A DNA stretch of 64,000 nt from an uncultured Thermodesulfobacteriota bacterium (GTDB taxonomy: Bacteria > Desulfobacterota > Anaeroferrophillalia > Anaeroferrophillales > Anaeroferrophillaceae), in contig CAYZIS010000001.1 in NCBI GenBank assembly GCA_964478545.1, positions 7,943 to 71,942 of the forward strand. Direction: 5' to 3'. The notes below the pieces were generated by a model, which saw only the letters and a program-made list of their open reading frames with translations, had not been told where the DNA came from and did no database searches. Positions within the stretch are counted from its first letter, which is position 1, and the number at the start of each line of letters is the position of its first letter. Made by a program: the position numbers and the translations under genes. Of the stretch, positions 1-64,000 are shown piece by piece.

Positions 1-291
1 CCGGAACTGCGCTATGACTGCCCGGATAAGCTGAAATTTTCCCTGGTGGATCGCCTGCGTGAGCGATTATTCAGCTGCCGGGAGGGAAATGGCGAGTGTC
101 CCACCATTCACGATATCATCACCATCGACGGCATCCGGGTTATTTTCAACAACGGCTGGGCCCTGGTACGGGCCAGCAACACCCAGCCGGTGCTGGTCCT
201 GCGTTTCGAAGCCGAAAACAAAAAAACCCTGATCCTGCTGCAAAAATTTATCATGCACCTGGTCAAACAAGTCCGCCGGGAATTGGAATAG
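1..291 (+). CDS. phosphomannomutase/phosphoglucosamine mutase family protein, C-terminal fragment (5' end off-window)
   Basis: Frame 1 is open from position 1. The C-terminal motif 'NGWALVRASNTQPVLVLRFEAENK' is typical of the PGM/PMM/GlmM C-terminal domain. Stop at 289-291. Confidence 0.7.
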   Translation, partial: PELRYDCPDKLKFSLVDRLRERLFSCREGNGECPTIHDIITIDGIRVIFNNGWALVRASNTQPVLVLRFEAENKKTLILLQKFIMHLVKQVRRELE

Positions 292-543
292 TAGACCTTC
301 TACCTTCAGCCTTTCACCTTGTACCTTGCACCTTATACCTTTCTCCTATATAATGGTGCTCATAGAAAATCTGGAACCTGTGATCCTGAGTTAGTCAACT
401 AACTCAACTTTCTGAGTTGCATTGTCGGGAATACATGACAGGATGTTCGGGCTTGGCTCATAGCCGTGTCCGCCGACAGGCAGGGCTGTTTTTAGAGCAA
501 CTCAAAAAGTTGGGTCAACTAATCGACAACGTCTCTACCGCCT
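292..543 (+). repeat. Family-1 composite intergenic repeat. ACCTTNN heptad array 292-345, CAACT-N5-AGTTG hairpins at 401-420 and 496-511, core 439-493 ('CAGGATGTTCGGGCTTGGCTCATAGCCGTGTCCGCCGACAGGCAGGGCTGTTTTT').
   Basis: The core recurs at 2938, 6450, 13034 (reverse complement), 32680 and 42193. The element fills the whole gap between the PMM stop and the HK start. Confidence 0.8.
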
Positions 544-2073
544 ATGCTTGACCGAATTTCCATTTCCCAGAAGATCCTCCTGGCCTTTGCCTTTGTCCTC
601 ATCTGTCTGATGGCTGTCAACATTTATTCACTGCTGGAAATCAGGAAAATTTCCACCATTGTCAACCAGTTGACTGCAGTGCAGTTTAACTTATGGGATG
701 ACTGCCAGAAAATGGAGCAGGCCAGCGATAATGCCTATAAAGGGATGCGTAAATATCTGCTTTTAAAAAAGCCCACCTATGCGGAACTGGTCAAGAATAA
801 TATTGAGGATGCCCGCACTACAATTAATACTATTTTACAATATCCTCTGGCCGCTGAGCAAAATCTCCTGAGGGTCCGGCTGACAAAAGAATTATCCAGC
901 TTTCATACATTGCTCAATGAAATGTTTGAGCTGCACGAAGGTTCTGATACCGGAACCTTCATAGAAAAGATGAAACTAAGTTATGAACAATGCAAAGGTA
1001 CGCTGGCAGAGTTTCAGCTGCTGGGCTACCGGGAAATCAACCGCAGCTTTATGAAAACCCGGGACATTACCAACCAATATGAACATGACTTGATTGTTTT
1101 TTCCGCCCTGACCTGTCTGGCACTGTTGATCATGTTCCTATGGATAAACTATTCCATCAAACATTCTCTCAGCACCATCATTACCGGGATGAAAAAAATT
1201 ACCCAAGGAGATTTCACCACTCGCATCCAGGGCTTTCGTGACAAGGAAATTGGCAAACTGGCGATCTATTACAATATCATGGCTAACCGACTGACAGAGT
1301 TTGATGAGGTTAAAGCCTCATTCATTGCCAATCTCTCCCATGAAATTAAAACCCCGTTAACTTCCATGAGGGAATCCCTTTCCCTGCTGCAGGAAAAAAT
1401 CGCTGGCCCCTTAAATGAAAAACAGACCCGCCTGGTCAAAATTAATCTGGGTGAAACAGACCGCATTATTAAAATTGTCTCTGACCTGCTTGATATTTCC
1501 CGCATCCGGGCCGGGGTCATCTCTTACAACTTCGCCCCCGGCAACCTGGTTGATTTGCTGCGCTCCCGGATGATGGCAGCTGATTCCCTGGCCGGGAAAA
1601 AAAATATCAGCCTGGACCTAGTACAGGAAAGTCTCTTACCGGCGCAGGAATTCGATGCTTTGCGCTTAGGCCAGGTAATCGACAACCTGCTTTCCAATGC
1701 GATCAAGTTTACCCCGGAAGGCGGCACCATTGAAATCAAGGTAGGCTGTAAAGATGATTTTATCGCCGACAACATACCTTCCTTGCCAGCTGAGCTGGCC
1801 AGAAACTTTATCTTTTTTTCCATCGCTGACTCCGGCACTGGCATCCCTGATACCCTGCTTGACCAGATTTTTGTTCGTTTTCAACAGGGAAACCAGTGGC
1901 TGCCTGACCACAGCAAGGGATCAGGCGTCGGCCTTTCCATTGCAAAATTTTTCATAGAAGGACATCATGGCCTTATCTGGGCTCATAATCGGTCAAACGG
2001 CGGCTGTGTCTTTCATGTAATCATGCCGGAAAAACCTGGCAAGAACAACCTGGCGGAGGCCAAAGATGTTTAA
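544..2073 (+). CDS. sensor histidine kinase (TM - HAMP - HisKA - HATPase_c)
   Basis: HAMP-like 'ITQGDFTTRIQGFRDKEIGKLAIYYNIMANRL'. H-box 'FIANLSHEIKTPLTSM'. ATPase N/G boxes 'DNLLSNAIKFT', 'DSGTGIP', 'GSGVGLSIAK'. Confidence 0.85.
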   Translation: MLDRISISQKILLAFAFVLICLMAVNIYSLLEIRKISTIVNQLTAVQFNLWDDCQKMEQASDNAYKGMRKYLLLKKPTYAELVKNNIEDARTTINTILQYPLAAEQNLLRVRLTKELSSFHTLLNEMFELHEGSDTGTFIEKMKLSYEQCKGTLAEFQLLGYREINRSFMKTRDITNQYEHDLIVFSALTCLALLIMFLWINYSIKHSLSTIITGMKKITQGDFTTRIQGFRDKEIGKLAIYYNIMANRLTEFDEVKASFIANLSHEIKTPLTSMRESLSLLQEKIAGPLNEKQTRLVKINLGETDRIIKIVSDLLDISRIRAGVISYNFAPGNLVDLLRSRMMAADSLAGKKNISLDLVQESLLPAQEFDALRLGQVIDNLLSNAIKFTPEGGTIEIKVGCKDDFIADNIPSLPAELARNFIFFSIADSGTGIPDTLLDQIFVRFQQGNQWLPDHSKGSGVGLSIAKFFIEGHHGLIWAHNRSNGGCVFHVIMPEKPGKNNLAEAKDV

Positions 2074-2671
2074 AAACCATCACCCAGACCATTTTGCAAA
2101 GGCATCAGCCACCATGGCTTTATTTCTTCCGCTGGGCCTGCTGCTGTTCATGCTCCTCCAGCTGAATTCCTGTGCTCCGTTGAATTCCGGGGTCGGTGGC
2201 CTTCTGCACCCCAGTGACCTTACGGATCAACAGCAGGCAACCAAAATCAGTTTGGAACAAACCAGTAAATTGCTTCGCCAGGGAAAATTAAAGGAAGCCA
2301 ACCAGATTTTAAGCTCCCTGCATAATGTTGAAATGGGCATAGCCGAAAAAAATGAATACCACTTTCTAAGCGGTTTGATTTTTGCATTAAAAGATTATGA
2401 ATACCAAAGTTACCAGCGGGCTCTGCGGCATTTAAAACAGGTAAAAGATGTTCCTGGCGACCAGAGTTTATATCCGGTTTACTGTAACCTGTTAAACTAT
2501 CTGCTTCATGATGTGATCAGGCAATATTACCAGATCAAGGAATTGGAAAAAACCGTTGATCAACTGGAACAGGAAATCATGGACAACCAGGATGTCTGCA
2601 GCAAGCTGCAGAAAAAAAATCAACAACTGAGAGAAAAGCTAAAAGCTATAATGAAGATCGATACGGAATAA
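2066..2671 (+). CDS. hypothetical lipoprotein with coiled-coil/TPR-like region; start may be Met at 2114
   Basis: Start overlaps the HK stop by 8 nt (ATGTTTAA). Signal peptide plus 'LQLNSC' lipobox-like motif. Coiled-coil C-terminus. Confidence 0.55.
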   Translation: MFKNHHPDHFAKASATMALFLPLGLLLFMLLQLNSCAPLNSGVGGLLHPSDLTDQQQATKISLEQTSKLLRQGKLKEANQILSSLHNVEMGIAEKNEYHFLSGLIFALKDYEYQSYQRALRHLKQVKDVPGDQSLYPVYCNLLNYLLHDVIRQYYQIKELEKTVDQLEQEIMDNQDVCSKLQKKNQQLREKLKAIMKIDTE

Positions 2672-2689
2672 CCATGATGGCTTGTTTCT

Positions 2690-3035
2690 AAATAAAGCAA
2701 TTAGCTTTTAGCCATTAGCTATTAGTTTATGATTACAGATACCTACCCATTAAATATTGTTACTAATCAACGTAAAGCCTTGATTTTTAAAAGCTAAATG
2801 CTAATGGCTAACTGCTAATCACCTAACTTGTTTTACTATGCCATCAGTTTTCTGACTTCTGGATAAATAATTGTAATATATTGAAATCATTAATTTTTTG
2901 TTTATCAATATCTCACGTTTATAAAGCAATTACCTAAGGATGTCCGGGCTTGGCTCATAGCCGTGTCTGCCGACAGGCAGGCCATGGGAGACCGGCGAGA
3001 ATGAGCGAGAGCCATGCCGGGACATCATCAAGAAC
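2690..3035. repeat. Family-1 repeat, arm + short-hairpin core variant. TTAGCNN heptad arms at 2690-2745 and, inverted, 2790-2830. Core 2938-3026.
   Basis: Core 'GGATGTCCGGGCTTGGCTCATAGCCGTGTCTGCCGACAGGCAGG...GAGAATGAGCGAGAGCCATGCCGGGACATC' matches the ends of the long form at 42193 but lacks its central segment. Confidence 0.75.
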
Positions 3036-3108
3036 AATTACTTACTTTACAGATGTGTGGCCGCAGCAAGCGGACTGAAAACGCTTTTCACCAAAGAAAG
3101 CATCAACA

Positions 3109-4500
3109 ATGAATACCAATGCCTCCGAATCCGGTAGAATTCTGCTGGTTGATGATGATCAGAATATCCTTGAAGTCCTGAAAATAAGGCTAGAATCCAT
3201 TGGCTATGCCGTTGTTGACCACCGCTCACCCCGTGTGGCCTTCCAGGCATTTGCCAATGAACCGTTTGACCTGGTCATCACTGATCTGAAGATGGCGGAG
3301 ATGGACGGCCTGACCCTGATGAAGGAAATTCTGGCCCTGAACATAGATATGCCGGTATTGATCCTCACCGCCCATGGAACCATCGCCAATGCGGTTACCG
3401 CAATGAAAGAAGGGGCTTATGGTTATATCACCAAGCCTTTTCAACCCGAAGAGCTGGCCATCCAGGTAAAAAACGCCATCGAAAAATCCCATTTACGGGC
3501 AGAAATCACACGTTTACAAGATATGCTGGAAGATGAACGCAAGAAGCAGTCACCAATTATTTCCACCAGTCCGGCCATGCGCAATGTTATCAAAACCATC
3601 AGCGCCATCAGTAATTCCAATTCGACGGTCATGATTTTGGGTGAAAGCGGTACGGGGAAAGAACTGGTGGCCCGGGAAATCCATCACCGCAGCCCCAGGA
3701 ACCATAAAAACTTTATCGCGGTTAACTGTGGCGCTATCCCGGAAACTTTACTGGAAAGCGAGTTGTTCGGGTATACAAAAGGGGCCTTCACCGGGGCCGC
3801 AAAAAATCATGCCGGCATTTTCCAGCGTGCCGAGGGCGGAACCATTTTCCTGGATGAAATTACGGAAACTTCTCCATCCTTTCAGGTTAAGTTGCTCCGG
3901 GTTCTCCAAGAAAGATGTGTGTTCCCCTTAGGATCCAATCAGGAAGTGGATATTGACGTCCGGATCATTGCCGCCAGCAACCAGGACCTGGAACAGCAGG
4001 TTCAGACAGGAAAGTTTCGCGAGGATCTTTTCTACCGCATTTATGTCATCCCCATCAACCTGCCACCATTGAGAGAACGCCACGAAGACATCCCTCTACT
4101 TGCCCAGTATTTTCTCGAATACTACCGACAGGAATTACATAAAAATACTATCATTGGCTTTCAGCAGTCAACTCTGCAAAAAATGCTGGTCTATCAATGG
4201 CCGGGAAATATCAGGGAACTTGAAAATAAAATCCAGTACGCCCTGGCTGTTTCGAACGGTGAGTTTATCAACCCCGAAGAAATGTTTCCCGTTTTGCCCG
4301 GCAAAGCCCAGAGTCCAGCAACCACCATGCATGATGCAAAAAAACAGTTTGAACGAGATTATATTATCAATGTTCTCAACATAACCAAAGGAAATGTCAG
4401 CCAGGCAGCCCAACTCTCCGGACGCCACCGGGTTGATTTTTACAACCTGATCAAAAAACATCAGATTGATGTGAATGCTTTCCGCCATAAAACTGCATAG
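3109..4500 (+). CDS. sigma-54-dependent response regulator (NtrC family: REC - AAA+ - Fis HTH)
   Basis: 'ILLVDDDQNILEVL' with receiver Asp 'DLVITDLKM'. Walker A 'GESGTGKE'. 'GAFTGA' sigma-54 contact motif. 'ESELFGY'. C-terminal HTH. Confidence 0.9.
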   Translation: MNTNASESGRILLVDDDQNILEVLKIRLESIGYAVVDHRSPRVAFQAFANEPFDLVITDLKMAEMDGLTLMKEILALNIDMPVLILTAHGTIANAVTAMKEGAYGYITKPFQPEELAIQVKNAIEKSHLRAEITRLQDMLEDERKKQSPIISTSPAMRNVIKTISAISNSNSTVMILGESGTGKELVAREIHHRSPRNHKNFIAVNCGAIPETLLESELFGYTKGAFTGAAKNHAGIFQRAEGGTIFLDEITETSPSFQVKLLRVLQERCVFPLGSNQEVDIDVRIIAASNQDLEQQVQTGKFREDLFYRIYVIPINLPPLRERHEDIPLLAQYFLEYYRQELHKNTIIGFQQSTLQKMLVYQWPGNIRELENKIQYALAVSNGEFINPEEMFPVLPGKAQSPATTMHDAKKQFERDYIINVLNITKGNVSQAAQLSGRHRVDFYNLIKKHQIDVNAFRHKTA

Positions 4501-4533
4501 CCTGTAGGCTACCTTGAAAAATGGCCTTTTTGC
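4499..4533 (+). promoter_or_regulatory. candidate upstream activator site, copy 1 (AGCCTGTAGGCTACC...AAAAATGGCCTT)
   Basis: A second copy lies at 4644-4678. Both sit 200-370 bp upstream of a sigma-54-type promoter. Confidence 0.35.
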
Positions 4534-4643
4534 TCGATTACTGCGTTAGGCTCAAATTATAATCCTCAAAATATGAAATATATTCCTGCGGTTATAATTT
4601 TCGCCTGCCTTGTACTCAAACAAAAATTCTAATTTTTCAAGAC

Positions 4644-4678
4644 AGCCTGTAGGTTATCCACTACAAAAAGTGGCCTTC
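4644..4678 (+). promoter_or_regulatory. candidate upstream activator site, copy 2 (AGCCTGTAGGTTATCC...AAAAAGTGGCCTT)
   Basis: Direct repeat of 4499-4533. Confidence 0.35.
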
Positions 4679-4875
4679 CCCTACGCCCACACCAAGAATA
4701 AAACTAAGCTCCCTCCCATCCCTCTTGAGATTATCACTTAATCGATGATTTGTTTACGAAACCGTAATTCAAGCCGGAATTTTGTACGTTAACATACCCG
4801 TTAGATTTTTTTTAATTTCTTATTGCATAACCATATCATATTGAACTTATTAGTGTTTTTAAATTATCTTCAGGT

Positions 4876-4891
4876 TGGTACCATTGTTGCT
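4876..4891 (+). promoter_or_regulatory. candidate sigma-54 (-24/-12) promoter TGGTAC-N5-TTGCT
   Basis: GG-N10-GC spacing. 'TTGGTACCATTGTTGCT' against consensus TGGCAC-N5-TTGCW. Lies about 57 bp upstream of the ORF at 4948, which has a GGGAGG RBS. Confidence 0.5.
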
Positions 4892-4947
4892 CTCATTAGA
4901 TTAAAGCTTTGGCATAAACAGCCAATTAATAAGCTAGGGAGGAAAAG

Positions 4948-5400
4948 ATGTACAACCAAGCCAACACCATCAAAAGTTATGAGAAAATTCATAGGATTGT
5001 TCGTGGTGGCCCCATTCTGACCCTCACCCAGAAAAACATTCTAACCTTTTTCCTGCTTGTTGGAATTTTAGGCGGATCAATGCTGGCAGATTGCTGGGGA
5101 AATATCCCGACCGCTCAAGAACAATCGCAGATGCAGGCCCAAAAGTCCAACGGGAACATGCACCGATTTCTACAGCAGCAGCTCAATCCCCTGCACACAG
5201 CCAAAACAAGGGGACAATTTAAACAGAAGGTGATGACAAAAACCGGCAGGACAACGGCACAATCAAGGCATCAGCGCCAAAATGAAAAGTTGAGAAAAAG
5301 GATACAGGCTAGAAAAGATTTCTTGAAGGAAAAACGGAAATGCACCCTAGCCAAGGTTCTCTTTCTGGTTTCTCTCTCCAAGCCGTTAAATAAACCTTAA
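4948..5400 (+). CDS. hypothetical small membrane protein (one TM helix, basic C-terminus)
   Basis: Strong RBS GGGAGG 6 nt upstream. TM segment 'ILTFFLLVGILGGSMLA'. No recognisable family. Confidence 0.45.
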   Translation: MYNQANTIKSYEKIHRIVRGGPILTLTQKNILTFFLLVGILGGSMLADCWGNIPTAQEQSQMQAQKSNGNMHRFLQQQLNPLHTAKTRGQFKQKVMTKTGRTTAQSRHQRQNEKLRKRIQARKDFLKEKRKCTLAKVLFLVSLSKPLNKP

Positions 5401-5451
5401 TGAATAGCTGAATCGACCACCCTCCCTCCTTTCTCCCATAGCGGGGCAAAC

Positions 5452-6357
5452 TTAAGCCGGCAACGGCAAAGGGTTCGCCCCGCGACCTTTTCCCGTCAAA
5501 AACTTTTTATTACGCCGACGGACCTCGTCCTGCAAAAAACTAATCTGTTCATCGGTGAGGTTCTTGTAACGACCCTGGACCTGAAAATAACTGGCAAGGG
5601 GTTCATAGGTTTCCGGGACATAGGTCAGTTGTAGTTCATTATCTTTATTCTGCTCCAAGAGCGGGAAGATTCCCGTTTCCACCGCCAGCCGGGTTACCTC
5701 CAGGGATGCCGATGAATCCAGTTTCCACCCTACAGGGCAGGCCGCCAGCAGGTGCAGAAAGCGAAAACCGCTCCGTTTTTTGGCTTTTTCAAATTTTGCC
5801 ATAAAGTCTTCAGGATAAGCGATGGTGGCGGTAGCCAGGTAACTTGGCCTGTGGGCTTTAATAATGGAAATAATATCTTTCTTCTCATATTCCAGTTCTT
5901 TGCCAGCCGGAGTAGTGGTTGTCCAGGCCCCCGGGGGAGTGGCCGAAGAGCGCTGGATACCGGTATTCATATAGGCTTCATTATCATAGCAGACATAAAG
6001 AAAATCTTCATGCCGCTCCGCCGCCCCGGAAATCGCCTGCAATCCGATATCAAAAGTTCCGCCGTCACCAGCCCAGACCACAACCGTCACCTCCTGGCGC
6101 CCCTGGGCCAATAACGCCCGCCGGACACCGGAAGCACAGGCGGCCGCAGTAGCGAAAGGAACATGGAGAAGAGGCACCGATACTGCCGTCGTCGGCAGGC
6201 CGCCGACAATAATTGAAGTACAACAAGCGGGCAACACCACAATGGTTTGTTCGCCCAGCATTTTCAGGGCATGACGCAGACTCAGCGATGCCCCACAACC
6301 AGGACAGGCCATATGACCGGTATGAAGATATTCAGCGGTGGTAACGTTCCACAACAT
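5452..6357 (-). CDS. porB: 2-oxoacid:ferredoxin oxidoreductase beta subunit (TPP-binding), locus 1
   Basis: 'GHMACPGCG', 'GDGGTFDIGLQAISGA', '[18 protein letters not shown]'. Paralog of the ORF at 49735-50670. Confidence 0.88.
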   Translation of the reverse strand: MLWNVTTAEYLHTGHMACPGCGASLSLRHALKMLGEQTIVVLPACCTSIIVGGLPTTAVSVPLLHVPFATAAACASGVRRALLAQGRQEVTVVVWAGDGGTFDIGLQAISGAAERHEDFLYVCYDNEAYMNTGIQRSSATPPGAWTTTTPAGKELEYEKKDIISIIKAHRPSYLATATIAYPEDFMAKFEKAKKRSGFRFLHLLAACPVGWKLDSSASLEVTRLAVETGIFPLLEQNKDNELQLTYVPETYEPLASYFQVQGRYKNLTDEQISFLQDEVRRRNKKFLTGKGRGANPLPLPA

Positions 6358-6575
6358 GGATAAATCCTTTCGATTTTAGCTGCTAGCTATCAGCTGTTAG
6401 CTTTTAGTAAAACCTCAACTTTCTGACTTTCATGGCCAAAAATACATTACAGGATGTTCGGGCCTGGCTCATAGCCGTGTCCGCCGTGCCTGCCGGCAGG
6501 CACGGCGACAGGCAGGGCTGTTTTTAGAGCAACTCAGAAAGTTAAGCTTGTGCTTTCAGCTTTATACCTTTAGCC
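6358..6575 (+). repeat. Family-1 composite repeat inserted between porA and porB. TTAGCTN heptads 6361-6395, core 6450-6526, ACCTT-type heptads 6545-6575.
   Basis: Contains a perfect palindrome 'GTGCCTGCCGGCAGGCAC' followed by a T-run. Occupies the entire 218-bp porA-porB gap. Confidence 0.8.
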
Positions 6576-7745
6576 TCAAATCCAGATAGTTTCGCTAGTC
6601 GACAGCTCCTCAGCCTGCATGGCAATCTGCTCGATGACTTCCGGAAAGACCTCTTTCCCCCCCAGACTGATAATGACATCATGAACTGCCGGGCGCTCAT
6701 CTTCTTCGTACAGTGCAGCCCGCACTTCCTGGGAAACGGTACCGCCAACCCCGAATGAAACCGCCCGGTTCAAAACAATCAGCCGTTTTATCCCAGAGAC
6801 CAGCCGCGCCAGTTCCCGGCTGGGGAAAGGCCTGAACAGACGCAATTTAAGCAAACCCACAGGATGGCTGTCCTGGCGTAAACGATCAACCGCCACCCGA
6901 ACCGTACCGGTCAGGGCCCCGGAACAACAGAAAATAATTTCCGCATCATCACAACGGTAAGCCTCAAGATGTTCATAACTTCGACCAAAACGCTCGGCAA
7001 ACTGCCGGCAGCCATCAGCCAGGATATCCCCGGCATCTTCCATCGTCCTGGCAATATTTTTTTTCAGCTGATAAAAACCATCCGGAAAGGCGGCAGCGGA
7101 AAAAGAACGGGGATCATCGGTATCAAGGAAATACTGAGGCCGGTAGGGAGGCAGAAAGGCATCCACCTCCTCAGCCGCTGGCACCATCAACGGCTCCATC
7201 GTATGGGAAAGGATGAAACCATCAATCATCACCATCACCGGCAGCAAAATCCGTTCACTTAACCAGTAAGCCTGAATAATGGTGTCCAGAGCTTCCTGGG
7301 CAGTCTCACAATAGATCTGCAGCCAGCCCACATCACGTTGTGACAGGCTGTCACTCTGGTCACACCAGATATTCCAGGGGGCGCCCAGGGCCCGGTTGGC
7401 ATTAACCATCACCAGCGGCATCCTCGCACCGGAAAACCAGTGGAGCAGTTCATGCATCATCGCCAGCCCTTGTGAACTGGTGGCCGTAAACGACCGACTG
7501 CCAGCGGAAACAGACCCTAAGCAGGCGGCTATGGCTGACATTTCAGATTCCACCTTGATAAACTGGCAGGGAAATTCCCCCCGGTCGACCATTTCCGACA
7601 GGATTTCGATAATATGGGTTTGCGGTGTAATGGGGTAGGCCGAAATTACCTGTGGGCGGCAAAGCCTGACCCCATGAGCAACGGCATCACTGCCCATCAT
7701 CATTTCCCTGGACGATTTTTCACCAGGCTTTAATTCACCCTGCAT
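6576..7745 (-). CDS. porA: 2-oxoacid:ferredoxin oxidoreductase alpha subunit, locus 1
   Basis: '[15 protein letters not shown]'. Full alpha-subunit architecture. The start abuts the stop of the upstream fusion gene. Confidence 0.88.
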   Translation of the reverse strand: MQGELKPGEKSSREMMMGSDAVAHGVRLCRPQVISAYPITPQTHIIEILSEMVDRGEFPCQFIKVESEMSAIAACLGSVSAGSRSFTATSSQGLAMMHELLHWFSGARMPLVMVNANRALGAPWNIWCDQSDSLSQRDVGWLQIYCETAQEALDTIIQAYWLSERILLPVMVMIDGFILSHTMEPLMVPAAEEVDAFLPPYRPQYFLDTDDPRSFSAAAFPDGFYQLKKNIARTMEDAGDILADGCRQFAERFGRSYEHLEAYRCDDAEIIFCCSGALTGTVRVAVDRLRQDSHPVGLLKLRLFRPFPSRELARLVSGIKRLIVLNRAVSFGVGGTVSQEVRAALYEEDERPAVHDVIISLGGKEVFPEVIEQIAMQAEELSTSETIWI

Positions 7746-9377
7746 CTAAACATCCTCCTTCATCTCAATTACCGCCCGGGGACAAGAGGCGGCACATAAA
7801 CCACATCCCTTACAGTGATCTTCATCAATGATAACGCTGGTCCCAAAATCTCCCTCAACCAAAGAGATGGCCAGATCAGGACAGAAAAACCAGCAAATTC
7901 CACATCCGGTACAAATACCACAATTAAAACATCTCCCGGCCTCGGCAAAAGCCTCTTCATCATTAAGGGAATGCACCACCTCCGCAAATGAGTGCTGGCG
8001 GCTTGTCGGGTTTTCTTCCACCAGAGAAATGGCTTTCTGCGATTGACAATAATCCAGGTGAAGATCGGCAAAGCTGACAATCCGGACTTCTGCTTCCCCA
8101 GCAGGGAGCTCACCTTCCCAGTCATCTTCCAATGCCAGCCCACAACGGGATAAAATAGTTTTTGCCGCCGCTTTGCCGGAGGCCATTGCCTCCACCACCG
8201 TTGCCGGACCACTGACCAGATCTCCTCCCAGCAGCAAACGCTCATGGTTTAACGCCAAATCGTCCCCTGCCTGCTGGCCAATAGCCACCACCAGACCGTC
8301 GACTTTCAGCTGATCAATAACTTCTCCGGCTTTAATTCCGGAACCATCATCGGGAATCACCTGGCTCAAGATCAGCTGCAACTGTCCATCTTCAGCAACT
8401 ACTCCAGTCACCAGTTGCTGCTGACACAACAAAACTCCTTCCTCCAGCGCCTGTTTTTTCTCATCGCTGTAAGCGGGCATTTCCGCAAAAGTCCGGCGAT
8501 AAATGATCTGCACCTCTTTTCCCAGGCGGCGCAGGGAGCGGGCCACATCCACCGCCACATTACCGCCACCGATGACCCCAAAGGATGATCCCGCCGGAAC
8601 CCCGCCGGTGGCAATATCATGCAACAGCTCCAATCCGGGATAGATCCCTGGTTGTGGCAAAAAATCACCGGGCATCAACGACTGCCCCAACCCCGGAGCC
8701 CGGAAAACATAATCGTATTCCTCCAGTATTTTTTCCAGTTGTTCCAGTTGTATCTCCCGATTACAGCAGAGCTCAATAGGTAATGAATTAACCAGATTAT
8801 CAATTTCCCGGTTCAATATCTCCCGGGGCAAACGGTAAGCGGGAATCCCATAGCGCAGCAATCCCCCGGGGGCAGTCTCTTTTTCATAGATCGTCACCCT
8901 GATTCCCTGACGAGCCAGAAAGGCGGCGCAGGCCAGCCCGGCAGGCCCGCTGCCGATCACCGCCACCCTTTCCGGGCGCAATGCCGGAGGTGCCGGAAAA
9001 GGAATATCGAGACCATAATCACCCAGGAAGCGTTCAACAAAACCGATCTGCACTGCTTGATCGAAATCCTGGCGATTGCAATTTTGCTGGCAGAAATTCG
9101 GACAGACCCGACCGCACACCGCCGGCAACGGATTGAATCTTCGCAGGCGGGCCAATGCCGCCGCCACATCCCGCCGGGACAACTCCCACATATAGCTGGC
9201 AATATCAATATAAAGCGGGCAGGCTACCTGGCAGGGAGCAGTTTTCTCCACCAGTTGGGGACGAAAAAACTTCCAGCTGCCGGTAAGATTTATTTCTGTC
9301 GTGGTGGTGGAAACGGGGAAATCCCACAGGCCGTCCGGCAACTTTTTCCCTTTTATATCAAGAATTTGCATGGGCAT
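7746..9377 (-). CDS. fusion protein: GltD-like NAD(P)H-binding flavoprotein ([4Fe-4S] N-terminus + FAD/NAD(P) Rossmann domains) + C-terminal 2x[4Fe-4S] PorD-like ferredoxin
   Basis: N-terminal Cys motifs 'CQVACPLYIDI...CGRVCPNFC'. Dinucleotide motif 'VAVIGSGPAGLACAAFLARQG...YEKETAPGG'. Second Rossmann 'VIGGGNVAVDVAR'. C-terminal 'CFNCGICTGCGICWFFCP...CKGCGLCAASCP'. The six-frame ORF starts at 9452, but the Met at 9377 or 9371 behind a GGAGG is more plausible because it just overlaps the porG stop. Confidence 0.75.
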   Translation of the reverse strand: MPMQILDIKGKKLPDGLWDFPVSTTTTEINLTGSWKFFRPQLVEKTAPCQVACPLYIDIASYMWELSRRDVAAALARLRRFNPLPAVCGRVCPNFCQQNCNRQDFDQAVQIGFVERFLGDYGLDIPFPAPPALRPERVAVIGSGPAGLACAAFLARQGIRVTIYEKETAPGGLLRYGIPAYRLPREILNREIDNLVNSLPIELCCNREIQLEQLEKILEEYDYVFRAPGLGQSLMPGDFLPQPGIYPGLELLHDIATGGVPAGSSFGVIGGGNVAVDVARSLRRLGKEVQIIYRRTFAEMPAYSDEKKQALEEGVLLCQQQLVTGVVAEDGQLQLILSQVIPDDGSGIKAGEVIDQLKVDGLVVAIGQQAGDDLALNHERLLLGGDLVSGPATVVEAMASGKAAAKTILSRCGLALEDDWEGELPAGEAEVRIVSFADLHLDYCQSQKAISLVEENPTSRQHSFAEVVHSLNDEEAFAEAGRCFNCGICTGCGICWFFCPDLAISLVEGDFGTSVIIDEDHCKGCGLCAASCPRAVIEMKEDV

Positions 9378-9948
9378 AACCTCCATCAACCACAGCAAGC
9401 CGGTATGCTTCTTCCATGGCCTGTCGGTTTTCATCATGTTTAACCGGCACAAAGCGAGGAAGTGCTTCTCTTAAAGTATCCAGGGATACCAAGCCACTAA
9501 CCTTGGCAAAAGCTCCCAGAATCGGGGCATTAACCAGAGGCATGGTCGGGCTCCCCAGGTGGTATCGCAGGGCAACTTCATTCGCATTCACCGTCGCTAT
9601 CCGACAATTTTTGGCCAGCTCCTGGTAAAATGAAGCGGGATGCTCAGTGTTAATCAGAATCAGGCCCCCATCTTTAATGCCGGCATCTACCGCTACCGTT
9701 TCTGCAAGCCGGGCCGCCATCACAATCACATAATCAGGATTCACCACCTGGCTGCGCAGATTGATGAAATGATCGTCCATGCGGACAAAGGCCGCCACCA
9801 GTGCACCCCGACGCTCAGCCCCAAAAGTTGGAAACGACTGGGCAAACTTCCCTTCAAGAAAAAAAGCGTAAGAAAGAACCCTGGAAGCGATGACCGCCCC
9901 TTGTCCTCCGCGCCCGTGAAAGCGTATTTCAAGCATATTCTCCCTCAT
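9358..9948 (-). CDS. porG: 2-oxoacid:ferredoxin oxidoreductase gamma subunit, locus 1
   Basis: 'MLEIRFHGRGGQGAVIASRVL...FPTFGAERRGA'. GGGAGA RBS precedes the start. Confidence 0.85.
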   Translation of the reverse strand: MRENMLEIRFHGRGGQGAVIASRVLSYAFFLEGKFAQSFPTFGAERRGALVAAFVRMDDHFINLRSQVVNPDYVIVMAARLAETVAVDAGIKDGGLILINTEHPASFYQELAKNCRIATVNANEVALRYHLGSPTMPLVNAPILGAFAKVSGLVSLDTLREALPRFVPVKHDENRQAMEEAYRLAVVDGGYAHANS

Positions 9949-9960
9949 TTTATCACCAAT

Positions 9961-10050
9961 TATTTACAATTTTAGCGGCATGAGTCCTTGAAAAACAGGC
10001 AATCGAGCATCAAAAATGCTGTAATCAGTTCTAGTTCAAAAAATGCAGGA
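9961..10050 (+). repeat. Family-4 conserved ~95-bp element, copy A, forming the 5' leader of porG on the minus strand
   Basis: Aligns over ~90 bp with 46350-46470. Hairpin AGCAT-TTTTG-ATGCT shows compensatory change to AGCGC-TTTTT-GGCGCT in copy B. Confidence 0.5.
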
Positions 10051-10265
10051 TACCTAACCAGATATCAATGATTATTTTTCACAAAAGCATCATGCTTACA
10101 GTGAAAAATAATGCAGAAAAAACAAAATATCAAGGAAAAAGTCCAAAAATCACTAAGAAAAAAACCTTGAAAAAAACGCCATTTTATGAGATAGCCAGCT
10201 TTGTACGAAAAGGCAGGAGAAATATTTTCCCTCATCGATATCTAATTTTTTCAAGGAGATTCGTA

Positions 10266-11570
10266 ATGAAAAAAGGCCTTCTGGTTATTATGTTCTTTGC
10301 TCTGTTGGCCGCTTCCGGCTGCAACTCGCACATACCCTTCTTTGGCGATAAAAAAGTGGAGCAGGACGAACCGGTGGTTCAGGAAACCACCCAGAATGCC
10401 GTCGAACAACCACAATACAGTGGTGCGGCACCGGCAAACCAGCAGCAGTCATGGCAGGGACAGACTGGACAGCAGCCTTATTATGGCAACACCCAGGGCA
10501 GCCAGCAGGCACCCTATAACGCCTATAATTACGGCGTTCCGGCTGCTTCACCCAGCCCGGGATACCAGAACCCCTATGGTGGAGCGACAGCACCGGCCCA
10601 ACCATACCAGCAACAACCGGGAATATACGGGAAGCAGGCGCCGGCTTACGGCAACCAGGCGCCGATAGCCGGCAACTATGGCCAAGCACCAGCAAGCAGC
10701 TATGGCAGTTATGGTGCCGCTCCTGCCTATACTCCAGCTCCCATGCCCGGCCAGTACCATGCTCCAACCGCCACCTCGGGGATCTATGGCAACCAGCAGA
10801 ACGCAGCCCTTTCCCCGACCCCAGGATTCATCAGCACCACCAGGATGGGAGATTCCTTCGCTTTTCAGGGCATCAAACGAAAAATTGTCTTTATTATTCA
10901 TTACCCCCAGCGAGGCCTGACCACTACTCCTCTCGATCAGTTCAGCCAAAAGATCTATGGCCAACTGGCGGCGGCCCCTGGAATTCTCTTACTGCCGAAA
11001 GAGGCAGTCAGCACCTATGTCAGCAACCACCAACTGTTCATTGACTCCCTGGAAACCAGGACCAAGCTGGCAAAACTGGGGCGGGAAATGGGTGCCCATG
11101 TGGTTATTCTGGAAAAAGTCAAGTTCCTGTCCCCACCACAACCGGGGGGTGAAGGCAACTATCAGCTGAACCTGGAAGCAATTGATGTATCCTCGGGTTA
11201 TCCTCTCAAAACCTATGCTATCCAAGGCAATAGTTACCAGGCAACCCCATCAGTAGATCAGGTTATCTCGGACCTGTCTGGAAATTTGAAAATGATCGAC
11301 TGGTATTCACGGTTGATCAAAGTTGACAAGGGACGGATTTTTGTCAATGCCGGACGCCTCAGCGGCTTGCAGATAGGCCAGAAATTACGGGTTTATGCCA
11401 AGGGCTCGGACGTTGTTGACCCGGCCACCAAGATGTCTTTGGGCAAAGCCCAGGGAGTAATGAAAGGAATTGTTAAGGTTGCCGACTTTTTTGGCATGGA
11501 CGGAGCAATTTGCGAAATCGTTTCCGGTAAAGGTTTTGCCGTTGCTGACATGATAAAAGCAGTGGAATAG
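10266..11570 (+). CDS. hypothetical lipoprotein with a long Gln/Tyr/Pro/Gly-rich low-complexity linker and a C-terminal globular domain
   Basis: AGGAGA RBS. Signal 'MKKGLLVIMFFALLAASGC'. About 150 aa of 'QQPYYGNTQGSQQAPYNAYNYG...' low complexity. C-terminal 'DFFGMDGAICEI' motif shared with the next gene. Confidence 0.6.
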   Translation: MKKGLLVIMFFALLAASGCNSHIPFFGDKKVEQDEPVVQETTQNAVEQPQYSGAAPANQQQSWQGQTGQQPYYGNTQGSQQAPYNAYNYGVPAASPSPGYQNPYGGATAPAQPYQQQPGIYGKQAPAYGNQAPIAGNYGQAPASSYGSYGAAPAYTPAPMPGQYHAPTATSGIYGNQQNAALSPTPGFISTTRMGDSFAFQGIKRKIVFIIHYPQRGLTTTPLDQFSQKIYGQLAAAPGILLLPKEAVSTYVSNHQLFIDSLETRTKLAKLGREMGAHVVILEKVKFLSPPQPGGEGNYQLNLEAIDVSSGYPLKTYAIQGNSYQATPSVDQVISDLSGNLKMIDWYSRLIKVDKGRIFVNAGRLSGLQIGQKLRVYAKGSDVVDPATKMSLGKAQGVMKGIVKVADFFGMDGAICEIVSGKGFAVADMIKAVE

Positions 11571-11616
11571 CCACCCATACACGGTAACAATTCTGTAAAT
11601 TGATTGATTGGATTCC

Positions 11617-11657
11617 AAGACAGAGCATCATCATCACGATGCTCTGTCTTCGTTATT
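11617..11657 (+). terminator. rho-independent terminator (AAGACAGAGCATC-loop-GATGCTCTGTCTT followed by CGTTATT)
   Basis: Perfect 13-bp stem seen directly in the sequence. Confidence 0.7.
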
Positions 11658-11776
11658 AAGTTAAGATTCAAAGGAAATATCTCAGCCCGAAGGACACAGA
11701 AATCACGAAGTTTTCATTAAAAAGGCTTCTTCTCGTAACAATGACACTTTCAATGTATTTTGCAAAAGACAAAAAT

Positions 11777-12916
11777 ATGAACGATCAGCATACATTTTTT
11801 ACCGTTGGCCACATCATCAGAATCCTGCTGCTTTTCTGCCTGCTTTTAGCCCTGAATGCCTGCTACCAGCTGCCGTTTCTCCCTCATCGGGAAATTGATA
11901 CCTTTCAGCCGGTGGCGCCGAAAGTGACAGACACCATGGAAGTCCGTGGAGTAACCTACGTCCGAGTCATTAAACCCGGAAGTGAAAAAAATCTGGATCA
12001 ACCTGCAACCATCTGGATTCCTCTGGATGTTTTCCGCAAAGGTGATTACCAACCTTACCAAAGTCCGATGGTAAAAAAGTCCCTACCGGCAATAAAGACG
12101 GCTGCCAGTTCTATACCGCCGGCAGCGACCAAAAACCTGGTGGCAGCCGGAACGCCGCTGCCAGGAACAAAAGAACTGGCAGAAGAGCAACTGGTTGAGG
12201 CGACAAAAACAACAACGACCCTGCCCCTGCGGCGACGGGGAATCTGTTTCCCCAGCCGGGCAACTATCCGTTATCCGCAGATTACCAGCCAATTGATCAT
12301 CGAGCTAGAGCAGCAATTACCCCTGACCATGCTTCCGGTTGACTATATTCCACTCCGGGATGACAGCTGGCAAACCAGTGACACCAATGAATTAATCGCC
12401 CAAAGCAAAGGCTGGCTCAAAAGCGTATCGAAGCTGCCACCGGCCCAACTGATTTTTCTGCTGACCCAGGAAATATCATCCTTCTATCCCTGTTTCCTGG
12501 TAACAATTCTGGATGCCCAGTCGGCCAAACCGGTTGCCTCTTTTACCTTTGTCATCACACCTGGTACCGGCAGACCCACAAACCTGGTACCACCACAACC
12601 TCAGCCATTGATTCAGCTGGTGCTGACCTCCCCCTGGTGGTGCAGCGCCACCCCGGGAAATAACAAAAAAACCGTCTTTCTGGCTGCCGGGCAGAAAAGT
12701 CGGGTCACGGAGGGCTTACATCTGCAACTCTGCCAACCGGCGGAAAAGATTTCTGATCCTAAAGACGGATCATTACTGGGCTTTGCCATTGGACAACCTT
12801 TTGCGGAAGCCGTTGTCACTGACTTTTTCGGCCAGGACGGCGCCATTGCTTCCTTGCGATCACGCACAGATATCCCGGTCACTGGCTGTCTGGCAGTCCC
12901 ATACCCGGAACAGTAA
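11777..12916 (+). CDS. hypothetical lipoprotein, paralogous C-terminal domain to 10266-11570
   Basis: Signal 'IIRILLLFCLLLALNAC'. C-terminal 'DFFGQDGAIASLRS' parallels the upstream gene. Confidence 0.55.
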   Translation: MNDQHTFFTVGHIIRILLLFCLLLALNACYQLPFLPHREIDTFQPVAPKVTDTMEVRGVTYVRVIKPGSEKNLDQPATIWIPLDVFRKGDYQPYQSPMVKKSLPAIKTAASSIPPAATKNLVAAGTPLPGTKELAEEQLVEATKTTTTLPLRRRGICFPSRATIRYPQITSQLIIELEQQLPLTMLPVDYIPLRDDSWQTSDTNELIAQSKGWLKSVSKLPPAQLIFLLTQEISSFYPCFLVTILDAQSAKPVASFTFVITPGTGRPTNLVPPQPQPLIQLVLTSPWWCSATPGNNKKTVFLAAGQKSRVTEGLHLQLCQPAEKISDPKDGSLLGFAIGQPFAEAVVTDFFGQDGAIASLRSRTDIPVTGCLAVPYPEQ

Positions 12917-13268
12917 AACCTAAGCTAAGCAATTAGCTGTTAGCTATCAGCGTTTAGCTTTAAAAAATCAAGGCATTACGTTTATTAGCAACTCAACGTT
13001 CTGACTTATTTTAAAAACAGCTAAAAAAAATTCCAGGAATGTTCCGGCATGGCTCTCACTCATTCTCGCCGGCTATCCATGGCCGGCTTCCGAGGCGTCC
13101 GCCGTCAATCACCATCCAGGTGATTCGTTCGGCGGCCAAAACCGGCAGGCTGGGTAGACACGGCTATGAGCCAAGCCCAAACATCCTGTAAGGTCCCTGG
13201 CAATACAAGCCAGAAAGTTAAGATTAAACTAATAGCTAACGACTAACTGCTTGATTCAGGAGGAAAAC
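12917..13268 (-). repeat. Family-1 composite repeat, long-form core in reverse orientation. Core 13034-13178, heptad arms 12917-12975 and 13205-13250.
   Basis: The reverse complement of the core aligns with 42193-42326, including the internal GAATCACC/GGTGATTC hairpin and the GCCGGCC-ATGGA-GGCCGGC hairpin. Fills the whole gap up to the ilvD RBS. Confidence 0.8.
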
Positions 13269-14927
13269 ATGCGTTCCGACATAATGAAAAAAGGGGTTGA
13301 GCGGGCTCCCCATCGCTCCTTGTTCAAAGCCATGGGCTACACTGATAAAGAGTTACAACGGCCGATTATCGGCATAGCCAATGCCGCCAATGAACTGATT
13401 CCCGGCCATATTCACCTGGACCGCATTGCTGAAGCAGTCAAAGCAGGCATCAGGATGGCAGGCGGCACACCAATGGAGTTTCCCACCATCGGCGTCTGTG
13501 ACGGCATTGCCATGGGGCATGTGGGAATGAAATATTCACTCGGATCACGGGAATTAATCGCCGATTCTGTGGAAGTTATGGCCACGGCCTACCCCTTTGA
13601 CGGCCTGGTTTTAATTCCCAACTGCGATAAAATTGTTCCCGGAATGATTATGGCCGCTGCCAGGCTGAATATTCCCGCTATCGTGGTCAGCGGCGGCGCC
13701 ATGATGGCCGGCCAATGTGGCGGAAAAACTGTCGATCTGATCACGGTTTTTGAAGGAATGGGAAAATTGAAGGTCGGTAAAATTACCGCTGAGGAATTGC
13801 ATGAGCTGGAAGATACCGCCTGCCCTGGGGCAGGTTCCTGCAGTGGCATGTTCACCGCCAATTCCATGAATTGCCTTACCGAAGCATTGGGTATCGCCCT
13901 GCCTGGCAATGGAACCATCCTGGCCATCGACGCCGCCCGCATCCGGCTGGCCAAAGAATCGGGACAGCAGATCATGTCCCTGATTGAACAGGGAATAACT
14001 TTCCGCCAGATACTGACCCCTGAAGCATTTCATAATGCGGTTACCGTTGATATGGCCTTTGGTGGCTCCACCAACACTTCACTCCATTTGCCGGCCATCG
14101 CCCATGAAGCCGGGGTGTCGCTGCCGCTCTCAACTTTCAATGAAATCAGTGAAAAGACACCACATATCTGTAATATGTCCCCCGGTGGCCCCCACCATAT
14201 TCAGGATCTGCACCGGGCCGGCGGCATTCAGGCAATCATGAAACTGCTTGCCAACGCCAGCCTGCTGCATACCGAGTGCTTAACAGTGAGCGGAAAAATC
14301 ATCGCAGACAACCTGCAAACAGCCGGGGTTCATGATCCTGAAGTTATTCGCCCCCTGAACCATCCCTATCATCCAACCGGAGGACTGGCGATATTGCAGG
14401 GAAATCTGGCGGCAGACGGCGCGGTGGTCAAGCAATCGGCTGTCGCCCCGGAAATGCTTGTTCATGAAGGCCCTGCCCGGGTGTTCAATGCCGAAGAAGA
14501 TGCTTTTGACGCCATTATGAACCACCAAGTAGAACCGGGTGACGTCCTGGTTATCCGTTACGAGGGACCCAAGGGCGGTCCGGGAATGCGGGAAATGCTT
14601 TCTCCCACTTCGGCTATCGCCGGTATAGGGCTGGATAAAGAAGTGGCCCTGCTCACGGATGGCCGCTTTTCCGGCGGCACCCGCGGGGCAGCCATCGGTC
14701 ATATTTCTCCGGAGGCGGCGGCTGGTGGGCTGATCGGCCTGGTTGAAGAGGGCGATATCATCGCCATTGATATTCCCGGAAAAACCCTGACTCTGAAAGT
14801 GGCCGATGATGTATTGGCCCAGCGCCGGGAAAACTGGCAGCCACTGCCGGCCAAGATCACCACCGGCTACATGGCCCGTTATGCCAGGCTGGTAACTTCC
14901 GCCAATACCGGAGCTGTCTTTAAATAA
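13269..14927 (+). CDS. ilvD: dihydroxy-acid dehydratase
   Basis: '[20 protein letters not shown]', 'CDGIAMGH', 'CDKIVPGM'. Start at ATG 13269 behind CAGGAGG. Confidence 0.92.
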
Positions 14928-14999
14928 CGGTGCAGGGGGCATTACCAGGGAATAAGTTTTTTAAGTTTTATAATCTCACAAAAAGTTGCGAAACTGATG

Positions 15000-15110
15000 G
15001 CACAGTAAAAGCTTCATATTCGAGGCAGGCAAAACCTGAGTCGTGATGCGTACTTATAGTACGTTGTAATGGCGAAGGTTGCAGCCTAACGAAGAAGATG
15101 GAGCTTTTTA
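15000..15110 (+). repeat. Family-3 conserved ~110-bp element, copy 1 (TGGCACAGTAAAAGCTTCATATTCGAGGCAGGCAAAACCTGAG...GAAGGTTGCAGCCTAACGAAGAAGATGGAGC)
   Basis: Other copies at 17995-18110 (+) and 25440-25560 (-). Conserved GG-N10-GC at the 5' end. Internal hairpin GCGTACT-TAT-AGTACGT. Confidence 0.7.
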
Positions 15111-15132
15111 CAAAGCCAGAAACCGTAAAATC

Positions 15133-16008
15133 ATGCGAACCTATCTCGACTGCTATCCTTGTTTCCTGCGCCAGGCACTGGCCGCTTTACGCCTGATAAC
15201 CGATCAGGAAGCAGAGCAAAAGCGGGTGCTTGACTTGGTCATGCAAACCCTGCCCACCCTGCCGCTGGAATATTCTCCCCCACGGATTGCCAGGACCGTC
15301 TATAGTATCATCGCCCGGGAAACCGGGGTTGAAAATCCCTATCGGGAAATCAAAATCGCCTCTAACCGGCAGGCATTGGCTGTCCTGCCGGAACTAACAA
15401 GAATTATTGAACGAAAACCAAACCGCCTACGGGCTGCAGCATCCCTGGCAATTTCCGGCAACCTCATAGATTTTGGTGTCCAGCACGAAGGATTTAAAGT
15501 CAGCGAAGGCTTGAATGGCCAATTTCCAGATCATTTTGATTTTGATGATTTTTCCACTTTTGAACAGCAGCTACCGGAAACCAAAAAACTGCTGTACATC
15601 GGAGATAACGCCGGAGAAATTGTCGCCGATAAAATTTTTATTTCGCAAATGAAGGTCGCCTATCCCCAGCTGGAAGTGGGATTTGCCGTCCGCGGCGCAC
15701 CCATCATCAATGATGTGACCATAGTTGATGCCAAACAGGTAGGCATGACCGAAGTGGCCAGAGTTATCAACAGCGGCAGCCGGGCACCGGCACTGCTGGA
15801 AGATGAGATGAGTCCGGAGATGGCTGACTGGTTTCTTCATGCCACGATGATTATCGCCAAAGGCCAGGGCAATTATGAATCACTGAGTCAGAGCGAGCTG
15901 CCCATATTTTTTCTGCTCCAATGTAAATGCCCGGTAGTTGCCGATGACTTGAAAACCCCGGTTGGCAGCACGATCTTCAAATACCATCATGGCTGCCAGG
16001 CAGAGTGA
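15133..16008 (+). CDS. DUF89/ARMT1-like damage-control phosphatase family protein
   Basis: 'LLYIGDNAGEIVADKIF' (DNAGE metal-binding motif). Confidence 0.7.
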   Translation: MRTYLDCYPCFLRQALAALRLITDQEAEQKRVLDLVMQTLPTLPLEYSPPRIARTVYSIIARETGVENPYREIKIASNRQALAVLPELTRIIERKPNRLRAAASLAISGNLIDFGVQHEGFKVSEGLNGQFPDHFDFDDFSTFEQQLPETKKLLYIGDNAGEIVADKIFISQMKVAYPQLEVGFAVRGAPIINDVTIVDAKQVGMTEVARVINSGSRAPALLEDEMSPEMADWFLHATMIIAKGQGNYESLSQSELPIFFLLQCKCPVVADDLKTPVGSTIFKYHHGCQAE

Positions 16009-16029
16009 TCATTTTCCTTCTATTTCACC

Positions 16030-16425
16030 ATGAAGATCATGAAGGACATGAAGAAGCGATTCAGCAAACATTCGAATCACATCATTGGATGTGCCATAGA
16101 AGTTCACCGTAATTTAGGTCCTGGGTTGTTGGAATCAATCTATGAACAATGCCTGGCCCAGGAATTCTGGTTAACTGGGATTAATTTTAAGAGACAGGAA
16201 GCTTTACCCATTGAATATAAAGGAATTTACCTGGATTGTGGTTATAGAATTGATTTATTAGTAGAAGATGAAATCATTATAGAAATTAAAAGCGTTAACG
16301 AAATTATCGGCATCCATGAAGCACAAATACTTACTTATATGAAATTAGCCAAAATCAAATATGGACTTCTGATAAATTTCAATGTTACATTGCTAAAAGA
16401 CGGTTTGAAAAGTTTCATTCTTTGA
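16030..16425 (+). CDS. GxxExxY family protein (PD-(D/E)XK-like), flanked by inverted repeats
   Basis: 'GPGLLESIYEQCL', 'YRIDLLVEDEIIIEIKSV', 'HEAQILTYMKLAKIKYGLLINFN'. Flanks 16028-16056 and 16427-16456 are imperfect inverted repeats. Confidence 0.75.
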   Translation: MKIMKDMKKRFSKHSNHIIGCAIEVHRNLGPGLLESIYEQCLAQEFWLTGINFKRQEALPIEYKGIYLDCGYRIDLLVEDEIIIEIKSVNEIIGIHEAQILTYMKLAKIKYGLLINFNVTLLKDGLKSFIL

Positions 16426-16476
16426 TTCTTCATGCTCTTCAAGTCCTTCATGGTAGAAAAAAAAGGAGGATAAATT

Positions 16477-16812
16477 ATGTCTGACTGCCTGTTCTGCAAA
16501 ATTATTGCACGGGAAATCCCGACCGACATCATTTATGAAAATGACCAGGTCCTGGCCTTCAGGGACATCAACCCCAAGGCTCCGGTACATCTTCTGATCG
16601 TACCAAAAAAACATTATGACACCTTGAATGATATTCCCGATAATGAAATGGAAATCATTGCTGAAGTCCACCGGACGGTTAAACATCTGGCCCTTGAATA
16701 TGGAGTAGCTGAGAGCGGCTACCGGACCCTGGTCAATACCAACAAGGAAGGCGGCCAGGTGGTTTTCCATGTTCATTATCACCTGATTGGTGGCCGGCAG
16801 TTGCCAGTATAG
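16477..16812 (+). CDS. HIT family (histidine triad) protein
   Basis: 'HVHYHLIGG' histidine triad. AAGGAGG RBS. Confidence 0.85.
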   Translation: MSDCLFCKIIAREIPTDIIYENDQVLAFRDINPKAPVHLLIVPKKHYDTLNDIPDNEMEIIAEVHRTVKHLALEYGVAESGYRTLVNTNKEGGQVVFHVHYHLIGGRQLPV

Positions 16813-16814
16813 AC

Positions 16815-17819
16815 ATGACCATTTTAAACCGCACCGAATCATTTTACTGTGCTGACCATCCCAGCCTGCTGTGGGAAATGACCATCTGCCAGAGCTTGGC
16901 CAATGGGGAATCGGCGTATGCCAAGGCATTAGCGGAACCGGCAAGCTATGGCAACCTGGTGGGGAAATACCTGCAGGAAAGTTCAGCGCTGCCGGCACAA
17001 CCTGAAAGCATCATTGAAGTTGGCGGGGGCTACGGCTCACTGATGGCCGGGCTGTTGACTGTGCTCCAGCCGAAAAAGCTGACCATGGTGGATATCTCTA
17101 ATTTTCTGCTTAAACAGCAACAGCAGACCCTGAAAGACAGTCAGGCCGAATTCATCTGCCAGGATATTTTTTCTTTTTTGCCCACCTTGCGGCAACCCGT
17201 GGACTTGCTGATTGCCAATGAGATCATCGCCGACTTCCCCACTGCCACCGGGATTGAACAAAAACTTTTACGGCCGCGTCTGGAAAAGGCGGAATCCTTC
17301 AACCCTGTACCACCGGAAAATCTGAATAAGCTGGATGCCGATGAATTACTCAACGAAGTGGCTCGCCTGATAGCCACCTACCGGCTGGACATCACCGATC
17401 TCCCGGATTTCTTCAATCTCAACCTGGGAGCCCTGCATTTCATCGAACAACTGGCCAAAACTGATATTCAACGAATATTTATTACTGAACACGGCGCTGA
17501 CACCGAATTGCCCTACCCCTTTTCCATCCAGCTGCGGACTTATGAACGGCTGGATAAAAATCCCCGGCAGGTAAAACTTAAAGACCATGATGAATACACC
17601 ATCCGTTTTGACCACCTGGAAGCCGCCGCCAGGAAACTGGGATTTATAGTCCGGCGTTTTCACCTGATGGACCTGCTCCAGGTACGTTTTGATGATGAAA
17701 TCAATTACCTGCTGACCACCGGCAGGCCCACCACCGAAGAACAGGAAATCTTGCTTGAATTTTATGAACACGTGGCGGAATACCAGGGAATGTTGCTGAT
17801 AGCTAGGGAAGGTGATTAG
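16815..17819 (+). CDS. class I SAM-dependent methyltransferase-like protein
   Basis: Motif I 'IIEVGGGYGSLMAGL'. Otherwise unassigned. Confidence 0.5.
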   Translation: MTILNRTESFYCADHPSLLWEMTICQSLANGESAYAKALAEPASYGNLVGKYLQESSALPAQPESIIEVGGGYGSLMAGLLTVLQPKKLTMVDISNFLLKQQQQTLKDSQAEFICQDIFSFLPTLRQPVDLLIANEIIADFPTATGIEQKLLRPRLEKAESFNPVPPENLNKLDADELLNEVARLIATYRLDITDLPDFFNLNLGALHFIEQLAKTDIQRIFITEHGADTELPYPFSIQLRTYERLDKNPRQVKLKDHDEYTIRFDHLEAAARKLGFIVRRFHLMDLLQVRFDDEINYLLTTGRPTTEEQEILLEFYEHVAEYQGMLLIAREGD

Positions 17820-17892
17820 CTTTTAGCCTTTAGCTTTAGAAAACCAAGGCTCTGTGTTAATGAGAAGCAACGCTCAACAGATGACGGCATAC

Positions 17893-17927
17893 AAAAAAAC
17901 GCCGGGGTTTTACAACCCCGGCGTTTT
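17893..17927. terminator. bidirectional rho-independent terminator (AAAACGCCGGGGTT-TTAC-AACCCCGGCGTTTT)
   Basis: Perfect stem flanked by an A-run and a T-run, lying between convergent genes. Confidence 0.8.
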
Positions 17928-17994
17928 CAGTGACAATATTATTCTTGACGATGTCTCAGCATATCTCTAACTCATTCTTGCCGGCCATCAATTG

Positions 17995-18110
17995 CAAAAC
18001 CACTGGCACAGTAATAGCTTCATAATCGAGGCAGGTAAAACCTGAGCCATGAGGCGCACTTTACCGGACGCTGCAAGGGTGAAGGTTGCAGCATAACGAA
18101 GAAGATGGAG
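17995..18110 (+). repeat. Family-3 element, copy 2
   Basis: 'TGGCACAGTAATAGCTTCATAATCGAGGCAGGTAAAACCTGAGCC...GAAGGTTGCAGCATAACGAAGAAGATGGAGC'. Confidence 0.7.
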
Positions 18111-18130
18111 CTAGTACGAAGCCAGCAAAA

Positions 18131-20038
18131 CTATTTTTTCCCCTTGCCATACCCCAACGGCACCACTGCTTCAGCAATTTCATCAAGCACCGTCGGATCG
18201 TCAATAGTTGAAGGCATGCGGAAATCCTCGTTATCGGCAATTTTACGCATGGTACCCCGCAGGATCTTACCGGAACGGGTTTTGGGCAAGCGATTTACCA
18301 CCGTCGCCTGGCGGAAAGAGGCAACCGCCCCGATCTGATCCCGGACCATTTGGACCAGCTCTTTAGCAATTTCACCAGGATCTTTCGTCACCCCGGTTTT
18401 CAAAACAAAGAATCCCAGGGGCACTTGGCCTTTCAGATCATCGGCAACTCCCAAGACCGCGCATTCAGCCACATCCGGATGGGTGGCGACAATCTCTTCC
18501 ATGCCGCCAGTGGAAAGACGGTGACCGGCCACATTGATAACATCATCCACCCGCCCCATGATATAGACATAGCCCTCATCATCAATATAACCACCATCAC
18601 CGGTGAAATAGTAGCCGGGATACATACTGACATATGATTCCTTATAACGCTGATCCTGCTCCCACAACGTCGGCAAACAACCAGGAGGCAGCGGCAACTT
18701 AATGGTAACGATACCTTCAGTATTGGGACCCAACTCCTTGCCTTCATTGTCAAGAATCTGGACATTGAAACCTGGCACCCGCTTGGTGGGTGATCCGGGT
18801 TTAATCGGAAGTTTTTCAATCCCCAGGCAGTTGCCGGCAATAGCCCAGGCGGTTTCCGTCTGCCACCAGTGATCAATGACCGGTTTATGCAGCAGGTCGG
18901 AAGCCCAGTGATAGGTATCGGGATCGAGACGCTCACCGGCCAGAAAGAGATATTTAAAACAGGAGAGGTCATACTTTTTCAGCAGCTTACCCTGAGGATC
19001 CTCCTTTTTGATCGCCCGAAAAGCCGTCGGCGCCGTAAACAGCACCTTGACCTTATGCTCGGAAATCACCCGCCAGAAAGCGCCGGCATCCGGGGTACCC
19101 ACAGGTTTCCCCTCATAGACGATAGTGGTACAGCCCAGCATCAAAGGCGCGTAGACAATGTAGGAATGGCCGACAACCCAGCCGACATCGGATGCCGCCC
19201 AGTATACATCCCCGGGCTGCACATCGTAGACATTACGCATACTCCATTTCATGGCCACCGCGTGCCCACCGTTATCGCGCACCACCCCTTTGGGAATCCC
19301 GGTAGTTCCGGAAGTATAGAGAATATACAGCGGATCGGTGGCGGCCACGGTAACACACTCAGTCGGTTCGGCCTGGGCCATGGCATCATCCCAATCCAGA
19401 TCCCGACCAGCAATCAGTTCGGACTGCACCTGCGGCCGTTGAAGAATGATACATTTATCCGGTTTTACCTCGGCCAGCTCAATAGCTTTGTCCAGCAGCG
19501 GTTTATAGGCAATAACCTTGGTCGCCCCTTCCAATCCGCAGGAAGCGGAGATAATCAGTTTCGGCTTGGCGTCATTGATCCGGATTGCCAGTTCATTGGG
19601 GGCAAAACCACCGAAAACCACCGAATGGACGACACCAATGCGGGCGCAAGCCAACATGGCCACCAGAGTTTCGGAGATCATTGGCATATAAATAATCGCC
19701 GTATCTCCTTTTTTCAGCCCCTGCGCTCGAATAACCCCGGCAAAACGGGAAACCTGATCCTGCAATTCGCGATAGGTAATTTTTTTAACTGTATTGGTCT
19801 GGGGACTGTCGTAAATAATAGCGACCTGATCAGCCCGGCCGTTTTCCACATGATAATCAATGGCATTGTAACAGCTATTCAATTCCCCGCCGGTAAACCA
19901 ACGGTAAAAATAGGGTTTGCCATAGTCATCCAGCACCTTATCCCATTTTTTCACCCACTGGACATCCTCGGCAGCCTCAGCCCAAAAACCATCCGGATCT
20001 TCAATGGAACGACGATACGCCTCATCATATTTACCCAT
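18131..20038 (-). CDS. AMP-forming acyl-CoA synthetase (Acs/PrpE family; possibly propionate--CoA ligase)
   Basis: 'YTSGTTGIPKGV' AMP-binding motif. Acs-like N-terminus 'DPDGFWAEAAEDVQWVKKWDKV'. 635 aa. Confidence 0.85.
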   Translation of the reverse strand: MGKYDEAYRRSIEDPDGFWAEAAEDVQWVKKWDKVLDDYGKPYFYRWFTGGELNSCYNAIDYHVENGRADQVAIIYDSPQTNTVKKITYRELQDQVSRFAGVIRAQGLKKGDTAIIYMPMISETLVAMLACARIGVVHSVVFGGFAPNELAIRINDAKPKLIISASCGLEGATKVIAYKPLLDKAIELAEVKPDKCIILQRPQVQSELIAGRDLDWDDAMAQAEPTECVTVAATDPLYILYTSGTTGIPKGVVRDNGGHAVAMKWSMRNVYDVQPGDVYWAASDVGWVVGHSYIVYAPLMLGCTTIVYEGKPVGTPDAGAFWRVISEHKVKVLFTAPTAFRAIKKEDPQGKLLKKYDLSCFKYLFLAGERLDPDTYHWASDLLHKPVIDHWWQTETAWAIAGNCLGIEKLPIKPGSPTKRVPGFNVQILDNEGKELGPNTEGIVTIKLPLPPGCLPTLWEQDQRYKESYVSMYPGYYFTGDGGYIDDEGYVYIMGRVDDVINVAGHRLSTGGMEEIVATHPDVAECAVLGVADDLKGQVPLGFFVLKTGVTKDPGEIAKELVQMVRDQIGAVASFRQATVVNRLPKTRSGKILRGTMRKIADNEDFRMPSTIDDPTVLDEIAEAVVPLGYGKGKK

Positions 20039-20310
20039 ACTGACCTCCCCAAGCTAGTGGTTGTCTATGATCATCAGCTCATCCGGAAACAGAAATTTCC
20101 GGGTAAGCACCAATTAAAACATGAATTTAATCACCTATTCCTGTACGGTAAAATCACTGTCCTCCAGCCTTATCAACCACCTCTATAAAGATGCATACAA
20201 TATTGACATTCATAAACCACAAACACCGTTCATGTCAAGAACATATACTCAGTCAATGCTCGTCAGTCAGAATCCGCCAGAATCATATTCATTGCAGAGA
20301 TAATGAACAA

Positions 20311-20562
20311 TTGCACAAAGTCAAACCGGGTTTCACTATCAGTATCATCATCATTTTTCCCTTGACATTTTCACCTTCCCCTTATAAGAAACAATTGCAC
20401 AAAGTCAAACCGGGTTTCACTATCAGTGTCATCGTCATTTTTCCCTTGACATTTTCACCTTCCCCTTATAAGGAGAGATTGCACAAAGTCAAACCGGGTT
20501 TCACTATCAGTGTCATCATCATTTTTCCCTTGACATTTTCACCTTCCCCTTATAAGGAGAGA
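20311..20562 (+). repeat. 3 x 84-bp perfect-period tandem repeat. Each unit carries the palindromes AAACCGGGTTT and CCTTATAAGG plus a TTGACA.
   Basis: Unit starts at 20311, 20395 and 20479. Lies in the divergent region between the two acyl-CoA synthetase genes. Confidence 0.85.
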
Positions 20563-20787
20563 ATATCGGCGTAATAAATGCAATTTCACGTTTTATTATG
20601 TCACCCTCAACTTTTCAAAAGCACATTGATGACGGACCTGATTGTTAATTTACATATCGGTTCAGTCGGGAAATAGCCTGGACCAACGAAGATGGCAATC
20701 AACCTGAATTCGTGCCTATTAAAATGGCAGGAAATCAGGTATTGGTGGTAAGCATCACTTAACTTTTTACAGAGAAGGAGGATTTTC

Positions 20788-22767
20788 ATGGCTGATGCAA
20801 CAGAGCTGAAAAGTGTATATCCAGTACCGGAAGAATTCCGCAAAAAAGCGTACTTCAAAAGCCGGGAAAAATACCAAAAACTATATGATGAATCCATCAA
20901 CGATAGCGATGGTTTCTGGGGACGGATCGCCGAAGAATATGTCACGTGGTTTAAAAAATGGGACAAGGTACAAGACTGGAAATTCAGCAAGGATGAAGTC
21001 TACCTGAAATGGTTCTTGGGTGGCAAGCTGAACGTTTCCTACAACTGCCTTGACCGTCACCTGGAAAAACGCGGCGATCAGGTAGCCCTGATCTTTGAAG
21101 GCAACGAACCAACTGTCGACAAAAAATTCACCTATAAAAAACTGCATGAGCTGGTCTGCAAATTCGCTAACGTGATGAAAGCACACGGCGTCAAAAGAGG
21201 TGACCGGGTAACCATCTACCTGCCAATGATTCCGGAACTGGCCATTACCATGCTTGCCTGCACCCGAATCGGAGCCATGCACTCCATCGTCTTTGGTGGT
21301 TTTTCCTCTGAGGCCCTTAAAGACCGGATCCAGGACTGCGATTCTAATTTTCTCATCTCCTGCAACGCCTACTATCGCGGCGCCAAGGTCATCAACCAGA
21401 AAACCAATGTTGATGCCGCAGTAGCCCAGTGCCCGACCATCAAAAATACGATTATCGTCAAGCACGAAGCCGAAGTCGATGTAGCCATGAAAGCAGGCTA
21501 TGACCTCTCTTATGAAGATGAGATGGCCAAGGTTGATGCCAACTGCGAACCGGAATGGATGGATTCCGAAGATCCGCTCTTTCTGCTCTACACCTCCGGC
21601 TCTACCGGTAAACCCAAAGGGGTTATCCATACCACCGGCGGCTACCTGCTCTATACTGCATTCACTCACAAGAATATTTTTGACTACCATGATGGCGATA
21701 TCTTTTTCTGCGCTGCCGACATCGGCTGGGTCACCGGGCATTCTTACATCGTTTATGGTCCCCTGTGCAACGGCGCCACCTCAGTCATGTTTGAAGGGGT
21801 ACCCAACTATCCGGATGCCGGCCGCTACTGGGACATTATCGGCAAGCACAAAATCAACACCCTCTATACCGCTCCGACCGCCATCCGCGCCATCGCCGGC
21901 CAGGGCGACAGTTTTGTCACCAGCCGTCTTGACAAGCTTGACAGCCTGACCCTGCTGGGCACAGTCGGTGAGCCCATCAACCCGGAAGCCTGGAAATGGT
22001 ATTATGAGCTGCCCGGCCGCAGCAAATGCCCCATCGTTGATACCTGGTGGCAGACGGAAAACGGCGGCATCCTGATCACCGGCCTGCCAGGCGCCATTGA
22101 CATGAAACCCGGCTATGCCACCACCCCGTTCTTCGGAGTTGATCCGATTATTGTTGAACCGACCAGCGGTGAAGAGATTAAAGGTCAGGCTGAAGGCGCC
22201 CTGTGCATCAAACGCCCATGGCCTGGATTGATGCGCGGCGTCTACGGTGATCCCGATCGTTTCAGGACGACCTATTTTGTTCAGTATGACGGTTATTATT
22301 TCAGCGGTGACGGTGCCATGCGCGATAAAAATGGCGATTACCGGCTTATGGGCCGCATCGATGATGTTATCAATATCTCCGGTCACCGGATGGGTACCGC
22401 TGAAGTAGAAAGTGCCCTGGTGCTGAATAAGAACGTTGCTGAAGCCGCGGTTGTCGGCATGCCCCATGAGATCAAAGGACAGGGCATTTATGCCTATGTA
22501 ACCTTGAATGCCGGTGTTGAAGGCACTGACGCCCTCAAGAAAGAACTGGTCGCTTTGGTCCGTAAGGAGATTGGGCCCATCGCCAGTCCGGATAAGATCC
22601 AGTGGGCCCCGGCACTACCGAAGACCCGTTCCGGGAAAATCATGCGCCGCATCCTGCGTAAGATTGCCGCCAATGAAGTTGATATGAAAGGTTTAGGCGA
22701 CACCTCAACCCTGGCTGATCCTTCAGTGGTCCAAGGCTTGATTGATACCCGGGAAAATCGCGGTTAG
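20788..22767 (+). CDS. acs: acetyl-CoA synthetase
   Basis: '[23 protein letters not shown]', '[12 protein letters not shown]', '[17 protein letters not shown]'. GAAGGAGG RBS. Confidence 0.92.
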
Positions 22768-22789
22768 TTTTTTCTTTGAATTCTCAGCA

Positions 22790-22820
22790 AAAAAGGCGGG
22801 CTTCGGCCCGCCTTTTTACT
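22790..22820 (+). terminator. rho-independent terminator (AAAAAGGCGGGC-TTCG-GCCCGCCTTTTT)
   Basis: Perfect GC-rich stem plus T-run, 23 bp after the acs stop. Confidence 0.85.
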
Positions 22821-22821
22821 T

Positions 22822-22880
22822 ATCTGCCCAAACATCCTGATAATATATCCTGGCAACACAAGTCAAAAAGTTAAGTTCTC
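22822..22880 (-). repeat. Family-1 terminal fragment (partial copy)
   Basis: 'GCCCAAACATCCTGATAATATATCCTGGCAACACAAGTCAAAAAGTTAAG' aligns with 13170-13215. Confidence 0.6.
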
Positions 22881-22938
22881 TTCTTTCAGTTCAAAAAAAT
22901 CTTGTATGTGATTGCAAGACCTGACCCCCAGGCAAAAA

Positions 22939-23955
22939 ATGATCAACCGCATTGGTTTTACCTCCAGCATTCCGGTGGAAATTATTTATGCTGCCGGCCT
23001 CATACCCTGTGACTTAAACAACCTTTTTATTGGCAATCCGCATCCAGGATTGCTCATTGAGCAATCAGAGGAATCCGGTTTTCCCGCCACCAGTTGTGCC
23101 TGGATCAAAGGAATATATTCCACCGTTAAGAAACACGGAATCAGGAAGGTGGTGGCGGTAGTCAGTGGTGACTGTAGCAGCACCCATGCCCTGGCTGAAG
23201 TGCTGGAATACGAAGGAGTGGAAATTATTCCTTTCGCCTTCCCGCTAAACCGCAGTCCGGGAAGCATGGAGCTTGCGCTGGAAGAATTTCGCCGCTATTT
23301 CAAAATTTCCCAGGACAGCGTTGCGGCCTGCAAACAAAATCTTGATGCCATCCGCCAACAGCTCGAGGAGTTGGACCGCCTGACCTGGGAAGAAGGACAG
23401 GTAAGCGGGGAGGAAAACCATCGATTTCTGGTTACAGCCAGTGATTTTGGCGGCAACCCCCAGACTTTCAGCCACGAACTCAATACATTTTTGGCGCTGG
23501 CCCGGAGACGGCAATCAAAACCACCATCTCTCCGCCTGGGGGTCATCGGCGTCCCGCCGATTATCAGTAACTTTTATCCCATCATTGAAGAACTCGGGGC
23601 TGAAGTAGTGTTCAACGAGGTACAAAGACAATTCAGTATGCCCGGTGCCAGGAATCGCGACCTGGCCAGCCAGTATCTTGCCTATACTTACCCCTATGAT
23701 GCCAAAGGCCGGATTGCCGACATTAAAGCGGAGATCAGCCGACGGCAACTGGATGGTATCATCCACTATGTCCAGTCTTTCTGTTTCCGCCAGATTGAAG
23801 ATATTATCATTAAAAAAGAGCTTTCGGTTCCGGTACTAACCATCGAAGGCGACCGGCCGGCCCCGGTGGACGGCCGCACCATCACCCGGCTGGAAACCTT
23901 CATTGAAATGCTCCTGGGCCGTCAGAAAACGCCACATCCCCGTCCACTTTTCTGA
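22939..23955 (+). CDS. 2-hydroxyacyl-CoA dehydratase / benzoyl-CoA reductase subunit family protein (HgdB/BcrC-like)
   Basis: Family-level similarity judged by eye only; Cys-containing 'SGDCSSTHAL' and 'YVQSFCFRQIEDI'. Confidence 0.45.
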   Translation: MINRIGFTSSIPVEIIYAAGLIPCDLNNLFIGNPHPGLLIEQSEESGFPATSCAWIKGIYSTVKKHGIRKVVAVVSGDCSSTHALAEVLEYEGVEIIPFAFPLNRSPGSMELALEEFRRYFKISQDSVAACKQNLDAIRQQLEELDRLTWEEGQVSGEENHRFLVTASDFGGNPQTFSHELNTFLALARRRQSKPPSLRLGVIGVPPIISNFYPIIEELGAEVVFNEVQRQFSMPGARNRDLASQYLAYTYPYDAKGRIADIKAEISRRQLDGIIHYVQSFCFRQIEDIIIKKELSVPVLTIEGDRPAPVDGRTITRLETFIEMLLGRQKTPHPRPLF

Positions 23956-24169
23956 CAATCACTCCCGCCGCGAAATCATCACGAATATTGTCAAAGTCTC
24001 CAGAACTCACAGAATATCATTATTTACCCTGTAATATCGTATAGTTACATACTAAACGCCATTCCATTACGCTTTAGTGCAAAAACATCGCCAACCCAAT
24101 TTATTATGGTATAGTCCTTGCTTTCTTAGTCCACGATGGTTACAATTATACGATAATGAGGATTATTCC

Positions 24170-25426
24170 ATGATCAAAAATCTGTGGCATTACTGGCAGC
24201 GGGGTAAAAATAGTTTCATGGACATGTTCGCTTCCGGCAGTGAGAATCACCACTCACTGCTTCCTATACGGCAACTGGCTTTTTCCGGCATCAGTTTGAC
24301 CGAAAGCGAAATAACCTTTCCCATCCCTAACGACAACCACAAAAGCCCTCAGCGCTCCCAGCCATTACGGTTCTTACAAACATTTTTCGATGCCATCACC
24401 AAAGTTCAGGATGTCAGCCTGTTATCCACTGCCGGCCGGCTGCTGTACCAACTGGCAGATAGAGAAAGCATCATTTTCGTCGAATACCGGCAGGGAAAAC
24501 TGATAATCCACACTGCCAGTCGCCAACTAAGCCGGAAGAATGATTTCGGGCGGCGGCTTATTCAATCAAGCCTGGCAACTTTCCGGAAACTCCCACAGCC
24601 CGCCAGTGAAAACGACATACGATTTGAGATTTTAAGCGAACTTGGCAATCTTTCCTGGCAGGCGAAAACCATCATCAGTCCGCTTCCAGGCCCCCATAAA
24701 ATTGGCCCGGACCACTTCCTGGCCGCCTTTATCATTGGGAAAAAGCGGGAATCCAGGCCGCAATGGTCCCGGGAAACCGATCAACTGCTCCATTTTTGCC
24801 TCCAGCATGTGGCCATCCGCATGGGGGAAATCAATGCCCTGGAAACCCTACGGCTCAATGCCAACACCGACCTCTTAACCGGCGTTCATAATCGCCGTTT
24901 TTTCCATGAGGTTTTAAGCCGGGAAAGCGAACGGTCGAATCGCCATAATCAACCCTTGTCCCTGATCATCCTGGATATTGATCATTTCAAAGTCATTAAT
25001 GATACTTTCGGCCATCTGGCAGGTGATCAGGTTTTAAGGGAGATCGGCCGGATCACCCGGGAAAGTATCCGCACCATCGATATGGTCTGCCGTTATGGCG
25101 GGGAGGAATTTGCCATCATTCTGCCACAAACCGAGCTGGAAGCCGCCAGTCTGATAGCCGAGCGGCTGCGCACCAGCATTGCTGAATTTCCTTTTTCCAC
25201 CGGAGTGGAAAGCCCCCTGATGGTCACCGCCAGCCTGGGAGTGGCCTGCTGGCACGACAGCGGCTATCTCAGCAAGCAGGGAACAGAACTAATACAGGCG
25301 GCTGATCGAGCGCTCTACGCGGCCAAAGATACCGGCCGCAATCGAACCTGCACGGCCCCGGAACCCCAGGGGAAATCACCTGGAAAGGGCAGAAAATCGG
25401 TTGTCTTTGTTGCTCCTGCATGCTAA
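24170..25426 (+). CDS. diguanylate cyclase (N-terminal sensory/GAF-like region + GGDEF)
   Basis: 'RRFFHEV...LIILDIDHFKVINDTFGHLAGDQVLREI...RYGGEEFAIILPQT'. Confidence 0.85.
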   Translation: MIKNLWHYWQRGKNSFMDMFASGSENHHSLLPIRQLAFSGISLTESEITFPIPNDNHKSPQRSQPLRFLQTFFDAITKVQDVSLLSTAGRLLYQLADRESIIFVEYRQGKLIIHTASRQLSRKNDFGRRLIQSSLATFRKLPQPASENDIRFEILSELGNLSWQAKTIISPLPGPHKIGPDHFLAAFIIGKKRESRPQWSRETDQLLHFCLQHVAIRMGEINALETLRLNANTDLLTGVHNRRFFHEVLSRESERSNRHNQPLSLIILDIDHFKVINDTFGHLAGDQVLREIGRITRESIRTIDMVCRYGGEEFAIILPQTELEAASLIAERLRTSIAEFPFSTGVESPLMVTASLGVACWHDSGYLSKQGTELIQAADRALYAAKDTGRNRTCTAPEPQGKSPGKGRKSVVFVAPAC

Positions 25427-25439
25427 AATTCAGCCTATG

Positions 25440-25560
25440 ATGGCTATGAAAAACTCTATCTTCGGCCTTAGGCTGCAACCTTCGTCATTACAACGTACTT
25501 GTCAGTACACCTCATGACTCAGATTTTGCCTGCCTCGAATATGAAGCGTTTACTGTGCCA
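25440..25560 (-). repeat. Family-3 element, copy 3 (reverse orientation)
   Basis: The reverse complement reads 'GATGGCACAGTAAACGCTTCATATTCGAGGCAGGCAAAATCTGAGTCATGAGGTGTACTGACAAGTACGTTGTAATGACGAAGGTTGCAGCC'. The hairpin covaries (GTACT-GACA-AGTAC). Confidence 0.7.
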
Positions 25561-25594
25561 TCGGCTTTACGACTTTTTACGAAAGTATCAACCT

Positions 25595-26194
25595 ATGGAT
25601 GAGAATGATCGTCGAAATTATAATCGCTTGAATGTTTCCCTTTTATTCAGCTGGCAATCCCTGACCGCCGAGCTGGAAGAAGGGGTACTGCCGGCTCTCG
25701 CCACCGCCGACAACCCTTTTGCTTCCTGGTTTATGGAGCTGCGTCCCCCACTACCTCCCAACTCCGGGGAGAGTGATGAATTAGGCAGCTATTACCGTAA
25801 GTTTAGCAAATATCTGGAAATTATGGAGCGGAAAATCTCCCTGCTCAGCCAGATTATCTTTCAACCGCCGATGCAGGAATTCTTCCGGCAGCAGCCACTT
25901 CCCTTAACCCTGAGTGCCACCGGGCTTTCCTTCCCGGCAGCCGAACCGCTGGATTCCGGCACCAGAGTGCTGCTGACCTTCTTCCTGCCCTATGCGGCCC
26001 AACTGGTCAGGGTCAGGGCTCTCATTCTACGGTCCACGATCCGGGAAAGTCGGAACCGGAAACAGGCCTACCTGATCGCCGCCCAGTTTATCAATCCGGG
26101 AATGGAAATAGAAGATGAAATCGCCCGCTTTATTATTTTAAGCGAAAGAAAACAACTGCGCCAAGCCCACCGGCACCATGAAGAAAACGCTTAA
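25595..26194 (+). CDS. PilZ domain protein (c-di-GMP receptor)
   Basis: 'RRNYNRL' (RxxxR) and 'LSATGLSF' (DxSxxG-like) motifs. Adjacent to the GGDEF gene. The start is uncertain: 25499, 25541 or 25595. Confidence 0.6.
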   Translation: MDENDRRNYNRLNVSLLFSWQSLTAELEEGVLPALATADNPFASWFMELRPPLPPNSGESDELGSYYRKFSKYLEIMERKISLLSQIIFQPPMQEFFRQQPLPLTLSATGLSFPAAEPLDSGTRVLLTFFLPYAAQLVRVRALILRSTIRESRNRKQAYLIAAQFINPGMEIEDEIARFIILSERKQLRQAHRHHEENA

Positions 26195-26873
26195 AACCAG
26201 CAGTCGACGGCGAGAACCGGCGGCCAAAAAGCGATCCTGGGTAACCTCCCTGCTTTTCTTTACTTTTGGGGTTGTCCTGACCTTTCTCGTGCTTTCCTCT
26301 CTTCCCCATCTGATTCCAAAAAAGCTACAGTCAACCATCCTGGTAAAACAATGGCAGCAAAAGTATTGGCCGACCACCAGAACCACGACCGCCAAACGAC
26401 AATCACCGTCTGCTCCTAAGAAAACTGCCGCCCGGCCAGCGGTAAAAAAACCGGCACCCACCACCCTTTACGTGACTCTCTACAAGGCCAGTCCCGACTA
26501 TGACGCTTTGACCCACAGCAGCAAATTGCTGAAAGCACCAAAAAAAGGAAAACTGCAACTAGCCCGGATAATTTTTGCCGAACTGACCCGCGATGGATCA
26601 AAAACTAAATCGCCCCTGCCACCGAGAGTCCGACTGCGCTCGGTTTCTTTTTCCGGCCGGCGCATCACCCTGGACCTGTCCAAAGAAATCATCAGCGGCC
26701 TGGCCAATACCGGCAGCAGTGATGAAGTGCTGGCTGTCTACGGCCTGGTGAACACCTACCTCAAGAATTTCTCCAACTACAGCGAAGTCCTGATTACGGT
26801 GGACGGCCACCTGGTCAAAACCCTTGCCGGACATATCGAAATCAACAAACCTCTGACCTTTTTTGAGGGATAA
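26178..26873 (+). CDS. membrane-anchored GerMN domain protein
   Basis: N-terminal TM 'WVTSLLFFTFGVVLTFLVL'. Lys/Pro-rich linker. C-terminal 'ITVDGHLVKTLAGHIEINKPL'. Confidence 0.55.
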   Translation: MKKTLKTSSRRREPAAKKRSWVTSLLFFTFGVVLTFLVLSSLPHLIPKKLQSTILVKQWQQKYWPTTRTTTAKRQSPSAPKKTAARPAVKKPAPTTLYVTLYKASPDYDALTHSSKLLKAPKKGKLQLARIIFAELTRDGSKTKSPLPPRVRLRSVSFSGRRITLDLSKEIISGLANTGSSDEVLAVYGLVNTYLKNFSNYSEVLITVDGHLVKTLAGHIEINKPLTFFEG

Positions 26874-26879
26874 GTCGAA

Positions 26880-27202
26880 TGGATGAAAACTATCAACAAC
26901 TGATCAAAGATTGCTTCTGGGAGTATGATGTTACCCCCGCTGACCTAAACAAAATGATCACCTCAGGCGATGCGCGGGAAAAGTAATTTCTTTTCGAAAA
27001 AATCCTGGCCAACAGTATGCACTTGTTTCGTGATTTAAAAATTTTCCCCAAGGATACTCTCGAAATTTTAATCAACAATTATAAAGTTCCGAACTTCAAT
27101 CAGGAATACCTGTCCAAACGAAAAAATATGGTTGAATACCATTTTCTTAAACAGGAATTGAAGTGGACCATCGTCTTTCAAATTGTTCCATATGCTAGCT
27201 AA
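26880..27202 (+). pseudogene. hypothetical gene interrupted by an in-frame TAA stop (26983-26985)
   Basis: 'MDENYQQLIKDCFWEYDVTPADLNKMITSGDAREK*FLFEKILANSMHLFRDLKIFPKD...' reads straight through in one frame. Confidence 0.5.
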
Positions 27203-27588
27203 GGTCGCATTGGAATCTGGAAGATGTTCCATGAAGTTGAGCATAAAAAAAGCGGTAAATGGACCATTATGTAATTTATATTCACTTCATTGGTTTTTCC
27301 CGCACCATTTTGCAAACATCTCCCGATACGCGATCTCGACCTTGCGGGCAAAACCCGGTTCATCCATAAGTTGAGGAAGCATGGATATTGCGATTGACAT
27401 CTGCAGTGATTGCTGTCATCCTTGACGAATCTGAACGTAACTGGATTACCAGTTGTACGGCTGGGAAAACACTTATTGGGTCTGGTTCCATTCCCTGGGA
27501 ACTGGGAAATTGGCAATGCTTTCTCTACTCTGTTTAGGCAAAACAGGTTGACATTTGAGGAAGCCCGGTGTTGTACATCCAGGTTTAA

Positions 27589-27984
27589 TCCCTTCCACCG
27601 CGGCAATGTGGCATTGCAAGACCTGACCCCTACCATGCTATTTGGGCATCTGAAGCGGATGGATCTCTCCAGGTTGCAAAACATCTTTTTGAAAAAAAAG
27701 ATTATTCTTATGCGCTTTTCTTTGGCCATCTTGCTATTGAAAAAATCATAAAAGCGGTACTTGTCAAAAATACCAATCAACAGGTGCCTCGTTCTCATAA
27801 TTTATTGAGATTAGCCCAAGAAGCTCAGATAGAAATAACTGGAGAACAGAAGCGTACTCTAATAAGGATTACAGCTTTTAATCTTGAATCAAGATACCCT
27901 GACTACAAAAAAGAATTCAGGGAAAAATGCACCTTGCAGTTCACTGCAATAGAACTGGAAAAAATCAAAGAGGTTTTTATATGA
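27589..27984 (+). pseudogene. HEPN domain protein (toxin half of a HEPN/MNT pair) lacking an in-frame start codon
   Basis: 'WASEADGSLQVAKHLFEKKDYSYALFFGHLAIEKIIKAVL...VPRSHNLLRLAQEA' (Rx4-6HN HEPN motif). The frame is open from 27589, and the first ATG/GTG/TTG is at 27784. Confidence 0.6.
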
Positions 27985-28427
27985 CTGAAATCGAATCTAT
28001 AGTTTTGAAAAATGTCCAATTGTTTCTAGATAAACTCCGCCGCACAGGATTCCATATTTCCAAGGCCTATATTTTTGGCTCCTATGCCAAAGGACAAGTA
28101 AAGGGTGTTGCAACGAATCGGCTAACCTATTGAAATCATAGGTTTTTTAGCGAAAAACTCCATTCGGGATTTTCCCGGAAACACTAATAAAATCAATGAC
28201 TTACGGCGATCATTGCAACACCCTTAAGTAGATAAGTGGAGTGATATAGATGTGGCAATTGTTTCTCCCCAGATAAGCAACGACCGTTTTGAAGAGCGCA
28301 TAAGACTGACTGAACTGGCAATATCTGTCGATGATCGGATTGAACCGTTGCCATTCAACCCTGACAGTTTTAGCGATGATGATCCGTTTGTACAACAAAT
28401 TAAAAACGAAGGATTAGCAATCATTTG
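27981..28427 (+). pseudogene. MNT-type nucleotidyltransferase (antitoxin half) split by a 125-bp MITE. Fragments are 27981-28100 and 28226-28427.
   Basis: 'IFGSYAKGQV' | insertion | 'DKWSDIDVAIVSPQ...'. ATGA start/stop overlap with the HEPN gene. Removing 28101-28230 restores 'GSYAKGQVDKWSDIDVAIV'. Confidence 0.8.
28101..28225. mobile_element. MITE-like insertion with 13-bp perfect TIRs (AAGGGTGTTGCAA / TTGCAACACCCTT) and a 5-bp TSD (AAGTA at 28096-28100 and 28226-28230)
   Basis: TIRs and TSD are read directly from the sequence. The host ORF is restored when the element is removed. Confidence 0.8.
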
Positions 28428-28789
28428 ATTTGGGTGCGGCTCTTTTAGAGCACAGACAAAACCCTTATGAATAAACGCTCTCTCCTTCTTATCGAATTCA
28501 CCATCAATATTGGCTACTGTTGAATAACTCTTTATTTCACCGCCTATTTTTCAAAATAAAATACCTCCTTAAAACGGTAAATATGCGAATTGATCCACCA
28601 GCTTTATGCTTTCCCAACAAGCTGGTAACTCAGTGGGTTTTTTAGGCATGGGGGTGCCGGACGTGATCGGAATTAGCGCTGTTCCCTACGCCCAAAATTA
28701 CGGCATTTAAGGTGTAATGGTCAAGGAGATTGACCTTGCGAGGCAGGCGAGGGGATACCATGGTTAATGGCATCCAGAAAAAAATCGGC

Positions 28790-29300
28790 GGTGGCAAAGG
28801 CTCAATGATTTTCTATCCCAGGCTAGACAGAATGAAGAAAAGAAACAGTTTTTTGATGAACAGGAACTGAGTTTTATCGGCATTAACTCATTTGCCGATC
28901 TGGTTCGTCTGATTATCCACGATTACCACAGCAACTTCAAACTTGATCTGGTAACCTTGACCTTGGTCGATCCGGGATACGAATTACGGCGTATGGTTGA
29001 AGGGACGGAACCATAGCTGGGGTAATACCAGGAACTTATTTTTTTTACCGGAACCAACCTCTCTGAATGATCTTTATGGTTTACAGACAGATCCTATCTT
29101 GGACATTTACAGCCATGAAAAGCATGCTTTTTTATTTCCAGGTGGGTCTCGGAGGCTGTCATCTGTAGTGCTACTGCCTTTGATACGGCGTGGAACACTG
29201 ATCGGCAGTCAACAACCTTGGCAGTTATCAGGAAGAACGCTATACTGCCGATGGTTAGCCACTTGGCAACCGTGGGTCTCAAAAATTTGGACAATATGTT
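28790..29300 (+). pseudogene. possible decayed GAF-domain regulator remnant (frame-shifted fragments)
   Basis: Fragments 'DEQELSFIGINSFADLVRLIIHDYHSNFKLDLVTLTLVDPGYELRRMVEG' and 'FPGGSRRLSSVVLLPLIRRGTLIGS' lie in different frames. Confidence 0.3.
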
Positions 29301-29583
29301 AAACTCTAAATTCTTTACAACAGAATAAAAGGATTATGATCAAAAAGAGAAAATAATTCAGTTCCGTATTCAAAGTGAAAATTGCTTTAGTGTGTAAAAG
29401 TCAAGTACCTTCCGGACAATTTGATGTTGGCAGTGGCAATGTCTCATTTTTGTCAATATTCCCAAACTTAACCTTCTCTGCAATTATCTTTATGCCGTGC
29501 TGTGATTAAGTGACCATATACTACAATTCTTTTTGGAAAGCACAAGAGACCAACAAGCTGAAAAATCACCATAGTTACAAAAG

Positions 29584-29620
29584 AAAAAGGCCGTTTCTCT
29601 CACAAGAAACGGCCTTGAAG
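29584..29620 (-). terminator. rho-independent terminator downstream of tRNA-Asn (minus strand)
   Basis: AAGGCCGTTTC-loop-GAAACGGCCTT with a T-run on the minus strand. Confidence 0.7.
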
Positions 29621-29626
29621 CAGTTT

Positions 29627-29702
29627 TGGCTCCCCGGGTAGGATTCGAACCTACGACCTAGTGGTTAACAGCCACCCGCTCTGCCAGTTGAGCTACCGAG
29701 GA
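29627..29702 (-). tRNA. tRNA-Asn (anticodon GTT), 76 nt with encoded CCA
   Basis: Cloverleaf folded manually from the reverse complement: acceptor stem TCCTCGG/CCGGGGA, D-arm GCTC/GAGC, anticodon loop CTGTTAA, T-arm GTAGG/CCTAC (T-loop TTCGAAT), CCA end. Confidence 0.9.
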
Positions 29703-29768
29703 ATAGGTAAAACAGGATATTCTTATAGATAAAAGAAACAGGAAAGTCAAGATTTTTTACTGATTTGC

Positions 29769-32174
29769 TTATCCTTTGAGTTCCACCACTGTCACCGCCT
29801 GCCCACCCTGATCGGCAGGTGGATGATAATAGTCTGAGATATAAGGCAGTTGCCGCAGAAACTCATGGATTCCCTTGCGAAGTCGACCGGTCCCAAAACC
29901 ATGAATAATTTCGACTTTTTCCATCCCGGCCATCATTGCCTGATCCAGATAACCTTCCAGCTCTTCCCGGGCTTCATCCACCCGTTTACCAATCAGATTA
30001 AGCGTGGGCAGTGGCGAGCCACCACTGGAAGGTACACTTACCTTAACACTCCCCGGCTTTTTAATATCCCCTTTGCTGAGGATGGAAGTAATTCTACCCA
30101 TCGGCATACTGAGCCGCAGGTTCCCGGACATACAGAGAGAAACCAGCTGTTTATGCAGGTCAACGGCTTCTACTTCACCAACTTGCCGGCTGCCGACCAG
30201 CGTTACCCGATCACCAACTGAGAGACCCCCTAAATCAATAGATTTTTGTGGACGTTCCGGCACGGTGGGTAACAGTTTGCCCACCTCCTGCTTTATTTCA
30301 GCAAATTCATGACGTATTTTCCCGGTTTTTATTCTTACAAAGGGAACATCATCCATCTCCTGTTGCTTTTTCTCCAACACGGCCAGCATAGGCTTAAATT
30401 CAGCTTCCGCTTTACTGACAATCTCGGCCAGCTGCTGACTGGCAGTCTGGCGCAGGTTTTCTTGCTGTTCCAGGAGCATTTCCCGCTCTTTTCGGCATTG
30501 CTCACGTACATGAAAAGCCTCCTGCTTCAATTTGAACAGCTCCAACTCTTTATTCTGCACCTGTACCAGGCGTTTTTCCAGTTTTTCAGCCATCACCACT
30601 ACCTGATCATGGTCCCGATCAAGATAACTGCGGGCCCGGACAATGACAGAACTATTAAATTTCAGCAGCCGGGCAACCTGGAAGGCATTACTCAGGCCGG
30701 GAACCCCATACTGCAAACGGTACAATGGCTGCAATGATTTTGCGTCAAATGAAACCGCCACGCTTTCAACCCATGGCCGTTCGTAGGCATAGGCTTTGAC
30801 ATTATTATAATGGGTGGTAACCAGAAAAGCGGATTTCCGTTCATGCAACTCATCCATCACCGCCATGGCCAGGGCCGCGCCTTCCTGAGGATCAGTACCG
30901 GCACCAAGCTCATCAAATAAAACCAGGGACCGAGTATCACAACAACGAAGGATGGTATCAATATGATGTAAATGGCCGGAAAAGGTGCTGACATCCTCAC
31001 TGATACTTTGTTCATCACCAATATCGGCCAGAACCTCACTGAACAATGGAATGCTACTTTCAGCCGCTACCGGCAGTGGCAAAGCACAACGGGCCATCAG
31101 ACTGACCAGCCCCAAAGTCTTGAGCGCCACAGTTTTCCCACCGGCATTGGCACCTGAGACCACTAACCCCTGAATGCCGGGTTCAAAATCAATATCCACC
31201 GGAACCACCATTTCAGGACCCTTATCAGTTAAAAGTAATGGATGCCTGGCCTGTTTCAGAAAAAAGCCCCCAGTCCATTCGGTCAATAGCTTAGGCGCTG
31301 AGCCCCCAATCTCGAGACCATAAAGAGCTTTTGCCTGAATCTGGTCAAGAAAAAACACCTGATCCAACACCCTGATGATCTCCCGGGTTTCGGCCCGCAG
31401 GTGGCCGGCAATCATTTTGAGAATCCTGATTTCCTCTTCCTGCTCCTCCTGCTGCAAAATCCTTAGGTTGTTGTTGAGGCCGATAGTTTCCATCGGTTCA
31501 ACAAAAAAACTCATCTGGGTCCTGGACTGATCATGAATGATACCTGAAAAATAAGTGCGGAAATTCAGTTTAACCGGTATCACGTAGCGGTTGTTGCGCT
31601 GGGTAATCAGGTGATCCTGAATAATAGGCTGGTAGGCGGGATTCTGAAGATGAGCTTCAAGGATAGTGTTAAGCTTCCGGCGGGTATTTTTGATCTGCTG
31701 GCGGATATCAGCCAGAGCGTGGCTGGCCGAATCCTTCAATTCCTCCCGCTCATCAAAACAACTCTCGATCAAATCCATCAACGGCCTAAATGGGCGAATC
31801 CCCTCAAATAAGTTCCCCAAGAGGGAAAAGCGCTCATCCATGGCGGCGGCATAGTGGGTAATCTTTTCCAGCCGGCGGAAGGTTTCGGCTATTGAGATCA
31901 ACATCTGGGGAGGAAGGTAGGTTTCTTCAACCCGAATAAGTTCAAGCTCAGCAGCAAGATTTCGCACTCCCGACAAGGGAACGGGACCATATTCGGCTAC
32001 CAGTTCCATGAACCGGGAAATCCGGCCTAATCTGGCCGGCAATTCAGGAAATAAAGAGGAGGAAAGGGGGGAAAGCTGACGGAGGGCATCCTGGGCATCC
32101 CTGGTACAGGCATGCCGGGCAACTCGTTCGGCCAGCCAAGGAAATTCCAGCACCCGGGCCGCGTGAGATTCCAT
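29769..32174 (-). CDS. mutS2: endonuclease MutS2 (MutS domains + C-terminal Smr)
   Basis: Walker A 'GANAGGKTVALKT'. 'DELGAGTDP'. C-terminal Smr 'LIGKRVDEAREEL...IHGFGTGRLR'. Confidence 0.9.
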   Translation of the reverse strand: MESHAARVLEFPWLAERVARHACTRDAQDALRQLSPLSSSLFPELPARLGRISRFMELVAEYGPVPLSGVRNLAAELELIRVEETYLPPQMLISIAETFRRLEKITHYAAAMDERFSLLGNLFEGIRPFRPLMDLIESCFDEREELKDSASHALADIRQQIKNTRRKLNTILEAHLQNPAYQPIIQDHLITQRNNRYVIPVKLNFRTYFSGIIHDQSRTQMSFFVEPMETIGLNNNLRILQQEEQEEEIRILKMIAGHLRAETREIIRVLDQVFFLDQIQAKALYGLEIGGSAPKLLTEWTGGFFLKQARHPLLLTDKGPEMVVPVDIDFEPGIQGLVVSGANAGGKTVALKTLGLVSLMARCALPLPVAAESSIPLFSEVLADIGDEQSISEDVSTFSGHLHHIDTILRCCDTRSLVLFDELGAGTDPQEGAALAMAVMDELHERKSAFLVTTHYNNVKAYAYERPWVESVAVSFDAKSLQPLYRLQYGVPGLSNAFQVARLLKFNSSVIVRARSYLDRDHDQVVVMAEKLEKRLVQVQNKELELFKLKQEAFHVREQCRKEREMLLEQQENLRQTASQQLAEIVSKAEAEFKPMLAVLEKKQQEMDDVPFVRIKTGKIRHEFAEIKQEVGKLLPTVPERPQKSIDLGGLSVGDRVTLVGSRQVGEVEAVDLHKQLVSLCMSGNLRLSMPMGRITSILSKGDIKKPGSVKVSVPSSGGSPLPTLNLIGKRVDEAREELEGYLDQAMMAGMEKVEIIHGFGTGRLRKGIHEFLRQLPYISDYYHPPADQGGQAVTVVELKG

Positions 32175-32177
32175 AAC

Positions 32178-32621
32178 TCAGGAAAGCAATGAGGAAACCA
32201 TACGGTTGACTTCCTTGCCATCCGCACGACCGGCAACCCGGGCCATTACCGCCTGCATTACCTTGCCCATATCTTTTTTGCCGGCGGCCCCGGTCTCAGC
32301 AATAACCGTTTTAACAATACTTTCAATTTCAGCAACATTCATGGGTTCCGGCAGATAAGCACTCAGTACTTCCAGCTCTCGCTCTTCTTGGATAACCAGA
32401 TCTTCCCGTCCCCCTTTTTTAAACTGGCTGATTGATTCTTTCCGCTGTTTGACCATCGTTCCCAACAGCTTGAGAATCTCATCATCGCTCAACTCATGCC
32501 GGAGAGCAATTTCCCGATTTTTCATCTCAGACCGAACCATACGAATGGTGGAAAGCCTAAGTTTCTCCTTTGCCCGGGCAGCAGTTTTCATTTCCTCAGT
32601 CAATCGTTCTTTCAGATTCAT
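32178..32621 (-). CDS. GatB/YqeY domain protein
   Basis: 'LKERLTEEMKTAARAKEKLRLSTIRMV...' typical YqeY. Confidence 0.8.
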   Translation of the reverse strand: MNLKERLTEEMKTAARAKEKLRLSTIRMVRSEMKNREIALRHELSDDEILKLLGTMVKQRKESISQFKKGGREDLVIQEERELEVLSAYLPEPMNVAEIESIVKTVIAETGAAGKKDMGKVMQAVMARVAGRADGKEVNRMVSSLLS

Positions 32622-32803
32622 TTTTCACCTCTTCTCCTTTAACCCAAACTTTCTGACTTGTGTTACCAGAATACATTATCAGGATGTTCGGGCCTGGCTC
32701 ATAGCCGTGTCTGCCGGCAGGCAGGCACGCCGGCAGGCAGGGCTATTTTTTCATAACTCAGAAAGTTGAGTTTTAAGTATTTGGGGAATAATAGCCAACT
32801 GCC
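32622..32803 (+). repeat. Family-1 composite repeat (core 32680-32750, flanking AACTTTCTGA hairpins)
   Basis: 'CAGGATGTTCGGGCCTGGCTCATAGCCGTGTCTGCCGGCAGGCAGGCACGCCGGCAGGCAGGGCTATTTTTTC'. Confidence 0.8.
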
Positions 32804-33574
32804 TCAACAACCGGCGGCATCTCTGACCCTGACGCCACGGCCACGTAAATATTCCTTTGCCTCGCCAATAGTATATTCGCGATAATGAAAGATCGAAGCC
32901 GCCAGAGCAGCACTGGCGTTGGCTTTGGCAAAACCATCATAGAGATGTTCAAGATTACCAACACCACCGGAAGCAATCACTGGAATGTCCACCGCGTCAA
33001 CAATAGCTCGGGTCAATGGCAGATCATAACCATCCTTGGTGCCATCCCGATCCATGCTGGTCAACAAAATTTCCCCGGCACCGTACTCTTCCATTTGTTG
33101 CGCCCATGATACCGCGTCAATGCCGGTAGGTTCGCGGCCACCATAAATATACACTTCCCAGCCGCCCCCAGCCCGGGACTTGGCGTCAATAGCAACAACA
33201 ATGCACTGGCTGCCAAAACGACGGGAAGCCTCCTGCACAAAGGTGGGATTTTTTACTGCCACCGTGTTGATGGAAACCTTATCCGCCCCGGCATTCAATA
33301 AATCACGTATGTCCTGCAATGACCGGATACCACCACCTACTGTCAGGGGAATAAACACCTGTTCAGCTGTCCGCCGGACCACATCAATAATAATATTCCG
33401 TTGATCGCTGGAAGCAGTAATATCCAGAAACGTCACTTCATCGGCACCCTGCTCATCGTAGGCAGCTGCCACTTCCACCGGATCACCGGCATCCCGTAGG
33501 CCAACAAAATTAACACCCTTAACCACCCGACCGTCCTTCACATCAAGACAAGGGATAATCCTTTTTGCCAACAT
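32804..33574 (-). CDS. hisF: imidazole glycerol phosphate synthase cyclase subunit
   Basis: '[16 protein letters not shown]', 'TVGGGIRS', 'ASGGVG'. Confidence 0.92.
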
Positions 33575-33619
33575 CTGCTCAGTCCTGTAAAAATTCCATA
33601 GAATTAACAGCCCACCTGA

Positions 33620-34348
33620 TCATACATTATCAACCAGCTTCATGGCTTCTCTTAAATCAAGCGTCCCTTCATAAAGCGCCCGGCCAGTGATGGCACCGGT
33701 TACCCCCTTGCTCTCGATGGTCAACAATTGCTTTACATCCTCCAGGGAAGCAATCCCCCCGGAGGCAATGATCGGAATCTCCAGGGCTTCTGCCAGCCTG
33801 CCGGTATCTTCCAGGTTTACCCCAGTCTGCATACCATCCCGCATAATATCAGTATAAATAATTGCCGCCACCCCCAACCCTTGCATTTTCAGCGCCAGAT
33901 CAAGGGCTTCCAGTTCCGTTTCTTCCGCCCAGCCCCGGGTGGATACCTTGCCCTGGCGGGCATCAATTCCCACACAGATACGCCCGGGGAAACGGCTGGC
34001 CGCCTCAGCAACCAACTCTTCCTGTTCAACGGCTACTGTCCCAAGGATAACCCGATCAAGACCAAGGTTGAGATAGTTTTCAATAATTTCCAGAGAACGT
34101 ATGCCACCACCCAGCTGGCAGGGGATATCCAGGGATTTCACTATATTGACAATTGTTTCACGGTTCACCGGACTGCCGGCAAAGGCCCCATTCAAATCGA
34201 CCAGGTGCAGATACCGGGCCCCTTCCTCCTGCCAGCGGCGAGCCATCTGCAGCGGGTCGCTGGAAAACAGGGTATCATCTTCCATCCGCCCCTGGCGAAG
34301 CCGAACACAATTGCCGTCTTTTAAATCAATGGCCGGAATAATCAGCAT
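33620..34348 (-). CDS. hisA: 1-(5-phosphoribosyl)-5-[(5-phosphoribosylamino)methylideneamino]imidazole-4-carboxamide isomerase
   Basis: 'IIPAIDLKDGNCVRL', 'GGGIRS', 'ASGGI'. Confidence 0.9.
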   Translation of the reverse strand: MLIIPAIDLKDGNCVRLRQGRMEDDTLFSSDPLQMARRWQEEGARYLHLVDLNGAFAGSPVNRETIVNIVKSLDIPCQLGGGIRSLEIIENYLNLGLDRVILGTVAVEQEELVAEAASRFPGRICVGIDARQGKVSTRGWAEETELEALDLALKMQGLGVAAIIYTDIMRDGMQTGVNLEDTGRLAEALEIPIIASGGIASLEDVKQLLTIESKGVTGAITGRALYEGTLDLREAMKLVDNV

Positions 34349-34349
34349 A

Positions 34350-35057
34350 TCAATGAATCTCCTTCCCCTCTAGACCGGGAAGCTGCTGAACCAACCGGGC
34401 TATCCCGACATCCGCCAACTCCCTGACTGTCAGCCACTTACCACCTCCACGAAGAAAGGAACCTAAATTGGTCAAATCTTCACTTAAGCCTTTCTGGGTA
34501 TGGGAAAACTTACCCGCCCATACCTTTTTCCCCGAACGGGCATCAACCATGACCACTTCAAAAGCAACCGAAGCCGGCCTGGTTACACCATACGGCCCCC
34601 CCACCCGTTCAAGATAGCGGGTAACGGTGCCAAATATTAGCATATCCACTCCCAGCTTCCGACCAATATTCTTGATCGGAACCAGACCTAAGTTGGAAAT
34701 AATTGCCAGCACCTCCCGGGGTTCAACTGCCCGGTGCAATCCATAGATGGCAATCTCCCGGGCCATTGAGGTTGCAACCTGAAGACCAATCTGGCTGGAA
34801 ACCTGTTCGCATCTAATCTGCTCTTTGGATAGCTGGCAGCTGGTCATGGTTTGGATATTGCCATTGCCTCCAGCCAGGTGAAAAGGCAACACGGCAACAC
34901 TTCCATACGGTGGCACCTTATCCTGGGATGGAGAAATGAGTGTGCCCTTGGTGGCACAAGAGGACAAGCAAAGTATCAGTCCACAAACAAACAGGCAAAA
35001 ACAACCATAAAACAATTTCCGGGTTTCCACAGTCATAAGAGTCTCTTCGTCCTCCAA
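34350..35057 (-). CDS. hypothetical lipoprotein embedded in the his operon
   Basis: Signal peptide with 'LCLSSC' lipobox. Tightly packed between hisA and hisH. Confidence 0.55.
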   Translation of the reverse strand: MEDEETLMTVETRKLFYGCFCLFVCGLILCLSSCATKGTLISPSQDKVPPYGSVAVLPFHLAGGNGNIQTMTSCQLSKEQIRCEQVSSQIGLQVATSMAREIAIYGLHRAVEPREVLAIISNLGLVPIKNIGRKLGVDMLIFGTVTRYLERVGGPYGVTRPASVAFEVVMVDARSGKKVWAGKFSHTQKGLSEDLTNLGSFLRGGGKWLTVRELADVGIARLVQQLPGLEGKEIH

Positions 35058-35076
35058 ATAAAAATTTTCCTTACGA

Positions 35077-35718
35077 TCATGATGTCATCACCATTTCGCC
35101 AAAAGCCTTAAGGATTTCAAGCCCCTGCAGCTGACTTTTTTCGGGATGGAACTGAGTGGCAAAAATATTGTCTCGATAAATTGATGAAACAAAATCAATC
35201 CCGTAATCAGTGGTCGTGGCAATAACTGCTGGATCTTCGGGAACCACGTAGTAGGAATGAACGAAATAAAAGTAGGATTTATCAGCAATATTTTCGAGCA
35301 GGGGCGACGAACCCTTTTTATGGATGATATTCCAGCCCATATGGGGAATTTTCAAAAAACTTTTCTCATTGTCAGGGTCGACCAGACGATGGGAAAAAGG
35401 AACAACCGACCCCTTGATGACATCCAGACCAGGGAAATGCCCAAATTCCTGGCTTTCAGTAAAAAGCACCTGCAGGCCTAAACAGATACCTAAAAACGGC
35501 TTTCCCGAGGAAATTGCCTTCAGAACCGGCTGGATAAGCTTATAATGATCCAGGTTCTCCATACAATCCTTAAAGGCACCCACCCCTGGAAGGATGACGC
35601 CCTTAGCATCAGCTATTTTATCCACGGAGCGGGTAACCTCTGCGGTGAAACCCACCTTTTCAATCACTTTCTGCACGCTGCGCAGGTTGCCCATGCCATA
35701 ATCAATGATTGCAATCAT
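35077..35718 (-). CDS. hisH: imidazole glycerol phosphate synthase glutamine amidotransferase subunit
   Basis: 'MIAIIDYGMGNLRSV', catalytic 'GICLGLQ', 'HSY'. Confidence 0.92.
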   Translation of the reverse strand: MIAIIDYGMGNLRSVQKVIEKVGFTAEVTRSVDKIADAKGVILPGVGAFKDCMENLDHYKLIQPVLKAISSGKPFLGICLGLQVLFTESQEFGHFPGLDVIKGSVVPFSHRLVDPDNEKSFLKIPHMGWNIIHKKGSSPLLENIADKSYFYFVHSYYVVPEDPAVIATTTDYGIDFVSSIYRDNIFATQFHPEKSQLQGLEILKAFGEMVMTS

Positions 35719-35719
35719 C

Positions 35720-36322
35720 TCACAGCATTCCTTTGGTGCTTAAAGGCTGGCCGGCAAGACTGGCATCAGGAGTCCAAGCCCGTCTTAAAGCATGGGCCAG
35801 AGCCTTGAAAACAGCCTCAAAAATATGATGCTGATTCTTTCCATAATGAAGGTTGATGTGCAGGGTCATGCCCCCATGGCTGGCAAATGCGCGAAAAAAC
35901 TCTTCCATTAACTCGGTATCCATCACTCCAACTTTTTCCACCATCAACGGCACATTATACGTCAGGTAAGGACGCCTGGAGATATCGACCACCACTGAGC
36001 ACAGAGCTTCATCCATGGGAATGGTGGCCTGACCATAGCGGGCAATACCGCCACCATCACCCAACGCCAAAGCCAAGGCCTGTCCCAGGCAGATTCCCAG
36101 ATCTTCAACTGTATGATGATAATCAACCTCTAGGTCACCCTGGGCGGATACAGCAATATCACTGCAGCTATGCCGGGCAAACAACGTCAACATATGATCC
36201 ATAAATGGGATGCTGGTGGCGATTGATGCCGTTCCCTGGCCATCCAATAACAGATCCAGGCTGATATTGGTTTCAGCCGTCTGTCGCTGCACTTTTCCCT
36301 GCCGCTGTGTTTTTTTTGTCAT
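35720..36322 (-). CDS. hisB: imidazoleglycerol-phosphate dehydratase
   Basis: 'RQTAETNISL', 'DYHHTVEDLGI', 'HGGMTLHI' IGPD motifs. Confidence 0.9.
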   Translation of the reverse strand: MTKKTQRQGKVQRQTAETNISLDLLLDGQGTASIATSIPFMDHMLTLFARHSCSDIAVSAQGDLEVDYHHTVEDLGICLGQALALALGDGGGIARYGQATIPMDEALCSVVVDISRRPYLTYNVPLMVEKVGVMDTELMEEFFRAFASHGGMTLHINLHYGKNQHHIFEAVFKALAHALRRAWTPDASLAGQPLSTKGML

Positions 36323-36341
36323 ATTATCCTCTCAATCTTTT

Positions 36342-37634
36342 TTAGCTATCTGCCATCCGCCGTTTGACCGCCAGCCCATGGGCTTCCAGCCCTTCCATAC
36401 CGGCCAGTTCCTGTACCGGTATAGCATACTTTGCCAGCGAACTCTTAGTAAATGACAGAATACTGGAACGTTTGAGGAAATCATCCACTCCAAGCGCTGA
36501 TGAAAAACGGGCGGTGCCGCCAGTAGGCAAAACATGGTTCGGCCCAGCCAGATAATCTCCCAATGCTTCCGGGGTATAATGACCTAAAAAGATTGCCCCG
36601 GCATGTCTGATTGAGCTGAGCGCCGCCAAAGGTTGTGCCACTGCCAGTTCCAGATGTTCCGCGGCAAATTCATTAGCCAATGACAATGCCTCATCCAAGC
36701 TTCCGGTCACAATAATGGCCCCATGTTGCAAAGACTGTCGGGCAATTTTCTGCCGCTGAAGACCATCCAGTTGAAGGGCCAATTCCCGTTGCACCGCCTC
36801 AGCCATTCGGCGATCGGGAGTCATCACTACCGCCATGGCCAGCTCATCGTGTTCGGCCTGGGAAAGCATATCCGCCGCCACCCATTCCGGGTTGGCGGAA
36901 TGGTCGGCCAACACCAGAATTTCACTGGGACCGGCAACCATATCAATGCCTACCTGGCCGAAAACCTGGCGTTTGGCCTGGGCTACATAAATATTTCCCG
37001 GACCGACAATTTTATCTACCGCCGGTACGATTTCAGTCCCATAAGCCAAGGCGGCAACCGCCTGGGCACCACCAAGGCGAAATACCCGATCAACCCCACA
37101 TAACTTTGCTGCTGCCAGAACTGCCGGATTATATCCCCGGGCTGCCGGCGACACCATAATCACCTCAGATACCCCAGCCACCCGGGCCGGCAGAACATTC
37201 ATAATCACCGATGATGGATAGGAGGCTTTGCCCCCGGGAACATAAACCCCTACTCTATCAAGAGGAGTTACCTTCTGCCCCAACAGCACCCCTGGTTCAT
37301 GGTCTTCAAACCAGGACTGGCGCAATTGACGCTGATGGTAACGCGTCACCCGCTCAATGGCAAGATTAAGATGGACAAGTTCATCCGCTGGCAACGATTC
37401 CAAGGCATCATTCAATTCGGAAGCCGAAACCTCCAAAGAAACTTCAGCCAAATCCAGGTCATCAAAAGTACGGCTATAGTGGAACAATGCCGCATCACCT
37501 TCTCTGCGAACCCGATCAATAATCTCTCTGACTGTCTGCTCTACTTCCCTGGTCAGCTCTGGATTCCGCTCACATAATTTCCTGAAAAAAGGCTGAAAAT
37601 CACTGGCAGAACTGTCATAAATGGCAACCGGCAT
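36342..37634 (-). CDS. hisD: histidinol dehydrogenase
   Basis: 430 aa. 'YVPGGKASYPSSVIM', 'SQAEHD', 'GDY.AGPNHVLPT'. Confidence 0.92.
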   Translation of the reverse strand: MPVAIYDSSASDFQPFFRKLCERNPELTREVEQTVREIIDRVRREGDAALFHYSRTFDDLDLAEVSLEVSASELNDALESLPADELVHLNLAIERVTRYHQRQLRQSWFEDHEPGVLLGQKVTPLDRVGVYVPGGKASYPSSVIMNVLPARVAGVSEVIMVSPAARGYNPAVLAAAKLCGVDRVFRLGGAQAVAALAYGTEIVPAVDKIVGPGNIYVAQAKRQVFGQVGIDMVAGPSEILVLADHSANPEWVAADMLSQAEHDELAMAVVMTPDRRMAEAVQRELALQLDGLQRQKIARQSLQHGAIIVTGSLDEALSLANEFAAEHLELAVAQPLAALSSIRHAGAIFLGHYTPEALGDYLAGPNHVLPTGGTARFSSALGVDDFLKRSSILSFTKSSLAKYAIPVQELAGMEGLEAHGLAVKRRMADS

Positions 37635-37663
37635 GTGCTCTCCTGTATTTTAATCGCTTTCCA

Positions 37664-39016
37664 TCATGAATTTGTAGGGGCGGCACCCTGTGGCCGCCCG
37701 GACAATGGGCAACCACGGGGGGTTGCCCCTACGATTGCAGTTTCTCTTCTAATATCAGCACCAAGAACCTGCAATTTTTTTTCAAACTGGTAATATCCCC
37801 GATCCAGATGATAAACCCGGGAGACAATGGTTTCTCCTTCTGCTGCCAGACCTGCCAATACCAAGCTGGCACTGGCCCGAAGGTCGGAGGCCATAACCGG
37901 AGCACCGGAAAGCTTATTAGACCCTTTAATAATGGCGCTGCGCCCCTCAACTTCAATATCAGCACCCATACGCTGCAACTCAAAAACATGCATAAAACGA
38001 TTCTCAAAGACCGTTTCCGTAATCACACTGGTTCCCCGGGCCAAACACATGAGTACCATAAACTGGGCTTGAACATCAGTCGCAAAGCCGGGATAAGGCA
38101 TGGTCTTCACATCAATACCTGTAAGAGGTCGCTGGCTTACAACTCGGACATCAACACCACTATGACCCAATTCTCCCTTTTTACCCACTGGACTAATTAC
38201 CAATCCGGCTTCCTGCAATTTAGCAACCTCCGCCGCCATTTTGGCAAGAGGACAGTTTTTAATCAAAAAATCACCATTAGTCACTCCACAGGCCACTACC
38301 AGGGTCGCAGCTTCGATGCGATCCGGCATGATTTCATACTCCACCGGATGGAGTTTATTCACCCCCTCAATAGTGATGGTAGACGTTCCTTCGCCCACAA
38401 TTTCAGCTCCCATCTGCCGCAGGCAGATGGCCAGATCACACACTTCCGGCTCCCGGGCGGCATTGCGCAAAACCGTTGTTCCATGAGCCAGAGTTGCAGC
38501 CATCATCAAATTTTCCGTGCCGGTCACCGTCGGCAGGTCAAAAGTAATATCAGCACCATGAAGCCGCTGGGCTTGACCATAGATAAATCCATGCTCTACT
38601 TTTATGCTTGCACCCATCATTTCCAGGCCGCTAATATGCAGGTTGACCGGCCGGGCGCCAATGGCACAACCACCCGGCAGTGAGACAGCAGCCTCACCAA
38701 AACGGGCCAGCAAGGGGCCGAGAACCAGAATCGAAGCCCGCATGGTCTTTACCAAATCATAAGAAGCTTCCAGGATTGAAACACCGGAAGCATCAATTTC
38801 AACCACCTCTTCATGAGCATAAACCTTTGCGCCCATGGTTGAAAGCAATGTACAGATGGTTGAGATATCCCGTAGACGGGGAACATTACTAAATCTGCTG
38901 CTGCCTGCGGAAACCAGCAGGCTGGAAGCAAGAATAGGTAAGGCGGCATTTTTAGCCCCACTGACTGCCACTTCTCCAGCCAGCCTATGTCCACCTTTGA
39001 CTATGATTTTATCCAT
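37664..39016 (-). CDS. murA: UDP-N-acetylglucosamine 1-carboxyvinyltransferase with a ~25-aa C-terminal extension encoded by a GC-rich palindromic element
   Basis: '[29 protein letters not shown]' with catalytic Cys 'PGGCAIG'. The C-terminus reads through the palindrome 37674-37732 before the stop. Confidence 0.9.
   Translation of the reverse strand: MDKIIVKGGHRLAGEVAVSGAKNAALPILASSLLVSAGSSRFSNVPRLRDISTICTLLSTMGAKVYAHEEVVEIDASGVSILEASYDLVKTMRASILVLGPLLARFGEAAVSLPGGCAIGARPVNLHISGLEMMGASIKVEHGFIYGQAQRLHGADITFDLPTVTGTENLMMAATLAHGTTVLRNAAREPEVCDLAICLRQMGAEIVGEGTSTITIEGVNKLHPVEYEIMPDRIEAATLVVACGVTNGDFLIKNCPLAKMAAEVAKLQEAGLVISPVGKKGELGHSGVDVRVVSQRPLTGIDVKTMPYPGFATDVQAQFMVLMCLARGTSVITETVFENRFMHVFELQRMGADIEVEGRSAIIKGSNKLSGAPVMASDLRASASLVLAGLAAEGETIVSRVYHLDRGYYQFEKKLQVLGADIRRETAIVGATPRGCPLSGRPQGAAPTNS
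37674..37732. repeat. GC-rich palindromic (REP-like) element inside the murA 3' end (GTAGGGGCGGCACCCTGTGGCCGCC...GGGCAACCACGGGGGGTTGCCCCTAC)
   Basis: The terminal 8-bp inverted repeats GTAGGGGC/GCCCCTAC and the internal inverted repeats are read directly from the sequence. Confidence 0.6.
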
Positions 39017-39879
39017 CGCCCGATAACTACCCTTTCTATTCCCTGAAGATCCAAAGCCGTATCTAAACTATGGGGATTCTGCTCAGCCAACAGTACTCTT
39101 ACTTTTTCCGCCTGGCCATCTCCCACTTCTACCAGCAGAAAACCTCCGGCCGGCAGTAGAGTTGAAATCCTTTGGCTTATCACCCGATAATAATCCAGGC
39201 CGTCAGCCCCCCCATCCAGGGCATTTCGAGGCTCTTTCCTGACTTCTGTGGCCAAACTTTCCAACTCCACCGTAGGAATATATGGTGGGTTGCTAAGAAT
39301 GATATTCCAGCTCTGATCCGGCTCAGGCCGGACGGCAGCCAGATCGGCTACGGAGAATACAACCCGTTCCAATTTCAGCAGCCTGGCATTGTTGCTGGCG
39401 GTTTCCACCGCCTTGGAGCTAAGATCAAATCCCAACCAGTTAAACCCGGCATGGGCTTGAAAATGGTGAGCCAGGGACAGGAGAATATTGCCGCTACCAG
39501 TACCTAAATCCACCACGGTTCCGCCAGTTGAATAATGCTGACTTATAATGGCAATGGCGGCCTCAACCAGATGCTCAGTTTCGGGACGTGGAATAAGCAC
39601 TTCCGGATTCACCATGAAGGGTAAAGACCAGAACTCTTTTTGCCCGAGAATATAGGCAATGGGCTCCCGTTCCCGCCGCCTGATAAGTAATTTTTTAAAA
39701 GCTGCCCGTTCCGCGGCCGAAGTTGGCCGGTCATAGTTCAAATATAAATCAATTCGATCACAAGACAGCACCTTGGCCAGCAACAGTTCTACATCAAGTC
39801 GTGGCGTACTGACACCATATTTCTGCAGATAAGGGACTGCCCAACTCAACAATTTTATTACCGTCCAGCTTTCACTCAT
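39001..39879 (-). CDS. prmC: release factor glutamine N5-methyltransferase (HemK)
   Basis: 'DLGTGSGNI', 'NPPYIP'. Confidence 0.9.
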
Positions 39880-40949
39880 CCCTGTCCGGCCTTCAATGCC
39901 TCAGCCTGATAAAAGGTCGTCAATGCTTCAATGATCTCATCAAGATCCCCGGCCATCACTTGGTCAAGCTTATGTAAAGTCAGACCTATACGATGATCTG
40001 TAACCCTCCCTTGGGGAAAATTGTAGGTGCGTATCCGTTCACTTCGATCCCCGGAACCCACCTGCTGACGCCGATCAGCGGAAATCTGATCATGTTGTTC
40101 CTGCTGCTTCAGATCAAATAACCTGGCTTTGAGAATCTGCATACCCTTCGCCTTATTTTTGTGCTGCGATTTCTCATCCTGGCAGGAAACCACCAATCCA
40201 GTGGGAATATGGGTTATCCGCACAGCTGAGTCCGTAGTATTAACACTTTGTCCTCCGGGCCCGGAAGCCCGGTAAACATCAATCCGCAAATCATTGGGAT
40301 TAATGTTAAGCTCTACATCATCCGCTTCAGGTAATATTGCCACGGTCACCGCGGAGGTATGGATACGACCCTGGGATTCAGTAGAAGGAACCCGTTGAAC
40401 CCGGTGAACGCCGCTTTCATATTTCAGCTGACTGTACACCCGCTTCCCCTGGACCAGAGCAATAACTTCCTTGAATCCACCAACTCCAATCATATTCTGG
40501 CTTAAAATTTCAACTTTCCAGTGGCGCTGATCGGCATAACGACTATACATGCGAAACAGGTCCGCAGCAAACAGGGCTGCCTCATCACCACCGGTTCCAG
40601 CACGGATTTCGAGCACCACATTCTTCTCATCATTGGGATCCTTAGGCAGCAGCAGGTGGCGCAGCTTATGCACCAGCAATTCTTTCTTTCCCAATAAATC
40701 CGGCAATTCTTCCTGGGCCAGGGATTTCAATTCTTCATCATCACCCTGAATAAACCCCTGATATTCCTCCAATTCCGCTTCAACCTCTTTATATTCACGG
40801 TAGGACATCACTACGGGACGTAATTCCGCCGCTTGTTTCGCCGTGGATCGAAATCGTTTGGGGTCAACCGCAATCTCCGGCTGCATCATTTCCCGTTCCA
40901 AATCAATAAATCTTTCTTCCACTTCACCTAGCTTAGAAAACATAATCAC
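39876..40949 (-). CDS. prfA: peptide chain release factor 1
   Basis: '[22 protein letters not shown]' (GGQ motif). PVT-type RF1. Confidence 0.92.
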
Positions 40950-41070
40950 GACCTTTGGAAATTTTCACCAAAAAAACAAAAAGCAGGGCGCCTATAGACC
41001 CTGCCTGCAACCGTTGTATAACTATTTCATTTTCCACCATCACCAGCCGGTGAAAGTTTCGCCTGGAATT

Positions 41071-41760
41071 CTACTCCAATTTACCAAATTCCAACCGCAC
41101 AACCTTCACCTCCCCGCAACTCATTGGCCCTTCCGGGCAAGGTCCGGAAAGACAGGCTGGACCGGCATCATGAAAAAGTGGAAATGCAATCTTCCTCAAC
41201 TGGCGTAATATCTCCGTGGCCAGCGCTCTGATTTCCCACTGGGCCCGACGACAGCAACGAAGCCGAAAAAAATGACGCAACTCCCGGGCATTCATGGTCA
41301 TCACCAACCGGGTATCAGCAGCATTGGGAAGGACAAACCTCGCATCTTCAGCCGGAATGTCCCGTTTGCGCAGGTGGCGATAAAGCTCTGCCAGCTGCCC
41401 CATCATTCTATCATATTCCCGATGTAAAGATTCATTTTGCAGGATAGACGGTGGAACTTGATAGGAAAAGCCCTCATCAAAGCTGACATATCGCTGGCTT
41501 TGCTGGGAAAAGGAAGCTAGACGATGCCGGACCAACTGGTGGCTGAGTACCCGGGAAACCCCTTCAATTCCAAGAGAAAATGAAGCGTGCTCCAACACGG
41601 ACTCATGCCCCAGAGCTAAAACTTTTCCAATCAACTGCTGGTCTTCGTCAAGGGTACTACACCGCAGATTCTCAATATCCAAGGACGAATAGCACAGGCG
41701 GGCAGCCATGGCCACCACTTTTACCGGCTCTGCCGTATGAGCAAGGACAGTAACCTGCAA
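41071..41760 (-). CDS. thyX: FAD-dependent thymidylate synthase
   Basis: ThyX signature 'RHRLASFSQQSQRY'. Confidence 0.85.
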   Translation of the reverse strand: MQVTVLAHTAEPVKVVAMAARLCYSSLDIENLRCSTLDEDQQLIGKVLALGHESVLEHASFSLGIEGVSRVLSHQLVRHRLASFSQQSQRYVSFDEGFSYQVPPSILQNESLHREYDRMMGQLAELYRHLRKRDIPAEDARFVLPNAADTRLVMTMNARELRHFFRLRCCRRAQWEIRALATEILRQLRKIAFPLFHDAGPACLSGPCPEGPMSCGEVKVVRLEFGKLE

Positions 41761-41763
41761 GAA

Positions 41764-41970
41764 CTAATTTTCCGCTTTGCCGTATTTACGCCGGAACTTC
41801 TCTATCCGACCAGCTGTATCAAGCAATTTCTGCTTACCGGTATAAAAAGGATGACACTCAGAACAAATCTCAACCTTTATCTCCGGGATGGTTGCTCGGG
41901 TTTCGAAACTGTTTCCACAGGCACACGTTACTTTACAGGTATCATATTTAGGATGTATATCTTTCTTCAT
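41764..41970 (-). CDS. rpmE: 50S ribosomal protein L31
   Basis: 'MKKDIHPKY...CxxC...[12 protein letters not shown]'. Confidence 0.92.
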
Positions 41971-42169
41971 GAGCTACTCTCAACCTCCTGTTCGGCGCAT
42001 TTTTCAATGCGCTGGTATTTAATGTGACAAATTAAAACAAGTAGTTAGCCGGAACTGGCTGTTTTTGTCAATTATTTTTTTCTCTTTTAGTAACATACTC
42101 CTGAATTTCTGTCACTCTTTTCAGTACCCCCTTGAGGGGTATAAAAAACAAGAAAATTCCACTTTCCGT

Positions 42170-42330
42170 CTAGCATTGTCGGGAATACATTTCAGGATGT
42201 TCGGGCTTGGCTAGCAGCGGGTTTGGCTGCCGAACGAATCACCAGGACGGTGATTCGCGGCGGACGCCTCGGAGCCGGCCATGGACGGCCGGCGAGAATG
42301 AGCGAAAGCCATGCCGGAACATCCTCAGAA
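42170..42330 (+). repeat. Family-1 repeat, long form (core 42193-42326)
   Basis: 'CAGGATGTTCGGGCTTGGCTAGCAGCGGGTTTGGCTGCCGAACGAATCACCAGGACGGTGATTCGCGGCGGACGCCTCGGAGCCGGCCATGGACGGCCGGCGAGAATGAGCGAAAGCCATGCCGGAACATCCTC'. The left flank 'GCATTGTCGGGAATACAT' is shared with copy 1. Confidence 0.8.
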
Positions 42331-42400
42331 AATTTATTTTGGGTTATGGCCGTTGACCTTCCTTGACCTTTTATACGCCATTTTTGCCGCAGCCAGATTC

Positions 42401-43648
42401 CTAACGGTTCATGGAATCAAGAAACTCCGCATTATTTTTGGTGCCTTCCATTTTTTCCATCAAAAATTCCATGCTTTCCACCACTCCCATGGGTTGGAGA
42501 AATTTTCTCAATATCCATACCAGCTGCAGGTCCCGTTTACTCATCAACAAATCTTCTCTTCTGGTGCCTGAACGAGCAATATCAAAGGCAGGAAAAGTCC
42601 GTTTATCTGCCAGTCTCCGATCAAGATGGATCTCCATATTCCCCGTTCCCTTAAATTCTTCAAAAATAACATCATCCATGCGACTGCCGGTTTCAATCAA
42701 GGCGGTTGAAATAATGGTCAGGGAACCACCTTCCTCGATATTTCTGGCTGCGCCGAAAAAGCGCTTTGGTTTATGCAAGGCATTGGAATCAACCCCACCG
42801 GAAAGCACCTTGCCACTGGAAGGAACGATGATATTATATGCCCGTGCCAACCGGGTAATACTATCCAGCAAAATAACCACATCATGCTTATGTTCCACCA
42901 GTCTTTTAGCTTTTTCTACGACCATTTCCGCCACCTGCACATGTCGCTGGGCAGGTTCGTCAAAGGTCGATGATATCACCTCACCGTTTACCGATCGCTG
43001 CATATCAGTCACCTCTTCCGGCCGTTCATCAATAAGCAGGACAATCAGGGTAATCTCGGGATGGTTGGCCGTCAGGCTATTGGCAATATTTTTCAGCAGT
43101 ACGGTTTTACCGGTCCGGGGTGGCGCCACAATCAGGCCACGCTGGCCTTTGCCTATGGGAGTCATCATGTCCATGATCCTCATGGCATAGTTATCGTGCT
43201 CCCGTTCCAAGGTGAAGCGTTCATCAGGAAAAAGGGGGGTCAGATTGTCAAATAAAATTTTATCCCTGGCAATCTCGGGATTTTCATGGTTAACCGCCCG
43301 GACCTTCAAAAGGGCAAAATAACGCTCAGTTTCCTTTGGCGAGCGGATCTGCCCTGAGACGGTATCGCCGGTACGTAAATTAAACCGCCGGATCTGGGAA
43401 GGCGAAACATAAATATCATCTGGGCCTGAAAGGTAATTATAATCCGGAGCCCGCAAAAAACCAAACCCATCAGGGAGAATTTCCAGCACTCCTGAACCTT
43501 GAATCATACCATTTTTATTGGTATGGGCCTGCAGTAAAGCGAAAATCAGGTCCTGCTTGCGCATGCCGGCAGCCCCTTCAACCTTCAATTCCTTGGCCAA
43601 TGCCGTGAGGTCGGAAATCTTCTTGGTTTTCAGTTCGTTTAAATTCAT
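42401..43648 (-). CDS. rho: transcription termination factor Rho
   Basis: N-terminal '[21 protein letters not shown]'. Walker A 'PPRTGKT'. RNA-binding and ATPase domains. Confidence 0.93.
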
Positions 43649-44045
43649 AAATATATCCTCAAATAATTAAAAGATAGTTCAAGCAGGGGCGATTCAGGTA
43701 ATAGTCAGCAGCATTTTTTAAGGGAAATATTTTTTCAGCGATAGGACTTGGCCTAATATATCACATTGGTCAATAAGGAAGGTTTTCTCTCAGGAATCTG
43801 ATTACCTGAACAGGAATATGGCTATAAAAACCAACACACAATATATAATAACTAAGTTTCGATTATTTCCTATAGAAACATACCAGAAAGGGATAAGATT
43901 ACAGGTATTGTACTATGCTGGCAAAAAGGGGAGGGAAATTCAATCCCATCGTTAAATTACACTAAGCTTATAACCGATATAATTATTTAACCTGGTTTTG
44001 TCAATCTTTTTTTCTCACTGTTTATTCGGCTCCCCTGATTGGCTT

Positions 44046-44648
44046 TCAGTGTACCGTTTGCAAACAGTGAAAAATATTTTCCACCTGAGTCCTGCTTAAA
44101 GCCAATGAGCTACTGTTATCAATAACGAAATCAGCATATTTACGTTTTTCTTCCGGCGGCATCTGAGAAGACATCTTCAACCGGGCCGTTTCCGCATCAA
44201 TTCCATCCCGTGCCTTAAGGCGTTCCAGCTGAATGGCAACCGGAACATAAACCAGGATAATCTGGTCAAACCAAGATAAAAGATCTTCTTCAATCAGCAA
44301 CGGTACATCAACCATTACCATGCCATCGGGATACTGCCGGCCATACTTCTGCATCTCTTCCCCGGTGATTGACATAATCAGGGGATGCAAAATCTTATTG
44401 AGCCGCTGTCTTTTCCCCTGATCAGCAAATATCAGCTCACCTAGAAACTGCCGATTCAGCTTGCCATCTTCATTAAGCAGGTATTCGCCAAATTCAGCTG
44501 TCAGCTTAGCCAATCCGGGAGAACCCGGCTCCACCACCCGGCGAGCAATGACATCGGTATCAATCACATGGATCCCCAACACAGAAAACATTCTGGCAAT
44601 CGTACTTTTTCCGCTGGCGATGCTGCCGGTTAAACCGATTTTCAGCAT
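44046..44648 (-). CDS. coaE: dephospho-CoA kinase
   Basis: 'IGLTGSIASGKST'. Confidence 0.9.
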   Translation of the reverse strand: MLKIGLTGSIASGKSTIARMFSVLGIHVIDTDVIARRVVEPGSPGLAKLTAEFGEYLLNEDGKLNRQFLGELIFADQGKRQRLNKILHPLIMSITGEEMQKYGRQYPDGMVMVDVPLLIEEDLLSWFDQIILVYVPVAIQLERLKARDGIDAETARLKMSSQMPPEEKRKYADFVIDNSSSLALSRTQVENIFHCLQTVH

Positions 44649-44649
44649 T

Positions 44650-45294
44650 TCATTCCAGCTCCTGCCTTTTCTGAACCAGCAACCATTCTTTCAATTGATG
44701 CAAAGCCTCTCCCCGGTGGCTGATACGCTGTTTTTCAACCAGACTGATTTCAGCCATGGTTTCGCTGAAATCAGGCCCCAGAAGAAAAAGAGGATCATAA
44801 CCAAAGCCTTTATTCCCTTTCATTGATGCAGCTATTCTCCCCTCGCAACGGCCTTCAAACTGGTGAATTTCACCACTTGGCGCTGCCAGTACCATAACAC
44901 AGACAAACCAAGCCTGTCGCTGAATAGCAGGAATATTTTGCAGTTTAGCCAGCAGATAGAGATTATTTTTCAGATTGCCTGCATCGGCCCCGGCATAACG
45001 GGCAGAATAAATGCCTGGTTCACCGTTCAGGCTGGGAACAACAAGGCCGGAATCATCTGCCAAAACCCAGCTGCCGGTTTTTTCGACCGCAAACATGGCT
45101 TTCTGCCTGGCATTGGCAGAAAATGTTTTCCCATTTTCGGGGGGCATTTTTATATCGGCAAAATCTGCTAACGAGTTTAGCGTAATCGGCAAATCGGCGA
45201 GAAGGTTGCGAATTTCACGCAGCTTCCCCTGGTTTCCAGTGGCGACGATAATTTCATGGGGCATCATCTCTTTACGGAGTGACCTTTCATTCAT
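44650..45294 (-). CDS. rdgB: non-canonical purine NTP pyrophosphatase (RdgB/HAM1)
   Basis: '[14 protein letters not shown]', 'FGYDPLF'. Confidence 0.88.
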
Positions 45295-46063
45295 CAGTAT
45301 TCATCACCAGCGATTGAAGCTGCCCAACAAAAACATCAGCATCCATCTGTTTTATTAAATCATTTATTCCCGCCTGTGCCAGAGTCAACATTTCCTGGAG
45401 GGAATCCATCCCAAAAGGTTGTCCTTCAGCAGTCCCCTGAATTTCAACAAATTCACCGCTACCGGTCATGACCACATTCATATCAACTTTGGCCGTCGAG
45501 TCTTCACGATAATCAAGGTCAAGTATCGCCATTTTTTCCGTCATGCCAACGCTGACTGCGGCCAGGGTATCGGTCAGTGGTATCCTCCCGGCCAGCTTAT
45601 GTTCGGCATCCAGTTTCATCAGTGCCAGACCCAAGGCGGCATAGGCCCCGGTAATCGATGCGGTCCTGGTCCCTCCATCCGCCTGCAATACATCACAATC
45701 AATCCAGATGGTCCTCTCCCCCAGGAGATTCAGGTCAACAACCGAACGCAAACTGCGGCCGATAAGCCGCTGAATCTCCATGGTTCTTCCACCCTGTTTT
45801 CCCCGACTCGCCTCCCTCTGATTTCTCGTATGGGTCGAACAGGGCAGCAGGGAGTATTCGGCAGTCAACCAACCGCCCCCCTTCCCTCTGAGAAACCTGG
45901 GAACCGATTCCTCCACGGTTGCGGCACAAAGCACCCTGGTATTGCCAACAGAAATCAGCACCGATCCAGCCGGGTAATCCACATAACCGGGATAGAAACT
46001 TACCGGGCGCAGCTGTTCTGCTTTTCGTTTATCCTGTCGAAGAAAATCTTTTTCCATATTCAA
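45287..46063 (-). CDS. rph: ribonuclease PH
   Basis: RNase PH domain. '[11 protein letters not shown]'. 8-nt overlap with rdgB. Confidence 0.9.
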
Positions 46064-46140
46064 ACCTATTTCCTTTTTATCTTACCTTAATAACTAATCT
46101 ATGCAGTTTTACACAATGAGATTAAAAAAAGAATCTAAAC

Positions 46141-46203
46141 CAGGACATGAAGGTCATAAAAATTTTTAGGCAAACTCTTTATGCTTCATGCTCTTCATGG
46201 TAA
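46141..46203. mobile_element. gene-less miniature derived from the GxxExxY cassette ends (GGACATGAAG...CTTCATGCTCTTCATGGTA)
   Basis: 14-mer CTTCATGCTCTTCA + TGGTA is shared with 16430-16456. GGACATGAAG is shared with 16043-16052. Confidence 0.55.
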
Positions 46204-46349
46204 TAACATTTTCAACGTGTTTTACTCAGTACTGTCCGGTATGCTTTTTGCGTCGTGTTCAATATCGGCAACCGGTGCTGTTTCAAGCGCGACATCGTGA
46301 GATGCCGTTGCTTTTCCCGGCGATTGGAGCGTGAAAGTTGCCATGTTTG

Positions 46350-46470
46350 AGCCCTACAGGGCGAGTTTGGCAACTTTAGCGCAATGAGCCGCTGGAAAAG
46401 CAGGCAATCGAGCGCCAAAAAGCGCTGAAATCAGCTCCGGTTGACAGTATGCAACTTTCTAACCAGACAC
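46350..46470 (+). repeat. Family-4 conserved element, copy B
   Basis: 'AACTTTAGCGCAATGAGCCGCTGGAAAAGCAGGCAATCGAGCGCCAAAAAGCGCTGAAATCAGCTCCGGTTGACAGTATGCAACTTTCTAACC' against 9961-10050. Confidence 0.5.
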
Positions 46471-46566
46471 TGCTGTGTTTTACTATGGCATAAACTTTTT
46501 TGCTTGCACCTACGCCGAGTGAGGTTACAATCATGACTATCCCGATCATTATTTTCTCATTATGAA

Positions 46567-46612
46567 AAAAGGTGACTATTATTCCTGCAACAGGAATCAC
46601 AGTCACCTTTTG
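46567..46612 (-). terminator. rho-independent terminator of the por/nuo operon (AAAAGGTGACTATTATTCCTG-CAA-CAGGAATCACAGTCACCTTTT)
   Basis: 19/21-bp stem with a U-tract on the minus strand, 26 bp after the stop of the NuoG-like gene. Confidence 0.75.
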
Positions 46613-46637
46613 AAACTAAAAACGGTTGAACAATCAC

Positions 46638-47366
46638 CTATTTTTTCATTGCCCGGCAGTCCCGGCACAAATCAAAAAAATCCTCCGGCAAGTCATACTT
46701 CTTCTGGATAAAACGCAGTTGAAAATCCGGAGCAAATTCCATCCCACATTCGCTGCAAGTCCGCAGTTTCAACACCCGGGACCAACGGTCGATGATCTTC
46801 TCCTCACCATTCTCCTGAATCTGAATGGCGTTGGTGGGGCAGACATAGACACAAGCACCGCAGCCGATGCACGATTCTGCCTCTTCTCCAAAGGGAGGAA
46901 CCACCACCCGTTCAGTTCCGCGCTGGGCAAAGGTAATGGCATTGGCACCAACAATTTCCCGGCAGACACGTTCACACAGACCACAGAGAATACAATCATC
47001 ATAATGAAGCTCGAAAGGGGAGCTTTCAATACCATATTCAACCGCTAGCTGATTCAACTTCGGAGAAGTATTGCAACGGGCCAACAACAGCTTCAGCACC
47101 ATCCGCCTTACCTTCCTGACTTTCTCCGTGTCCGTCTCCACCTCAATGGGATCAGTTATCGGATAATTACAGGAGGTAGTCAATGTCCGGCGGCCGTTTT
47201 TAATAACTTCAACCTGGCATAGGCGACATGCCCCGTAGGGTTCGAGAAGTTCATGATAACATAAAGTAGGGATAACAACTTGATTTGCTTTCGCTGCTTC
47301 CAGGATTGTCGTCCCTTCTTCCACCTGAACTTTTTTTCCATTTATCGCTATTTCTACCATCATCAT
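46638..47366 (-). CDS. NuoG/HoxU-like N-terminal iron-sulfur protein ([2Fe-2S] + His-ligated [4Fe-4S] + [4Fe-4S]), 242 aa
   Basis: 'CYHELLEPYGACRLCQVEV', 'CILCGLCERVCRE', 'CIGCGACVYVCP'. Confidence 0.8.
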   Translation of the reverse strand: MMMVEIAINGKKVQVEEGTTILEAAKANQVVIPTLCYHELLEPYGACRLCQVEVIKNGRRTLTTSCNYPITDPIEVETDTEKVRKVRRMVLKLLLARCNTSPKLNQLAVEYGIESSPFELHYDDCILCGLCERVCREIVGANAITFAQRGTERVVVPPFGEEAESCIGCGACVYVCPTNAIQIQENGEEKIIDRWSRVLKLRTCSECGMEFAPDFQLRFIQKKYDLPEDFFDLCRDCRAMKK

Positions 47367-47398
47367 TCCCCTTTGCTATGGATGGGATACAAAACTCA

Positions 47399-49249
47399 TC
47401 AGATAATTTTCACCGCATCAAACTTACAGGCATCGTAACACATCCCGCATTTAATACACTTCTCCTGATCAATTTCGTGAGGCTCTTTTTTCTTTCCATG
47501 AGCTGCACCAACCGGGCATACCCGGGCACACTTATGGCAACCGGTACAAGCGTCAGGATCAATCTCAAAATGAATCAAATCTTTACAGACGCCAGCTGGA
47601 CATTTTTTGTCAATGATGTGAGCAAGATATTCATCGCGGAAATAACGCAGGGTACTCAAAACTGGATTCGGCGCCGTTTTTCCCAAGCCACACATGGAAC
47701 CTTCTTGGACCACAAAGGCCAGTTCCTCCAGCAATTCAAGGTCACTCAACTCCCCTTCACCCCGGGTTATCCTATCAAGAATCTCATACATCCTTAGGAT
47801 GCCTTCGCGGCAGGTGGTACATTTACCACAGGATTCACCCTTGAGGAAATTGAGAAAATATTTGGCCACGTCCACCATGCAGGTGCGATCGTCCATGACG
47901 ATCATACCACCAGAACCCATCATGGAGCCCACCTTGCCAAGCTCATCAAAATCAACTTGGATGTCAAGATGCTCTTCCGGAATACAACCACCGGAAGGTC
48001 CGCCGGTCTGGACTGCTTTAAAGGCTCGACCACCGGGAATGCCACCGCCAATATCAAAAATAATCTCACGCAGTGAGATACCCATTGGAACTTCAACCAG
48101 CCCGCTATTATTAACCTTTCCCACTAGAGAAAAGATTTTTGTTCCAGGACTTCCTTTGGTTCCAATGCTCCGGAACCATTTAGCCCCTTTATCAATAATC
48201 ACTGGGATATTGGCCCAGGTTTCCACATTATTCAATACCGTCGGTTTCCCCCATAGGCCGCTTTCGGCCATGTGAATATGCTTTGCCCGCGGTTCACCGA
48301 CCTGGCCCTCAATGGAGGCAATCAGGGCACTGGACTCACCGCAGACGAAAGCCCCACCACCACGACTAATCTTAATATCAAAATTGAAACCACTGCCAAG
48401 AATATTCTGTCCCAACAAACCCATTTTCCGGGCGGCATCTATGGCTATGGTCAAATTGGCAACTGCCAGTGGATATTCATGGCGCACATACACATAGCCA
48501 TCCGTAGCATCGACAGCATAGGCACCAAGCAGCATCCCCTCAATAACTGCATGGGGGTTTCCTTCGAGAAGGCTGCGATCCATGTAGGCCCCAGGATCGC
48601 CCTCGTCAGCGTTGCAAATCACATATTTAACCTCGGATTCAACATTCCTGGTAGATTCCCATTTCCTACCAGTGGGAAACCCACCACCGCCACGGCCTCG
48701 CAGGCCCGAGCTTATCACTTCATCCAAAACCCCAGCCGCGGTCATGTCGGTTAAGGCTTTTGCCAGCGCCTGATAACCACCTATGGCCAGATAGTCATCG
48801 ATGCTTGTCGGATCGATCAAGCCATTACTGCCAAAAATAATCCGTTTCTGCAATTTATAAAACGGGACATCCTTCTCCAGAGAAATCTTCTCTTCGCTAC
48901 CCGGCAAAGCATAGAGCAACGACTCAATAACTTTCCCCTTCTGCACCGTCTTGGCAATAATTTCAGGAACGTCCTCAACCTTCACTTTATTATAGAACAC
49001 CCCCTGGGGATTAATAACTACCAGCGGACCCCGTTCACAAAAGCCATGACAACCGGTTGCTTTGACCTCAACTTGGTCAAGACCCTGCTTATCCAATTCC
49101 TGCTGCATGGCATCCACCACATTGGAGCAGCCATGGGCTTGACAGCCGGTACCAGCACAGATGGTAATTACTGTTCGTTGGGGATCCCGGGCTGCCACAC
49201 ATTCCTGGCGATAGGCTTCCAGCCCCTGAGCTGATTGTATTCTTTTCAT
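47399..49249 (-). CDS. NuoF/HndC-like NAD(P)H-binding flavoprotein with N-terminal thioredoxin-like [2Fe-2S] and C-terminal 2x[4Fe-4S] domains
   Basis: 'GRGGGGFPTGRKW' (FMN/NADH site). 'ESCGKCTTCREG' [4Fe-4S]. C-terminal 'CTGCHKCARVCP...CIKCGMCYDACK'. Confidence 0.88.
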   Translation of the reverse strand: MKRIQSAQGLEAYRQECVAARDPQRTVITICAGTGCQAHGCSNVVDAMQQELDKQGLDQVEVKATGCHGFCERGPLVVINPQGVFYNKVKVEDVPEIIAKTVQKGKVIESLLYALPGSEEKISLEKDVPFYKLQKRIIFGSNGLIDPTSIDDYLAIGGYQALAKALTDMTAAGVLDEVISSGLRGRGGGGFPTGRKWESTRNVESEVKYVICNADEGDPGAYMDRSLLEGNPHAVIEGMLLGAYAVDATDGYVYVRHEYPLAVANLTIAIDAARKMGLLGQNILGSGFNFDIKISRGGGAFVCGESSALIASIEGQVGEPRAKHIHMAESGLWGKPTVLNNVETWANIPVIIDKGAKWFRSIGTKGSPGTKIFSLVGKVNNSGLVEVPMGISLREIIFDIGGGIPGGRAFKAVQTGGPSGGCIPEEHLDIQVDFDELGKVGSMMGSGGMIVMDDRTCMVDVAKYFLNFLKGESCGKCTTCREGILRMYEILDRITRGEGELSDLELLEELAFVVQEGSMCGLGKTAPNPVLSTLRYFRDEYLAHIIDKKCPAGVCKDLIHFEIDPDACTGCHKCARVCPVGAAHGKKKEPHEIDQEKCIKCGMCYDACKFDAVKII

Positions 49250-49281
49250 GGGAAATATCCTTTTTCAGTTAGCGCAGAACA

Positions 49282-49731
49282 TTAACGGTAATTCTCCATC
49301 AATTTTTTCACCTGACCTGGAGTCATATCACCATGATACTCCTGATCAGTCACAACCACCGGTCCAAGGGCACAAGCTCCCAGGCAGTTAACCGTCTCCA
49401 AACTAAATTTCTGATCGGAGCTCGTTTCACCACTGGCAATCCCCAGCTGCCGCTCCAACTCATCAAGAATCCGGTCAGAACCACGAACATGGCAGGCAGT
49501 TCCCACGCAGACACTAATAATATGTTCACCTTTCGGTTCCAGGCTGAAAGCCTTGAAAAAGGTCGCTATCCGGTAGACACGGGTCAGTGGAATTTCAAGA
49601 GCAGCAGCCAATCCCCGCAAATCTTCTTCCGGCAGATAGCGCTTGGCACTCTGAATATCCTGCAGCATAGCGATGATCTGTGACGGATCAGATCCATACT
49701 TGACAATAATATCCTTGACAGTCAGTTCCAT
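49282..49731 (-). CDS. NuoE/HoxE-like [2Fe-2S] thioredoxin-like subunit
   Basis: 'ISVCVGTACHVRGS', 'CLGACALGP'. Confidence 0.85.
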   Translation of the reverse strand: MELTVKDIIVKYGSDPSQIIAMLQDIQSAKRYLPEEDLRGLAAALEIPLTRVYRIATFFKAFSLEPKGEHIISVCVGTACHVRGSDRILDELERQLGIASGETSSDQKFSLETVNCLGACALGPVVVTDQEYHGDMTPGQVKKLMENYR

Positions 49732-49734
49732 AGC

Positions 49735-50670
49735 CTAGCCCTCACTCATTTCTATTTTTTTCAACAGCCGCTCATAATTAGCATCAACATACTGCTGAAT
49801 AAATTCAATACTTTTCTCTTTTAGATGACGAAAACGACCCTGAGGTTTAAGGTAATCTATGACCGGTCGATGATGTTTGTATGCGACTGTCATTTTATAT
49901 TGACCGTCCACCACCTCATAGAGGGGAAATACTTTTGTTTCAACCGCCAAACGACCAATGGATAATGCCAAATTAGGAGCCAAACGCCAACCGGTGGGGC
50001 AAGGTGTCAGCACATGGAGATAAGCCGGTCCCTTAACATCTGCTGCTTTTCGCACTTTTTCCATCAAATCAAAGGGATAGCTGGGACTGGCCGTCGCCAC
50101 ATAAGGAATATCATGGGCAACAGCAATTTCGGCCATATTCTTTTTCATCGTCACCTGGCCAATACTTTCTTTACCGGCAGGGGAAGTTGTCGTAGAAGCC
50201 CCATAAGGGGTGGCACTTGAACGCTGTATTCCAGTATTCATATAAGCTTCATTATCATAGCAGATATAGGTAAAATCATGCCCACGCTCCAAAGCTCCGG
50301 AAAGTGCCTGCAGGCCGATATCGACGGTCCCGCCATCACCCGCCTGAGCAATAATTTTAATCTCCCGGTCTACCGGATACTTCCCCTTTTTCTTCAGAAT
50401 TTTGATCCCGGATTCTATCCCGGAAGCAACCGCGGCAGCATTTTCAAAGGCCACGTGGATCCAGGGAACTTTCCAGGCTGTATGGGGGTATGAAGAAGTA
50501 ACGATCTCCAAACAACCGGTAGCATTGGCAATAATAAAATCATGACCCAGGGTTTTAGCTACCAGGCGAGCAGCCAGGAGTTCGGCACAACCCTGACAGG
50601 CCCGATGTCCAGGGGCCAGGGATTCCCGCTGCGGTGCCAGTTTAGCGGCATATACATTGAAGGCATCCAT
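49735..50670 (-). CDS. porB: 2-oxoacid:ferredoxin oxidoreductase beta subunit, locus 2
   Basis: '[10 protein letters not shown]', '[16 protein letters not shown]', '[18 protein letters not shown]'. Confidence 0.9.
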
Positions 50671-51848
50671 TATTCCCTCACTCCTATCATTTTATATTCG
50701 TGAACTTCTTGCTCAGCTTCCATCTTTTCAGCCAGGTTTACCATATCCATAAAATCCTGGATGGTCACATCCCGACCACCAAGACCGGCGATGAAACTGG
50801 CGACATAGGGTCTGTCCTCAGTGGAATAAAGGGCAGAGCGAATCTCGCCACCCACCGGGCCTCCCGTGCCACCAAAAGATACAGCCCGGTCAATCACCGC
50901 CAGGGTTTTGATGCCTTTTACCATCTCCCGCAATTCCTGTACCGGGAATGGCCGCCAAAGACGCAAACGGAGAAGTCCAACCTTTTTACCCTGCTCATCT
51001 TTCATAATATCAATGGCTTCCATAGCTGTCTCACCAATGCTACCCATGGTCAGCAGCACAGTCTCTGCATCTTCCGTCCGGTAGGATTCAATCACCTTGT
51101 AATAGCGGCCAAAACGATCGCCAAAATCCTTAAATACTTCTTTGATGACCTCTTTTGATTCTATGAGAGCCACATCCTGGGCTTTTTTCGCCTCAAAATA
51201 AATTTCAGGAATTCCCACTATCCCCATACTGACCGGTTTATCGGGATTAAGTTGAATAAGGGGATCGTAGGTTGGCAAAAACTGGTCAACCTCTTCCTGG
51301 CTGAGAAACTCGTGCGGCTCAATCACATGACTGAGAGTAAAACCATCAATGTTCACACTGATGGGCAACATCACCCGATGATCTTCCGCTATTTTGAATG
51401 ATTGCAGAGTCAGGTCAAAAGCTTCCTGGCCATTTTCGGCAAACATGGCAATCCAGCCGGTATCCCTGACGCTCATCAGATCGCTATGATCATTCCAGAT
51501 ACTGATAGGGCCGGACAATGCCCGATTGGCCAATGTCATCACGATAGGCAATCTCAATGCCGGGATGATAAAAAGTATTTCATTCATCAAGGCCAGGCCC
51601 TGGGAACTGGTTGCCGTATAGGTCCGGGCACCGGCGGCTGAAGTTCCGGCACAAACACTCATAGCTGAATGTTCCGATTCCACCGGAATAAACTCGGCAT
51701 TCAAATCACCATCAGCCACCAATTCTGATAAATGCTCCACTATGTGGGTCTGTGGAGTAATCGGATAAGCGGCAATGGCATCAACATCCGCCAGTTTCAC
51801 CGCCTCACTGATTGCCAGCGAGACTTCTATCCCTATTTTTTTTGCCAT
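50670..51848 (-). CDS. porA: 2-oxoacid:ferredoxin oxidoreductase alpha subunit, locus 2
   Basis: '[15 protein letters not shown]'. Start 'MAKKIGIEV' overlaps the porD stop (TGATG). Its stop overlaps the porB start. Confidence 0.9.
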
Positions 51849-52141
51849 CACTTCTCCTCCTCTACCATGCTGATGCAACCAGTCCAGCACTCGGTGGCAC
51901 AAATCCCACAACCTTTACAGTGATCATAATCAAAGTCATAAGTGCCATCCGCAGCCAAATTGATGGCACCATCCGGACAAGACAGATAGCAGATCCCGCA
52001 CTTGATGCATTTGCTCTTATCGATAATTGGTTTTTGTGACCGCCAGTCACCGGTGCGATACTCCGCAGAACAACCGGGATTGGTAACCATAAAAGCAAGA
52101 CCAAACTCTTTCCAGGTCATCTCACTAAAGTTCTTAGCCAT
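51848..52141 (-). CDS. porD: 2-oxoacid:ferredoxin oxidoreductase delta subunit (2x[4Fe-4S] ferredoxin), locus 2
   Basis: 'CIKCGICYLSCPDGAI...CKGCGICATEC'. Confidence 0.88.
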   Translation of the reverse strand: MAKNFSEMTWKEFGLAFMVTNPGCSAEYRTGDWRSQKPIIDKSKCIKCGICYLSCPDGAINLAADGTYDFDYDHCKGCGICATECWTGCISMVEEEK

Positions 52142-52143
52142 TC

Positions 52144-52701
52144 TTATGACTCCTTTCCCGCCACTACCGTTTCTTTATATGCCCGTTTCATGGCCTTAAT
52201 ATTACGAGCCGCAATCCGGCCAAAGCGTTTTTCCAGTGGAGCAACCAGGGAATCTATCGAAATCACTTCTTTCCCTTTCACCAAAGCCCCCAACATGGTG
52301 GTATTGGTAATCGGCAATCCCAGTTCTTCCATGGCAATATGGGTTGCATCCACCTTGGCAATTGCGGTTTTGAAACCAAACTCCTGACGCAGCTCGTTAA
52401 TGGATTTACCGCTGTTAATCACCAGAATCCCGTCTTCCTTTAACCCGTCTTCCACGTCAACAATTTTCATCACCGATGGATCAAGGACAACCACAATATC
52501 CGGAGCATAGACTTTTGTCCGGTTCCGAATTTTGGTGTCGCTGACCCGGGCAAAAGCAATGACCGGTGCCCCCCGTCTTTCCGGGCCAAAACTCGGGAAG
52601 GCCTGGGCATATTTTCCTTCGCTAATGGCAGCTATAGCAAGCATTTCTGCAGAGGTTACCCCCCCCTGACCACCTCTTCCGTGAATCCTGACTTCAATCA
52701 T
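52144..52701 (-). CDS. porG: 2-oxoacid:ferredoxin oxidoreductase gamma subunit, locus 2
   Basis: 'MIEVRIHGRGGQGGVTSAEML...FPSFGPERRGAP'. Confidence 0.88.
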   Translation of the reverse strand: MIEVRIHGRGGQGGVTSAEMLAIAAISEGKYAQAFPSFGPERRGAPVIAFARVSDTKIRNRTKVYAPDIVVVLDPSVMKIVDVEDGLKEDGILVINSGKSINELRQEFGFKTAIAKVDATHIAMEELGLPITNTTMLGALVKGKEVISIDSLVAPLEKRFGRIAARNIKAMKRAYKETVVAGKES

Positions 52702-52768
52702 GAATATTCTCCTTCATCCCGGAATCCAGAACTAATAATTAATTTTCCTGGTACAAGCAACACCATCT

Positions 52769-53371
52769 TTATAATTTACATCGACCATTGATCGATTTTT
52801 CAATGGTTACCGGATCCATGTATTCAAAATCAGCCCCCACCGGCAAACCACATGCCGGCCGGCTTATATGGATGTTGAGTGGTTTGAGCAGTGCAGCAAT
52901 ATACATGGCAGTCACATTACCTTCAACCGTCAAATTAGTTGAAATGATTACCTCCTGGATCCGTTTGCGAACAACAAGATCCTTCAATCGGTTCAAGCGC
53001 AGGTCTTCAGGTCCCACCCCCTGTAACGGGGCCACTACCCCATGGAGGACAAAGTAATGACCTTTAAAAGCTCCCGATTTTTCAATCGCCGTCACATCTG
53101 CAGGAAATTCAACTACACACAACTGCTGGGCATCCCTAGAGGAATCAGAACATAAAGGACAGGGATCAACCTCAGTTAAATTCTGACAATTAGAACACAA
53201 TTGCAGGCGGGAGGTAACTTCATGAATAGCCTGCGACAAACGCACCGCCTCAGGAGGCGACATGCGGACAATGTGAAAAGCCAGGCGGTCTGCGGTTTTC
53301 CGACCCACCCCGGGCAATTTCATCAACTGTTCCACCAGCTTCTTGAGCGGTTCCGGATATTTATGCATCAC
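52769..53371 (-). CDS. recR: recombination protein RecR
   Basis: 'LPGVGRKTADRLAFHI' HhH. C4 zinc finger 'CSNCQNLTEVDPCPLC'. Toprim domain. Confidence 0.92.
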   Translation of the reverse strand: MMHKYPEPLKKLVEQLMKLPGVGRKTADRLAFHIVRMSPPEAVRLSQAIHEVTSRLQLCSNCQNLTEVDPCPLCSDSSRDAQQLCVVEFPADVTAIEKSGAFKGHYFVLHGVVAPLQGVGPEDLRLNRLKDLVVRKRIQEVIISTNLTVEGNVTAMYIAALLKPLNIHISRPACGLPVGADFEYMDPVTIEKSINGRCKL

Positions 53372-53585
53372 AACCTGATCCAGACCGGCGGACGCCCATA
53401 TAATCCATCATATTGCATGCAGCTACCCCAAGTCACCGGCTTTGTCAAGTGACATTTATATATTTCTATTCACAGATGTTTAAAAAATCCCATTGATCTC
53501 AAAGCAGGTTTTGACCCATCACCTCATACTGAACGCTCTCAACTGTCAGTAAAGCATTGGAAAAACAGATGGTTAGGCTGATTGC

Positions 53586-53613
53586 CCATCCGGAAACTGG
53601 TGTTTCCGGATGG
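53586..53613. other. perfect 12-bp-stem hairpin (CCATCCGGAAAC-TGGT-GTTTCCGGATGG) without a U-tract
   Basis: Read directly from the sequence. Lies just 3' of the epimerase gene on the minus strand. Confidence 0.5.
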
Positions 53614-53649
53614 AAACTAATTAAGTTTACCGAACACTACAGGTTACTG

Positions 53650-54048
53650 TTATTTTTGTGACAACTCGGTCAAAACACCCTTGGAACTTTTGGGGTGAAT
53701 AAACGCAACCTTCGCCTCATGGGCTCCCAATCGGGGAGATTCATCAATCATACGAGCCCCGTGTGCTTTCATGTTTTGGATTTCTGCTTCAATATCATCA
53801 GTAGCATAGCAGATATGATGAATACCTTCACCTTTTTTTTCTAAATATTTTGCCACCGGAGAATCCTCGCTGGTGGGCATCACCAGCTCAATATTTGTTT
53901 CTCCAATTTTAAAAAAAGCAACTTTGACCTTTTGATTCTCAACCTCGTCAACTCCCTGTAATTCCATCCCCAATACATCACGATAAAATTTTGAGGTTTC
54001 ATCAAGATCATGAACTGCAATACCAATATGATCAATTTTCTTCAGCAT
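53650..54048 (-). CDS. mce: methylmalonyl-CoA epimerase (glyoxalase/VOC fold)
   Basis: 'IDHIGIAVHDLD', 'GIHHICYATDDI'. Genomic context with mutase/MeaB. Confidence 0.85.
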   Translation of the reverse strand: MLKKIDHIGIAVHDLDETSKFYRDVLGMELQGVDEVENQKVKVAFFKIGETNIELVMPTSEDSPVAKYLEKKGEGIHHICYATDDIEAEIQNMKAHGARMIDESPRLGAHEAKVAFIHPKSSKGVLTELSQK

Positions 54049-54063
54049 TAGCTCCTCCAGTCG

Positions 54064-54999
54064 TCAGCCAATTATTTTGACGCCCATTTCCTTAAACAAT
54101 TTTTCAGCCCCTTCCAACGGAGTTATCTCTTTTTGATAAATATCTTTCACCACTTGTTCAAAGTCGGGATAAGCATTTGCCAACTCAACAATCCCATCCA
54201 TCAGATAAGTACATAATTCCTGTCTGACATTTGATTTAAATTTTTCCTGATCCAGACCTTTACCATGAACATACTCCCGGTGCCGGTAAATACCGGCCAG
54301 CAAATCGGCAATTCCCACATCATCCCTGGCAACCGTCGAGAAAATATCAGGCTTCCAATCCCCGGTAGACATATCAAGCATCACCCGAAGTTCGTTTACC
54401 AGTTTCGCTGCTCCTTCCCGATCAGCCTTGTTAACCGCGAAAACATCAGCTATTTCCAGCACCCCGGCCTTGGCAATCTGAACGGCATCCCCAAGTCCGG
54501 GAACCATCACCACAACCGTGGTATGGGCAATCTTGACAATATCGACCTCATCCTGACCAACGCCTACGGTTTCAACAATTATCACATCCTTGCCGGCGGC
54601 ATCAAGCAAGTGAATAACATCAACAGTGGTCTTGGCCAGCCCCCCCATATGGCTGCGAGTCGCCATGCTGCGAATAAATACCCCATCATCCAAAGCATGC
54701 TGCTGCATGCGAATTCGATCCCCAAGAATTGCGCCGCCGGAAAAAGGACTGGAGGGATCGACAGCAATAATGCCAACGGTCTTTCCCTGCTGTCGCAACA
54801 AAGCAATAAGTTTATCGGTCAGGGTACTTTTTCCGGCCCCGGGAGGCCCGGTAATACCAATGAGGTAAGCGTTGCCAGTTCGGGGAAAAATCGCTTTGAG
54901 CAATGCTTTCTTTCCGGGACGATCATTTTCAACTATGGTAATCGCTTTAGCCAACGATCTGACATTGCCACTCACCAATCCTTCAATAATATCAGTCAA
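54064..54999 (-). CDS. meaB: methylmalonyl-CoA mutase-associated GTPase MeaB/ArgK
   Basis: 'IGITGPPGAGKSTL', 'VDPSSPFSGGAILGDRIRM'. Confidence 0.9.
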   Translation of the reverse strand: MTDIIEGLVSGNVRSLAKAITIVENDRPGKKALLKAIFPRTGNAYLIGITGPPGAGKSTLTDKLIALLRQQGKTVGIIAVDPSSPFSGGAILGDRIRMQQHALDDGVFIRSMATRSHMGGLAKTTVDVIHLLDAAGKDVIIVETVGVGQDEVDIVKIAHTTVVVMVPGLGDAVQIAKAGVLEIADVFAVNKADREGAAKLVNELRVMLDMSTGDWKPDIFSTVARDDVGIADLLAGIYRHREYVHGKGLDQEKFKSNVRQELCTYLMDGIVELANAYPDFEQVVKDIYQKEITPLEGAEKLFKEMGVKIIG

Positions 55000-55215
55000 T
55001 CACTGCCTCTCTATTGGGAAATTTTACGATTTATTGCTGGCTTCGTAAAAACTCCATCTTCTTTGTTATACTGCCGCTCTAATTCGCCAGAGCAACAGGA
55101 AATATTTTGATAGTTAGCTCAAATGCGGATTACCTGAAATTCCGATATGAAGGTTTTTTGACCATGATTGTTCATGATCAAAACTTTTCAATCCTGATAT
55201 CGGAATGTCAGGGGT

Positions 55216-55626
55216 TTACTGATTCACCTGGTCGGTAATAAACTTTATGGTTTCATCAGTAGAAGATCCGGGCCGAAAGATCTCCTTGATACCAGCCTCT
55301 TTCAAACCGGCAATATCCCCATCAGGAATGATGCCGCCTCCAAAGACCAGGATATCCTCAGCACCTTTCTCCCTCAGCAATTTCACTACCTTGGGAAAAA
55401 GGTTATTATGGGCCCCTGAAAGACAGCTAAGCCCTACGGCATCTACGTCTTCCTGAATCGCCGTAGCCACAATCTGTTCGGGAGTCTGCCGAATCCCGGT
55501 ATATATAACCTCCATCCCGGCATCTCTCAACGCCCGGGCTACCACTCTGGCTCCCCGATCATGACCGTCCAAACCCGGTTTGCCAACTAGTACCTTTATC
55601 CTTTTAGCCATACCTCTTCCCTCCAT
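55216..55626 (-). CDS. methylmalonyl-CoA mutase small subunit (B12-binding domain)
   Basis: '[32 protein letters not shown]' (DxHxxG cobalamin motif). Confidence 0.9.
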
Positions 55627-55645
55627 ATTTTAACAAGCCGGAATA

Positions 55646-57313
55646 CTACTGTTCCTGATATTCACCAAATACCTGACGTAAAACACCACAAACTTCACCC
55701 AGGCTAGCATACAACTTCACCGCCACCAGAATGGGAATCATCAGGTTTCCTCCCTCTTCAGCAACGACTTTCAGTTCTTGTAAGACTTTATTCACCGCTT
55801 CATTATCCCGGCTTTCTTTCACCTGCGCCAGTTTCTGCCGTTGCTTCACTTCCATCTCTGCCTTGACCGTCAGTAGATTCTCCGGAGGTGCTTCTTCAAT
55901 GGTAAATTTATTCACCCCAACAATAATCTGTTCCTTTGCTTCCACTGCTTTTTGATAGGCGTAGGCACTGTCACCAATTTCATTCTGAATATACCCAGCT
56001 TCTATGGCTTTAACCACTCCACCCAGATCATCTATTTTCTTAATATAGGCCAGGGCCTGCTTTTCAATCTTACTGGTCAGGGATTCGACCAAATAAGAAC
56101 CGGCCAGGGGATCAACACTGTCGGCAACTCCGCTTTCATAGGCAATAACCTGCTGGGTCCGCAAAGCAATCCGCACCGAATCCTCGGTGGGCAGGCATAA
56201 CGCCTCATCACGGGAATTGGTATGCAGGGAATTCGTTCCTCCCAGAACAGCTGCCAGAGCCTGCATAGTTACCCTGATCACATTATTATCGGGTTGTTGG
56301 GCGGTCAGGGAACAACCGGCAGTCTGGGTATGGAAACGCAGCATCATCGACGCTGGTTTCTTGGCTCCGAACCGTTCTTTCATCAGCCGGGCCCAAAGAC
56401 GACGGGCAGCTCTGAACTTAGCAACTTCTTCCAGGAATGGGTTGTGAACATTGAAGAAAAAGGATAACCGTTTGGCAAATACATCTACATCCAACCCTGA
56501 TTTTATCGCCGCATCAACGTAAGCCAGACCATCCGCCAGGGTAAAAGCAACCTCCTGAACCGCAGTGGATCCAGCCTCACGAATATGATAGCCACTGATA
56601 CTGATGGTATTCCAGTTGGGCAGATTATCTTTGCAGAAAGCAAAAATATCAGTGATAATTTTCATGGACGGTGACGGAGGAAAAATATAGGTGCCCCGGG
56701 CAAAATATTCTTTCAGGACATCATTCTGAATAGTACCCCGCAGTTGCTCTGGTGCAACCCCCTGTTTTTCAGCCACAGCGACATACATGGCCAGCAGGAC
56801 AGCCGCCGGGGCATTGATGGTCATCGAGGTACTTACTTTATCCAACGAAATTCCGTCAAAGAGCATTTCCATATCAGCAAGGGTATCAATGGCAACCCCA
56901 ACCTTTCCTACCTCCCCTTCAGAAAGCCCAAAATCGGAATCATAACCAATCTGGGTCGGCAGATCAAAAGCTACACTTAAACCTGTCTGACCATTTTCCA
57001 GCAAATACTTATATCTTTTATTAGTTTCCTCTGCCGAGCCAAAACCGGCATACTGACGCATGGTCCAGAAACGAGCCCGATACATGGTCGGCTGAACCCC
57101 ACGGGTAAAAGGATAAACGCCCGGGAAACCGATATCTTCGGTATAATTTACCTGTTCCACATCTTCCGGGGTAAATAGGCGCTTCATTTCGATACCGGAG
57201 GTGGTCGCAAAATTTTCCCGACGTTCAGGAAAGCGGGCACAGGCCTTATCAACCAATTCCTGCCACTGCTGTTGGCGTTGCTGGAATGCTTGTTTATGCT
57301 CACTACAGGTCAT
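55646..57313 (-). CDS. methylmalonyl-CoA mutase large (catalytic TIM-barrel) subunit
   Basis: 'RMFAGFG...[34 protein letters not shown]'. 555 aa, split-type mutase. Confidence 0.9.
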
Positions 57314-57388
57314 GTTTCTACCCTCCTTCTGGATGATATCTGTTAACAGCCGGATCTAACTCTCCTGAAAATCCTCTGCCATAGCTTA

Positions 57389-58942
57389 TTACAGCGGAAT
57401 GTTACTATGTTTTTTATATGGTGTTTCCTGCTCTTTATCCTGGAGCATATCCAATGCCCGAATAATTTTTATCCGGGTCATTTCAGGTTTAATCACTTCA
57501 TCGACAAAACCGTAGGAGGCTGCCCGGTAGGGGTTGGCAAACTTCTGTCGATAATCATCCACCAGTTCCTGACGACGAGCGATGGGATCCTCGGCATTTT
57601 TAAGCTCTTTATTGAAAACAATATTAACCGCACCATCAGGACCCATTACTGAAAATTCCGCCGTAGGATAAGCAAAATGGATATCGGAACGAAGTTGCTT
57701 GGATGACATGGCACAGTAGGCTCCGCCATATGACTTACGAGTGGTAATGGTAATTTTGGGAACTGTGGACTCGGCATAGGCAAAAATTATTTTTGCCCCA
57801 TGACGAATGATGCCACCATATTCCTGGGCCGTACCCGGCAAGAAACCAGGCACATCCACAAATGTCAGGATAGGAATATTAAAACAGTCACAAAAGCGGA
57901 TGAAACGTGAACATTTATCAGATGCATTAATATCCAGACAACCAGCCATAAAATTAGGCTGGTTAGCGACAATCCCCACAGATTCACCATTAAACCGGGC
58001 GAAGCCAATTACCATATTCCGCGCGTACCGTGGCTGAACTTCAAAAAACTCATTATAATCTGCCACCCCTTTAATAATCTTCTTAATATCGTAGGGTCTC
58101 CGGGAATCAGCCGGCACCACTTCATTCAATTCAGGCAACACCTGCTCCACTTCGCCGTCATAGGGAAAGAGCGGAGCTTTTTCTCGATTGCTCTGCGGCA
58201 GATAACTCAATAATTTTTTTATCGTTTCTATGGTACCCTGATCATTTTTAGCGGCCAGGTGGGCAACACCACTAATCGACATATGGGTCGAGGCACCCCC
58301 TAACTTTTCCTGAGTTACCTCTTCGTTGGTTACCGTCTTAATCACATTTGGCCCGGTAATAAACATGTAGCTGGTTTTTTCCGTCATCACCACAAAATCC
58401 ATAATTGCCGGAGAATAGACGGCGCCACCGGCACAAGGCCCAAGAATCCCGGAAATCTGGGGAACAACCCCGGAATAAATGGTATTCCGGTAGAACAGTT
58501 CAGCATATCCTCCCAGGCTGGCAACCCCTTCGTGAATTCTGGCTCCACCGGAATCGTTGAACCCAACAAACGGAGCCCCGGCAGTTGCAGCCATATCCAG
58601 AACCTTGCAGATTTTCTGGGCATTGGTTTCACTTAAGGTCCCGCCAATGGCAGTAAAATCCTGGGCAAAAGCAAAAGTAAGACGACCATTTACTTTCCCG
58701 TATCCACTTACCAAGCCATCGCCAATGATAGTCTTTTTCTCCATGCCAAAATCTGTACAGCGATGGGTAATAAATTTATCGATTTCTTCAAAGGTTCCAG
58801 CATCGAAAAAATCCAGCATCCTTTCGCGAGCGGTCATTTTTCCAGCATCGTGCTGCTTTTGAATGCGGGCTTCTCCGCCACCAAGTTCTGCTGACTGATT
58901 CATTTCATCCAACCGGGCAATGGCTTTTTCGTATTGCGTCAT
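57389..58942 (-). CDS. methylmalonyl-CoA carboxyltransferase / propionyl-CoA carboxylase beta subunit
   Basis: 'GGARIHEGVASLGGYAE'. Carboxyltransferase N and C domains. 517 aa. Confidence 0.9.
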   Translation of the reverse strand: MTQYEKAIARLDEMNQSAELGGGEARIQKQHDAGKMTARERMLDFFDAGTFEEIDKFITHRCTDFGMEKKTIIGDGLVSGYGKVNGRLTFAFAQDFTAIGGTLSETNAQKICKVLDMAATAGAPFVGFNDSGGARIHEGVASLGGYAELFYRNTIYSGVVPQISGILGPCAGGAVYSPAIMDFVVMTEKTSYMFITGPNVIKTVTNEEVTQEKLGGASTHMSISGVAHLAAKNDQGTIETIKKLLSYLPQSNREKAPLFPYDGEVEQVLPELNEVVPADSRRPYDIKKIIKGVADYNEFFEVQPRYARNMVIGFARFNGESVGIVANQPNFMAGCLDINASDKCSRFIRFCDCFNIPILTFVDVPGFLPGTAQEYGGIIRHGAKIIFAYAESTVPKITITTRKSYGGAYCAMSSKQLRSDIHFAYPTAEFSVMGPDGAVNIVFNKELKNAEDPIARRQELVDDYRQKFANPYRAASYGFVDEVIKPEMTRIKIIRALDMLQDKEQETPYKKHSNIPL

Positions 58943-58954
58943 TCAATCCCCCTT

Positions 58955-59100
58955 GGGTCAACTAAATTGAGCTATTAGTTTAATGATTACAGGATTACAA
59001 ACTATCACCCGTTTAGTGCTATCTCTTATTAACGTAACGCCTTGATTTTTCAACGCTAAACGCCAATGGCAAACAGCTAATCGCTAAATCGGGTGCAATT
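58955..59100. repeat. Family-1 heptad-arm module (TTAGCNN repeats in both orientations) without a core
   Basis: 'AGCTATTAGTTTAATGATTACAG...TTATTAACGTAACGCCTTGATTTTT...' aligns with 2700-2830. Confidence 0.65.
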
Positions 59101-59248
59101 TTCATACATAAAGGTGGATAAACTCTTAGACATTGTATACAATATTACAGACTAACTTTTATTGTCAAGCACAAATCAGCCATAATACCATCGGGAAAGG
59201 GGACTTCTGCCAAACATCATTAGCCTGAACACAGAGTATAACTACCTA

Positions 59249-61405
59249 CTATTTTTGCCCGATTGTCCCCAGACCGTTTAGGGTCACTAACATCCTGAAT
59301 TGCAGATCATAGGGCTGATGGTCTTCTTTAATGGAAAAGTCAATAGCCCAGCACTGGGCATGGTAATTAAATCCATAGATACTTTCCCACATCAGCTTTT
59401 CCAGCATGGAATAACGCACACTTCCATAAATATCAAGGGTGGTAGTCATTGGCAGATAGCCACTGACAATGTAATCCTCGAGGTTGTCACTCTCATAGCG
59501 ATATTCTAGGCTTAGTTGGTCGTAACGATTGTCTCGAAACCTGAGAAGAGTCGAAAAAGTCTTTGTCTGGTTGTCGTTGGGATCATATTCGCTTTCGAGT
59601 TTGCCATAGAAGTATTTGCGGCCCCAATATTCCAGCTGGGCCTTAATATCTGAAAAGTCATGATTATCGATAAACTGGTCTCCATTTGGTTCGTTAATCA
59701 GATTGTAAGACTGTCCCAGTTCCGCTTTAAAATATTGATGATACTCATAGCCACCATTTTGGTTAGCATAGCGGCCAATCAACCGGCTGACCAGCCCATA
59801 GGTAAGATTGTTTTCTTCATAAATATGATCAAGGTCATCAAAATGAGGCAGGTTATCCTGGTCAACATCGGGAACATAAAGATAGCTAACAGTCGGCTCC
59901 AGGGTGTGCAGAAAACGGTCAGCCGTAGTCCCCGAGCGGGAAAAAACCCGCTCCATAACAGTCTTCACTTCTATCCCGGCATCAACAAGCTCCCGGGACT
60001 CGCTGTCTGAACCTTCATCCTCCCAATCAGTCAGGTAAAAAGTCTCCCGGACGCCGGCTGATGGTGTAACTTCCAGCGACCCAAGATGAAACGGATAATT
60101 CACCCTTGGATGAAAATCAAAACGTTGTCCACGGTCACCGGTTTCCCGCCAGAAATTCGCGTAGGAGCTATCCAGATGCCAGAATAAAGACGTCTTGCCC
60201 AATGGCTGCTCCAGGGCAGTCAAAGTTATTTGGGGTAAAACTTGTAAAACCGTATCATTATGAGGCAGAATCAGAGAATCATAATAGAAACCTTCTGCCG
60301 TCAGATTTAAATTCTGCTGGGTCCAACTTTTGGAAAAGATTATATTTGACCGCAGCTCATTATCCGTTTCATAATCAACATCATCCAGTTCATTGATAAA
60401 TGTATTGCTGAAAGCATTGGGAAAATCATCCAAAAAATAATTATCACTAACGAAATTTAAATGGGCTTTAAGCTGAGAACCGTTAGCAAAATCCTGGAAA
60501 TGCTGGGCTCCCAGCGACCATCGGTCCGATTCCGTTTGGGGATACTGTTCATTATCCTTCACCAGCCTATCATGGATGTAACGTCCACTAATCTCACCCT
60601 TTGCCGTTTCATTTAAAACATAGCGATACTCGCCTCCCAGCCGGGCCCCCCGATGTCCATAAGTTTCCAGGCTGAAAGTTGCATCATGGGCCTCATCGAT
60701 GGCCCAGAAATAGGCATTTTTGGTCATTAACCCATCTTCCTGACCATAACCGATGGACGGCATTAGCAATCCGCTTTGCCGGGAGGTCTTAACCGGAAAA
60801 TATGCTTTTGGTAGATACATAACCGGAATATCTTTGATTTTAAAAACGGCGTTATCTGTCACGCCATAACCGTCTTTTGTCACATGTATAGACTTACAAC
60901 TTACCATCCAGGCGGCTTTGGCCGCATCACAAGACGTTAGAGTCGCATCCTCTGCCAGGTATTCATCCAGACCCAATTTCTCAATTTCCCTACCAGTAAT
61001 AAAGAAATGTTTATCCTTAACAAAAATTCTCCCCTGGCGAATATGCCCGGTTTTAGTGTCCAGATTAAACTTCAGATAACGGCAGGCAAGATAATCCTCA
61101 CGATCACGCAGCAAGACATTACCCCACGCTTCGAATTCACGGCTACGATTATCCAAAATTACTTTATCTGCTGACAATTCCATGCTTTCCTGACGAATAA
61201 CCACATCCCCCTGAGCGATATAGCGGCCAAGGACTTTATCATAGATCAAGTGCTTCGCCTCTATTTCCACTGCCTTGGCTGAGGTTCCAGCATCAAATGC
61301 GGCATACAGCAGGGTATTCCAACCAGATAAAAAAACGATCAGCAGAGTTACAGCCAGCAGCCACTTATATCGCCGGTAACTTTGTACTATCCATTTAGCT
61401 TGCAT
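59249..61405 (-). CDS. lptD: LPS-assembly protein LptD (OstA)
   Basis: N-terminal OstA jelly-roll plus a large C-terminal beta-barrel. 718 aa with signal peptide. Confidence 0.85.
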   Translation of the reverse strand: MQAKWIVQSYRRYKWLLAVTLLIVFLSGWNTLLYAAFDAGTSAKAVEIEAKHLIYDKVLGRYIAQGDVVIRQESMELSADKVILDNRSREFEAWGNVLLRDREDYLACRYLKFNLDTKTGHIRQGRIFVKDKHFFITGREIEKLGLDEYLAEDATLTSCDAAKAAWMVSCKSIHVTKDGYGVTDNAVFKIKDIPVMYLPKAYFPVKTSRQSGLLMPSIGYGQEDGLMTKNAYFWAIDEAHDATFSLETYGHRGARLGGEYRYVLNETAKGEISGRYIHDRLVKDNEQYPQTESDRWSLGAQHFQDFANGSQLKAHLNFVSDNYFLDDFPNAFSNTFINELDDVDYETDNELRSNIIFSKSWTQQNLNLTAEGFYYDSLILPHNDTVLQVLPQITLTALEQPLGKTSLFWHLDSSYANFWRETGDRGQRFDFHPRVNYPFHLGSLEVTPSAGVRETFYLTDWEDEGSDSESRELVDAGIEVKTVMERVFSRSGTTADRFLHTLEPTVSYLYVPDVDQDNLPHFDDLDHIYEENNLTYGLVSRLIGRYANQNGGYEYHQYFKAELGQSYNLINEPNGDQFIDNHDFSDIKAQLEYWGRKYFYGKLESEYDPNDNQTKTFSTLLRFRDNRYDQLSLEYRYESDNLEDYIVSGYLPMTTTLDIYGSVRYSMLEKLMWESIYGFNYHAQCWAIDFSIKEDHQPYDLQFRMLVTLNGLGTIGQK

Positions 61406-61416
61406 TGGATCTCCCG

Positions 61417-62022
61417 TTAACAGTTTTCGCCATCACCTGCTGCCAGGCCACGAACAAGATCTACCCCACTTTGATAGGCTTCATCGAGATATTCAGGGTG
61501 TTTAAAAACATCATCGGGGAATTCCAATCCCCGATAAAGCAGTGACCTCCATAATGTTGTATCCAGGGTATCAAAAAAATAGCGGGCTGTCAGCAATACT
61601 CCATCAAAAAGTTTTTTGCCATGAGAAGCACCGGCGGAAATAAACAGTCCTTTTTTTCGGTTTTCAGTGTGGTTAAAAGGCTTTTTATCCAACAAGTATT
61701 TTTTGACCCATTGTGATTGGAAACGGTCCATAAATATTTTTGTGTGAGCGCTAACCGTATAAAAAAATATCGGAGAACTTAAGATGAAGGCCTGACACCC
61801 ACTTAACTGCGAACATATTTGCTGAAAATCATCCTGGATAACACATTGCCCGTTTTTTTTACATCCATATATTTCCAGACAGGGGGATAGCTTTAAGTCT
61901 CGCAAGACATATTCAAGCACTTCGCCACCAGCATCAATTACCCCTTTAACTGCCTGATTGGTCAAACGAGCAGTATTCCCCTCTCGCCTTGGGCTCCCCA
62001 CAATAACGCCAATTTTCTTCAT
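61417..62022 (-). CDS. NADPH-dependent FMN reductase / iron-sulfur flavoprotein-like flavodoxin-fold protein
   Basis: 'MKKIGVIVGSPRREGNT'. A compact Cys cluster 'CLEIYGCKKNGQC'. Confidence 0.7.
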   Translation of the reverse strand: MKKIGVIVGSPRREGNTARLTNQAVKGVIDAGGEVLEYVLRDLKLSPCLEIYGCKKNGQCVIQDDFQQICSQLSGCQAFILSSPIFFYTVSAHTKIFMDRFQSQWVKKYLLDKKPFNHTENRKKGLFISAGASHGKKLFDGVLLTARYFFDTLDTTLWRSLLYRGLEFPDDVFKHPEYLDEAYQSGVDLVRGLAAGDGENC

Positions 62023-62123
62023 TTCAACCCTTTCTTCCCATTCTGTCAAGCTGGTAAAAAACCCGGGAACTACTTATATGGCAATTATTAAAACAGACAA
62101 TACTGCTGAAACCAAATAAATGA

Positions 62124-63398
62124 TCAAGCAGTATTTATCTCCTCCAACGCCTCCCCGACACAATAAAGTGAACCGGTAAAAAAGATGAGATCGTCTCTTT
62201 TAGCCCTCTTTCTGCCCAGGGAAATCGCTTCAGCAATTGTTTCGGTACGAAAGACACGCTGACAATATTTTTCAGCCTCAAGATATAACTGTTCGGTCGA
62301 ACAGGAACGGTCCAACTTAGCCCGGGTCACAATTATCTCTGCGGCCAACGGGGCAAGATAGGATACCATTACTGAAACTTGCTTGTCTTTCATCGCCCCA
62401 ATCAGCAGAATGAGTTGGCGTCCGGCGGACAGTTGACGTAACACCGGAATCAGCGCTCGCACACCATGAGGATTATGAGCCCCATCGATATAAAAATCCG
62501 GTTCACTGCTGACTTTTTCCAGCCGCCCCGGCCAAGAGCTGCCAGCTAAACCCTGACGGATTTGCTGGTCATCCAGGGTTGCAATCCTCTGTTCCGCCAG
62601 CACTTCCAAGGAACAAAGGGCCAGCGAAGCATTTTCCTGCTGATAATCACCCAGCATCTGCAACCGCAGATTTTTCACCTGTCGACCTAATCCTCTGTAA
62701 CTGAAAGTTCCGTCATTTTTCCTGCGGATACGAAAATCCCGCCCGCTGAAATAGCATTTTCCACCCAGGCTCTGATTTTTCCGTTCAAGATACTCTCTTA
62801 TCCGACGATTTCGTACCCCTGAAACCAGTGGAGTCAATGGCTTAAGAATACCGGCTTTTTCCCGCGCCACGGAAAGCAAGGTATGTCCCAAATATTCTTC
62901 ATGCTCCAAAGCGATATTAGTAATCATTGTCAGCAGCGGCTTCGAAACCACATTCGTTGCATCCAGTGTGCCACCTAGTCCGGTTTCTAAAATGACTACA
63001 TCCGGTTGCCGGCGGGAAAAATAAAGCAAGGCCATGGCGGTAGTAAAGTCAAAAAATGTGACTATACGGGGAATTTTCTCTGCCACCGGCCTCAATTCCC
63101 TGGTCAGTTCCACAATTTCTGCTTCCGTAATCGGCCTATCAGCCACCACGATCCTTTCTGAAAAATGGCACAGATGCGGGGACGTATAAACACCAACTCT
63201 CAGTCCTGTGGTGGCAAGCATATCCTTTAAAAAAGAGATGGTTGAGCCTTTACCATTAGTGCCAGCCACATGGACAATTGGTAAATGTTCCTGGGGGTCA
63301 TCAAAAGCGGCCATTAATGCATGAATATTTTCGAGCCCCAGACTGATGCCAAAATGCTCCAGGCCATATAAGTAATCCAAGGTTTCCTGATAGCTCAT
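62124..63398 (-). CDS. folC: bifunctional folylpolyglutamate synthase / dihydrofolate synthase
   Basis: 'VHVAGTNGKGST'. Mur ligase family domains. Confidence 0.9.
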   Translation of the reverse strand: MSYQETLDYLYGLEHFGISLGLENIHALMAAFDDPQEHLPIVHVAGTNGKGSTISFLKDMLATTGLRVGVYTSPHLCHFSERIVVADRPITEAEIVELTRELRPVAEKIPRIVTFFDFTTAMALLYFSRRQPDVVILETGLGGTLDATNVVSKPLLTMITNIALEHEEYLGHTLLSVAREKAGILKPLTPLVSGVRNRRIREYLERKNQSLGGKCYFSGRDFRIRRKNDGTFSYRGLGRQVKNLRLQMLGDYQQENASLALCSLEVLAEQRIATLDDQQIRQGLAGSSWPGRLEKVSSEPDFYIDGAHNPHGVRALIPVLRQLSAGRQLILLIGAMKDKQVSVMVSYLAPLAAEIIVTRAKLDRSCSTEQLYLEAEKYCQRVFRTETIAEAISLGRKRAKRDDLIFFTGSLYCVGEALEEINTA

Positions 63399-63526
63399 CG
63401 ATTTTTTTCCATCATCAGCTCATTCCCACTTTAAAACATTAATGTCCGGTTAAGTCCTTGCATTTTATTAAAAGGTGAAAAAAACCATGAAAAACGTGGT
63501 CTGACCCCGATTTTCCCGATTTTCCA

Positions 63527-64000
63527 TTAGTGGGCTTCCTGCCAATTTTTCCCTACCCCGATCTCCACCAGCAAGGGAACCTGCAATGCAATAATTTCCG
63601 TCATTTCCCGACGGACCATTTCCCGCATTGATTCCACTTCATCCGGCCAAACCTCAAATACCAGTTCATCATGTATCTGCATAATCATTTTTGACTGCCA
63701 GCTCTCAGTTTTCAACCGGTGATCAAGATTAATCATCACCAATTTAATCAAATCTGCAGCGGATCCCTGTATAGGACTGTTTACCGCCATGCGGCGGGCC
63801 ATTTCCCGGCGATTAGGATTGCGGCTGTTGAGTTCGGGAAGATAGCGTCGGCGCCCCAACATCGTTGAAACATAGCCCTGTTTCTCCCCTTCAGCAACTA
63901 ATTGCTCAAAATAGATTTTAACCTGAGCGTAGGTGGTAAAATAATTGTCTATATAAGCTTTAGCCGTCGCCCTGTCAATTTTCAACTCCCGGGCTAAACC
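63527..64000 (-). CDS. polA: DNA polymerase I, C-terminal polymerase domain (5' part off-window)
   Basis: 'MIMQIHDELVFEV', 'RRMAVNSPIQGSAADLIK', 'LVEIGVGKNWQEAH' terminus. Confidence 0.9.
   Translation of the reverse strand, partial: GLARELKIDRATAKAYIDNYFTTYAQVKIYFEQLVAEGEKQGYVSTMLGRRRYLPELNSRNPNRREMARRMAVNSPIQGSAADLIKLVMINLDHRLKTESWQSKMIMQIHDELVFEVWPDEVESMREMVRREMTEIIALQVPLLVEIGVGKNWQEAH

Follow-up and report, generated by a model that had tools for sequence, protein, structure and literature searches.

What kind of DNA lies between two well-conserved parts of this chromosome, and how did it come to be there? In the window (the whole 64-kb stretch analysed here), a GerMN gene (26178-26873) and a tRNA-Asn gene delimit an islet of 2.75 kb, placed between two conserved gene blocks and containing no intact ORF with homologue support. 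It has a GC content of 0.405, whereas the adjoining 10 kb have 0.501 on one side and 0.503 on the other. The initial annotation had noticed that nearly all reading frames are damaged here and had proposed an old integrated element in decay. Our analysis agrees that this is AT-rich accessory DNA in genuine decay, with an identifiable lesion in each gene, and that the 3' flank of the tRNA-Asn is variable in this lineage; the idea of one old element at the tRNA did not hold up. We consider it likely that the interval is instead a composite, non-functional gene graveyard at the junction of two conserved chromosomal blocks, one ending in GGDEF-PilZ-GerMN and the other in YqeY-MutS2-tRNA-Asn. In relatives, accessory genes come and go at both block ends, and the islet contains what is left of at least three unrelated units, every one of them put out of action by a lesion of its own (Table 1).

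Table 1. Features between the GerMN gene and the tRNA-Asn gene (positions in the window).
Feature	Position	Strand	Basis or remarks
Small-protein pseudogene (103-106 aa in relatives)	26879-27169	+	tblastn and DNA alignment
AbiEii-family gene remnant	27164-27170	+	GTGGACC, first two codons; alignment with L011/L005
Non-coding-looking DNA (442 bp)	27171-27612		no Pfam or PDB match, no similarity to fetched loci
REP-type repeat ATTGCAAGACCTGACCCC	27613-27630	+	exact 18-mer; 10 bp upstream of the HEPN truncation
5'-truncated HEPN gene, PF05168 type	27641-27984	+	TGA stop 27982-27984; rest of frame open
MNT (minimal nucleotidyltransferase) gene, 5' part	27981-28100	+	ATG overlaps HEPN stop (ATGA)
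125-bp MITE-like insertion	28101-28225		terminal inverted repeats AAGGGTGTTGCAA / TTGCAACACCCTT
MNT gene, 3' part	28231-28428	+	DKWSDIDVAIVS...NEGLAII, stop 28426-28428
DNA without match (338 bp)	28429-28766		no family or locus match
N-terminal DUF484/GAF sensor-domain pseudogene of diguanylate cyclase	28767-29325	+	HMMER, pairwise alignment
DNA without match	29326-29570		between cyclase pseudogene and native tRNA flank
Native intrinsic tRNA-Asn terminator	29587-29616	-	13-bp stem, then T-run
tRNA-Asn (GTT)	29627-29702	-	ARAGORN; Rfam 67.6 bits; 3' end faces the islet

The first of these units is a two-gene AbiEii-family module inherited at the GerMN end. A 103-aa protein encoded by one relative (L011) matches the window over 26879-27172 with 74% identity (tblastn, E = 3e-48), and the window gene is interrupted by an in-frame TAA at 26984-26986, which the initial annotation had correctly reported although placing it at 26983; the same frame continues to a new stop at 27200-27202. 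DNA alignment with intact relatives, which have CAA or CAG at this codon, indicates that the stop arose by a C>T change, and the pseudogene also carries a 12-nt deletion near its 3' end. In the relatives, an AbiEii-family gene overlaps the preceding small gene and the two are presumably translationally coupled. In the window, the AbiEii-family gene is deleted after 27169: similarity to the relatives stops after GTGGACC, the match with L011 running through 27156-27172 and then ending, and tblastn with the AbiEii proteins of both relatives (L011 and L005) found no match anywhere in the window. The L011 protein is recognized by the PADLOC AbiEii model (E = 1e-15) and by Pfam PF08843. The module is reminiscent of AbiE (AbiEi/AbiEii) type IV toxin-antitoxin and abortive-infection systems in that, in the relatives, a small gene at the exact place of the window's nonsense-interrupted ORF comes before the PF08843 nucleotidyltransferase gene and overlaps it. 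It differs from them in its partner of only 103-106 aa without a match to an AbiEi-type wHTH model, and in the state of the window copy, which has no AbiEii gene and a pseudogene as partner. Neither the small ORF nor the 103-aa partner matched any model in Pfam, NCBIfam or PADLOC. The AbiEii-family gene would have been deleted after its second codon first, and its small partner would have gained the nonsense codon later.

The surroundings of GerMN in relatives help to place this module. GerMN is directly followed by fliC-flaG-fliD-fliS in L014 (68% GerMN identity) and in L103/L104 (53%). Elsewhere an islet intervenes before flagellin, made of a small ORF, AbiEii, and a small two-gene pair in L011/L012, and of RAYT, a small ORF, AbiEii, and Fic in L005/L006. 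The left end of the window's islet is orthologous to this GerMN-fliC islet, which has no tRNA nearby. No flagellar genes occur in the 64-kb window.

The second unit is a horizontally circulating HEPN-MNT cassette. It has lost its 5' end beside a REP, and a 125-bp element, which has terminal inverted repeats and a target duplication, interrupts the catalytic motif of its MNT. The HEPN product matches Pfam PF05168 with E = 2.8e-19 (69.8 bits against a cut-off of 22). Its frame is open from 27601 and has no ATG, GTG, or TTG before the GTG at 27784, a distance of 61 codons. In intact relatives, the coding sequence begins 8 codons before the W codon found at 27643 in the window, with the N-terminus MNQKKIID and an AAGGAAG Shine-Dalgarno sequence, and the similarity to 25 intact metagenomic cassettes starts at 27641; the window gene is devoid of the first 8 codons, the Shine-Dalgarno sequence, the leader, and the promoter. 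The start-less HEPN frame described initially is real. Comparison with intact relatives shows that its start codon went with a true 5' truncation; the loss of 1 nt after the ATG at 27635, which is out of frame, was considered as an explanation and rejected. At otherwise conserved positions, the only window-specific substitutions are three, all beside the junction. Direct inspection of the whole 114-aa product revealed no H spaced 4-6 from a preceding R, and a PRSHNL sequence is present; because the canonical Rx4-6H RNase motif is missing, the toxin status of this PF05168-type HEPN is unproven. PF05168-type HEPNs often depart from Rx4-6H and may use another His (PMC3710099).

The 18-mer adjacent to the truncation has a second exact copy at 22911-22928, with extra matches in the flanks of both copies, and corresponds to the 25-bp motif that the initial annotation had seen in common with the 22905 region. 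The 64-kb window has only these two REP copies. Each L005/L006 locus (6-10 kb) has 5-6, in both orientations; several other relatives have none. In L005, REPs at 7528-7566 (minus) and 8444-8461 (plus) surround a Y1 gene (7595-8437), and the Y1 transposase of L005/L006 reaches 78.4 bits (E = 4.8e-22) against the NCBIfam model 'REP-associated tyrosine transposase', whose cut-off is 80. As in REP/RAYT (REPIN) systems, copies of the short repeat are scattered between genes, facing either way, and, in the relatives only, inverted copies flank a single Y1 transposase, whose RAYT score falls just short of the curated cut-off (PMC3116915, PMC3337134). In contrast with such systems, the 64 kb of the window have just two copies of the REP and lack a RAYT gene, and the REPs of the window and of L005 abut truncated gene 5' ends and not neutral spacers. 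We infer that the HEPN truncation was caused by REP/RAYT activity or by recombination at the REP. As a minor reading, REP/RAYT activity may repeatedly strip the 5' ends of TA-type genes in this lineage, the cases being HEPN in the window and the AbiEii partner in L005.

The MNT gene was rightly described as split, here by a MITE-like insertion. Its 5' part breaks off inside the GSX10DXD motif (after GSYAKGQV), and removal of the insert restores GS-YAKGQVDKWS-DID, the element separating the motif after the V. Without the insert, the product matches NTP_transf_2 (E = 4.8e-10; 40.1 bits, cut-off 21) and, below the 60-bit cut-off of that model, NCBIfam MntA NF047752 (E = 2.3e-9; 37.1 bits). No window-specific changes occur at conserved MNT positions, and the similarity to relatives ends at the MNT stop codon. 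The 125-bp element has 13-nt perfect inverted ends, is flanked by a 5-bp direct duplication (AAGTA, 28096-28100 and 28226-28230), shifts the MNT frame by +1, and is predicted to fold as a long hairpin (-41.5 kcal/mol); uninterrupted relatives align straight over the insertion site, with a 4-5-nt overlap. Its size, perfect terminal repeats, 5-bp target duplication, lack of coding capacity, and precise insertion relative to intact homologues are those of IS-derived MITEs. By contrast with typical MITEs, it was seen once, no parent IS was found, and the one hint of further copies is an assembly break (see below). A second copy was found neither in the window nor in 618 kb of fetched loci or viral contigs, and, since only one copy was seen, we deduce its mobility from its structure.

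In HepT-MntA type VII TA systems, a toxic HEPN is neutralized via MNT-catalysed AMPylation. The window cassette shares with them two overlapping genes, HEPN and MNT, and the GSX10DXD signature, but its HEPN is of the PF05168 type without canonical Rx4-6H, its MNT stays below the MntA cut-off, and both genes are inactivated. Loss of toxin activity after disruption of the antitoxin, as the initial annotation suggested, would be only one possible order of events. Copies with 88-92% nucleotide identity occur in 16 upstream and 9 downstream contexts (at least 16 unrelated contexts), and one of 30 HEPN-MNT loci lies near a tRNA; the GC content of the cassette is 0.374, compared with 0.481 for the whole window. 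HEPN-MNT is a separate, widely exchanged, and promiscuous cassette. The HEPN/MNT family is mobile and very abundant (PMC2701414, PMC7641770).

The third unit is a diguanylate-cyclase gene reduced to its frameshifted sensor domain. The GAF-like fragments initially located at 28790-29300 belong to a genuine pseudogene, whose reconstructed product aligns with residues 15-187 of P0140, a 380-aa DUF484/GAF-GGDEF protein, with 44% identity (pairwise E = 7e-43). The frame changes from 0 to 1 at ~28800, 1 to 2 at ~29010, 2 to 0 at ~29208, and 0 to 1 at ~29253, and a TAG occupies 29014-29016, amounting to at least three frameshifts and one stop. An exhaustive HMMER search with a single frame yielded six hits (best E = 1.3e-5) to proteins of 365-390 aa, all with DUF484, GAF, and GGDEF domains (Pfam). 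With the reconstructed product, a word-indexed homologue search retrieved nothing, and NCBIfam and Pfam gave only GAF_2 (E = 0.07). The GGDEF domain (~190 aa) is absent from the pseudogene, and tblastn places that of P0140 only in a separate gene (24077-25426). Because its lesions are many, the decay of the cyclase gene is probably older, and because HEPN-MNT carries few other changes, its inactivation is probably recent.

The position of the islet invites an alternative close to the initial annotation, namely that one mobile element integrated site-specifically at the tRNA-Asn 3' end, carrying HEPN-MNT and the other genes, and has since lost its integrase and att sites. We regard it as quite unlikely. 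The tRNA-Asn does lie where initially placed, and AT-rich accessory DNA abuts its 3' end, as in tRNA-linked genomic islands. Some relatives even have recombinase-bearing inserts at this tRNA: in L015, the closest relative (94% MutS2 identity), and in L016/L017, similarity to the window stops right at the CCA of the tRNA and is followed by a large serine recombinase gene in the former and a pseudo-recombinase, then SurA_N and cytochromes, in the latter (three contigs, two distinct sequences). Such foreign DNA starting at the CCA indicates that the tRNA-Asn flank has been used by integrating DNA in this lineage. The sequence beyond the tRNA-Asn end differs in every relative, with ImuB/UmuD-like genes and RAYT in L100, a PEP-CTERM protein in L018, and Peptidase_C93, without tRNA, at the corresponding end in L101. 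However, no foreign DNA starts at the tRNA 3' end, or inside it, in the window, which has kept the native terminator. The ~55 bp beside the tRNA, including the terminator hairpin, are common to L102 (81% MutS2 identity) and L018 (61%) and are native; the hairpin exists as a variant in L100 and is not found in L015, L016, or L017. The repeat of the tRNA 3' end that an integration event could have left was searched for in the window over lengths of 30, 22, and 16 nt, allowing up to 5, 3, and 1 mismatches, respectively, and none was found, nor was any integrase or recombinase gene or remnant. In addition, the left end of the islet has its counterpart in a GerMN-fliC islet free of tRNA, the tRNA-proximal gene is a cyclase sensor pseudogene and not typical island cargo, HEPN-MNT circulates elsewhere without tRNA linkage, and the contents of the islet have separate origins. 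Plasmid, phage, and viral-contig collections queried with the islet, HEPN, and the 125-bp element returned nothing. The three stretches without match in Table 1, ~1 kb of the islet, could hide relics of integrative elements.

Two other explanations would make the islet either an error or a working region. The stop, the frameshifts, or the GerMN/tRNA-Asn junction might come from sequencing error or chimeric assembly, given that the source is metagenomic and that a short-k Logan contig breaks at 28128, inside the 125-bp element. Up to that point, however, the Logan contig is base-for-base identical to the window, and a 54.5-kb ENA contig spans the whole islet with no difference from the window's own contig. 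Moreover, the islet has no repeat long enough to mislead an assembler, the MNT halves match intact genes with a proper target duplication between them, and the lesions go beyond homopolymer slips to a base substitution and large deletions, which makes an artefact very improbable. We give just as little credence to a region that is still functional, in which HEPN would be translated from a non-canonical start or another transcript, the MNT halves or an antisense ORF would be expressed, or the DNA would act as a regulatory or RNA spacer. In its favour, the HEPN frame past the truncation is intact and little diverged, and gene callers annotate a minus-strand ORF (27199-27798, 193-199 aa). Against it, HEPN has neither a start codon within its 61-codon stretch nor a Shine-Dalgarno sequence, the MNT catalytic motif is split, the tRNA is the sole Rfam family matched in the region, and promoter-like sites are not enriched (4 found, 6.1 expected). 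The antisense ORF is probably spurious: its translations match nothing in Pfam or PDB, no Pfam hit is on record for the ORF as called, and no homologue or family was found for it. Most likely, no piece of the islet is expressed as a functional protein.

Some further assignments within the islet were considered and discarded. A minus-strand peptide (...PGFARKVEIAYREMFAKWC, 27287-27400) was taken to derive from the C-terminus of a GT41/SPINDLY-type glycosyltransferase, and 28606-28710 to be a HemN-like fragment; neither reading received Pfam or PDB support, and both stretches stay unassigned. The tblastx match between 27319-27366 and the GerMN 3' region in relatives does not keep the frame, and we put it down to chance.

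If the islet is a composite graveyard, as we prefer, the junction itself would have arisen by rearrangement or deletion between two variable sites. The relatives are fragmentary metagenome contigs, the closest of which (L015) reaches 0.9 kb past the tRNA, and the GerMN-side contig of the L015 genome was not found. In GCA_054029575.1, the GerMN contig and the MutS2 contig both end at these sites, which is compatible with adjacency; L016 encodes a MutS2 identical to that of GCA_054029575.1 and continues into the SurA_N and cytochrome genes. Scanning a genome collection with MutS2 retrieved two contigs, both ending at MutS2.

Taken together, nothing about the islet is out of the ordinary: it is a bacterial gene graveyard in a place prone to rearrangement. 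Its recognition keeps broken genes and the spurious 193-aa antisense ORF from receiving functional labels, and it marks a break in synteny in an uncultured lineage from hydrothermal sediment. It also provides a clean, datable example of the death of TA-type modules, with four kinds of lesion within 1.6 kb, and illustrates that tRNA adjacency and low GC are insufficient to call a tRNA-integrated island.

The only part able to lead somewhere new is the HEPN-MNT cassette, ~90% conserved in its many contexts and with possible inverted ends. An integron cassette, suggested by the resemblance of GTTCGGC/GCCGAAC to attC cores, was rejected in view of the large ordinary neighbour genes, the absence of arrays, and a sequence following GCCGAAC that is not conserved with the cassette. 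A more speculative reading, which we also hold to be unlikely, makes HEPN-MNT the cargo of a discrete ~0.87-kb unit, a TA-carrying miniature transposable cassette self-inserting at many unrelated sites. The candidate unit would have inverted ends (GTTCGGCG...CGCCGAAC), a 57-nt leader, and a ~125-nt trailer, and what the window contains would be its remnant, trimmed at both ends.

The DNA between GerMN and tRNA-Asn (2753 bp) has a GC content of 0.405, against 0.501 and 0.503 in the neighbouring 10 kb, and contains no intact ORF with homologue support. The initial annotation had read this islet as a decayed element integrated at the 3' end of tRNA-Asn, and its description of the damaged reading frames is accurate. 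In composition, it is a patchwork. A 54.5-kb ENA MEGAHIT contig covers it entirely and a Logan contig reaches 28128; neither differs from the window at any base, so that the stops and frameshifts are reproducible (the assemblies possibly share reads). About 1 kb in total (27171-27612, 28429-28766, and 29326-29570) matched nothing among protein families, RNA families, and the fetched loci, and the minus-strand ORF reported in public assemblies, which has neither family nor homologue, is probably a false gene call.

Features of the islet, dispersed repeats, and corresponding loci in metagenome contigs (L numbers; percentages are GerMN or MutS2 identity to the window)
Feature	Location	Strand	Remarks
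GerMN	26178-26873	+	
Small-ORF pseudogene	26879-27202		MDENYQQLIK...REK, TAA at 26984-26986, FLFEKILANS...
193-199-aa ORF	27199-27798	-	reported by gene callers in public assemblies; antisense to HEPN 5' end
HEPN-MNT pair	27641-28428		
125-bp element inside MNT	28101-28225		inverted ends AAGGGTGTTGCAA/TTGCAACACCCTT
DUF484/GAF sensor pseudogene	28767-29325		
tRNA-Asn(GTT)	29627-29702	-	
MutS2	29769-32174	-	
AGGATGTTCGGGCTTGGCTCATAGCCGTGTCCGCCG-core repeat family	403-511; 2937-2993; 6414-6543; 13142-13194; 32644-32773; 42157-42238		
18-mer REP	L005 3665-3732; 7528-7566; 8444-8461; 9526-9543		
Intact HEPN-MNT cassettes (examples among L020-L047)	L029 5687-6548; L037 672-1533; L028 3075-3950		
Large serine recombinase	L015 12549-13331	-	94% (MutS2); directly against tRNA-Asn 3' end
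Frameshifted serine recombinase	L016 5642-6860	-	L016/L017, 89%; against tRNA-Asn 3' end, then SurA_N, cytochromes
ImuB- and UmuD-like genes plus RAYT	L100		84%; past tRNA
PEP-CTERM protein	L018		61%; past tRNA
Peptidase_C93	L101		77%; without tRNA

On the GerMN side, a block of HGD-D, GGDEF, PilZ, and GerMN genes is conserved. It is followed directly by fliC-flaG-fliD-fliS in L103/L104 (53% GerMN identity) and L014 (68%), and separated from flagellin in L011/L012 and L005/L006 by a variable islet carrying a small ORF and AbiEii, plus a RAYT, Fic, or a small two-gene pair. The ancestral neighbour of GerMN is therefore fliC, and accessory genes turn over in the 3' flank of GerMN; flagellar genes are absent from the window. 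The small gene is intact (103-106 aa) in L011/L012 (GerMN 83% identical) and L005-L010 (82%), where it starts 5-6 nt past GerMN and runs into the start of a 228-aa gene of the AbiEii family (Pfam PF08843; PADLOC AbiEii E = 1e-15). The L011 protein finds its remnant in the window by tblastn (E = 3e-48, 74% identity), and DNA alignment with relatives confirms the in-frame TAA noted just past GerMN as a CAA/CAG > TAA change, places a 12-nt deletion close to the 3' end, and recovers the first two AbiEii codons (GTGGACC, ending at 27170), beyond which similarity is gone. The small protein had zero matches to Pfam, NCBIfam, and PADLOC models, and only its position would make it an antitoxin.

On the other side, conservation extends over the his genes, YqeY, MutS2, and tRNA-Asn, but the sequence past the tRNA is different in each relative. 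It is unusual for the recombinases at a tRNA site to be of the serine instead of the tyrosine type; the L016/L017 copy has a DUF772-type transposase fragment in place of its N-terminus. In L100, positions 6120-9173 encode an ImuB/UmuC-like polymerase, a Peptidase_S24 (UmuD/LexA-like) protein, and a RAYT-like Y1 transposase of 330 aa whose tail is DnaA_C-like.

The tRNA-Asn flank has clearly been used by integrating DNA in sister lineages, but for this genome the initial reading of a single element integrated at the tRNA finds no support: similarity between the window and L015, L016, and L017 stops exactly at the tRNA CCA, and the window shares with L102 (81%) and L018 a terminator hairpin (AAGGCCGTTTCT...AGAAACGGCCTT) right after the tRNA. 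On this comparison, the tRNA end is un-inserted in the window and carries inserts in those three relatives. The direct repeat of the tRNA 3' end that integration of a single element would predict is absent across the entire 64 kb, and we found no recombinase relic in the window. As GerMN and tRNA-Asn adjoin other genes in every relative examined, the islet also marks a synteny breakpoint derived in this lineage. At its left end the islet is inherited from the GerMN-fliC variable site, and at its right end it consists of the native tRNA flank and a decayed cyclase gene; the two may have been brought together when DNA between two variable sites was deleted or inverted, possibly with REPs taking part. 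Toxin-antitoxin loci in decay, MITE insertions, REP/RAYT repeats, and hypervariable tRNA flanks are all well-known phenomena, and the islet is a well-resolved example of them in an uncultured lineage.

The label GAF-like, given initially to the cyclase remnant, is correct and can be narrowed to the sensor half of a diguanylate cyclase. A word-indexed search with the reconstructed product returned nothing. Exhaustive HMMER searching with the single-frame ORF 28997-29299 gave six matches (best E = 1.3e-5), five of them proteins of 365-390 aa that all carry DUF484, GAF, and GGDEF (Pfam). Reconstructed across frames, the product shares 44% identity with residues 15-187 of the 380-aa DUF484/GAF-GGDEF protein P0140 (pairwise E = 7e-43), with four frame changes, a TAG after ...MVEGTEP, and the entire GGDEF domain absent.

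The mid-islet pair consists of a HEPN (PF05168, E = 2.8e-19) and an MNT that, with the insert taken out, matches NTP_transf_2 (E = 4.8e-10) and, under that model's cut-off, NCBIfam MntA (E = 2.3e-9). A metagenome scan yielded 80 loci, 25 of which align over the complete cassette at 82-92% nucleotide identity (88-92% for the best 19), from window position 27641-27642 to the MNT stop (28426-28431). Intact HEPN copies open with ATGAATCAAAAAAAGATTATTGATTTTTGG (MNQKKIIDFW), preceded by AAGGAAG, and reveal that the start-less HEPN recognized initially is truncated at its 5' end: at the junction (...ATTGCAAGACCTGACCCCTACCATGCT running into ATTTGGGC), eight codons have been lost together with the leader and ribosome-binding site. 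No in-frame ATG, GTG, or TTG precedes GTG at 27784, a start that would remove the first two HEPN helices. The splitting of MNT noted initially is real. The 125-bp element is MITE-like, with inverted ends and with AAGTA on both sides (28096-28100 and 28226-28230), a target-site duplication according to the 4-5-nt overlap with which intact cassettes span the insertion site; it lies within the GSX10DXD motif (between GSYAKGQV and DKWSDID) and shifts the MNT frame. Searches of the window, of fetched loci totalling 618 kb, and of viral contigs gave no second copy; the Logan contig breaks within the element, a hint that the sample holds more copies. In a different organism, one HEPN-MNT trailer (L026, ~830-1020) has an extra insertion of ~190 bp, its inverted ends being CAGAGATCAT...ATGATCTCTG, which is another MITE-like element in the same cassette.

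Among 23 relatives, positions conserved in at least 22 show three window-specific changes, all adjoining the HEPN truncation, and none in MNT. With the cassette so well preserved outside its two lesions, inactivation looks recent. Loss or alteration of toxin activity had tentatively been placed after antitoxin disruption; since an active toxin cannot outlive the loss of its own antitoxin, the truncation should, if HEPN is toxic, have come before or together with the MNT disruption, as a matter of logic rather than observation. The window HEPN lacks the canonical Rx4-6H motif, which is known to vary in PF05168-type HEPNs (PMC3710099), and precedes MNT, whereas the MNT gene is reported to lie "almost always" 5' of HEPN (PMC3710099). 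The AMPylation mechanism demonstrated for HepT-MntA (PMC7641770) therefore applies to the window pair by analogy only.

The cassette is a horizontally circulating unit: its unrelated contexts number at least 16 on the upstream side and 9 on the downstream side, and a tRNA is nearby in only 1 of 30 loci. These loci are not integron arrays, a possibility that we rejected. About ten intact copies have in common a 57-nt leader opening with GTTCGGCGGCGAG, and seven a ~125-nt trailer closing with ...CGCCGAAC. These inverted 8-mers may delimit a mobile unit of 0.87 kb, the only lead here with some novelty; we found no empty sites or target duplications for it.

The 25-bp motif reported beside HEPN and near 22905 is real, its core being an exact 18-mer (ATTGCAAGACCTGACCCC) with two copies in the window, at 22911-22928 and at 27613, inside the sequence replacing the HEPN 5' end. 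It occurs 5-6 times in L005/L006, in both orientations, and many times in L005-L010. Because inverted copies bracket a Y1 transposase in L005/L006 that resembles the NCBIfam REP-associated tyrosine transposase (78.4 bits, E = 4.8e-22; cut-off 80), the 18-mer is probably a REP of a REP/RAYT system of the kind described in PMC3116915 and PMC3337134. In L005, the 5' end of the AbiEii partner (MIARPDP...) has likewise given way to a REP, which supplies ATG and the first seven codons.

Separate from the REP, the AGGATGTTCGGGCTTGGCTCATAGCCGTGTCCGCCG-core repeats are dispersed in intergenic regions in both orientations, and one of them precedes the MutS2 start by ~470 bp. An AT-rich stretch at 20300-20556 contains an 84-bp unit three times in tandem (89-nt copies at 84-bp spacing, 94-96% identical). 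Finally, 25449-25594 forms inverted repeats with 14964-15108 and 17996-18128 (90-115 nt, 77-88% complementary) that may represent another miniature element family, one arm covering the PilZ gene start just upstream of GerMN.

What the first reader, a model, noticed from the sequence alone, without database searches (positions are those of the whole stretch)
28096..28230. MITE with 13-bp TIRs and 5-bp TSD disrupting the MNT antitoxin of a HEPN/MNT pair
The TIRs are AAGGGTGTTGCAA and TTGCAACACCCTT. The target-site duplication is AAGTA on both sides. Removing the element restores an intact nucleotidyltransferase reading 'IFGSYAKGQVDKWSDIDVAIVSPQ...'. This is a clean recent transposition event. 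The element carries no ORF, so an autonomous partner IS must exist or have existed elsewhere.
Basis: seen in the sequence. Interest (0 to 1): 0.7.

Follow-up and report, generated by a model that had tools for sequence, protein, structure and literature searches.

The report
Small mobile element splitting an antitoxin gene
A 125-base non-coding "jumping" DNA element (a MITE) has recently landed inside a small nucleotidyltransferase (MNT) gene of an already crippled toxin–antitoxin pair; this is a real but ordinary kind of event, and the enzyme that moves the element was not found.

Summary
Window 28101-28225 is a 125-bp element with perfect 13-bp terminal inverted repeats (AAGGGTGTTGCAA) flanked by a 5-bp direct repeat (AAGTA). 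Removing the element and one repeat restores a 105-aa MNT nucleotidyltransferase that aligns without gaps to more than 180 intact homologues. The element is mobile. A 100% identical copy lies in an intergenic site of another contig of the same metagenome, with a different 5-bp duplication (TATAA). A third site exists, and two independent assemblies break inside the element. Diverged relatives occur in other Desulfobacterota and one Methylococcales MAG, and all 10 complete copies have exact AT-rich 5-bp duplications. No autonomous partner was found. The first 13 nt match 12/13 the ends of the ~1-kb ISBth165/ISBth18 insertion sequences of Bacillus. These are IS5-like (DUF772 + DDE_Tnp_1, filed as ISNCY) but make 6-bp duplications, so the parent is probably an undescribed relative. 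The module was therefore probably already dead, which would explain why hitting the antitoxin is tolerated. Verdict: a new member of a known kind, of modest interest.

The parts
28101..28225 (.). MITE: 125-bp non-coding transposable element
   Evidence: Read. No ORF lies inside it. An identical copy is at L060 10833-10957. It folds as a long hairpin: RNA -48.4 kcal/mol, z=-7.5; DNA -25.6 kcal/mol, z=-5.5. No Rfam family matches it.
28101..28113 (+). Left terminal inverted repeat AAGGGTGTTGCAA. An imperfect repeat continues to about 28139.
   Evidence: Exact match. The subfamily alignment shows these columns invariant.
28213..28225 (-). Right terminal inverted repeat (TTGCAACACCCTT on the + strand). 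An imperfect repeat continues inward to about 28187.
   Evidence: Exact match; alignment.
28096..28100 (.). Target-site duplication, left copy (AAGTA)
   Evidence: The intact paralogous cassette L050 has a single AAGTT at this position.
28226..28230 (.). Target-site duplication, right copy (AAGTA)
28191..28203 (+). IHF-consensus-like site AATCAATGACTTA (WATCAANNNNTTR), 23-35 nt from the right end
   Evidence: Its fixed bases (ATCAA and TTA) are conserved in all seven diverged copies. Binding is inferred, not shown.
28123..28135 (-). Mirror-image weaker IHF-like site (TTTCAATAGGTTA, one mismatch to the consensus), 23-35 nt from the left end
   Evidence: Read; conserved. Inference only.
27981..28100 (+). 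MNT nucleotidyltransferase gene, 5' fragment (codons 1-40, includes G33-S34)
28231..28428 (+). MNT gene, 3' fragment (codons 41-105 plus stop, includes D45-I-D47)
27641..27984 (+). HEPN gene remnant. It lacks the first 9 codons and any ATG/GTG/TTG start before 27784. It also ends 7 codons early relative to the 128-aa homologue (TGG to TGA).
   Evidence: Pfam HEPN E=2.8e-19. DNA homology to the intact cassette L050 begins abruptly at 27641. ORF list.

Best explanation
Window 28101-28225 is a non-autonomous DNA transposon (a MITE). A DDE-type transposase supplied in trans recognises the two AAGGGTGTTGCAA ends, which are perfect for 13 bp and imperfectly repeated to about 39 bp. Each end also carries an IHF-like bending site 23-35 nt from the tip. 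The transposase joins the ends to a target cut with a 5-bp stagger, and repair of the stagger gives the AAGTA duplication. Targets are strongly AT-rich. This copy landed after codon 40 of a 105-aa MNT nucleotidyltransferase gene, between the G-S and D-x-D active-site motifs, which inactivates it. The MNT gene belongs to a HEPN-MNT cassette whose HEPN (presumed toxin) gene had lost, or later lost, its 5' end and start codon, so the insertion is probably neutral. The element is or was very recently active in this population, because identical copies sit at other sites. The most likely source of the transposase is an undescribed relative of the ISBth165/ISBth18 group. That group is IS5-like (DUF772 + DDE_Tnp_1 transposase, filed as ISNCY), and its ends share 12 of the first 13 nt with the MITE. 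Shown: anatomy, duplication, gene disruption, other copies, family-wide 5-bp duplications, and end similarity to ISBth165-type elements. Inferred: the DDE mechanism, the role of IHF, the identity of the transposase, and the neutrality of the insertion.
For: The terminal repeats and 5-bp duplication are exact, and no such configuration appeared in 100 simulated windows. Excision restores a 105-aa MNT that aligns without gaps to intact homologues (best 93% identity; more than 180 hits with E<=1e-5), with invariant G33 S34 and D45 I46 D47 on either side of the insertion point. The intact HEPN(128 aa)-MNT(105 aa) cassette L050 is 90% identical in DNA on both sides of the insert and has the site once. 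A second copy, 100% identical, lies at L060 10833-10957 in the same JGI metagenome 3300031645, between rpmF/plsX and a multihaem cytochrome gene, with duplication TATAA. A third site is L058, where 99 nt are identical and the contig ends inside the element. The contigs carrying loci L002 (JGI) and L071 (Logan) also end inside the element, as expected for a repeat. Diverged copies (77% mean column identity) occur in five other contigs. All 10 complete elements with AAGGGTGTTGCAA ends, from Desulfobacterota and one Methylococcales MAG, have exact 5-bp duplications that are 92% A+T. ISBth165/ISBth18-type elements (about 996 bp, 289-aa transposase, DDE_Tnp_1 E=2e-21 and DUF772 E=9e-9) end in GAGGGTGTTGCAAAACTA. 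More distant relatives of that transposase keep the same kind of end: (T/A)AGGGTGTTGCA, GAGGGTGTT..., AAGGCTGTTGAAAAA. Duplication length varies within that group (6 bp in Bacillus and Parageobacillus copies, apparently 3 bp in L177), so a 5-bp subgroup is plausible.
Against: No autonomous element with these ends was found. The places searched were the window, about 1.4 Mb of fetched loci, the plasmid collection and the viral contigs. The one metagenome scan returned only MITE copies and chance hits. The closest characterised insertion sequences make 6-bp, not 5-bp, duplications. No homologue of their transposase was seen in any Desulfobacterota locus held here. No empty-site allele of this exact locus was found; the best intact protein is 93% identical and lies in another context. 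It is not proven that L060 comes from the same genome. It is from the same metagenome and shares a second repeat family at 92% identity. The IHF sites match a short consensus only.
Confidence: 0.88

Rival explanations
1. The element is a Tn3-family derivative (a TIME), moved by a Tn3-type TnpA by replicative 'paste-and-copy' transposition.
For: Tn3-family transposons and TIMEs make 5-bp (sometimes 6-bp) duplications (PMC13367494, read). All 10 complete copies have 5-bp AT-rich duplications. The imperfect inverted repeat extends to about 39 bp and starts with GGG after two A's. From my own knowledge, IHF sites next to the ends are known for gamma-delta.
Against: From my own knowledge, Tn3-family ends are about 38 bp, begin with GGGG at the very tip and end in ACGYTAAG. 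Here the tip is AAGGGTG and there is no such inner motif in register. The 11-nt core GGGTGTTGCAA is instead identical to the ends of IS5-like ISBth165-type elements. At 125 bp the element is smaller than described TIMEs such as the 256-bp MITESen1 and TIME244.
Confidence: 0.05
2. The element derives from, or is moved by, an IS6/IS26-family transposase, because its end resembles the IS6-family end GGTTCTGTTGCAAAG.
For: The string TGTTGCAA(A) is shared with IS26/IS257 ends. This rests on my own knowledge and was not checked with a tool here.
Against: From established knowledge, IS6-family elements make 8-bp duplications. Here all 10 copies have 5 bp. The better and longer match (12/13 nt from the tip) is to ISBth165-type ends.
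Confidence: 0.02
3. The element is an orphan MITE. Its autonomous partner has been lost from this lineage, and the identical copies reflect a recent burst or cross-mobilisation by an unrelated or only distantly related transposase.
For: No parent was found in any search. The nearest insertion sequences differ in duplication length. Copies at 100% identity show recent activity.
Against: Only one scan each of the genome and metagenome collections was allowed, and both used MITE-specific patterns. The absence of a parent is therefore weakly supported. The source genome was not available in full.
Confidence: 0.2
4. The 125 bp is not an insertion. It is a native palindromic segment, an intron-like sequence, or an assembly artefact within the MNT gene.
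For: The segment folds into a very stable hairpin. No empty allele of this exact locus was recovered.
Against: More than 180 homologues are 105 aa long with no insert. A 90% identical cassette lacks it. The same 125 bp occurs in an intergenic site with its own duplication. The junctions are identical in an independent ENA assembly. No Rfam family, including introns, matches.
Confidence: 0.01

Closest known systems
Bacterial MITEs in general (for example Correia/NEMIS of Neisseria, RUP of Streptococcus, MITEAba12, TIMEs)
   Same: About 100-260 bp in size, no coding capacity, terminal inverted repeats, target-site duplication, many dispersed copies, able to fold into a long hairpin. Correia elements also carry an IHF site (my own knowledge).
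   Different: The sequence is unrelated. The 5-bp AT-rich duplication differs from the TA of Correia and RUP and the 9 bp of MITEAba12. No partner insertion sequence has been identified.
ISBth165 / ISBth18 of the Bacillus cereus group (ISNCY in NCBI annotation; 'tentatively IS5 family' in PMC1626470)
   Same: The ends are GAGGGTGTTGCAAAACTA against AAGGGTGTTGCAA(C/T)GA. That is 12 of the first 13 nt, in the same register from the tip. Short MITE-like elements of Bacteroidales, Lachnospiraceae and Clostridium carry the ISBth165-type end exactly.
   Different: These are autonomous elements of about 996 bp with a 289-aa DUF772 + DDE_Tnp_1 transposase. They make 6-bp duplications, belong to a different phylum, and share nothing with the MITE beyond the end.
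[quoted passage not shown]
   Same: 5-bp duplications, AT-rich targets, non-autonomous.
   Different: The Tn3-type 38-bp GGGG...TAAG ends are absent, the element is smaller, and no res-like sequence was sought or seen.
HEPN/MNT toxin-antitoxin modules (type VII; for example Shewanella SO_3166/SO_3165 and the Aphanizomenon HEPN/MNT pair)
   Same: A HEPN-domain gene and a minimal nucleotidyltransferase gene lie adjacent, abutting here (ATGA start/stop overlap) and overlapping by 22 nt in the intact relative.
   Different: The gene order here is HEPN then MNT. Both genes are damaged in the window. No activity has been tested for this subfamily.

Membership tests
MITE | Small size (well under 500 bp) and no transposase or other ORF | tested here: met
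   The element is 125 bp and no ORF lies within it.
MITE | Terminal inverted repeats | tested here: met
   13/13 perfect, imperfect to about 39 bp, and conserved across diverged copies.
MITE | Target-site duplication of fixed length | tested here: met
   AAGTA here. All 10 complete AA-type copies have exactly 5 bp.
MITE | Multiple copies at unrelated loci | tested here: met
   L060 carries an identical copy in an intergenic site. L058 is a third site. L014, L059, L064, L066 and L067 are diverged copies. Assemblies break inside the element.
MITE | Empty (uninterrupted) site exists | tested here: inconclusive
   Intact paralogous or xenologous cassettes (90% DNA identity, 93% protein identity) carry the site once. 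No allele of this exact locus without the insert was found.
MITE | Autonomous partner with matching ends | tested here: inconclusive
   None was found in the same organism. ISBth165-type elements in other phyla match 12/13 nt.
ISBth165/ISBth18-type (IS5-like, ISNCY) derivative | Ends of the form GAGGGTGTTGCAAAAC | tested here: met
   12 of the first 13 nt are identical and the 11-nt core GGGTGTTGCAA is identical.
ISBth165/ISBth18-type (IS5-like, ISNCY) derivative | 6-bp target-site duplication | tested here: not met
   The duplication is 5 bp in all 10 AA-type MITEs against 6 bp in six of seven full Bacillus copies read and in the Parageobacillus relative. The MITE is therefore not filed as a member of this group, only as a probable derivative of a relative.
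ISBth165/ISBth18-type (IS5-like, ISNCY) derivative | Cognate DUF772 + DDE_Tnp_1 transposase present in the host | not testable with these tools
   The full source genome was not available. tblastn of 330 family members against the window and all held loci found none outside the insertion sequences themselves.
Tn3-derived TIME | 5-bp (or 6-bp) duplication | tested here: met
   definition from PMC13367494.
Tn3-derived TIME | About 38-bp ends beginning GGGG and ending ACGYTAAG, similar to a Tn3-family transposon | tested here: not met
   The ends read start AAGGGTG and lack the inner motif in register. The consensus used for comparison comes from my own knowledge.
IS6/IS26 family derivative | 8-bp duplication | tested here: not met
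   The duplication is 5 bp. The 8-bp rule comes from established knowledge and is also mentioned for IS26.
HEPN/MNT toxin-antitoxin pair | HEPN-domain protein gene | tested here: met
   PF05168 E=2.8e-19. The gene is 5'-truncated.
HEPN/MNT toxin-antitoxin pair | Minimal nucleotidyltransferase with G-S...D-x-D motif | tested here: met
   PF01909 and PF18765 match the restored protein. G33 S34 and D45 I46 D47 are invariant.
HEPN/MNT toxin-antitoxin pair | Adjacent, co-oriented, overlapping genes | tested here: met
   The genes share an ATGA overlap at 27981-27984. Intact relatives overlap by 22 nt.
HEPN/MNT toxin-antitoxin pair | Toxicity of HEPN neutralised by MNT | not testable with these tools
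   This needs an experiment. The R-x4-6-H motif of the HEPN was not evaluated.

The most novel reading that the evidence does not exclude
The window element belongs to a previously undescribed, currently active MITE family of Desulfobacterota (also seen in one Methylococcales MAG). It would be part of a cross-phylum set of 107-137-bp palindromic elements that all end in GGGTGTTGCAA, the terminal signature of a very diverse, largely uncatalogued IS5-like transposase group (ISBth165/ISBth18 of Bacillus, relatives in Methanocella). Its 5-bp duplication would mark a new subgroup of that group, or cross-mobilisation by a distant transposase.
Probability: 0.35. Interest if true: 0.4.

Novelty: new member of a known kind. 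Interest (0 to 1): 0.3.

Why it matters
On its own this is a routine example of genome decay: a MITE inserted into a gene of an already disabled toxin-antitoxin cassette. It has three modest uses. First, it flags a MITE family that standard annotation misses and that breaks metagenome assemblies of these Desulfobacterota. Second, the identical copies show that a transposase able to act on AAGGGTGTTGCAA ends is, or was very recently, active in this population. Third, the shared GGGTGTTGCAA terminus links small elements in several phyla to the poorly classified ISBth165/ISBth18 group, which could help sort that part of the 'ISNCY' bin.

Tried and rejected
(1) Second copy in the window: none by exact, 3-mismatch or short-word blastn searches.

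(2) Rfam: no family matches the element. No promoter-like or terminator-like site falls inside it.

(3) Literature search for the end sequence returned only unrelated primer hits.

(4) Parent search by pairing end-like sequences 0.5-5 kb apart in all fetched loci gave only chance pairs with no transposase between them.

(5) blastn of the element against plasmids: the only Desulfobacterota hit (pHRM2a of Desulforapulum) is a short AT-rich hairpin in a replication/partition region, not a copy. The Desulfobulbus-type MITE found nothing.

(6) A viral-contig scan with the Bacteroidales-type end gave 89 single hits with no partner end. Two of them are ISBth-type elements.

(7) Profile search of the transposase group: 6858 representatives with E<=0.001. 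Cluster look-ups gave no organism names. Seven representatives or cluster members were checked at the DNA level. Several have GGGTGTT-type ends, but none has AAGGGTGTTGCAA with 5-bp duplications. The closest of them, P0246, belongs to Methanocella-like archaea.

(8) The Tn3/TIME and IS6 readings were considered and set aside because the ends (Tn3) or the duplication length (IS6) do not fit.

(9) Pfam scans of the decayed ORFs flanking the cassette found nothing, so no claim is made about them.

(10) The repeat finder did not report the 13-bp inverted repeat; direct searches were relied on instead.

Full report
**1. The observation**

AAGTA lies at 28096-28100 and AAGGGTGTTGCAA at 28101-28113. 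Then come 99 internal bases, TTGCAACACCCTT at 28213-28225, and AAGTA at 28226-28230. The 13-mer occurs exactly twice in the 64-kb window, once on each strand, at these positions. The element proper is 28101-28225 (125 bp); the reported coordinates include both duplications.

I tested this against chance. I counted perfect inverted repeats of at least 13 nt lying 30-400 nt apart. The real window has two, and only this one is flanked by a 5-bp direct repeat. In 100 first-order Markov simulated windows the mean was 0.39 such pairs, and none had the flanking repeat. The general repeat finder failed to list this pair, so I rely on the exact searches.

The element has no ORF and no Rfam match. It folds as one long hairpin: RNA -48.4 kcal/mol, z=-7.5; DNA z=-5.5.

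**2. The interrupted gene**

Joining 27981-28100 to 28231-28428 gives an open 105-codon frame. It hits Pfam NTP_transf_2 (E=4.8e-10) and Polbeta (E=2.4e-9). A search of 5.8 billion proteins returned 189 relatives with E<=1e-5. Almost all are exactly 105 aa, and the best is 93% identical.

In the alignment there is no gap at the junction. The invariant G33-S34 and D45-I46-D47 lie on either side of the insertion point, which is after codon 40. The insertion therefore splits the catalytic core.

The closest relative on long contigs is P0005, 90% identical. It sits downstream of a 128-aa HEPN gene that it overlaps by 22 nt, so the HEPN-then-MNT cassette is a recurrent unit. At the DNA level that cassette (L050) matches the window at 90% identity over 27641-28089 and again over 28226-28428. 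It has a single AAGTT where the window has AAGTA-element-AAGTA.

It is not, however, an orthologous empty site. L050 lies in a different neighbourhood (type I restriction genes, RadC), and no intact allele of this locus was found.

**3.

The HEPN frame (Pfam HEPN E=2.8e-19) has no ATG, GTG or TTG start between the upstream stop and 27784. DNA homology to the intact cassette begins abruptly at 27641, which corresponds to codon 10 of the 128-aa homologue. The gene also ends seven codons early through a TGG-to-TGA change.

The presumed toxin gene is therefore damaged too. This gives a simple reason why an insertion in the presumed antitoxin gene is tolerated. Which lesion came first cannot be told.

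The surrounding 2.7 kb, between a Germane-domain gene and tRNA-Asn at 29627-29702, contains no other intact gene. It holds at least one frame with an internal stop. Pfam found nothing in these remnants.

**4. Evidence that the element moves**

- The same insertion is present, base for base, in an independent ENA assembly (L001).
- The JGI contig that holds locus L002 ends inside the element coming from the right.
- The Logan contig that holds locus L071 ends inside it coming from the left. This is the usual behaviour of assemblers at a repeat.
L060, another 65-kb contig of the same JGI metagenome (3300031645), carries a copy identical over all 125 bp. It lies between rpmF/plsX and a multihaem cytochrome gene and is flanked by TATAA.
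- L058, from another metagenome, carries 99 identical bases at a third site before the contig ends.
- L059, L064, L066 and L067, together with L014 (a Candidatus Tharpella MAG), carry diverged copies. Mean column identity is 77%, with invariant ends.
- L060 also carries a copy (92% identical) of a second repeat family that is abundant in the window, so it probably comes from the same or a closely related organism.

**5. The wider family**

By my own estimate, about two would be expected by chance. They fall into two groups.

- Elements ending AAGGGTGTTGCAA occur in Desulfobacterota MAGs and one Methylococcales MAG. All 10 complete copies, including the window and L060, have an exact 5-bp duplication directly outside the AA...TT ends: AAGTA, TATAA, TTTAA, TTATA, AATGA, TTGTA, ATGAA, ATAAA, TATAT, TAATA. 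That is 46 of 50 bases A or T.
- Elements ending GAGGGTGTTGCAAAAC occur in Bacteroidales, Lachnospiraceae and Clostridium. They show no detectable duplication, and their flanks are often themselves inverted. I did not resolve what these are.

**6. Search for the autonomous partner**

Nothing turned up in the window, in the fetched loci, in the literature or in viral contigs.

A blastn of one Parabacteroides element against plasmids hit the end of an insertion sequence in Bacillus cereus-group plasmids. It is about 996 bp and encodes a 289-aa transposase annotated 'ISNCY-like element ISBth165/ISBth18 family'. The transposase carries DDE_Tnp_1 (E=2e-21) and DUF772 (E=9e-9). It scores below the NCBIfam cut-offs for IS1182, IS5 and IS982. 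[quoted passage not shown]

Its ends are GAGGGTGTTGCAAAACTA. Six of the seven full Bacillus copies I read have a 6-bp duplication, and the 50%-identical Parageobacillus relative has one too. The window element shares 12 of the first 13 nt with these ends, in the same register from the tip.

A profile search shows that this transposase group is large and very diverse: 6858 representatives at E<=0.001. I checked nine further relatives at the DNA level.

- Several keep the same style of end. A Methanocella-like element has (T/A)AGGGTGTTGCA, probably with a 3-bp TTA duplication. Other ends are GAGGGTGTTTAAAAATTCA, GGCTGTTGCAAAACT and AAGGCTGTTGAAAAATTC.
- The two most Bacillus-like of the distant ones have TTTAGGTTGTTGAATAA and GGGAGGTTGTTGCAT.
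- None has AAGGGTGTTGCAA ends with a 5-bp duplication.
- No homologue of the transposase occurs in any Desulfobacterota locus held here.

The partner is therefore not identified. The best inference is an undescribed relative of this IS5-like group. Duplication length is evidently variable within the group (3 and 6 bp seen), so 5 bp is plausible.

**7. Mechanism**

The fixed-length duplication and the inverted ends are the signature of a DDE transposase acting in trans. This is established knowledge of such elements; the chemistry is inferred here.

Beyond the 13 perfect bases, the two ends remain similar to about 39 bp. Each end carries a match or near-match to the E. coli IHF consensus WATCAANNNNTTR at 23-35 nt from the tip. 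AATCAATGACTTA at 28191-28203 is an exact match. The mirror site at 28123-28135 has one mismatch. The fixed bases of the right-hand site are conserved in all seven diverged copies. A bending protein helping to pair the ends is a reasonable but untested idea.

**8. Rivals**

- A Tn3-derived TIME fits the 5-bp AT-rich duplication but not the ends.
- An IS6-type origin fits part of the end sequence but not the duplication length.
- A native palindrome, an intron or an artefact is excluded.

**9. Verdict**

Two amendments apply: the toxin gene is also broken, and the partner remains unknown although it now has a plausible family. This is a new member of a well-known kind of element. Interest is modest. 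The more interesting residue is the cross-phylum GGGTGTTGCAA terminus and the active, unannotated MITE family in Desulfobacterota.

Noticed in passing
window 27594-27984: The HEPN gene of the cassette is itself truncated. It has no start codon, homology to the intact 128-aa homologue begins at codon 10 (27641), and a TGG-to-TGA change ends it 7 codons early.
   Followed up: yes
window 403-512, 2937-2993, 6414-6543, 13142-13194(-), 22826-22872(-), 32644-32768, 42157-42238; L060 7829-7940: A second, more abundant MITE-like repeat family of about 110-140 bp. Its inverted ends are CTCAACTTTCTGAGTTGC...GCAACTCAGAAAGTTGAG and it has a GC-rich palindromic core. At least five full or partial copies lie in the window.
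   Followed up: partly
window 2731-2820, 12922-12992(-), 58993-59082: A third dispersed repeat family of about 90 bp. Each copy carries an exact IHF-consensus match (AATCAAGGCNTTA at 2773, 12966 and 59035). The window as a whole has 10 such matches against 3.8 expected.
   Followed up: no
window 20300-20556: Three tandem 84-bp units (94-96% identical) lie in the spacer between two divergently oriented AMP-binding (acetyl-CoA-synthetase-like) paralogues. By eye, each unit contains TTGACA...TATAAG, that is, a promoter-like pair repeated three times.
   Followed up: no
window 26879-27205: An open frame of about 108 codons is interrupted by one in-frame TAA (after ...SGDAREK), probably a pseudogene. 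It has no Pfam match. Together with the HEPN/MNT remnants, the 2.7 kb up to tRNA-Asn (29627-29702, minus strand) has no intact gene.
   Followed up: partly
L058 1-341: At the third insertion site of the identical element, its end supplies the last four codons and the stop (RVLQ*) of an 85-aa ORF. That ORF has a weak Phd/YefM-like match (E=4e-4, below cut-off) and overlaps a ParE-type toxin gene (E=4e-8). Two of the three known sites therefore touch putative antitoxin genes, which may simply reflect AT-rich targets.
   Followed up: partly
L006, L008-L011, L015, L019-L023, L025, L026, L028-L030, L032-L036, L038, L040-L043, L045, L046, L048, L049: Palindromic elements of 107-137 bp in Bacteroidales, Lachnospiraceae and Clostridium genomes, several copies per genome. 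They end in GAGGGTGTTGCAAAAC, the exact ISBth165-type end, but have no detectable target duplication. In several copies the flanks are inverted repeats of each other rather than direct repeats.
   Followed up: partly
L177 547-1598: An insertion sequence of about 1.05 kb from a Methanocella-like archaeon has ends (T/A)AGGGTGTTGCA and encodes a DUF772 + DDE_Tnp_1 transposase less than 30% identical to that of ISBth165. The end motif is thus conserved across bacteria and archaea while the protein has diverged strongly.
   Followed up: partly
L072 4100-4170 (pHRM2a of Desulforapulum autotrophicum): The plasmid region upstream of parA holds repeated GGTTAACC motifs and an AACCTAT...ATAGGTT hairpin. 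This gave a chance blastn hit to the element's internal hairpin and is not a copy of the element.
   Followed up: yes

Follow-up and report, generated by a model that had tools for sequence, protein, structure and literature searches.

Organization of the por-bfu locus

The window (the whole stretch of 64,000 nucleotides analyzed here, from an uncultured Thermodesulfobacteriota lineage) carries seven minus-strand genes from position 52701 to position 46638. Based on open reading frame (ORF) coordinates and domain searches, their order is porG-porD-porA-porB-bfuC-bfuB-bfuA. The features of the locus are as follows.

52702..52768, minus strand: recR-porG spacer, 67 nt, holding the porG ribosome-binding site (scans of the spacer)
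52144..52701, minus strand: porG, gamma subunit, 185 aa (PF01558, E 1e-41)
51848..52141, minus strand: porD, delta subunit, 97 aa, 2x[4Fe-4S] (TIGR02179 PorD_KorD, 97 bits, cutoff 60)
50670..51848, minus strand: porA, alpha subunit, 392 aa (POR_N and PFOR_II)
49735..50670, minus strand: porB, beta subunit, TPP and proximal [4Fe-4S], 311 aa (TPP_enzyme_C; NF008819 PorB, 430.8 bits, cutoff 405)
49282..49731, minus strand: bfuC, NuoE/HydC-like, 149 aa, [2Fe-2S] cluster C1 (PF01257, E 9e-50)
47399..49249, minus strand: bfuB, NuoF/HydB-like, 616 aa, FMN/NAD(H) site, B1, B5, B3, B4, and B2/Zn site (domains and PDB matches)
46638..47366, minus strand: bfuA, NuoG-N/WorA-like, 242 aa, A1 [2Fe-2S], A2 and A4 [4Fe-4S], Cys4 zinc finger (Fer2_4 and 2xFer4)
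46567..46611, minus strand: intrinsic terminator, hairpin with 21-nt arms and a T run (repeat finder and folding)

The genes are tightly packed, with junctions of 2 nt (porG-porD), −1 nt (porD-porA), −1 nt (porA-porB), 3 nt (porB-bfuC), 32 nt (bfuC-bfuB), and 32 nt (bfuB-bfuA). The porA start is the ATG at 51848, not the TTG at 51911, and shares 1 nt with the porD stop. Likewise, the porB start shares 1 nt with the porA stop. All seven starts are preceded by a purine-rich Shine-Dalgarno motif, that of porG being GAAGGAG, 7 nt upstream. The same seven genes were obtained by independent gene calls on metagenome contigs bearing an identical BfuB. An earlier reading made from the sequence only had described a por plus nuoE/F/G-N-like order with overlapping or 2- to 32-bp junctions, and our ORFs, domains, and measured junctions agree with it. 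This order and spacing would suit translational coupling.

The same reading had placed a strong terminator at 46567-46612. With a repeat finder and folding, we recovered a hairpin and T run at 46567-46611, beginning 26 nt past the bfuA stop. Its inverted repeat (46567-46587/46591-46611) has 21-nt arms that are 90% complementary, followed by a T run, and it folds at −29.4 kcal/mol (z = −5.3), with 0 of 200 shuffles folding equally well. A consensus terminator scan found nothing convincing inside the cluster and did not list this hairpin either. No terminator was found in the 67-nt spacer between the end of recR and porG. Sigma-70-like promoter matches were not above chance (9 versus 11.4 expected from shuffles), with 0 in this spacer, and Rfam and tRNA scans gave no match in or near the cluster. 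For Dehalococcoides, the por-bfu cluster is co-expressed according to the published transcript data that PMC9304861 cites. Judging from these sequence features, the seven genes are probably transcribed together as a unit that ends at 46567-46611.

The OFOR subunits

The four upstream genes encode alpha, beta (TPP plus [4Fe-4S]), gamma, and delta (2x[4Fe-4S]) subunits, the complete set of a four-subunit pyruvate:ferredoxin oxidoreductase. Cysteines 25, 28, 53, and 224 are present in PorB, and the PorD cluster ligands are cysteines 45, 48, 51, and 55 and cysteines 75, 78, 81, and 85. Against the NCBIfam pyruvate equivalogs, PorB (430.8 versus 405 bits) and PorG (NF006321, 228.4 versus 225) scored above the cutoffs, while PorA (top family PorA_Arch, 503 versus 550) and PorD (104 versus 120) scored below. 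Second-best matches for the OFOR subunits were Vor families, with PorB scoring 77 bits higher on the pyruvate model than on the Vor-beta model. The subunit families of phenylglyoxylate dehydrogenase, PadEFGHI, were secondary matches.

The top PDB match of PorD was 9bt4_G, a PFOR delta subunit. As a candidate docking signature, we considered the “CW” in place of “CP” that ends its second cluster motif. The window PorD and roughly half of the por-bfu PorDs have CW and the others CP, CL, or CV, so it is not diagnostic.

A second OFOR locus lies about 40 kb away at 5452-9948, where a GltD-like FAD/NAD(P) protein is fused to a PorD-like δ domain. The earlier suggestion of two differently coupled OFORs in one region is thus borne out, with bfuCBA as the partner genes at the locus studied here. 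The identity of PorA and PorB to their counterparts at Por-Bfu loci of other phyla is 54 to 69%, against 45% to their paralogs in the window. This implies that por and bfu move together. By sequence identity, the Por proteins of por-bfu clusters are their own orthologous group.

BfuB and BfuC have the features of bifurcating enzymes

BfuB consists of an N-terminal thioredoxin-like 2Fe-2S domain (residues 23-100, PF01257), Complex1_51K, NADH_4Fe-4S, and a C-terminal 2xFer4 domain (560-615). The extra N-terminal [2Fe-2S] and C-terminal 2x[4Fe-4S] that had been claimed for the NuoF-like protein are therefore present, with their ligands intact: C31, C36, C67, and C71 for B5 and C568/571/574/578 and C598/601/604/608 for B3 and B4. 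The FMN/NAD(H) site retains its GRGGGGFPTG loop, and B1 [4Fe-4S] is ligated by C474, C477, C480, and C520. In BfuC, the C1 [2Fe-2S] ligands are C75, C80, C116, and C120. By alignment, the B2/Zn site C457/T495/H544/C550/C555 corresponds to C438/C476/H525/C531/C536 of 7t2r_B and is of the Thr type that FeFe, Nfn, and Wor enzymes also have.

The top PDB matches of BfuB were the bifurcating HydB/WorB proteins 7t2r_B, 9mqx_B, and 8a6t_B (E 1e-232 to 1e-237), and its scores with the two top NuoF-family models were under cutoff (471 versus 559 and 389 versus 749). Bifurcating enzymes are set apart from non-bifurcating NuoF/NuoE homologs by these ligands, the N- and C-terminal Fe-S domains, and the B2-site His (PMC9304861). 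All of these distinguishing ligands, including H544, are present in BfuB and BfuC. These sequence markers make the NuoF-like protein a HydB/BfuB of the bifurcating type.

BfuA is an adaptor-like protein that lacks a catalytic domain

The top match of BfuA was WorA (9mqx_A) both by sequence (E 1e-51, residues 4-238) and by fold (E 9e-24, 42% identity). Across 32 homologs, the cluster cysteines 36/47/50/66, 125/128/131/135, and 166/169/172/176 are invariant, as are the zinc finger cysteines C204/207/234/237, which align with those of the WorA zinc finger. BfuA ends 5 residues beyond its last cysteine, C237. We looked for a His-ligated A3 cluster; at the place of this cluster in HydA/NuoG, BfuA has a single cysteine, which is not conserved. 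There is no catalytic domain and no A5 cluster in BfuA. The BfuA of Por-Bfu has been described as having the zinc finger while lacking the C-terminal adaptor helix (PMC12318220), and the zinc finger and early end of the window protein match that description. WorA, the nearest relative with a solved structure, serves as the adaptor by which BfuBC is connected to a separate oxidoreductase. Lacking a catalytic domain, a BfuABC module of this kind would need an external electron donor. JGI labels homologs of BfuA as “bidirectional [NiFe] hydrogenase diaphorase subunit.”

Conservation and gene neighborhood

The identical seven-gene order was found in 19 of 80 related loci among the matches listed in a scan of reference genomes, and a comparative check of the por-nuoEFG' arrangement across several phyla thus favors the earlier reading. 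These loci belong to Thermodesulfobacteriota, Dehalococcoidia, Myxococcota MAGs, Dethiobacter, Syntrophus, and Syntrophobacterales, and colinearity and short porB-bfuC gaps are kept across phyla. Among the matches listed, the order was seen in 18 of the 31 zinc finger-type BfuA loci with enough upstream sequence, versus 0 of 33 loci with other BfuA types. The closest reference-genome loci listed have at most 55% BfuA identity and 68% BfuB identity to the window. The assignment of the window to its lineage is based on Rho homologs named as Deltaproteobacteria or Thermodesulfobacteriota MAGs. In a rough neighbor-joining tree of 64 loci, the window BfuB clusters with por-linked BfuBs; in the tree of PMC9304861, Por-Bfu BfuBs fall in clades 35, 44, or 45.

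Among other close relatives of BfuCBA, that of locus L025 stands alone and that of locus L034 lies beside Hdr-like genes, which implies that the Bfu module is promiscuous. Adjoining por genes are likewise absent at loci L010, L019, and L020. In L071 and L073, VorB-type OFOR genes lie directly upstream of bfuCBA.

In the window, the cluster adjoins recR and genes for methylmalonyl-CoA mutase, epimerase, MeaB, and carboxyltransferase. Across por-bfu loci, the methylmalonyl-CoA genes are not conserved neighbors; the sole conserved upstream neighbor is recR, in four Desulfobacterota loci. We found no catalytic genes for a hydrogenase or formate dehydrogenase in the 64-kb window and no further nuo genes. 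The earlier reading had named homology of the Nuo-like genes to an adjacent hydrogenase or formate dehydrogenase system as refuting it; this absence and the terminator just past bfuA go against such a refutation.

The seven genes as one probable Por-Bfu enzyme

The sequence-only reading had proposed a ferredoxin-linked OFOR wired to an NAD(P)H-confurcating or -bifurcating module. Its sequence-level predictions hold: the ligands are of the HydB/BfuB type, BfuA is WorA-like, and the order is conserved. We consider it fairly likely that the products of the seven genes form a single Por-Bfu enzyme, in which PorGDAB is docked onto an electron-bifurcating BfuABC. Co-transcription, formation of a PorGDAB-BfuABC complex, and bifurcating activity are what we infer from this arrangement.

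All cofactor sites of the proposed electron path are present in the sequence. Pyruvate and CoA would be decarboxylated at TPP in PorA/B, and single electrons would pass from the PorB [4Fe-4S] through the two PorD [4Fe-4S] clusters to A4, A2, and A1 of BfuA. From A1, they would reach BfuB at B1 and enter the “flavobicluster” formed by B1, FMN, and C1. By analogy to WorABCSL, HydABC, and NfnABC, for every two pyruvate (four electrons), one NAD+ would be reduced at FMN and two electrons would move via C1 of BfuC and the C-terminal B3/B4 of BfuB to ferredoxin. The two reductions would be obligately coupled, with neither occurring alone. The reaction should be reversible, forming pyruvate from acetyl-CoA, CO2, NADH, and reduced ferredoxin. 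Pyruvate synthesis from NADH and ferredoxin is uphill under standard conditions.

Some observations count against the Por-Bfu reading. PorD resembles the delta subunits that simply reduce ferredoxin, and we found no docking signature shared by all PorDs. The scores of PorA and PorD do not reach the pyruvate equivalog cutoffs, and the Bfu module is promiscuous. In addition, the pyruvate/acetyl-CoA couple, at about −500 mV (Table 1, PMC9304861), does not lie between NAD and ferredoxin, so bifurcation is not thermodynamically required.

An alternative that we regard as unlikely, though the strongest of those weighed, is that two separate enzymes are simply co-transcribed, with an ordinary POR reducing free ferredoxin and a free-standing BfuABC using it. 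Such a BfuABC could be, for example, a ferredoxin:NAD+ oxidoreductase, or its partner could be encoded elsewhere. The length and cluster motifs of PorD are canonical, its alignment with the stand-alone PFOR delta subunit runs from one end to the other, and the four por-less bfuCBA loci would fit as well. However, a BfuA with three clusters and a zinc finger adaptor but no catalytic site is hard to explain unless a donor docks to it. The strict colinearity, the short porB-bfuC gaps, and the distinct orthologous group of the Por proteins also speak for the Por-Bfu enzyme.

It is improbable that the complex forms but does not bifurcate, acting simply in pyruvate:NAD+ oxidoreduction or in pyruvate synthesis driven by NADH, with no obligatory part for ferredoxin. 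Pyruvate oxidation at this potential can reduce NAD+ directly (PMC9304861), and NAD-linked OFORs such as PadEFGHI are known. Against this, the ferredoxin-interacting B3/B4 domain, B5, and H544, which are absent from non-bifurcating NuoF homologs, are all kept, and Wor-Bfu, an analogous low-potential enzyme, works only with both acceptors (PMC9304861).

The substrate could also be another 2-oxoacid, e.g., 2-oxoisovalerate or 2-oxobutyrate, which would be compatible with the Por-Bfu reading. The PorA and PorD scores, the second-best Vor families, and the VorB-type genes in L071 and L073 point in that direction, but PorB and PorG pass the pyruvate cutoffs and PorB prefers the pyruvate model to Vor-beta, and we give this possibility a low probability.

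Finally, the high similarity of BfuB and BfuC to HydB/HydC and the JGI names of the BfuA homologs could suggest that the Nuo-like genes are part of a hydrogenase or formate dehydrogenase whose other genes lie outside the cluster, but this is very improbable given that no such catalytic gene was found in the window, the terminator lies directly 3' of bfuA, BfuA has neither the A3 cluster of NiFe-Bfu nor the H-cluster domain of FeFe-Bfu, and linkage to por is kept in 19 genomes among the matches listed.

Metabolic context and significance

The neighboring methylmalonyl-CoA genes suggest a propionate-linked context. We tentatively raise the possibility, doubtful as it is, that Por-Bfu is the catabolic pyruvate-oxidizing step of the methylmalonyl-CoA (propionate) pathway encoded upstream, beside the NAD(P)H-linked OFOR 40 kb away. 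The lack of conservation of these genes beside por-bfu weakens the argument from metabolic context. If true, output would be fixed at one NADH and one reduced ferredoxin per two pyruvate, the role would be opposite to the gluconeogenic pyruvate synthase role proposed in the literature, and the cell would have two differently poised 2-oxoacid/pyridine nucleotide couples.

More generally, Por-Bfu would alter how electrons from pyruvate are accounted for in anaerobes such as syntrophs, organohalide respirers, and sulfate reducers, with half going to NADH and half to ferredoxin rather than all to ferredoxin. It is among the Bfu subtypes in which the need for bifurcation is thermodynamically puzzling. 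The window adds a well-bounded example in which every ligand is intact, and it raises no question beyond those posed by the 2022 (PMC9304861) and 2025 (PMC12318220) papers.

Comparison with known systems

Complex I NuoEFG shares with the window proteins the FMN/NADH site, the N3-type [4Fe-4S], the NuoE [2Fe-2S], and the homologous N-terminal NuoG clusters. Its NuoF has neither the extra N-terminal 2Fe-2S and C-terminal 2x[4Fe-4S] domains nor the His/Cys site of BfuB, and its NuoG has a His-ligated N5 and a large C-terminal domain, in contrast to the 242-aa window protein. Complex I does not use ferredoxin. An identity as respiratory NuoEFG was ruled out by the extra Fe-S domains, the short NuoG-like protein, and the lack of other nuo genes in the window.

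The four-subunit PFOR of Methanosarcina acetivorans (9BT4) has the same alpha/beta/gamma/delta composition, TPP site, and three [4Fe-4S] clusters, but the window POR is in an operon with bfuCBA, and its presumed acceptor is BfuA rather than free ferredoxin. The bifurcating hydrogenases HydABC [FeFe] and HydABCSL [NiFe] (7P5H, 8A6T, 7Q4V, and 7T2R) share the BfuBC core with identical cofactor ligands; they differ in that the window BfuA stops after the ferredoxin-like domain, with no H-cluster domain, A3, or A5.

The tungsten aldehyde oxidoreductase WorABCSL of Acetomicrobium mobile (9MQX, PMC12318220) is closer. WorA is 42% identical to the full-length window BfuA and has the same cluster set without A3 and the Cys4 zinc finger, WorB matches BfuB at E 2e-235, and both WorABCSL and Por-Bfu have a low-potential third substrate. 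The donor module in the window is a TPP-dependent POR instead of WorSL, with no WorS homolog, and the C-terminal adaptor helix with which WorA recruits the WorS nanowire is absent from BfuA.

“Por-Bfu” (Por-BfuA-G) was named by Schut et al. in 2022 as a hypothetical seven-subunit Type 2 BfuABC-family enzyme that occurs chiefly in Dehalococcoides and in syntrophic Deltaproteobacteria (PMC9304861), and its BfuA features were described in 2025 with the WorABCSL structure (PMC12318220). Our literature search, which covered Dehalococcoides loci, por adjoining HydBC genes in syntrophs, and biochemistry of the enzyme, gave these two Adams/Li papers and, beyond the prediction, no purification or characterization of Por-Bfu. 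Like Por-Bfu, the window has four POR genes and bfuC, bfuB, and bfuA in one co-oriented cluster (PMC9304861), a BfuA with A1, A2, and A4 only, a zinc finger, and no C-terminal helix (PMC9304861, PMC12318220), and the Thr/His B2-site pattern of “Dm Por” in the supplement of PMC9304861. No structural difference was apparent; the host is an uncultured Thermodesulfobacteriota lineage, and the cluster lies beside recR and methylmalonyl-CoA pathway genes, not between tRNA genes. Taken together, the wiring interpretation is supported but, since the arrangement was published in 2022, is not new, and the window is a further member of Por-Bfu from this lineage.

The por-bfu gene cluster

The sequence-only reading had placed seven minus-strand genes at locus 2, joining a 2-oxoacid oxidoreductase (OFOR) to a bifurcating-type NuoE/NuoF/NuoG module and closed by a strong terminator. 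We found all seven open reading frames at the coordinates it named, confirming the observation.

Genes of the por-bfu cluster, in window coordinates, with Pfam/NCBIfam assignments
52701-52144, minus strand, porG, PF01558
52141-51848, minus strand, porD, two [4Fe-4S] motifs
51848-50670, minus strand, porA, POR_N and PFOR_II
50670-49735, minus strand, porB, TPP_enzyme_C
49731-49282, minus strand, bfuC, NuoE-like, PF01257
49249-47399, minus strand, bfuB, NuoF-like, 616 aa
47366-46638, minus strand, bfuA, NuoG-N-terminal-like, 242 aa

From porG to bfuA, the junctions are 2, -1, -1, 3, 32, and 32 nt, and a purine-rich Shine-Dalgarno motif precedes all seven starts. For porA, we took the ATG at 51848, with GAGGAGGAG ahead of it, as the biologically plausible start in preference to the TTG at 51911. 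The same seven genes appeared in independent gene calls on metagenome contigs with an identical BfuB protein. The terminator after bfuA proved real by repeat search and folding. It starts 26 nt past the bfuA stop, has 21-nt arms (46567-46587 and 46591-46611, 90% complementary) followed by a T run, and folds at -29.4 kcal/mol (z = -5.3; 0 of 200 shuffles were as stable). The 574 nt between bfuA and the RNase PH gene (46064-46637) hold this terminator and presumably the rph promoter; we found no convincing ORF or Rfam match there.

Directly upstream of porG and co-oriented with it lies recR (52769-53371), as in four Desulfobacterota loci from other genomes (L001, L002, L003, and L028). No terminator was found in the 67-nt spacer between the recR end and porG, so recR might be on the same transcript. 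Promoter-like matches in a promoter scan were at chance level.

Linkage of por and bfu across genomes

We scanned one genome per species by BfuA alignment, kept the best 80 loci of the matches listed, and searched these by tblastn with the seven window proteins. The best BfuA match in the reference-genome scan, among the matches listed, had 55% identity. Of the best 80 loci, 19 carried porG-porD-porA-porB-bfuC-bfuB-bfuA in full, closely spaced on a single strand, and 3 more carried truncated versions of this order. These 19 genomes are labeled Thermodesulfobacteriota/Deltaproteobacteria, Dehalococcoidia/Chloroflexota, Myxococcota, Dethiobacter alkaliphilus, Syntrophus, and Syntrophobacterales. 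Within the best 80, 31 loci combined a zinc-finger-type BfuA with 5.4 kb or more of sequence upstream, and 18 of these had a complete por set; loci with other BfuA types had por in none of 33.

Window PorA and PorB were 54 to 69% identical to those of por-bfu loci in other phyla, compared to 45% for the paralogous OFOR in the window. Being closer across phyla than to this paralog, por behaves with bfu as one inherited unit. A rough neighbor-joining tree put window BfuB among por-linked BfuBs of Desulfobacterota, beside a por-linked Dehalococcoidia clade. It could be that POR (the pyruvate-type OFOR) and BfuABC are separate enzymes, merely co-transcribed. We consider this unlikely, if worth keeping in view. 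Schut et al. 2022 (PMC9304861) point to co-expression of these genes in Dehalococcoides mccartyi as favoring a single enzyme.

The Bfu module also has other neighbors. The genes immediately upstream of bfuC-bfuB-bfuA in L071 (5247-10708) and L073 (5189-10714) encode another type of OFOR. It has a VorB-type alpha subunit (PRK07119, 532 bits versus a cutoff of 399), followed by beta and gamma, and its subunits are ~25 to 30% identical to window Por. The Bfu module thus appears to be joined to more than one OFOR class; the text consulted of PMC9304861 names only the POR type (“Por”). In L034 (4605-12693), which encodes a close BfuB relative (64% identity), bfuC-B-A precede HdrC-like (Fer4_17), HdrB-like (CCG), and FAD/polyferredoxin genes, a partner resembling the Bam/Hdr type, unlike POR. 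L025 has bfuCBA with no recognizable partner nearby.

Cofactor sites of the Bfu subunits

Domain search bore out the extra domains claimed for the NuoF-like protein: around a Complex1_51K/NADH_4Fe-4S core, BfuB has an N-terminal thioredoxin-like [2Fe-2S] domain (residues 23-100) and a C-terminal 2x[4Fe-4S] domain (residues 560-615). Every one of its nearest relatives of known structure is the B subunit of an electron-bifurcating enzyme: NiFe-HydB 7t2r_B (E 2e-237), WorB 9mqx_B (E 2e-235), T. kivui HydB 8a6t_B (E 1e-232), A. woodii HydB 7q4v_B, NfnB, and T. maritima HydB. NuoF proteins of the plain type came after these (~E 1e-109 or weaker). We assigned BfuB ligands by carrying those of 7t2r_B across the alignment and read invariant BfuA cysteines from an alignment of 32 homologs.

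Cofactor sites of BfuA, BfuB, and BfuC
BfuA A1 [2Fe-2S]: Cys 36/47/50/66, invariant
BfuA A2 and A4 [4Fe-4S]: Cys 125/128/131/135 and 166/169/172/176, invariant
BfuA zinc finger: Cys 204/207/234/237, invariant
BfuB B5: C31, C36, C67, C71
BfuB B1: C474, C477, C480, C520
BfuB B2/Zn: C457, T495, H544, C550, C555
BfuB B3/B4: C568-578 and C598-608
BfuC C1: all four cysteines, 75, 80, 116, 120

At B2/Zn, BfuB has the Thr variant, which binds Zn in FeFe, Nfn, and Wor enzymes. According to Schut et al. 2022 (PMC9304861), the B2-site His occurs in all but 8 of 1,558 BfuB sequences, and clusters B2 to B5 are missing from nonbifurcating homologs. That the complex forms but is a nonbifurcating pyruvate:NAD+ oxidoreductase is therefore quite improbable. 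As the same paper points out, both acceptors could be reduced directly by the pyruvate couple (~-500 mV); its proposal that coupling is obligatory in Por-Bfu draws on the analogy with Wor-Bfu, which reduces NAD+ and ferredoxin only together.

The substrate might be a 2-oxoacid other than pyruvate, which would be compatible with the other explanations. PorA and PorD fall under the pyruvate-specific NCBIfam cutoffs, but PorB and PorG score above theirs, and we regard another substrate as doubtful.

Residues 81-89 of PorD, at the end of its second cluster motif, read CATECWTGC, the canonical form being C..ECP. About half of por-bfu PorDs have this Trp variant, and the window, L013, and L078 have an extra Cys four residues further on.

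Neighborhood and second OFOR locus

The sequence-only reading had named, as a result that would refute it, homology tying the Nuo-like genes to an adjacent hydrogenase or formate dehydrogenase absent from the window. This was not borne out. The rest of the 64-kb window has no gene for either and carries housekeeping, histidine-biosynthesis, acyl-CoA ligase, and methylmalonyl-CoA-pathway genes; a Bfu module serving such an enzyme encoded elsewhere is scarcely credible. By its Rho homologs, the host belongs with uncultured Deltaproteobacteria/Thermodesulfobacteriota MAGs, at ~79% identity to Desulfarculus baarsii Rho.

A methylmalonyl-CoA block (53650-58942, minus strand) lies immediately upstream of recR/por-bfu and encodes an epimerase, MeaB GTPase, split mutase (B12-binding, 136 aa; catalytic, 555 aa), and MmdA-type carboxyltransferase. 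These neighbors suggest a propionate-linked role for por-bfu. They are, however, not kept beside por-bfu in other genomes; recR alone is kept, at four loci.

OFOR locus 1 (5452-9948, minus strand)
9948-9358, minus strand, porG-like
9452-7746, minus strand, GltD/NfnB-like, 568 aa
7745-6576, minus strand, porA-like
6357-5452, minus strand, vorB/porB-like

As the TTG start called for the 568-aa ORF overlaps the porG-like gene, translation probably begins further downstream. In the protein (PRK12771 family), Fer4_20 and an FAD/NAD(P)-binding domain are accompanied by a PorD-like 2x[4Fe-4S] domain at the C terminus. Locus 1 shares only 45% identity with locus 2 and appears to be an OFOR coupled straight to a pyridine-nucleotide flavoprotein. 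Elsewhere, two acetyl-CoA-synthetase-like AMP-forming ligases are divergently oriented (18131-20038, minus, 635 aa; 20788-22767, plus, 659 aa), and a gene resembling the 2-hydroxyglutaryl-CoA dehydratase D component comes next (22912-23955). The sole RNA gene detected in the window is tRNA-Asn(GTT) (29627-29702, minus).

Proposed mechanism and relation to known enzymes

With all cofactor sites, the gene order, cluster conservation, and terminator in place, the analysis supports the reading of an OFOR joined to a bifurcating module. Best supported, and probable in our judgment, is that PorGDAB feeds BfuABC and both NAD+ and ferredoxin are reduced. PorGDAB would oxidize pyruvate and CoA, and electrons would pass from the PorB [4Fe-4S] cluster through PorD 2x[4Fe-4S] to BfuA A4, A2, and A1 and then to BfuB B1/FMN/BfuC C1. 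The B1-FMN-C1 flavobicluster is the bifurcation site according to later cryo-EM work. Per two pyruvate, one NADH would form at the FMN and two electrons would leave via B3/B4 to ferredoxin; the reaction would be reversible.

The closest relative of the 242-aa BfuA over its whole length is WorA of A. mobile WorABCSL, a bifurcating tungsten aldehyde oxidoreductase. By sequence, BfuA matched 9mqx_A at E 1e-51 (residues 4-238), which was also the top fold match of its AlphaFold model (pLDDT 79; E 9e-24, 42% identity). We found no ligand set for A3 in the segment that holds the His-ligated cluster in HydA and NuoG. BfuA ends five residues beyond its last Cys, which fits the description of Por-Bfu's WorA homolog as having the zinc finger and lacking the C-terminal adaptor helix (PMC12318220).

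Full-text literature searches found no biochemical characterization of Por-Bfu. Schut et al. 2022 (PMC9304861), who defined the BfuABC family, list “Por-Bfu (A-G)” under Type 2, as uncharacterized and having four POR subunits. The seven-gene arrangement is thus already described, and the window Por-Bfu is a new example of this named enzyme type, with a predicted function.
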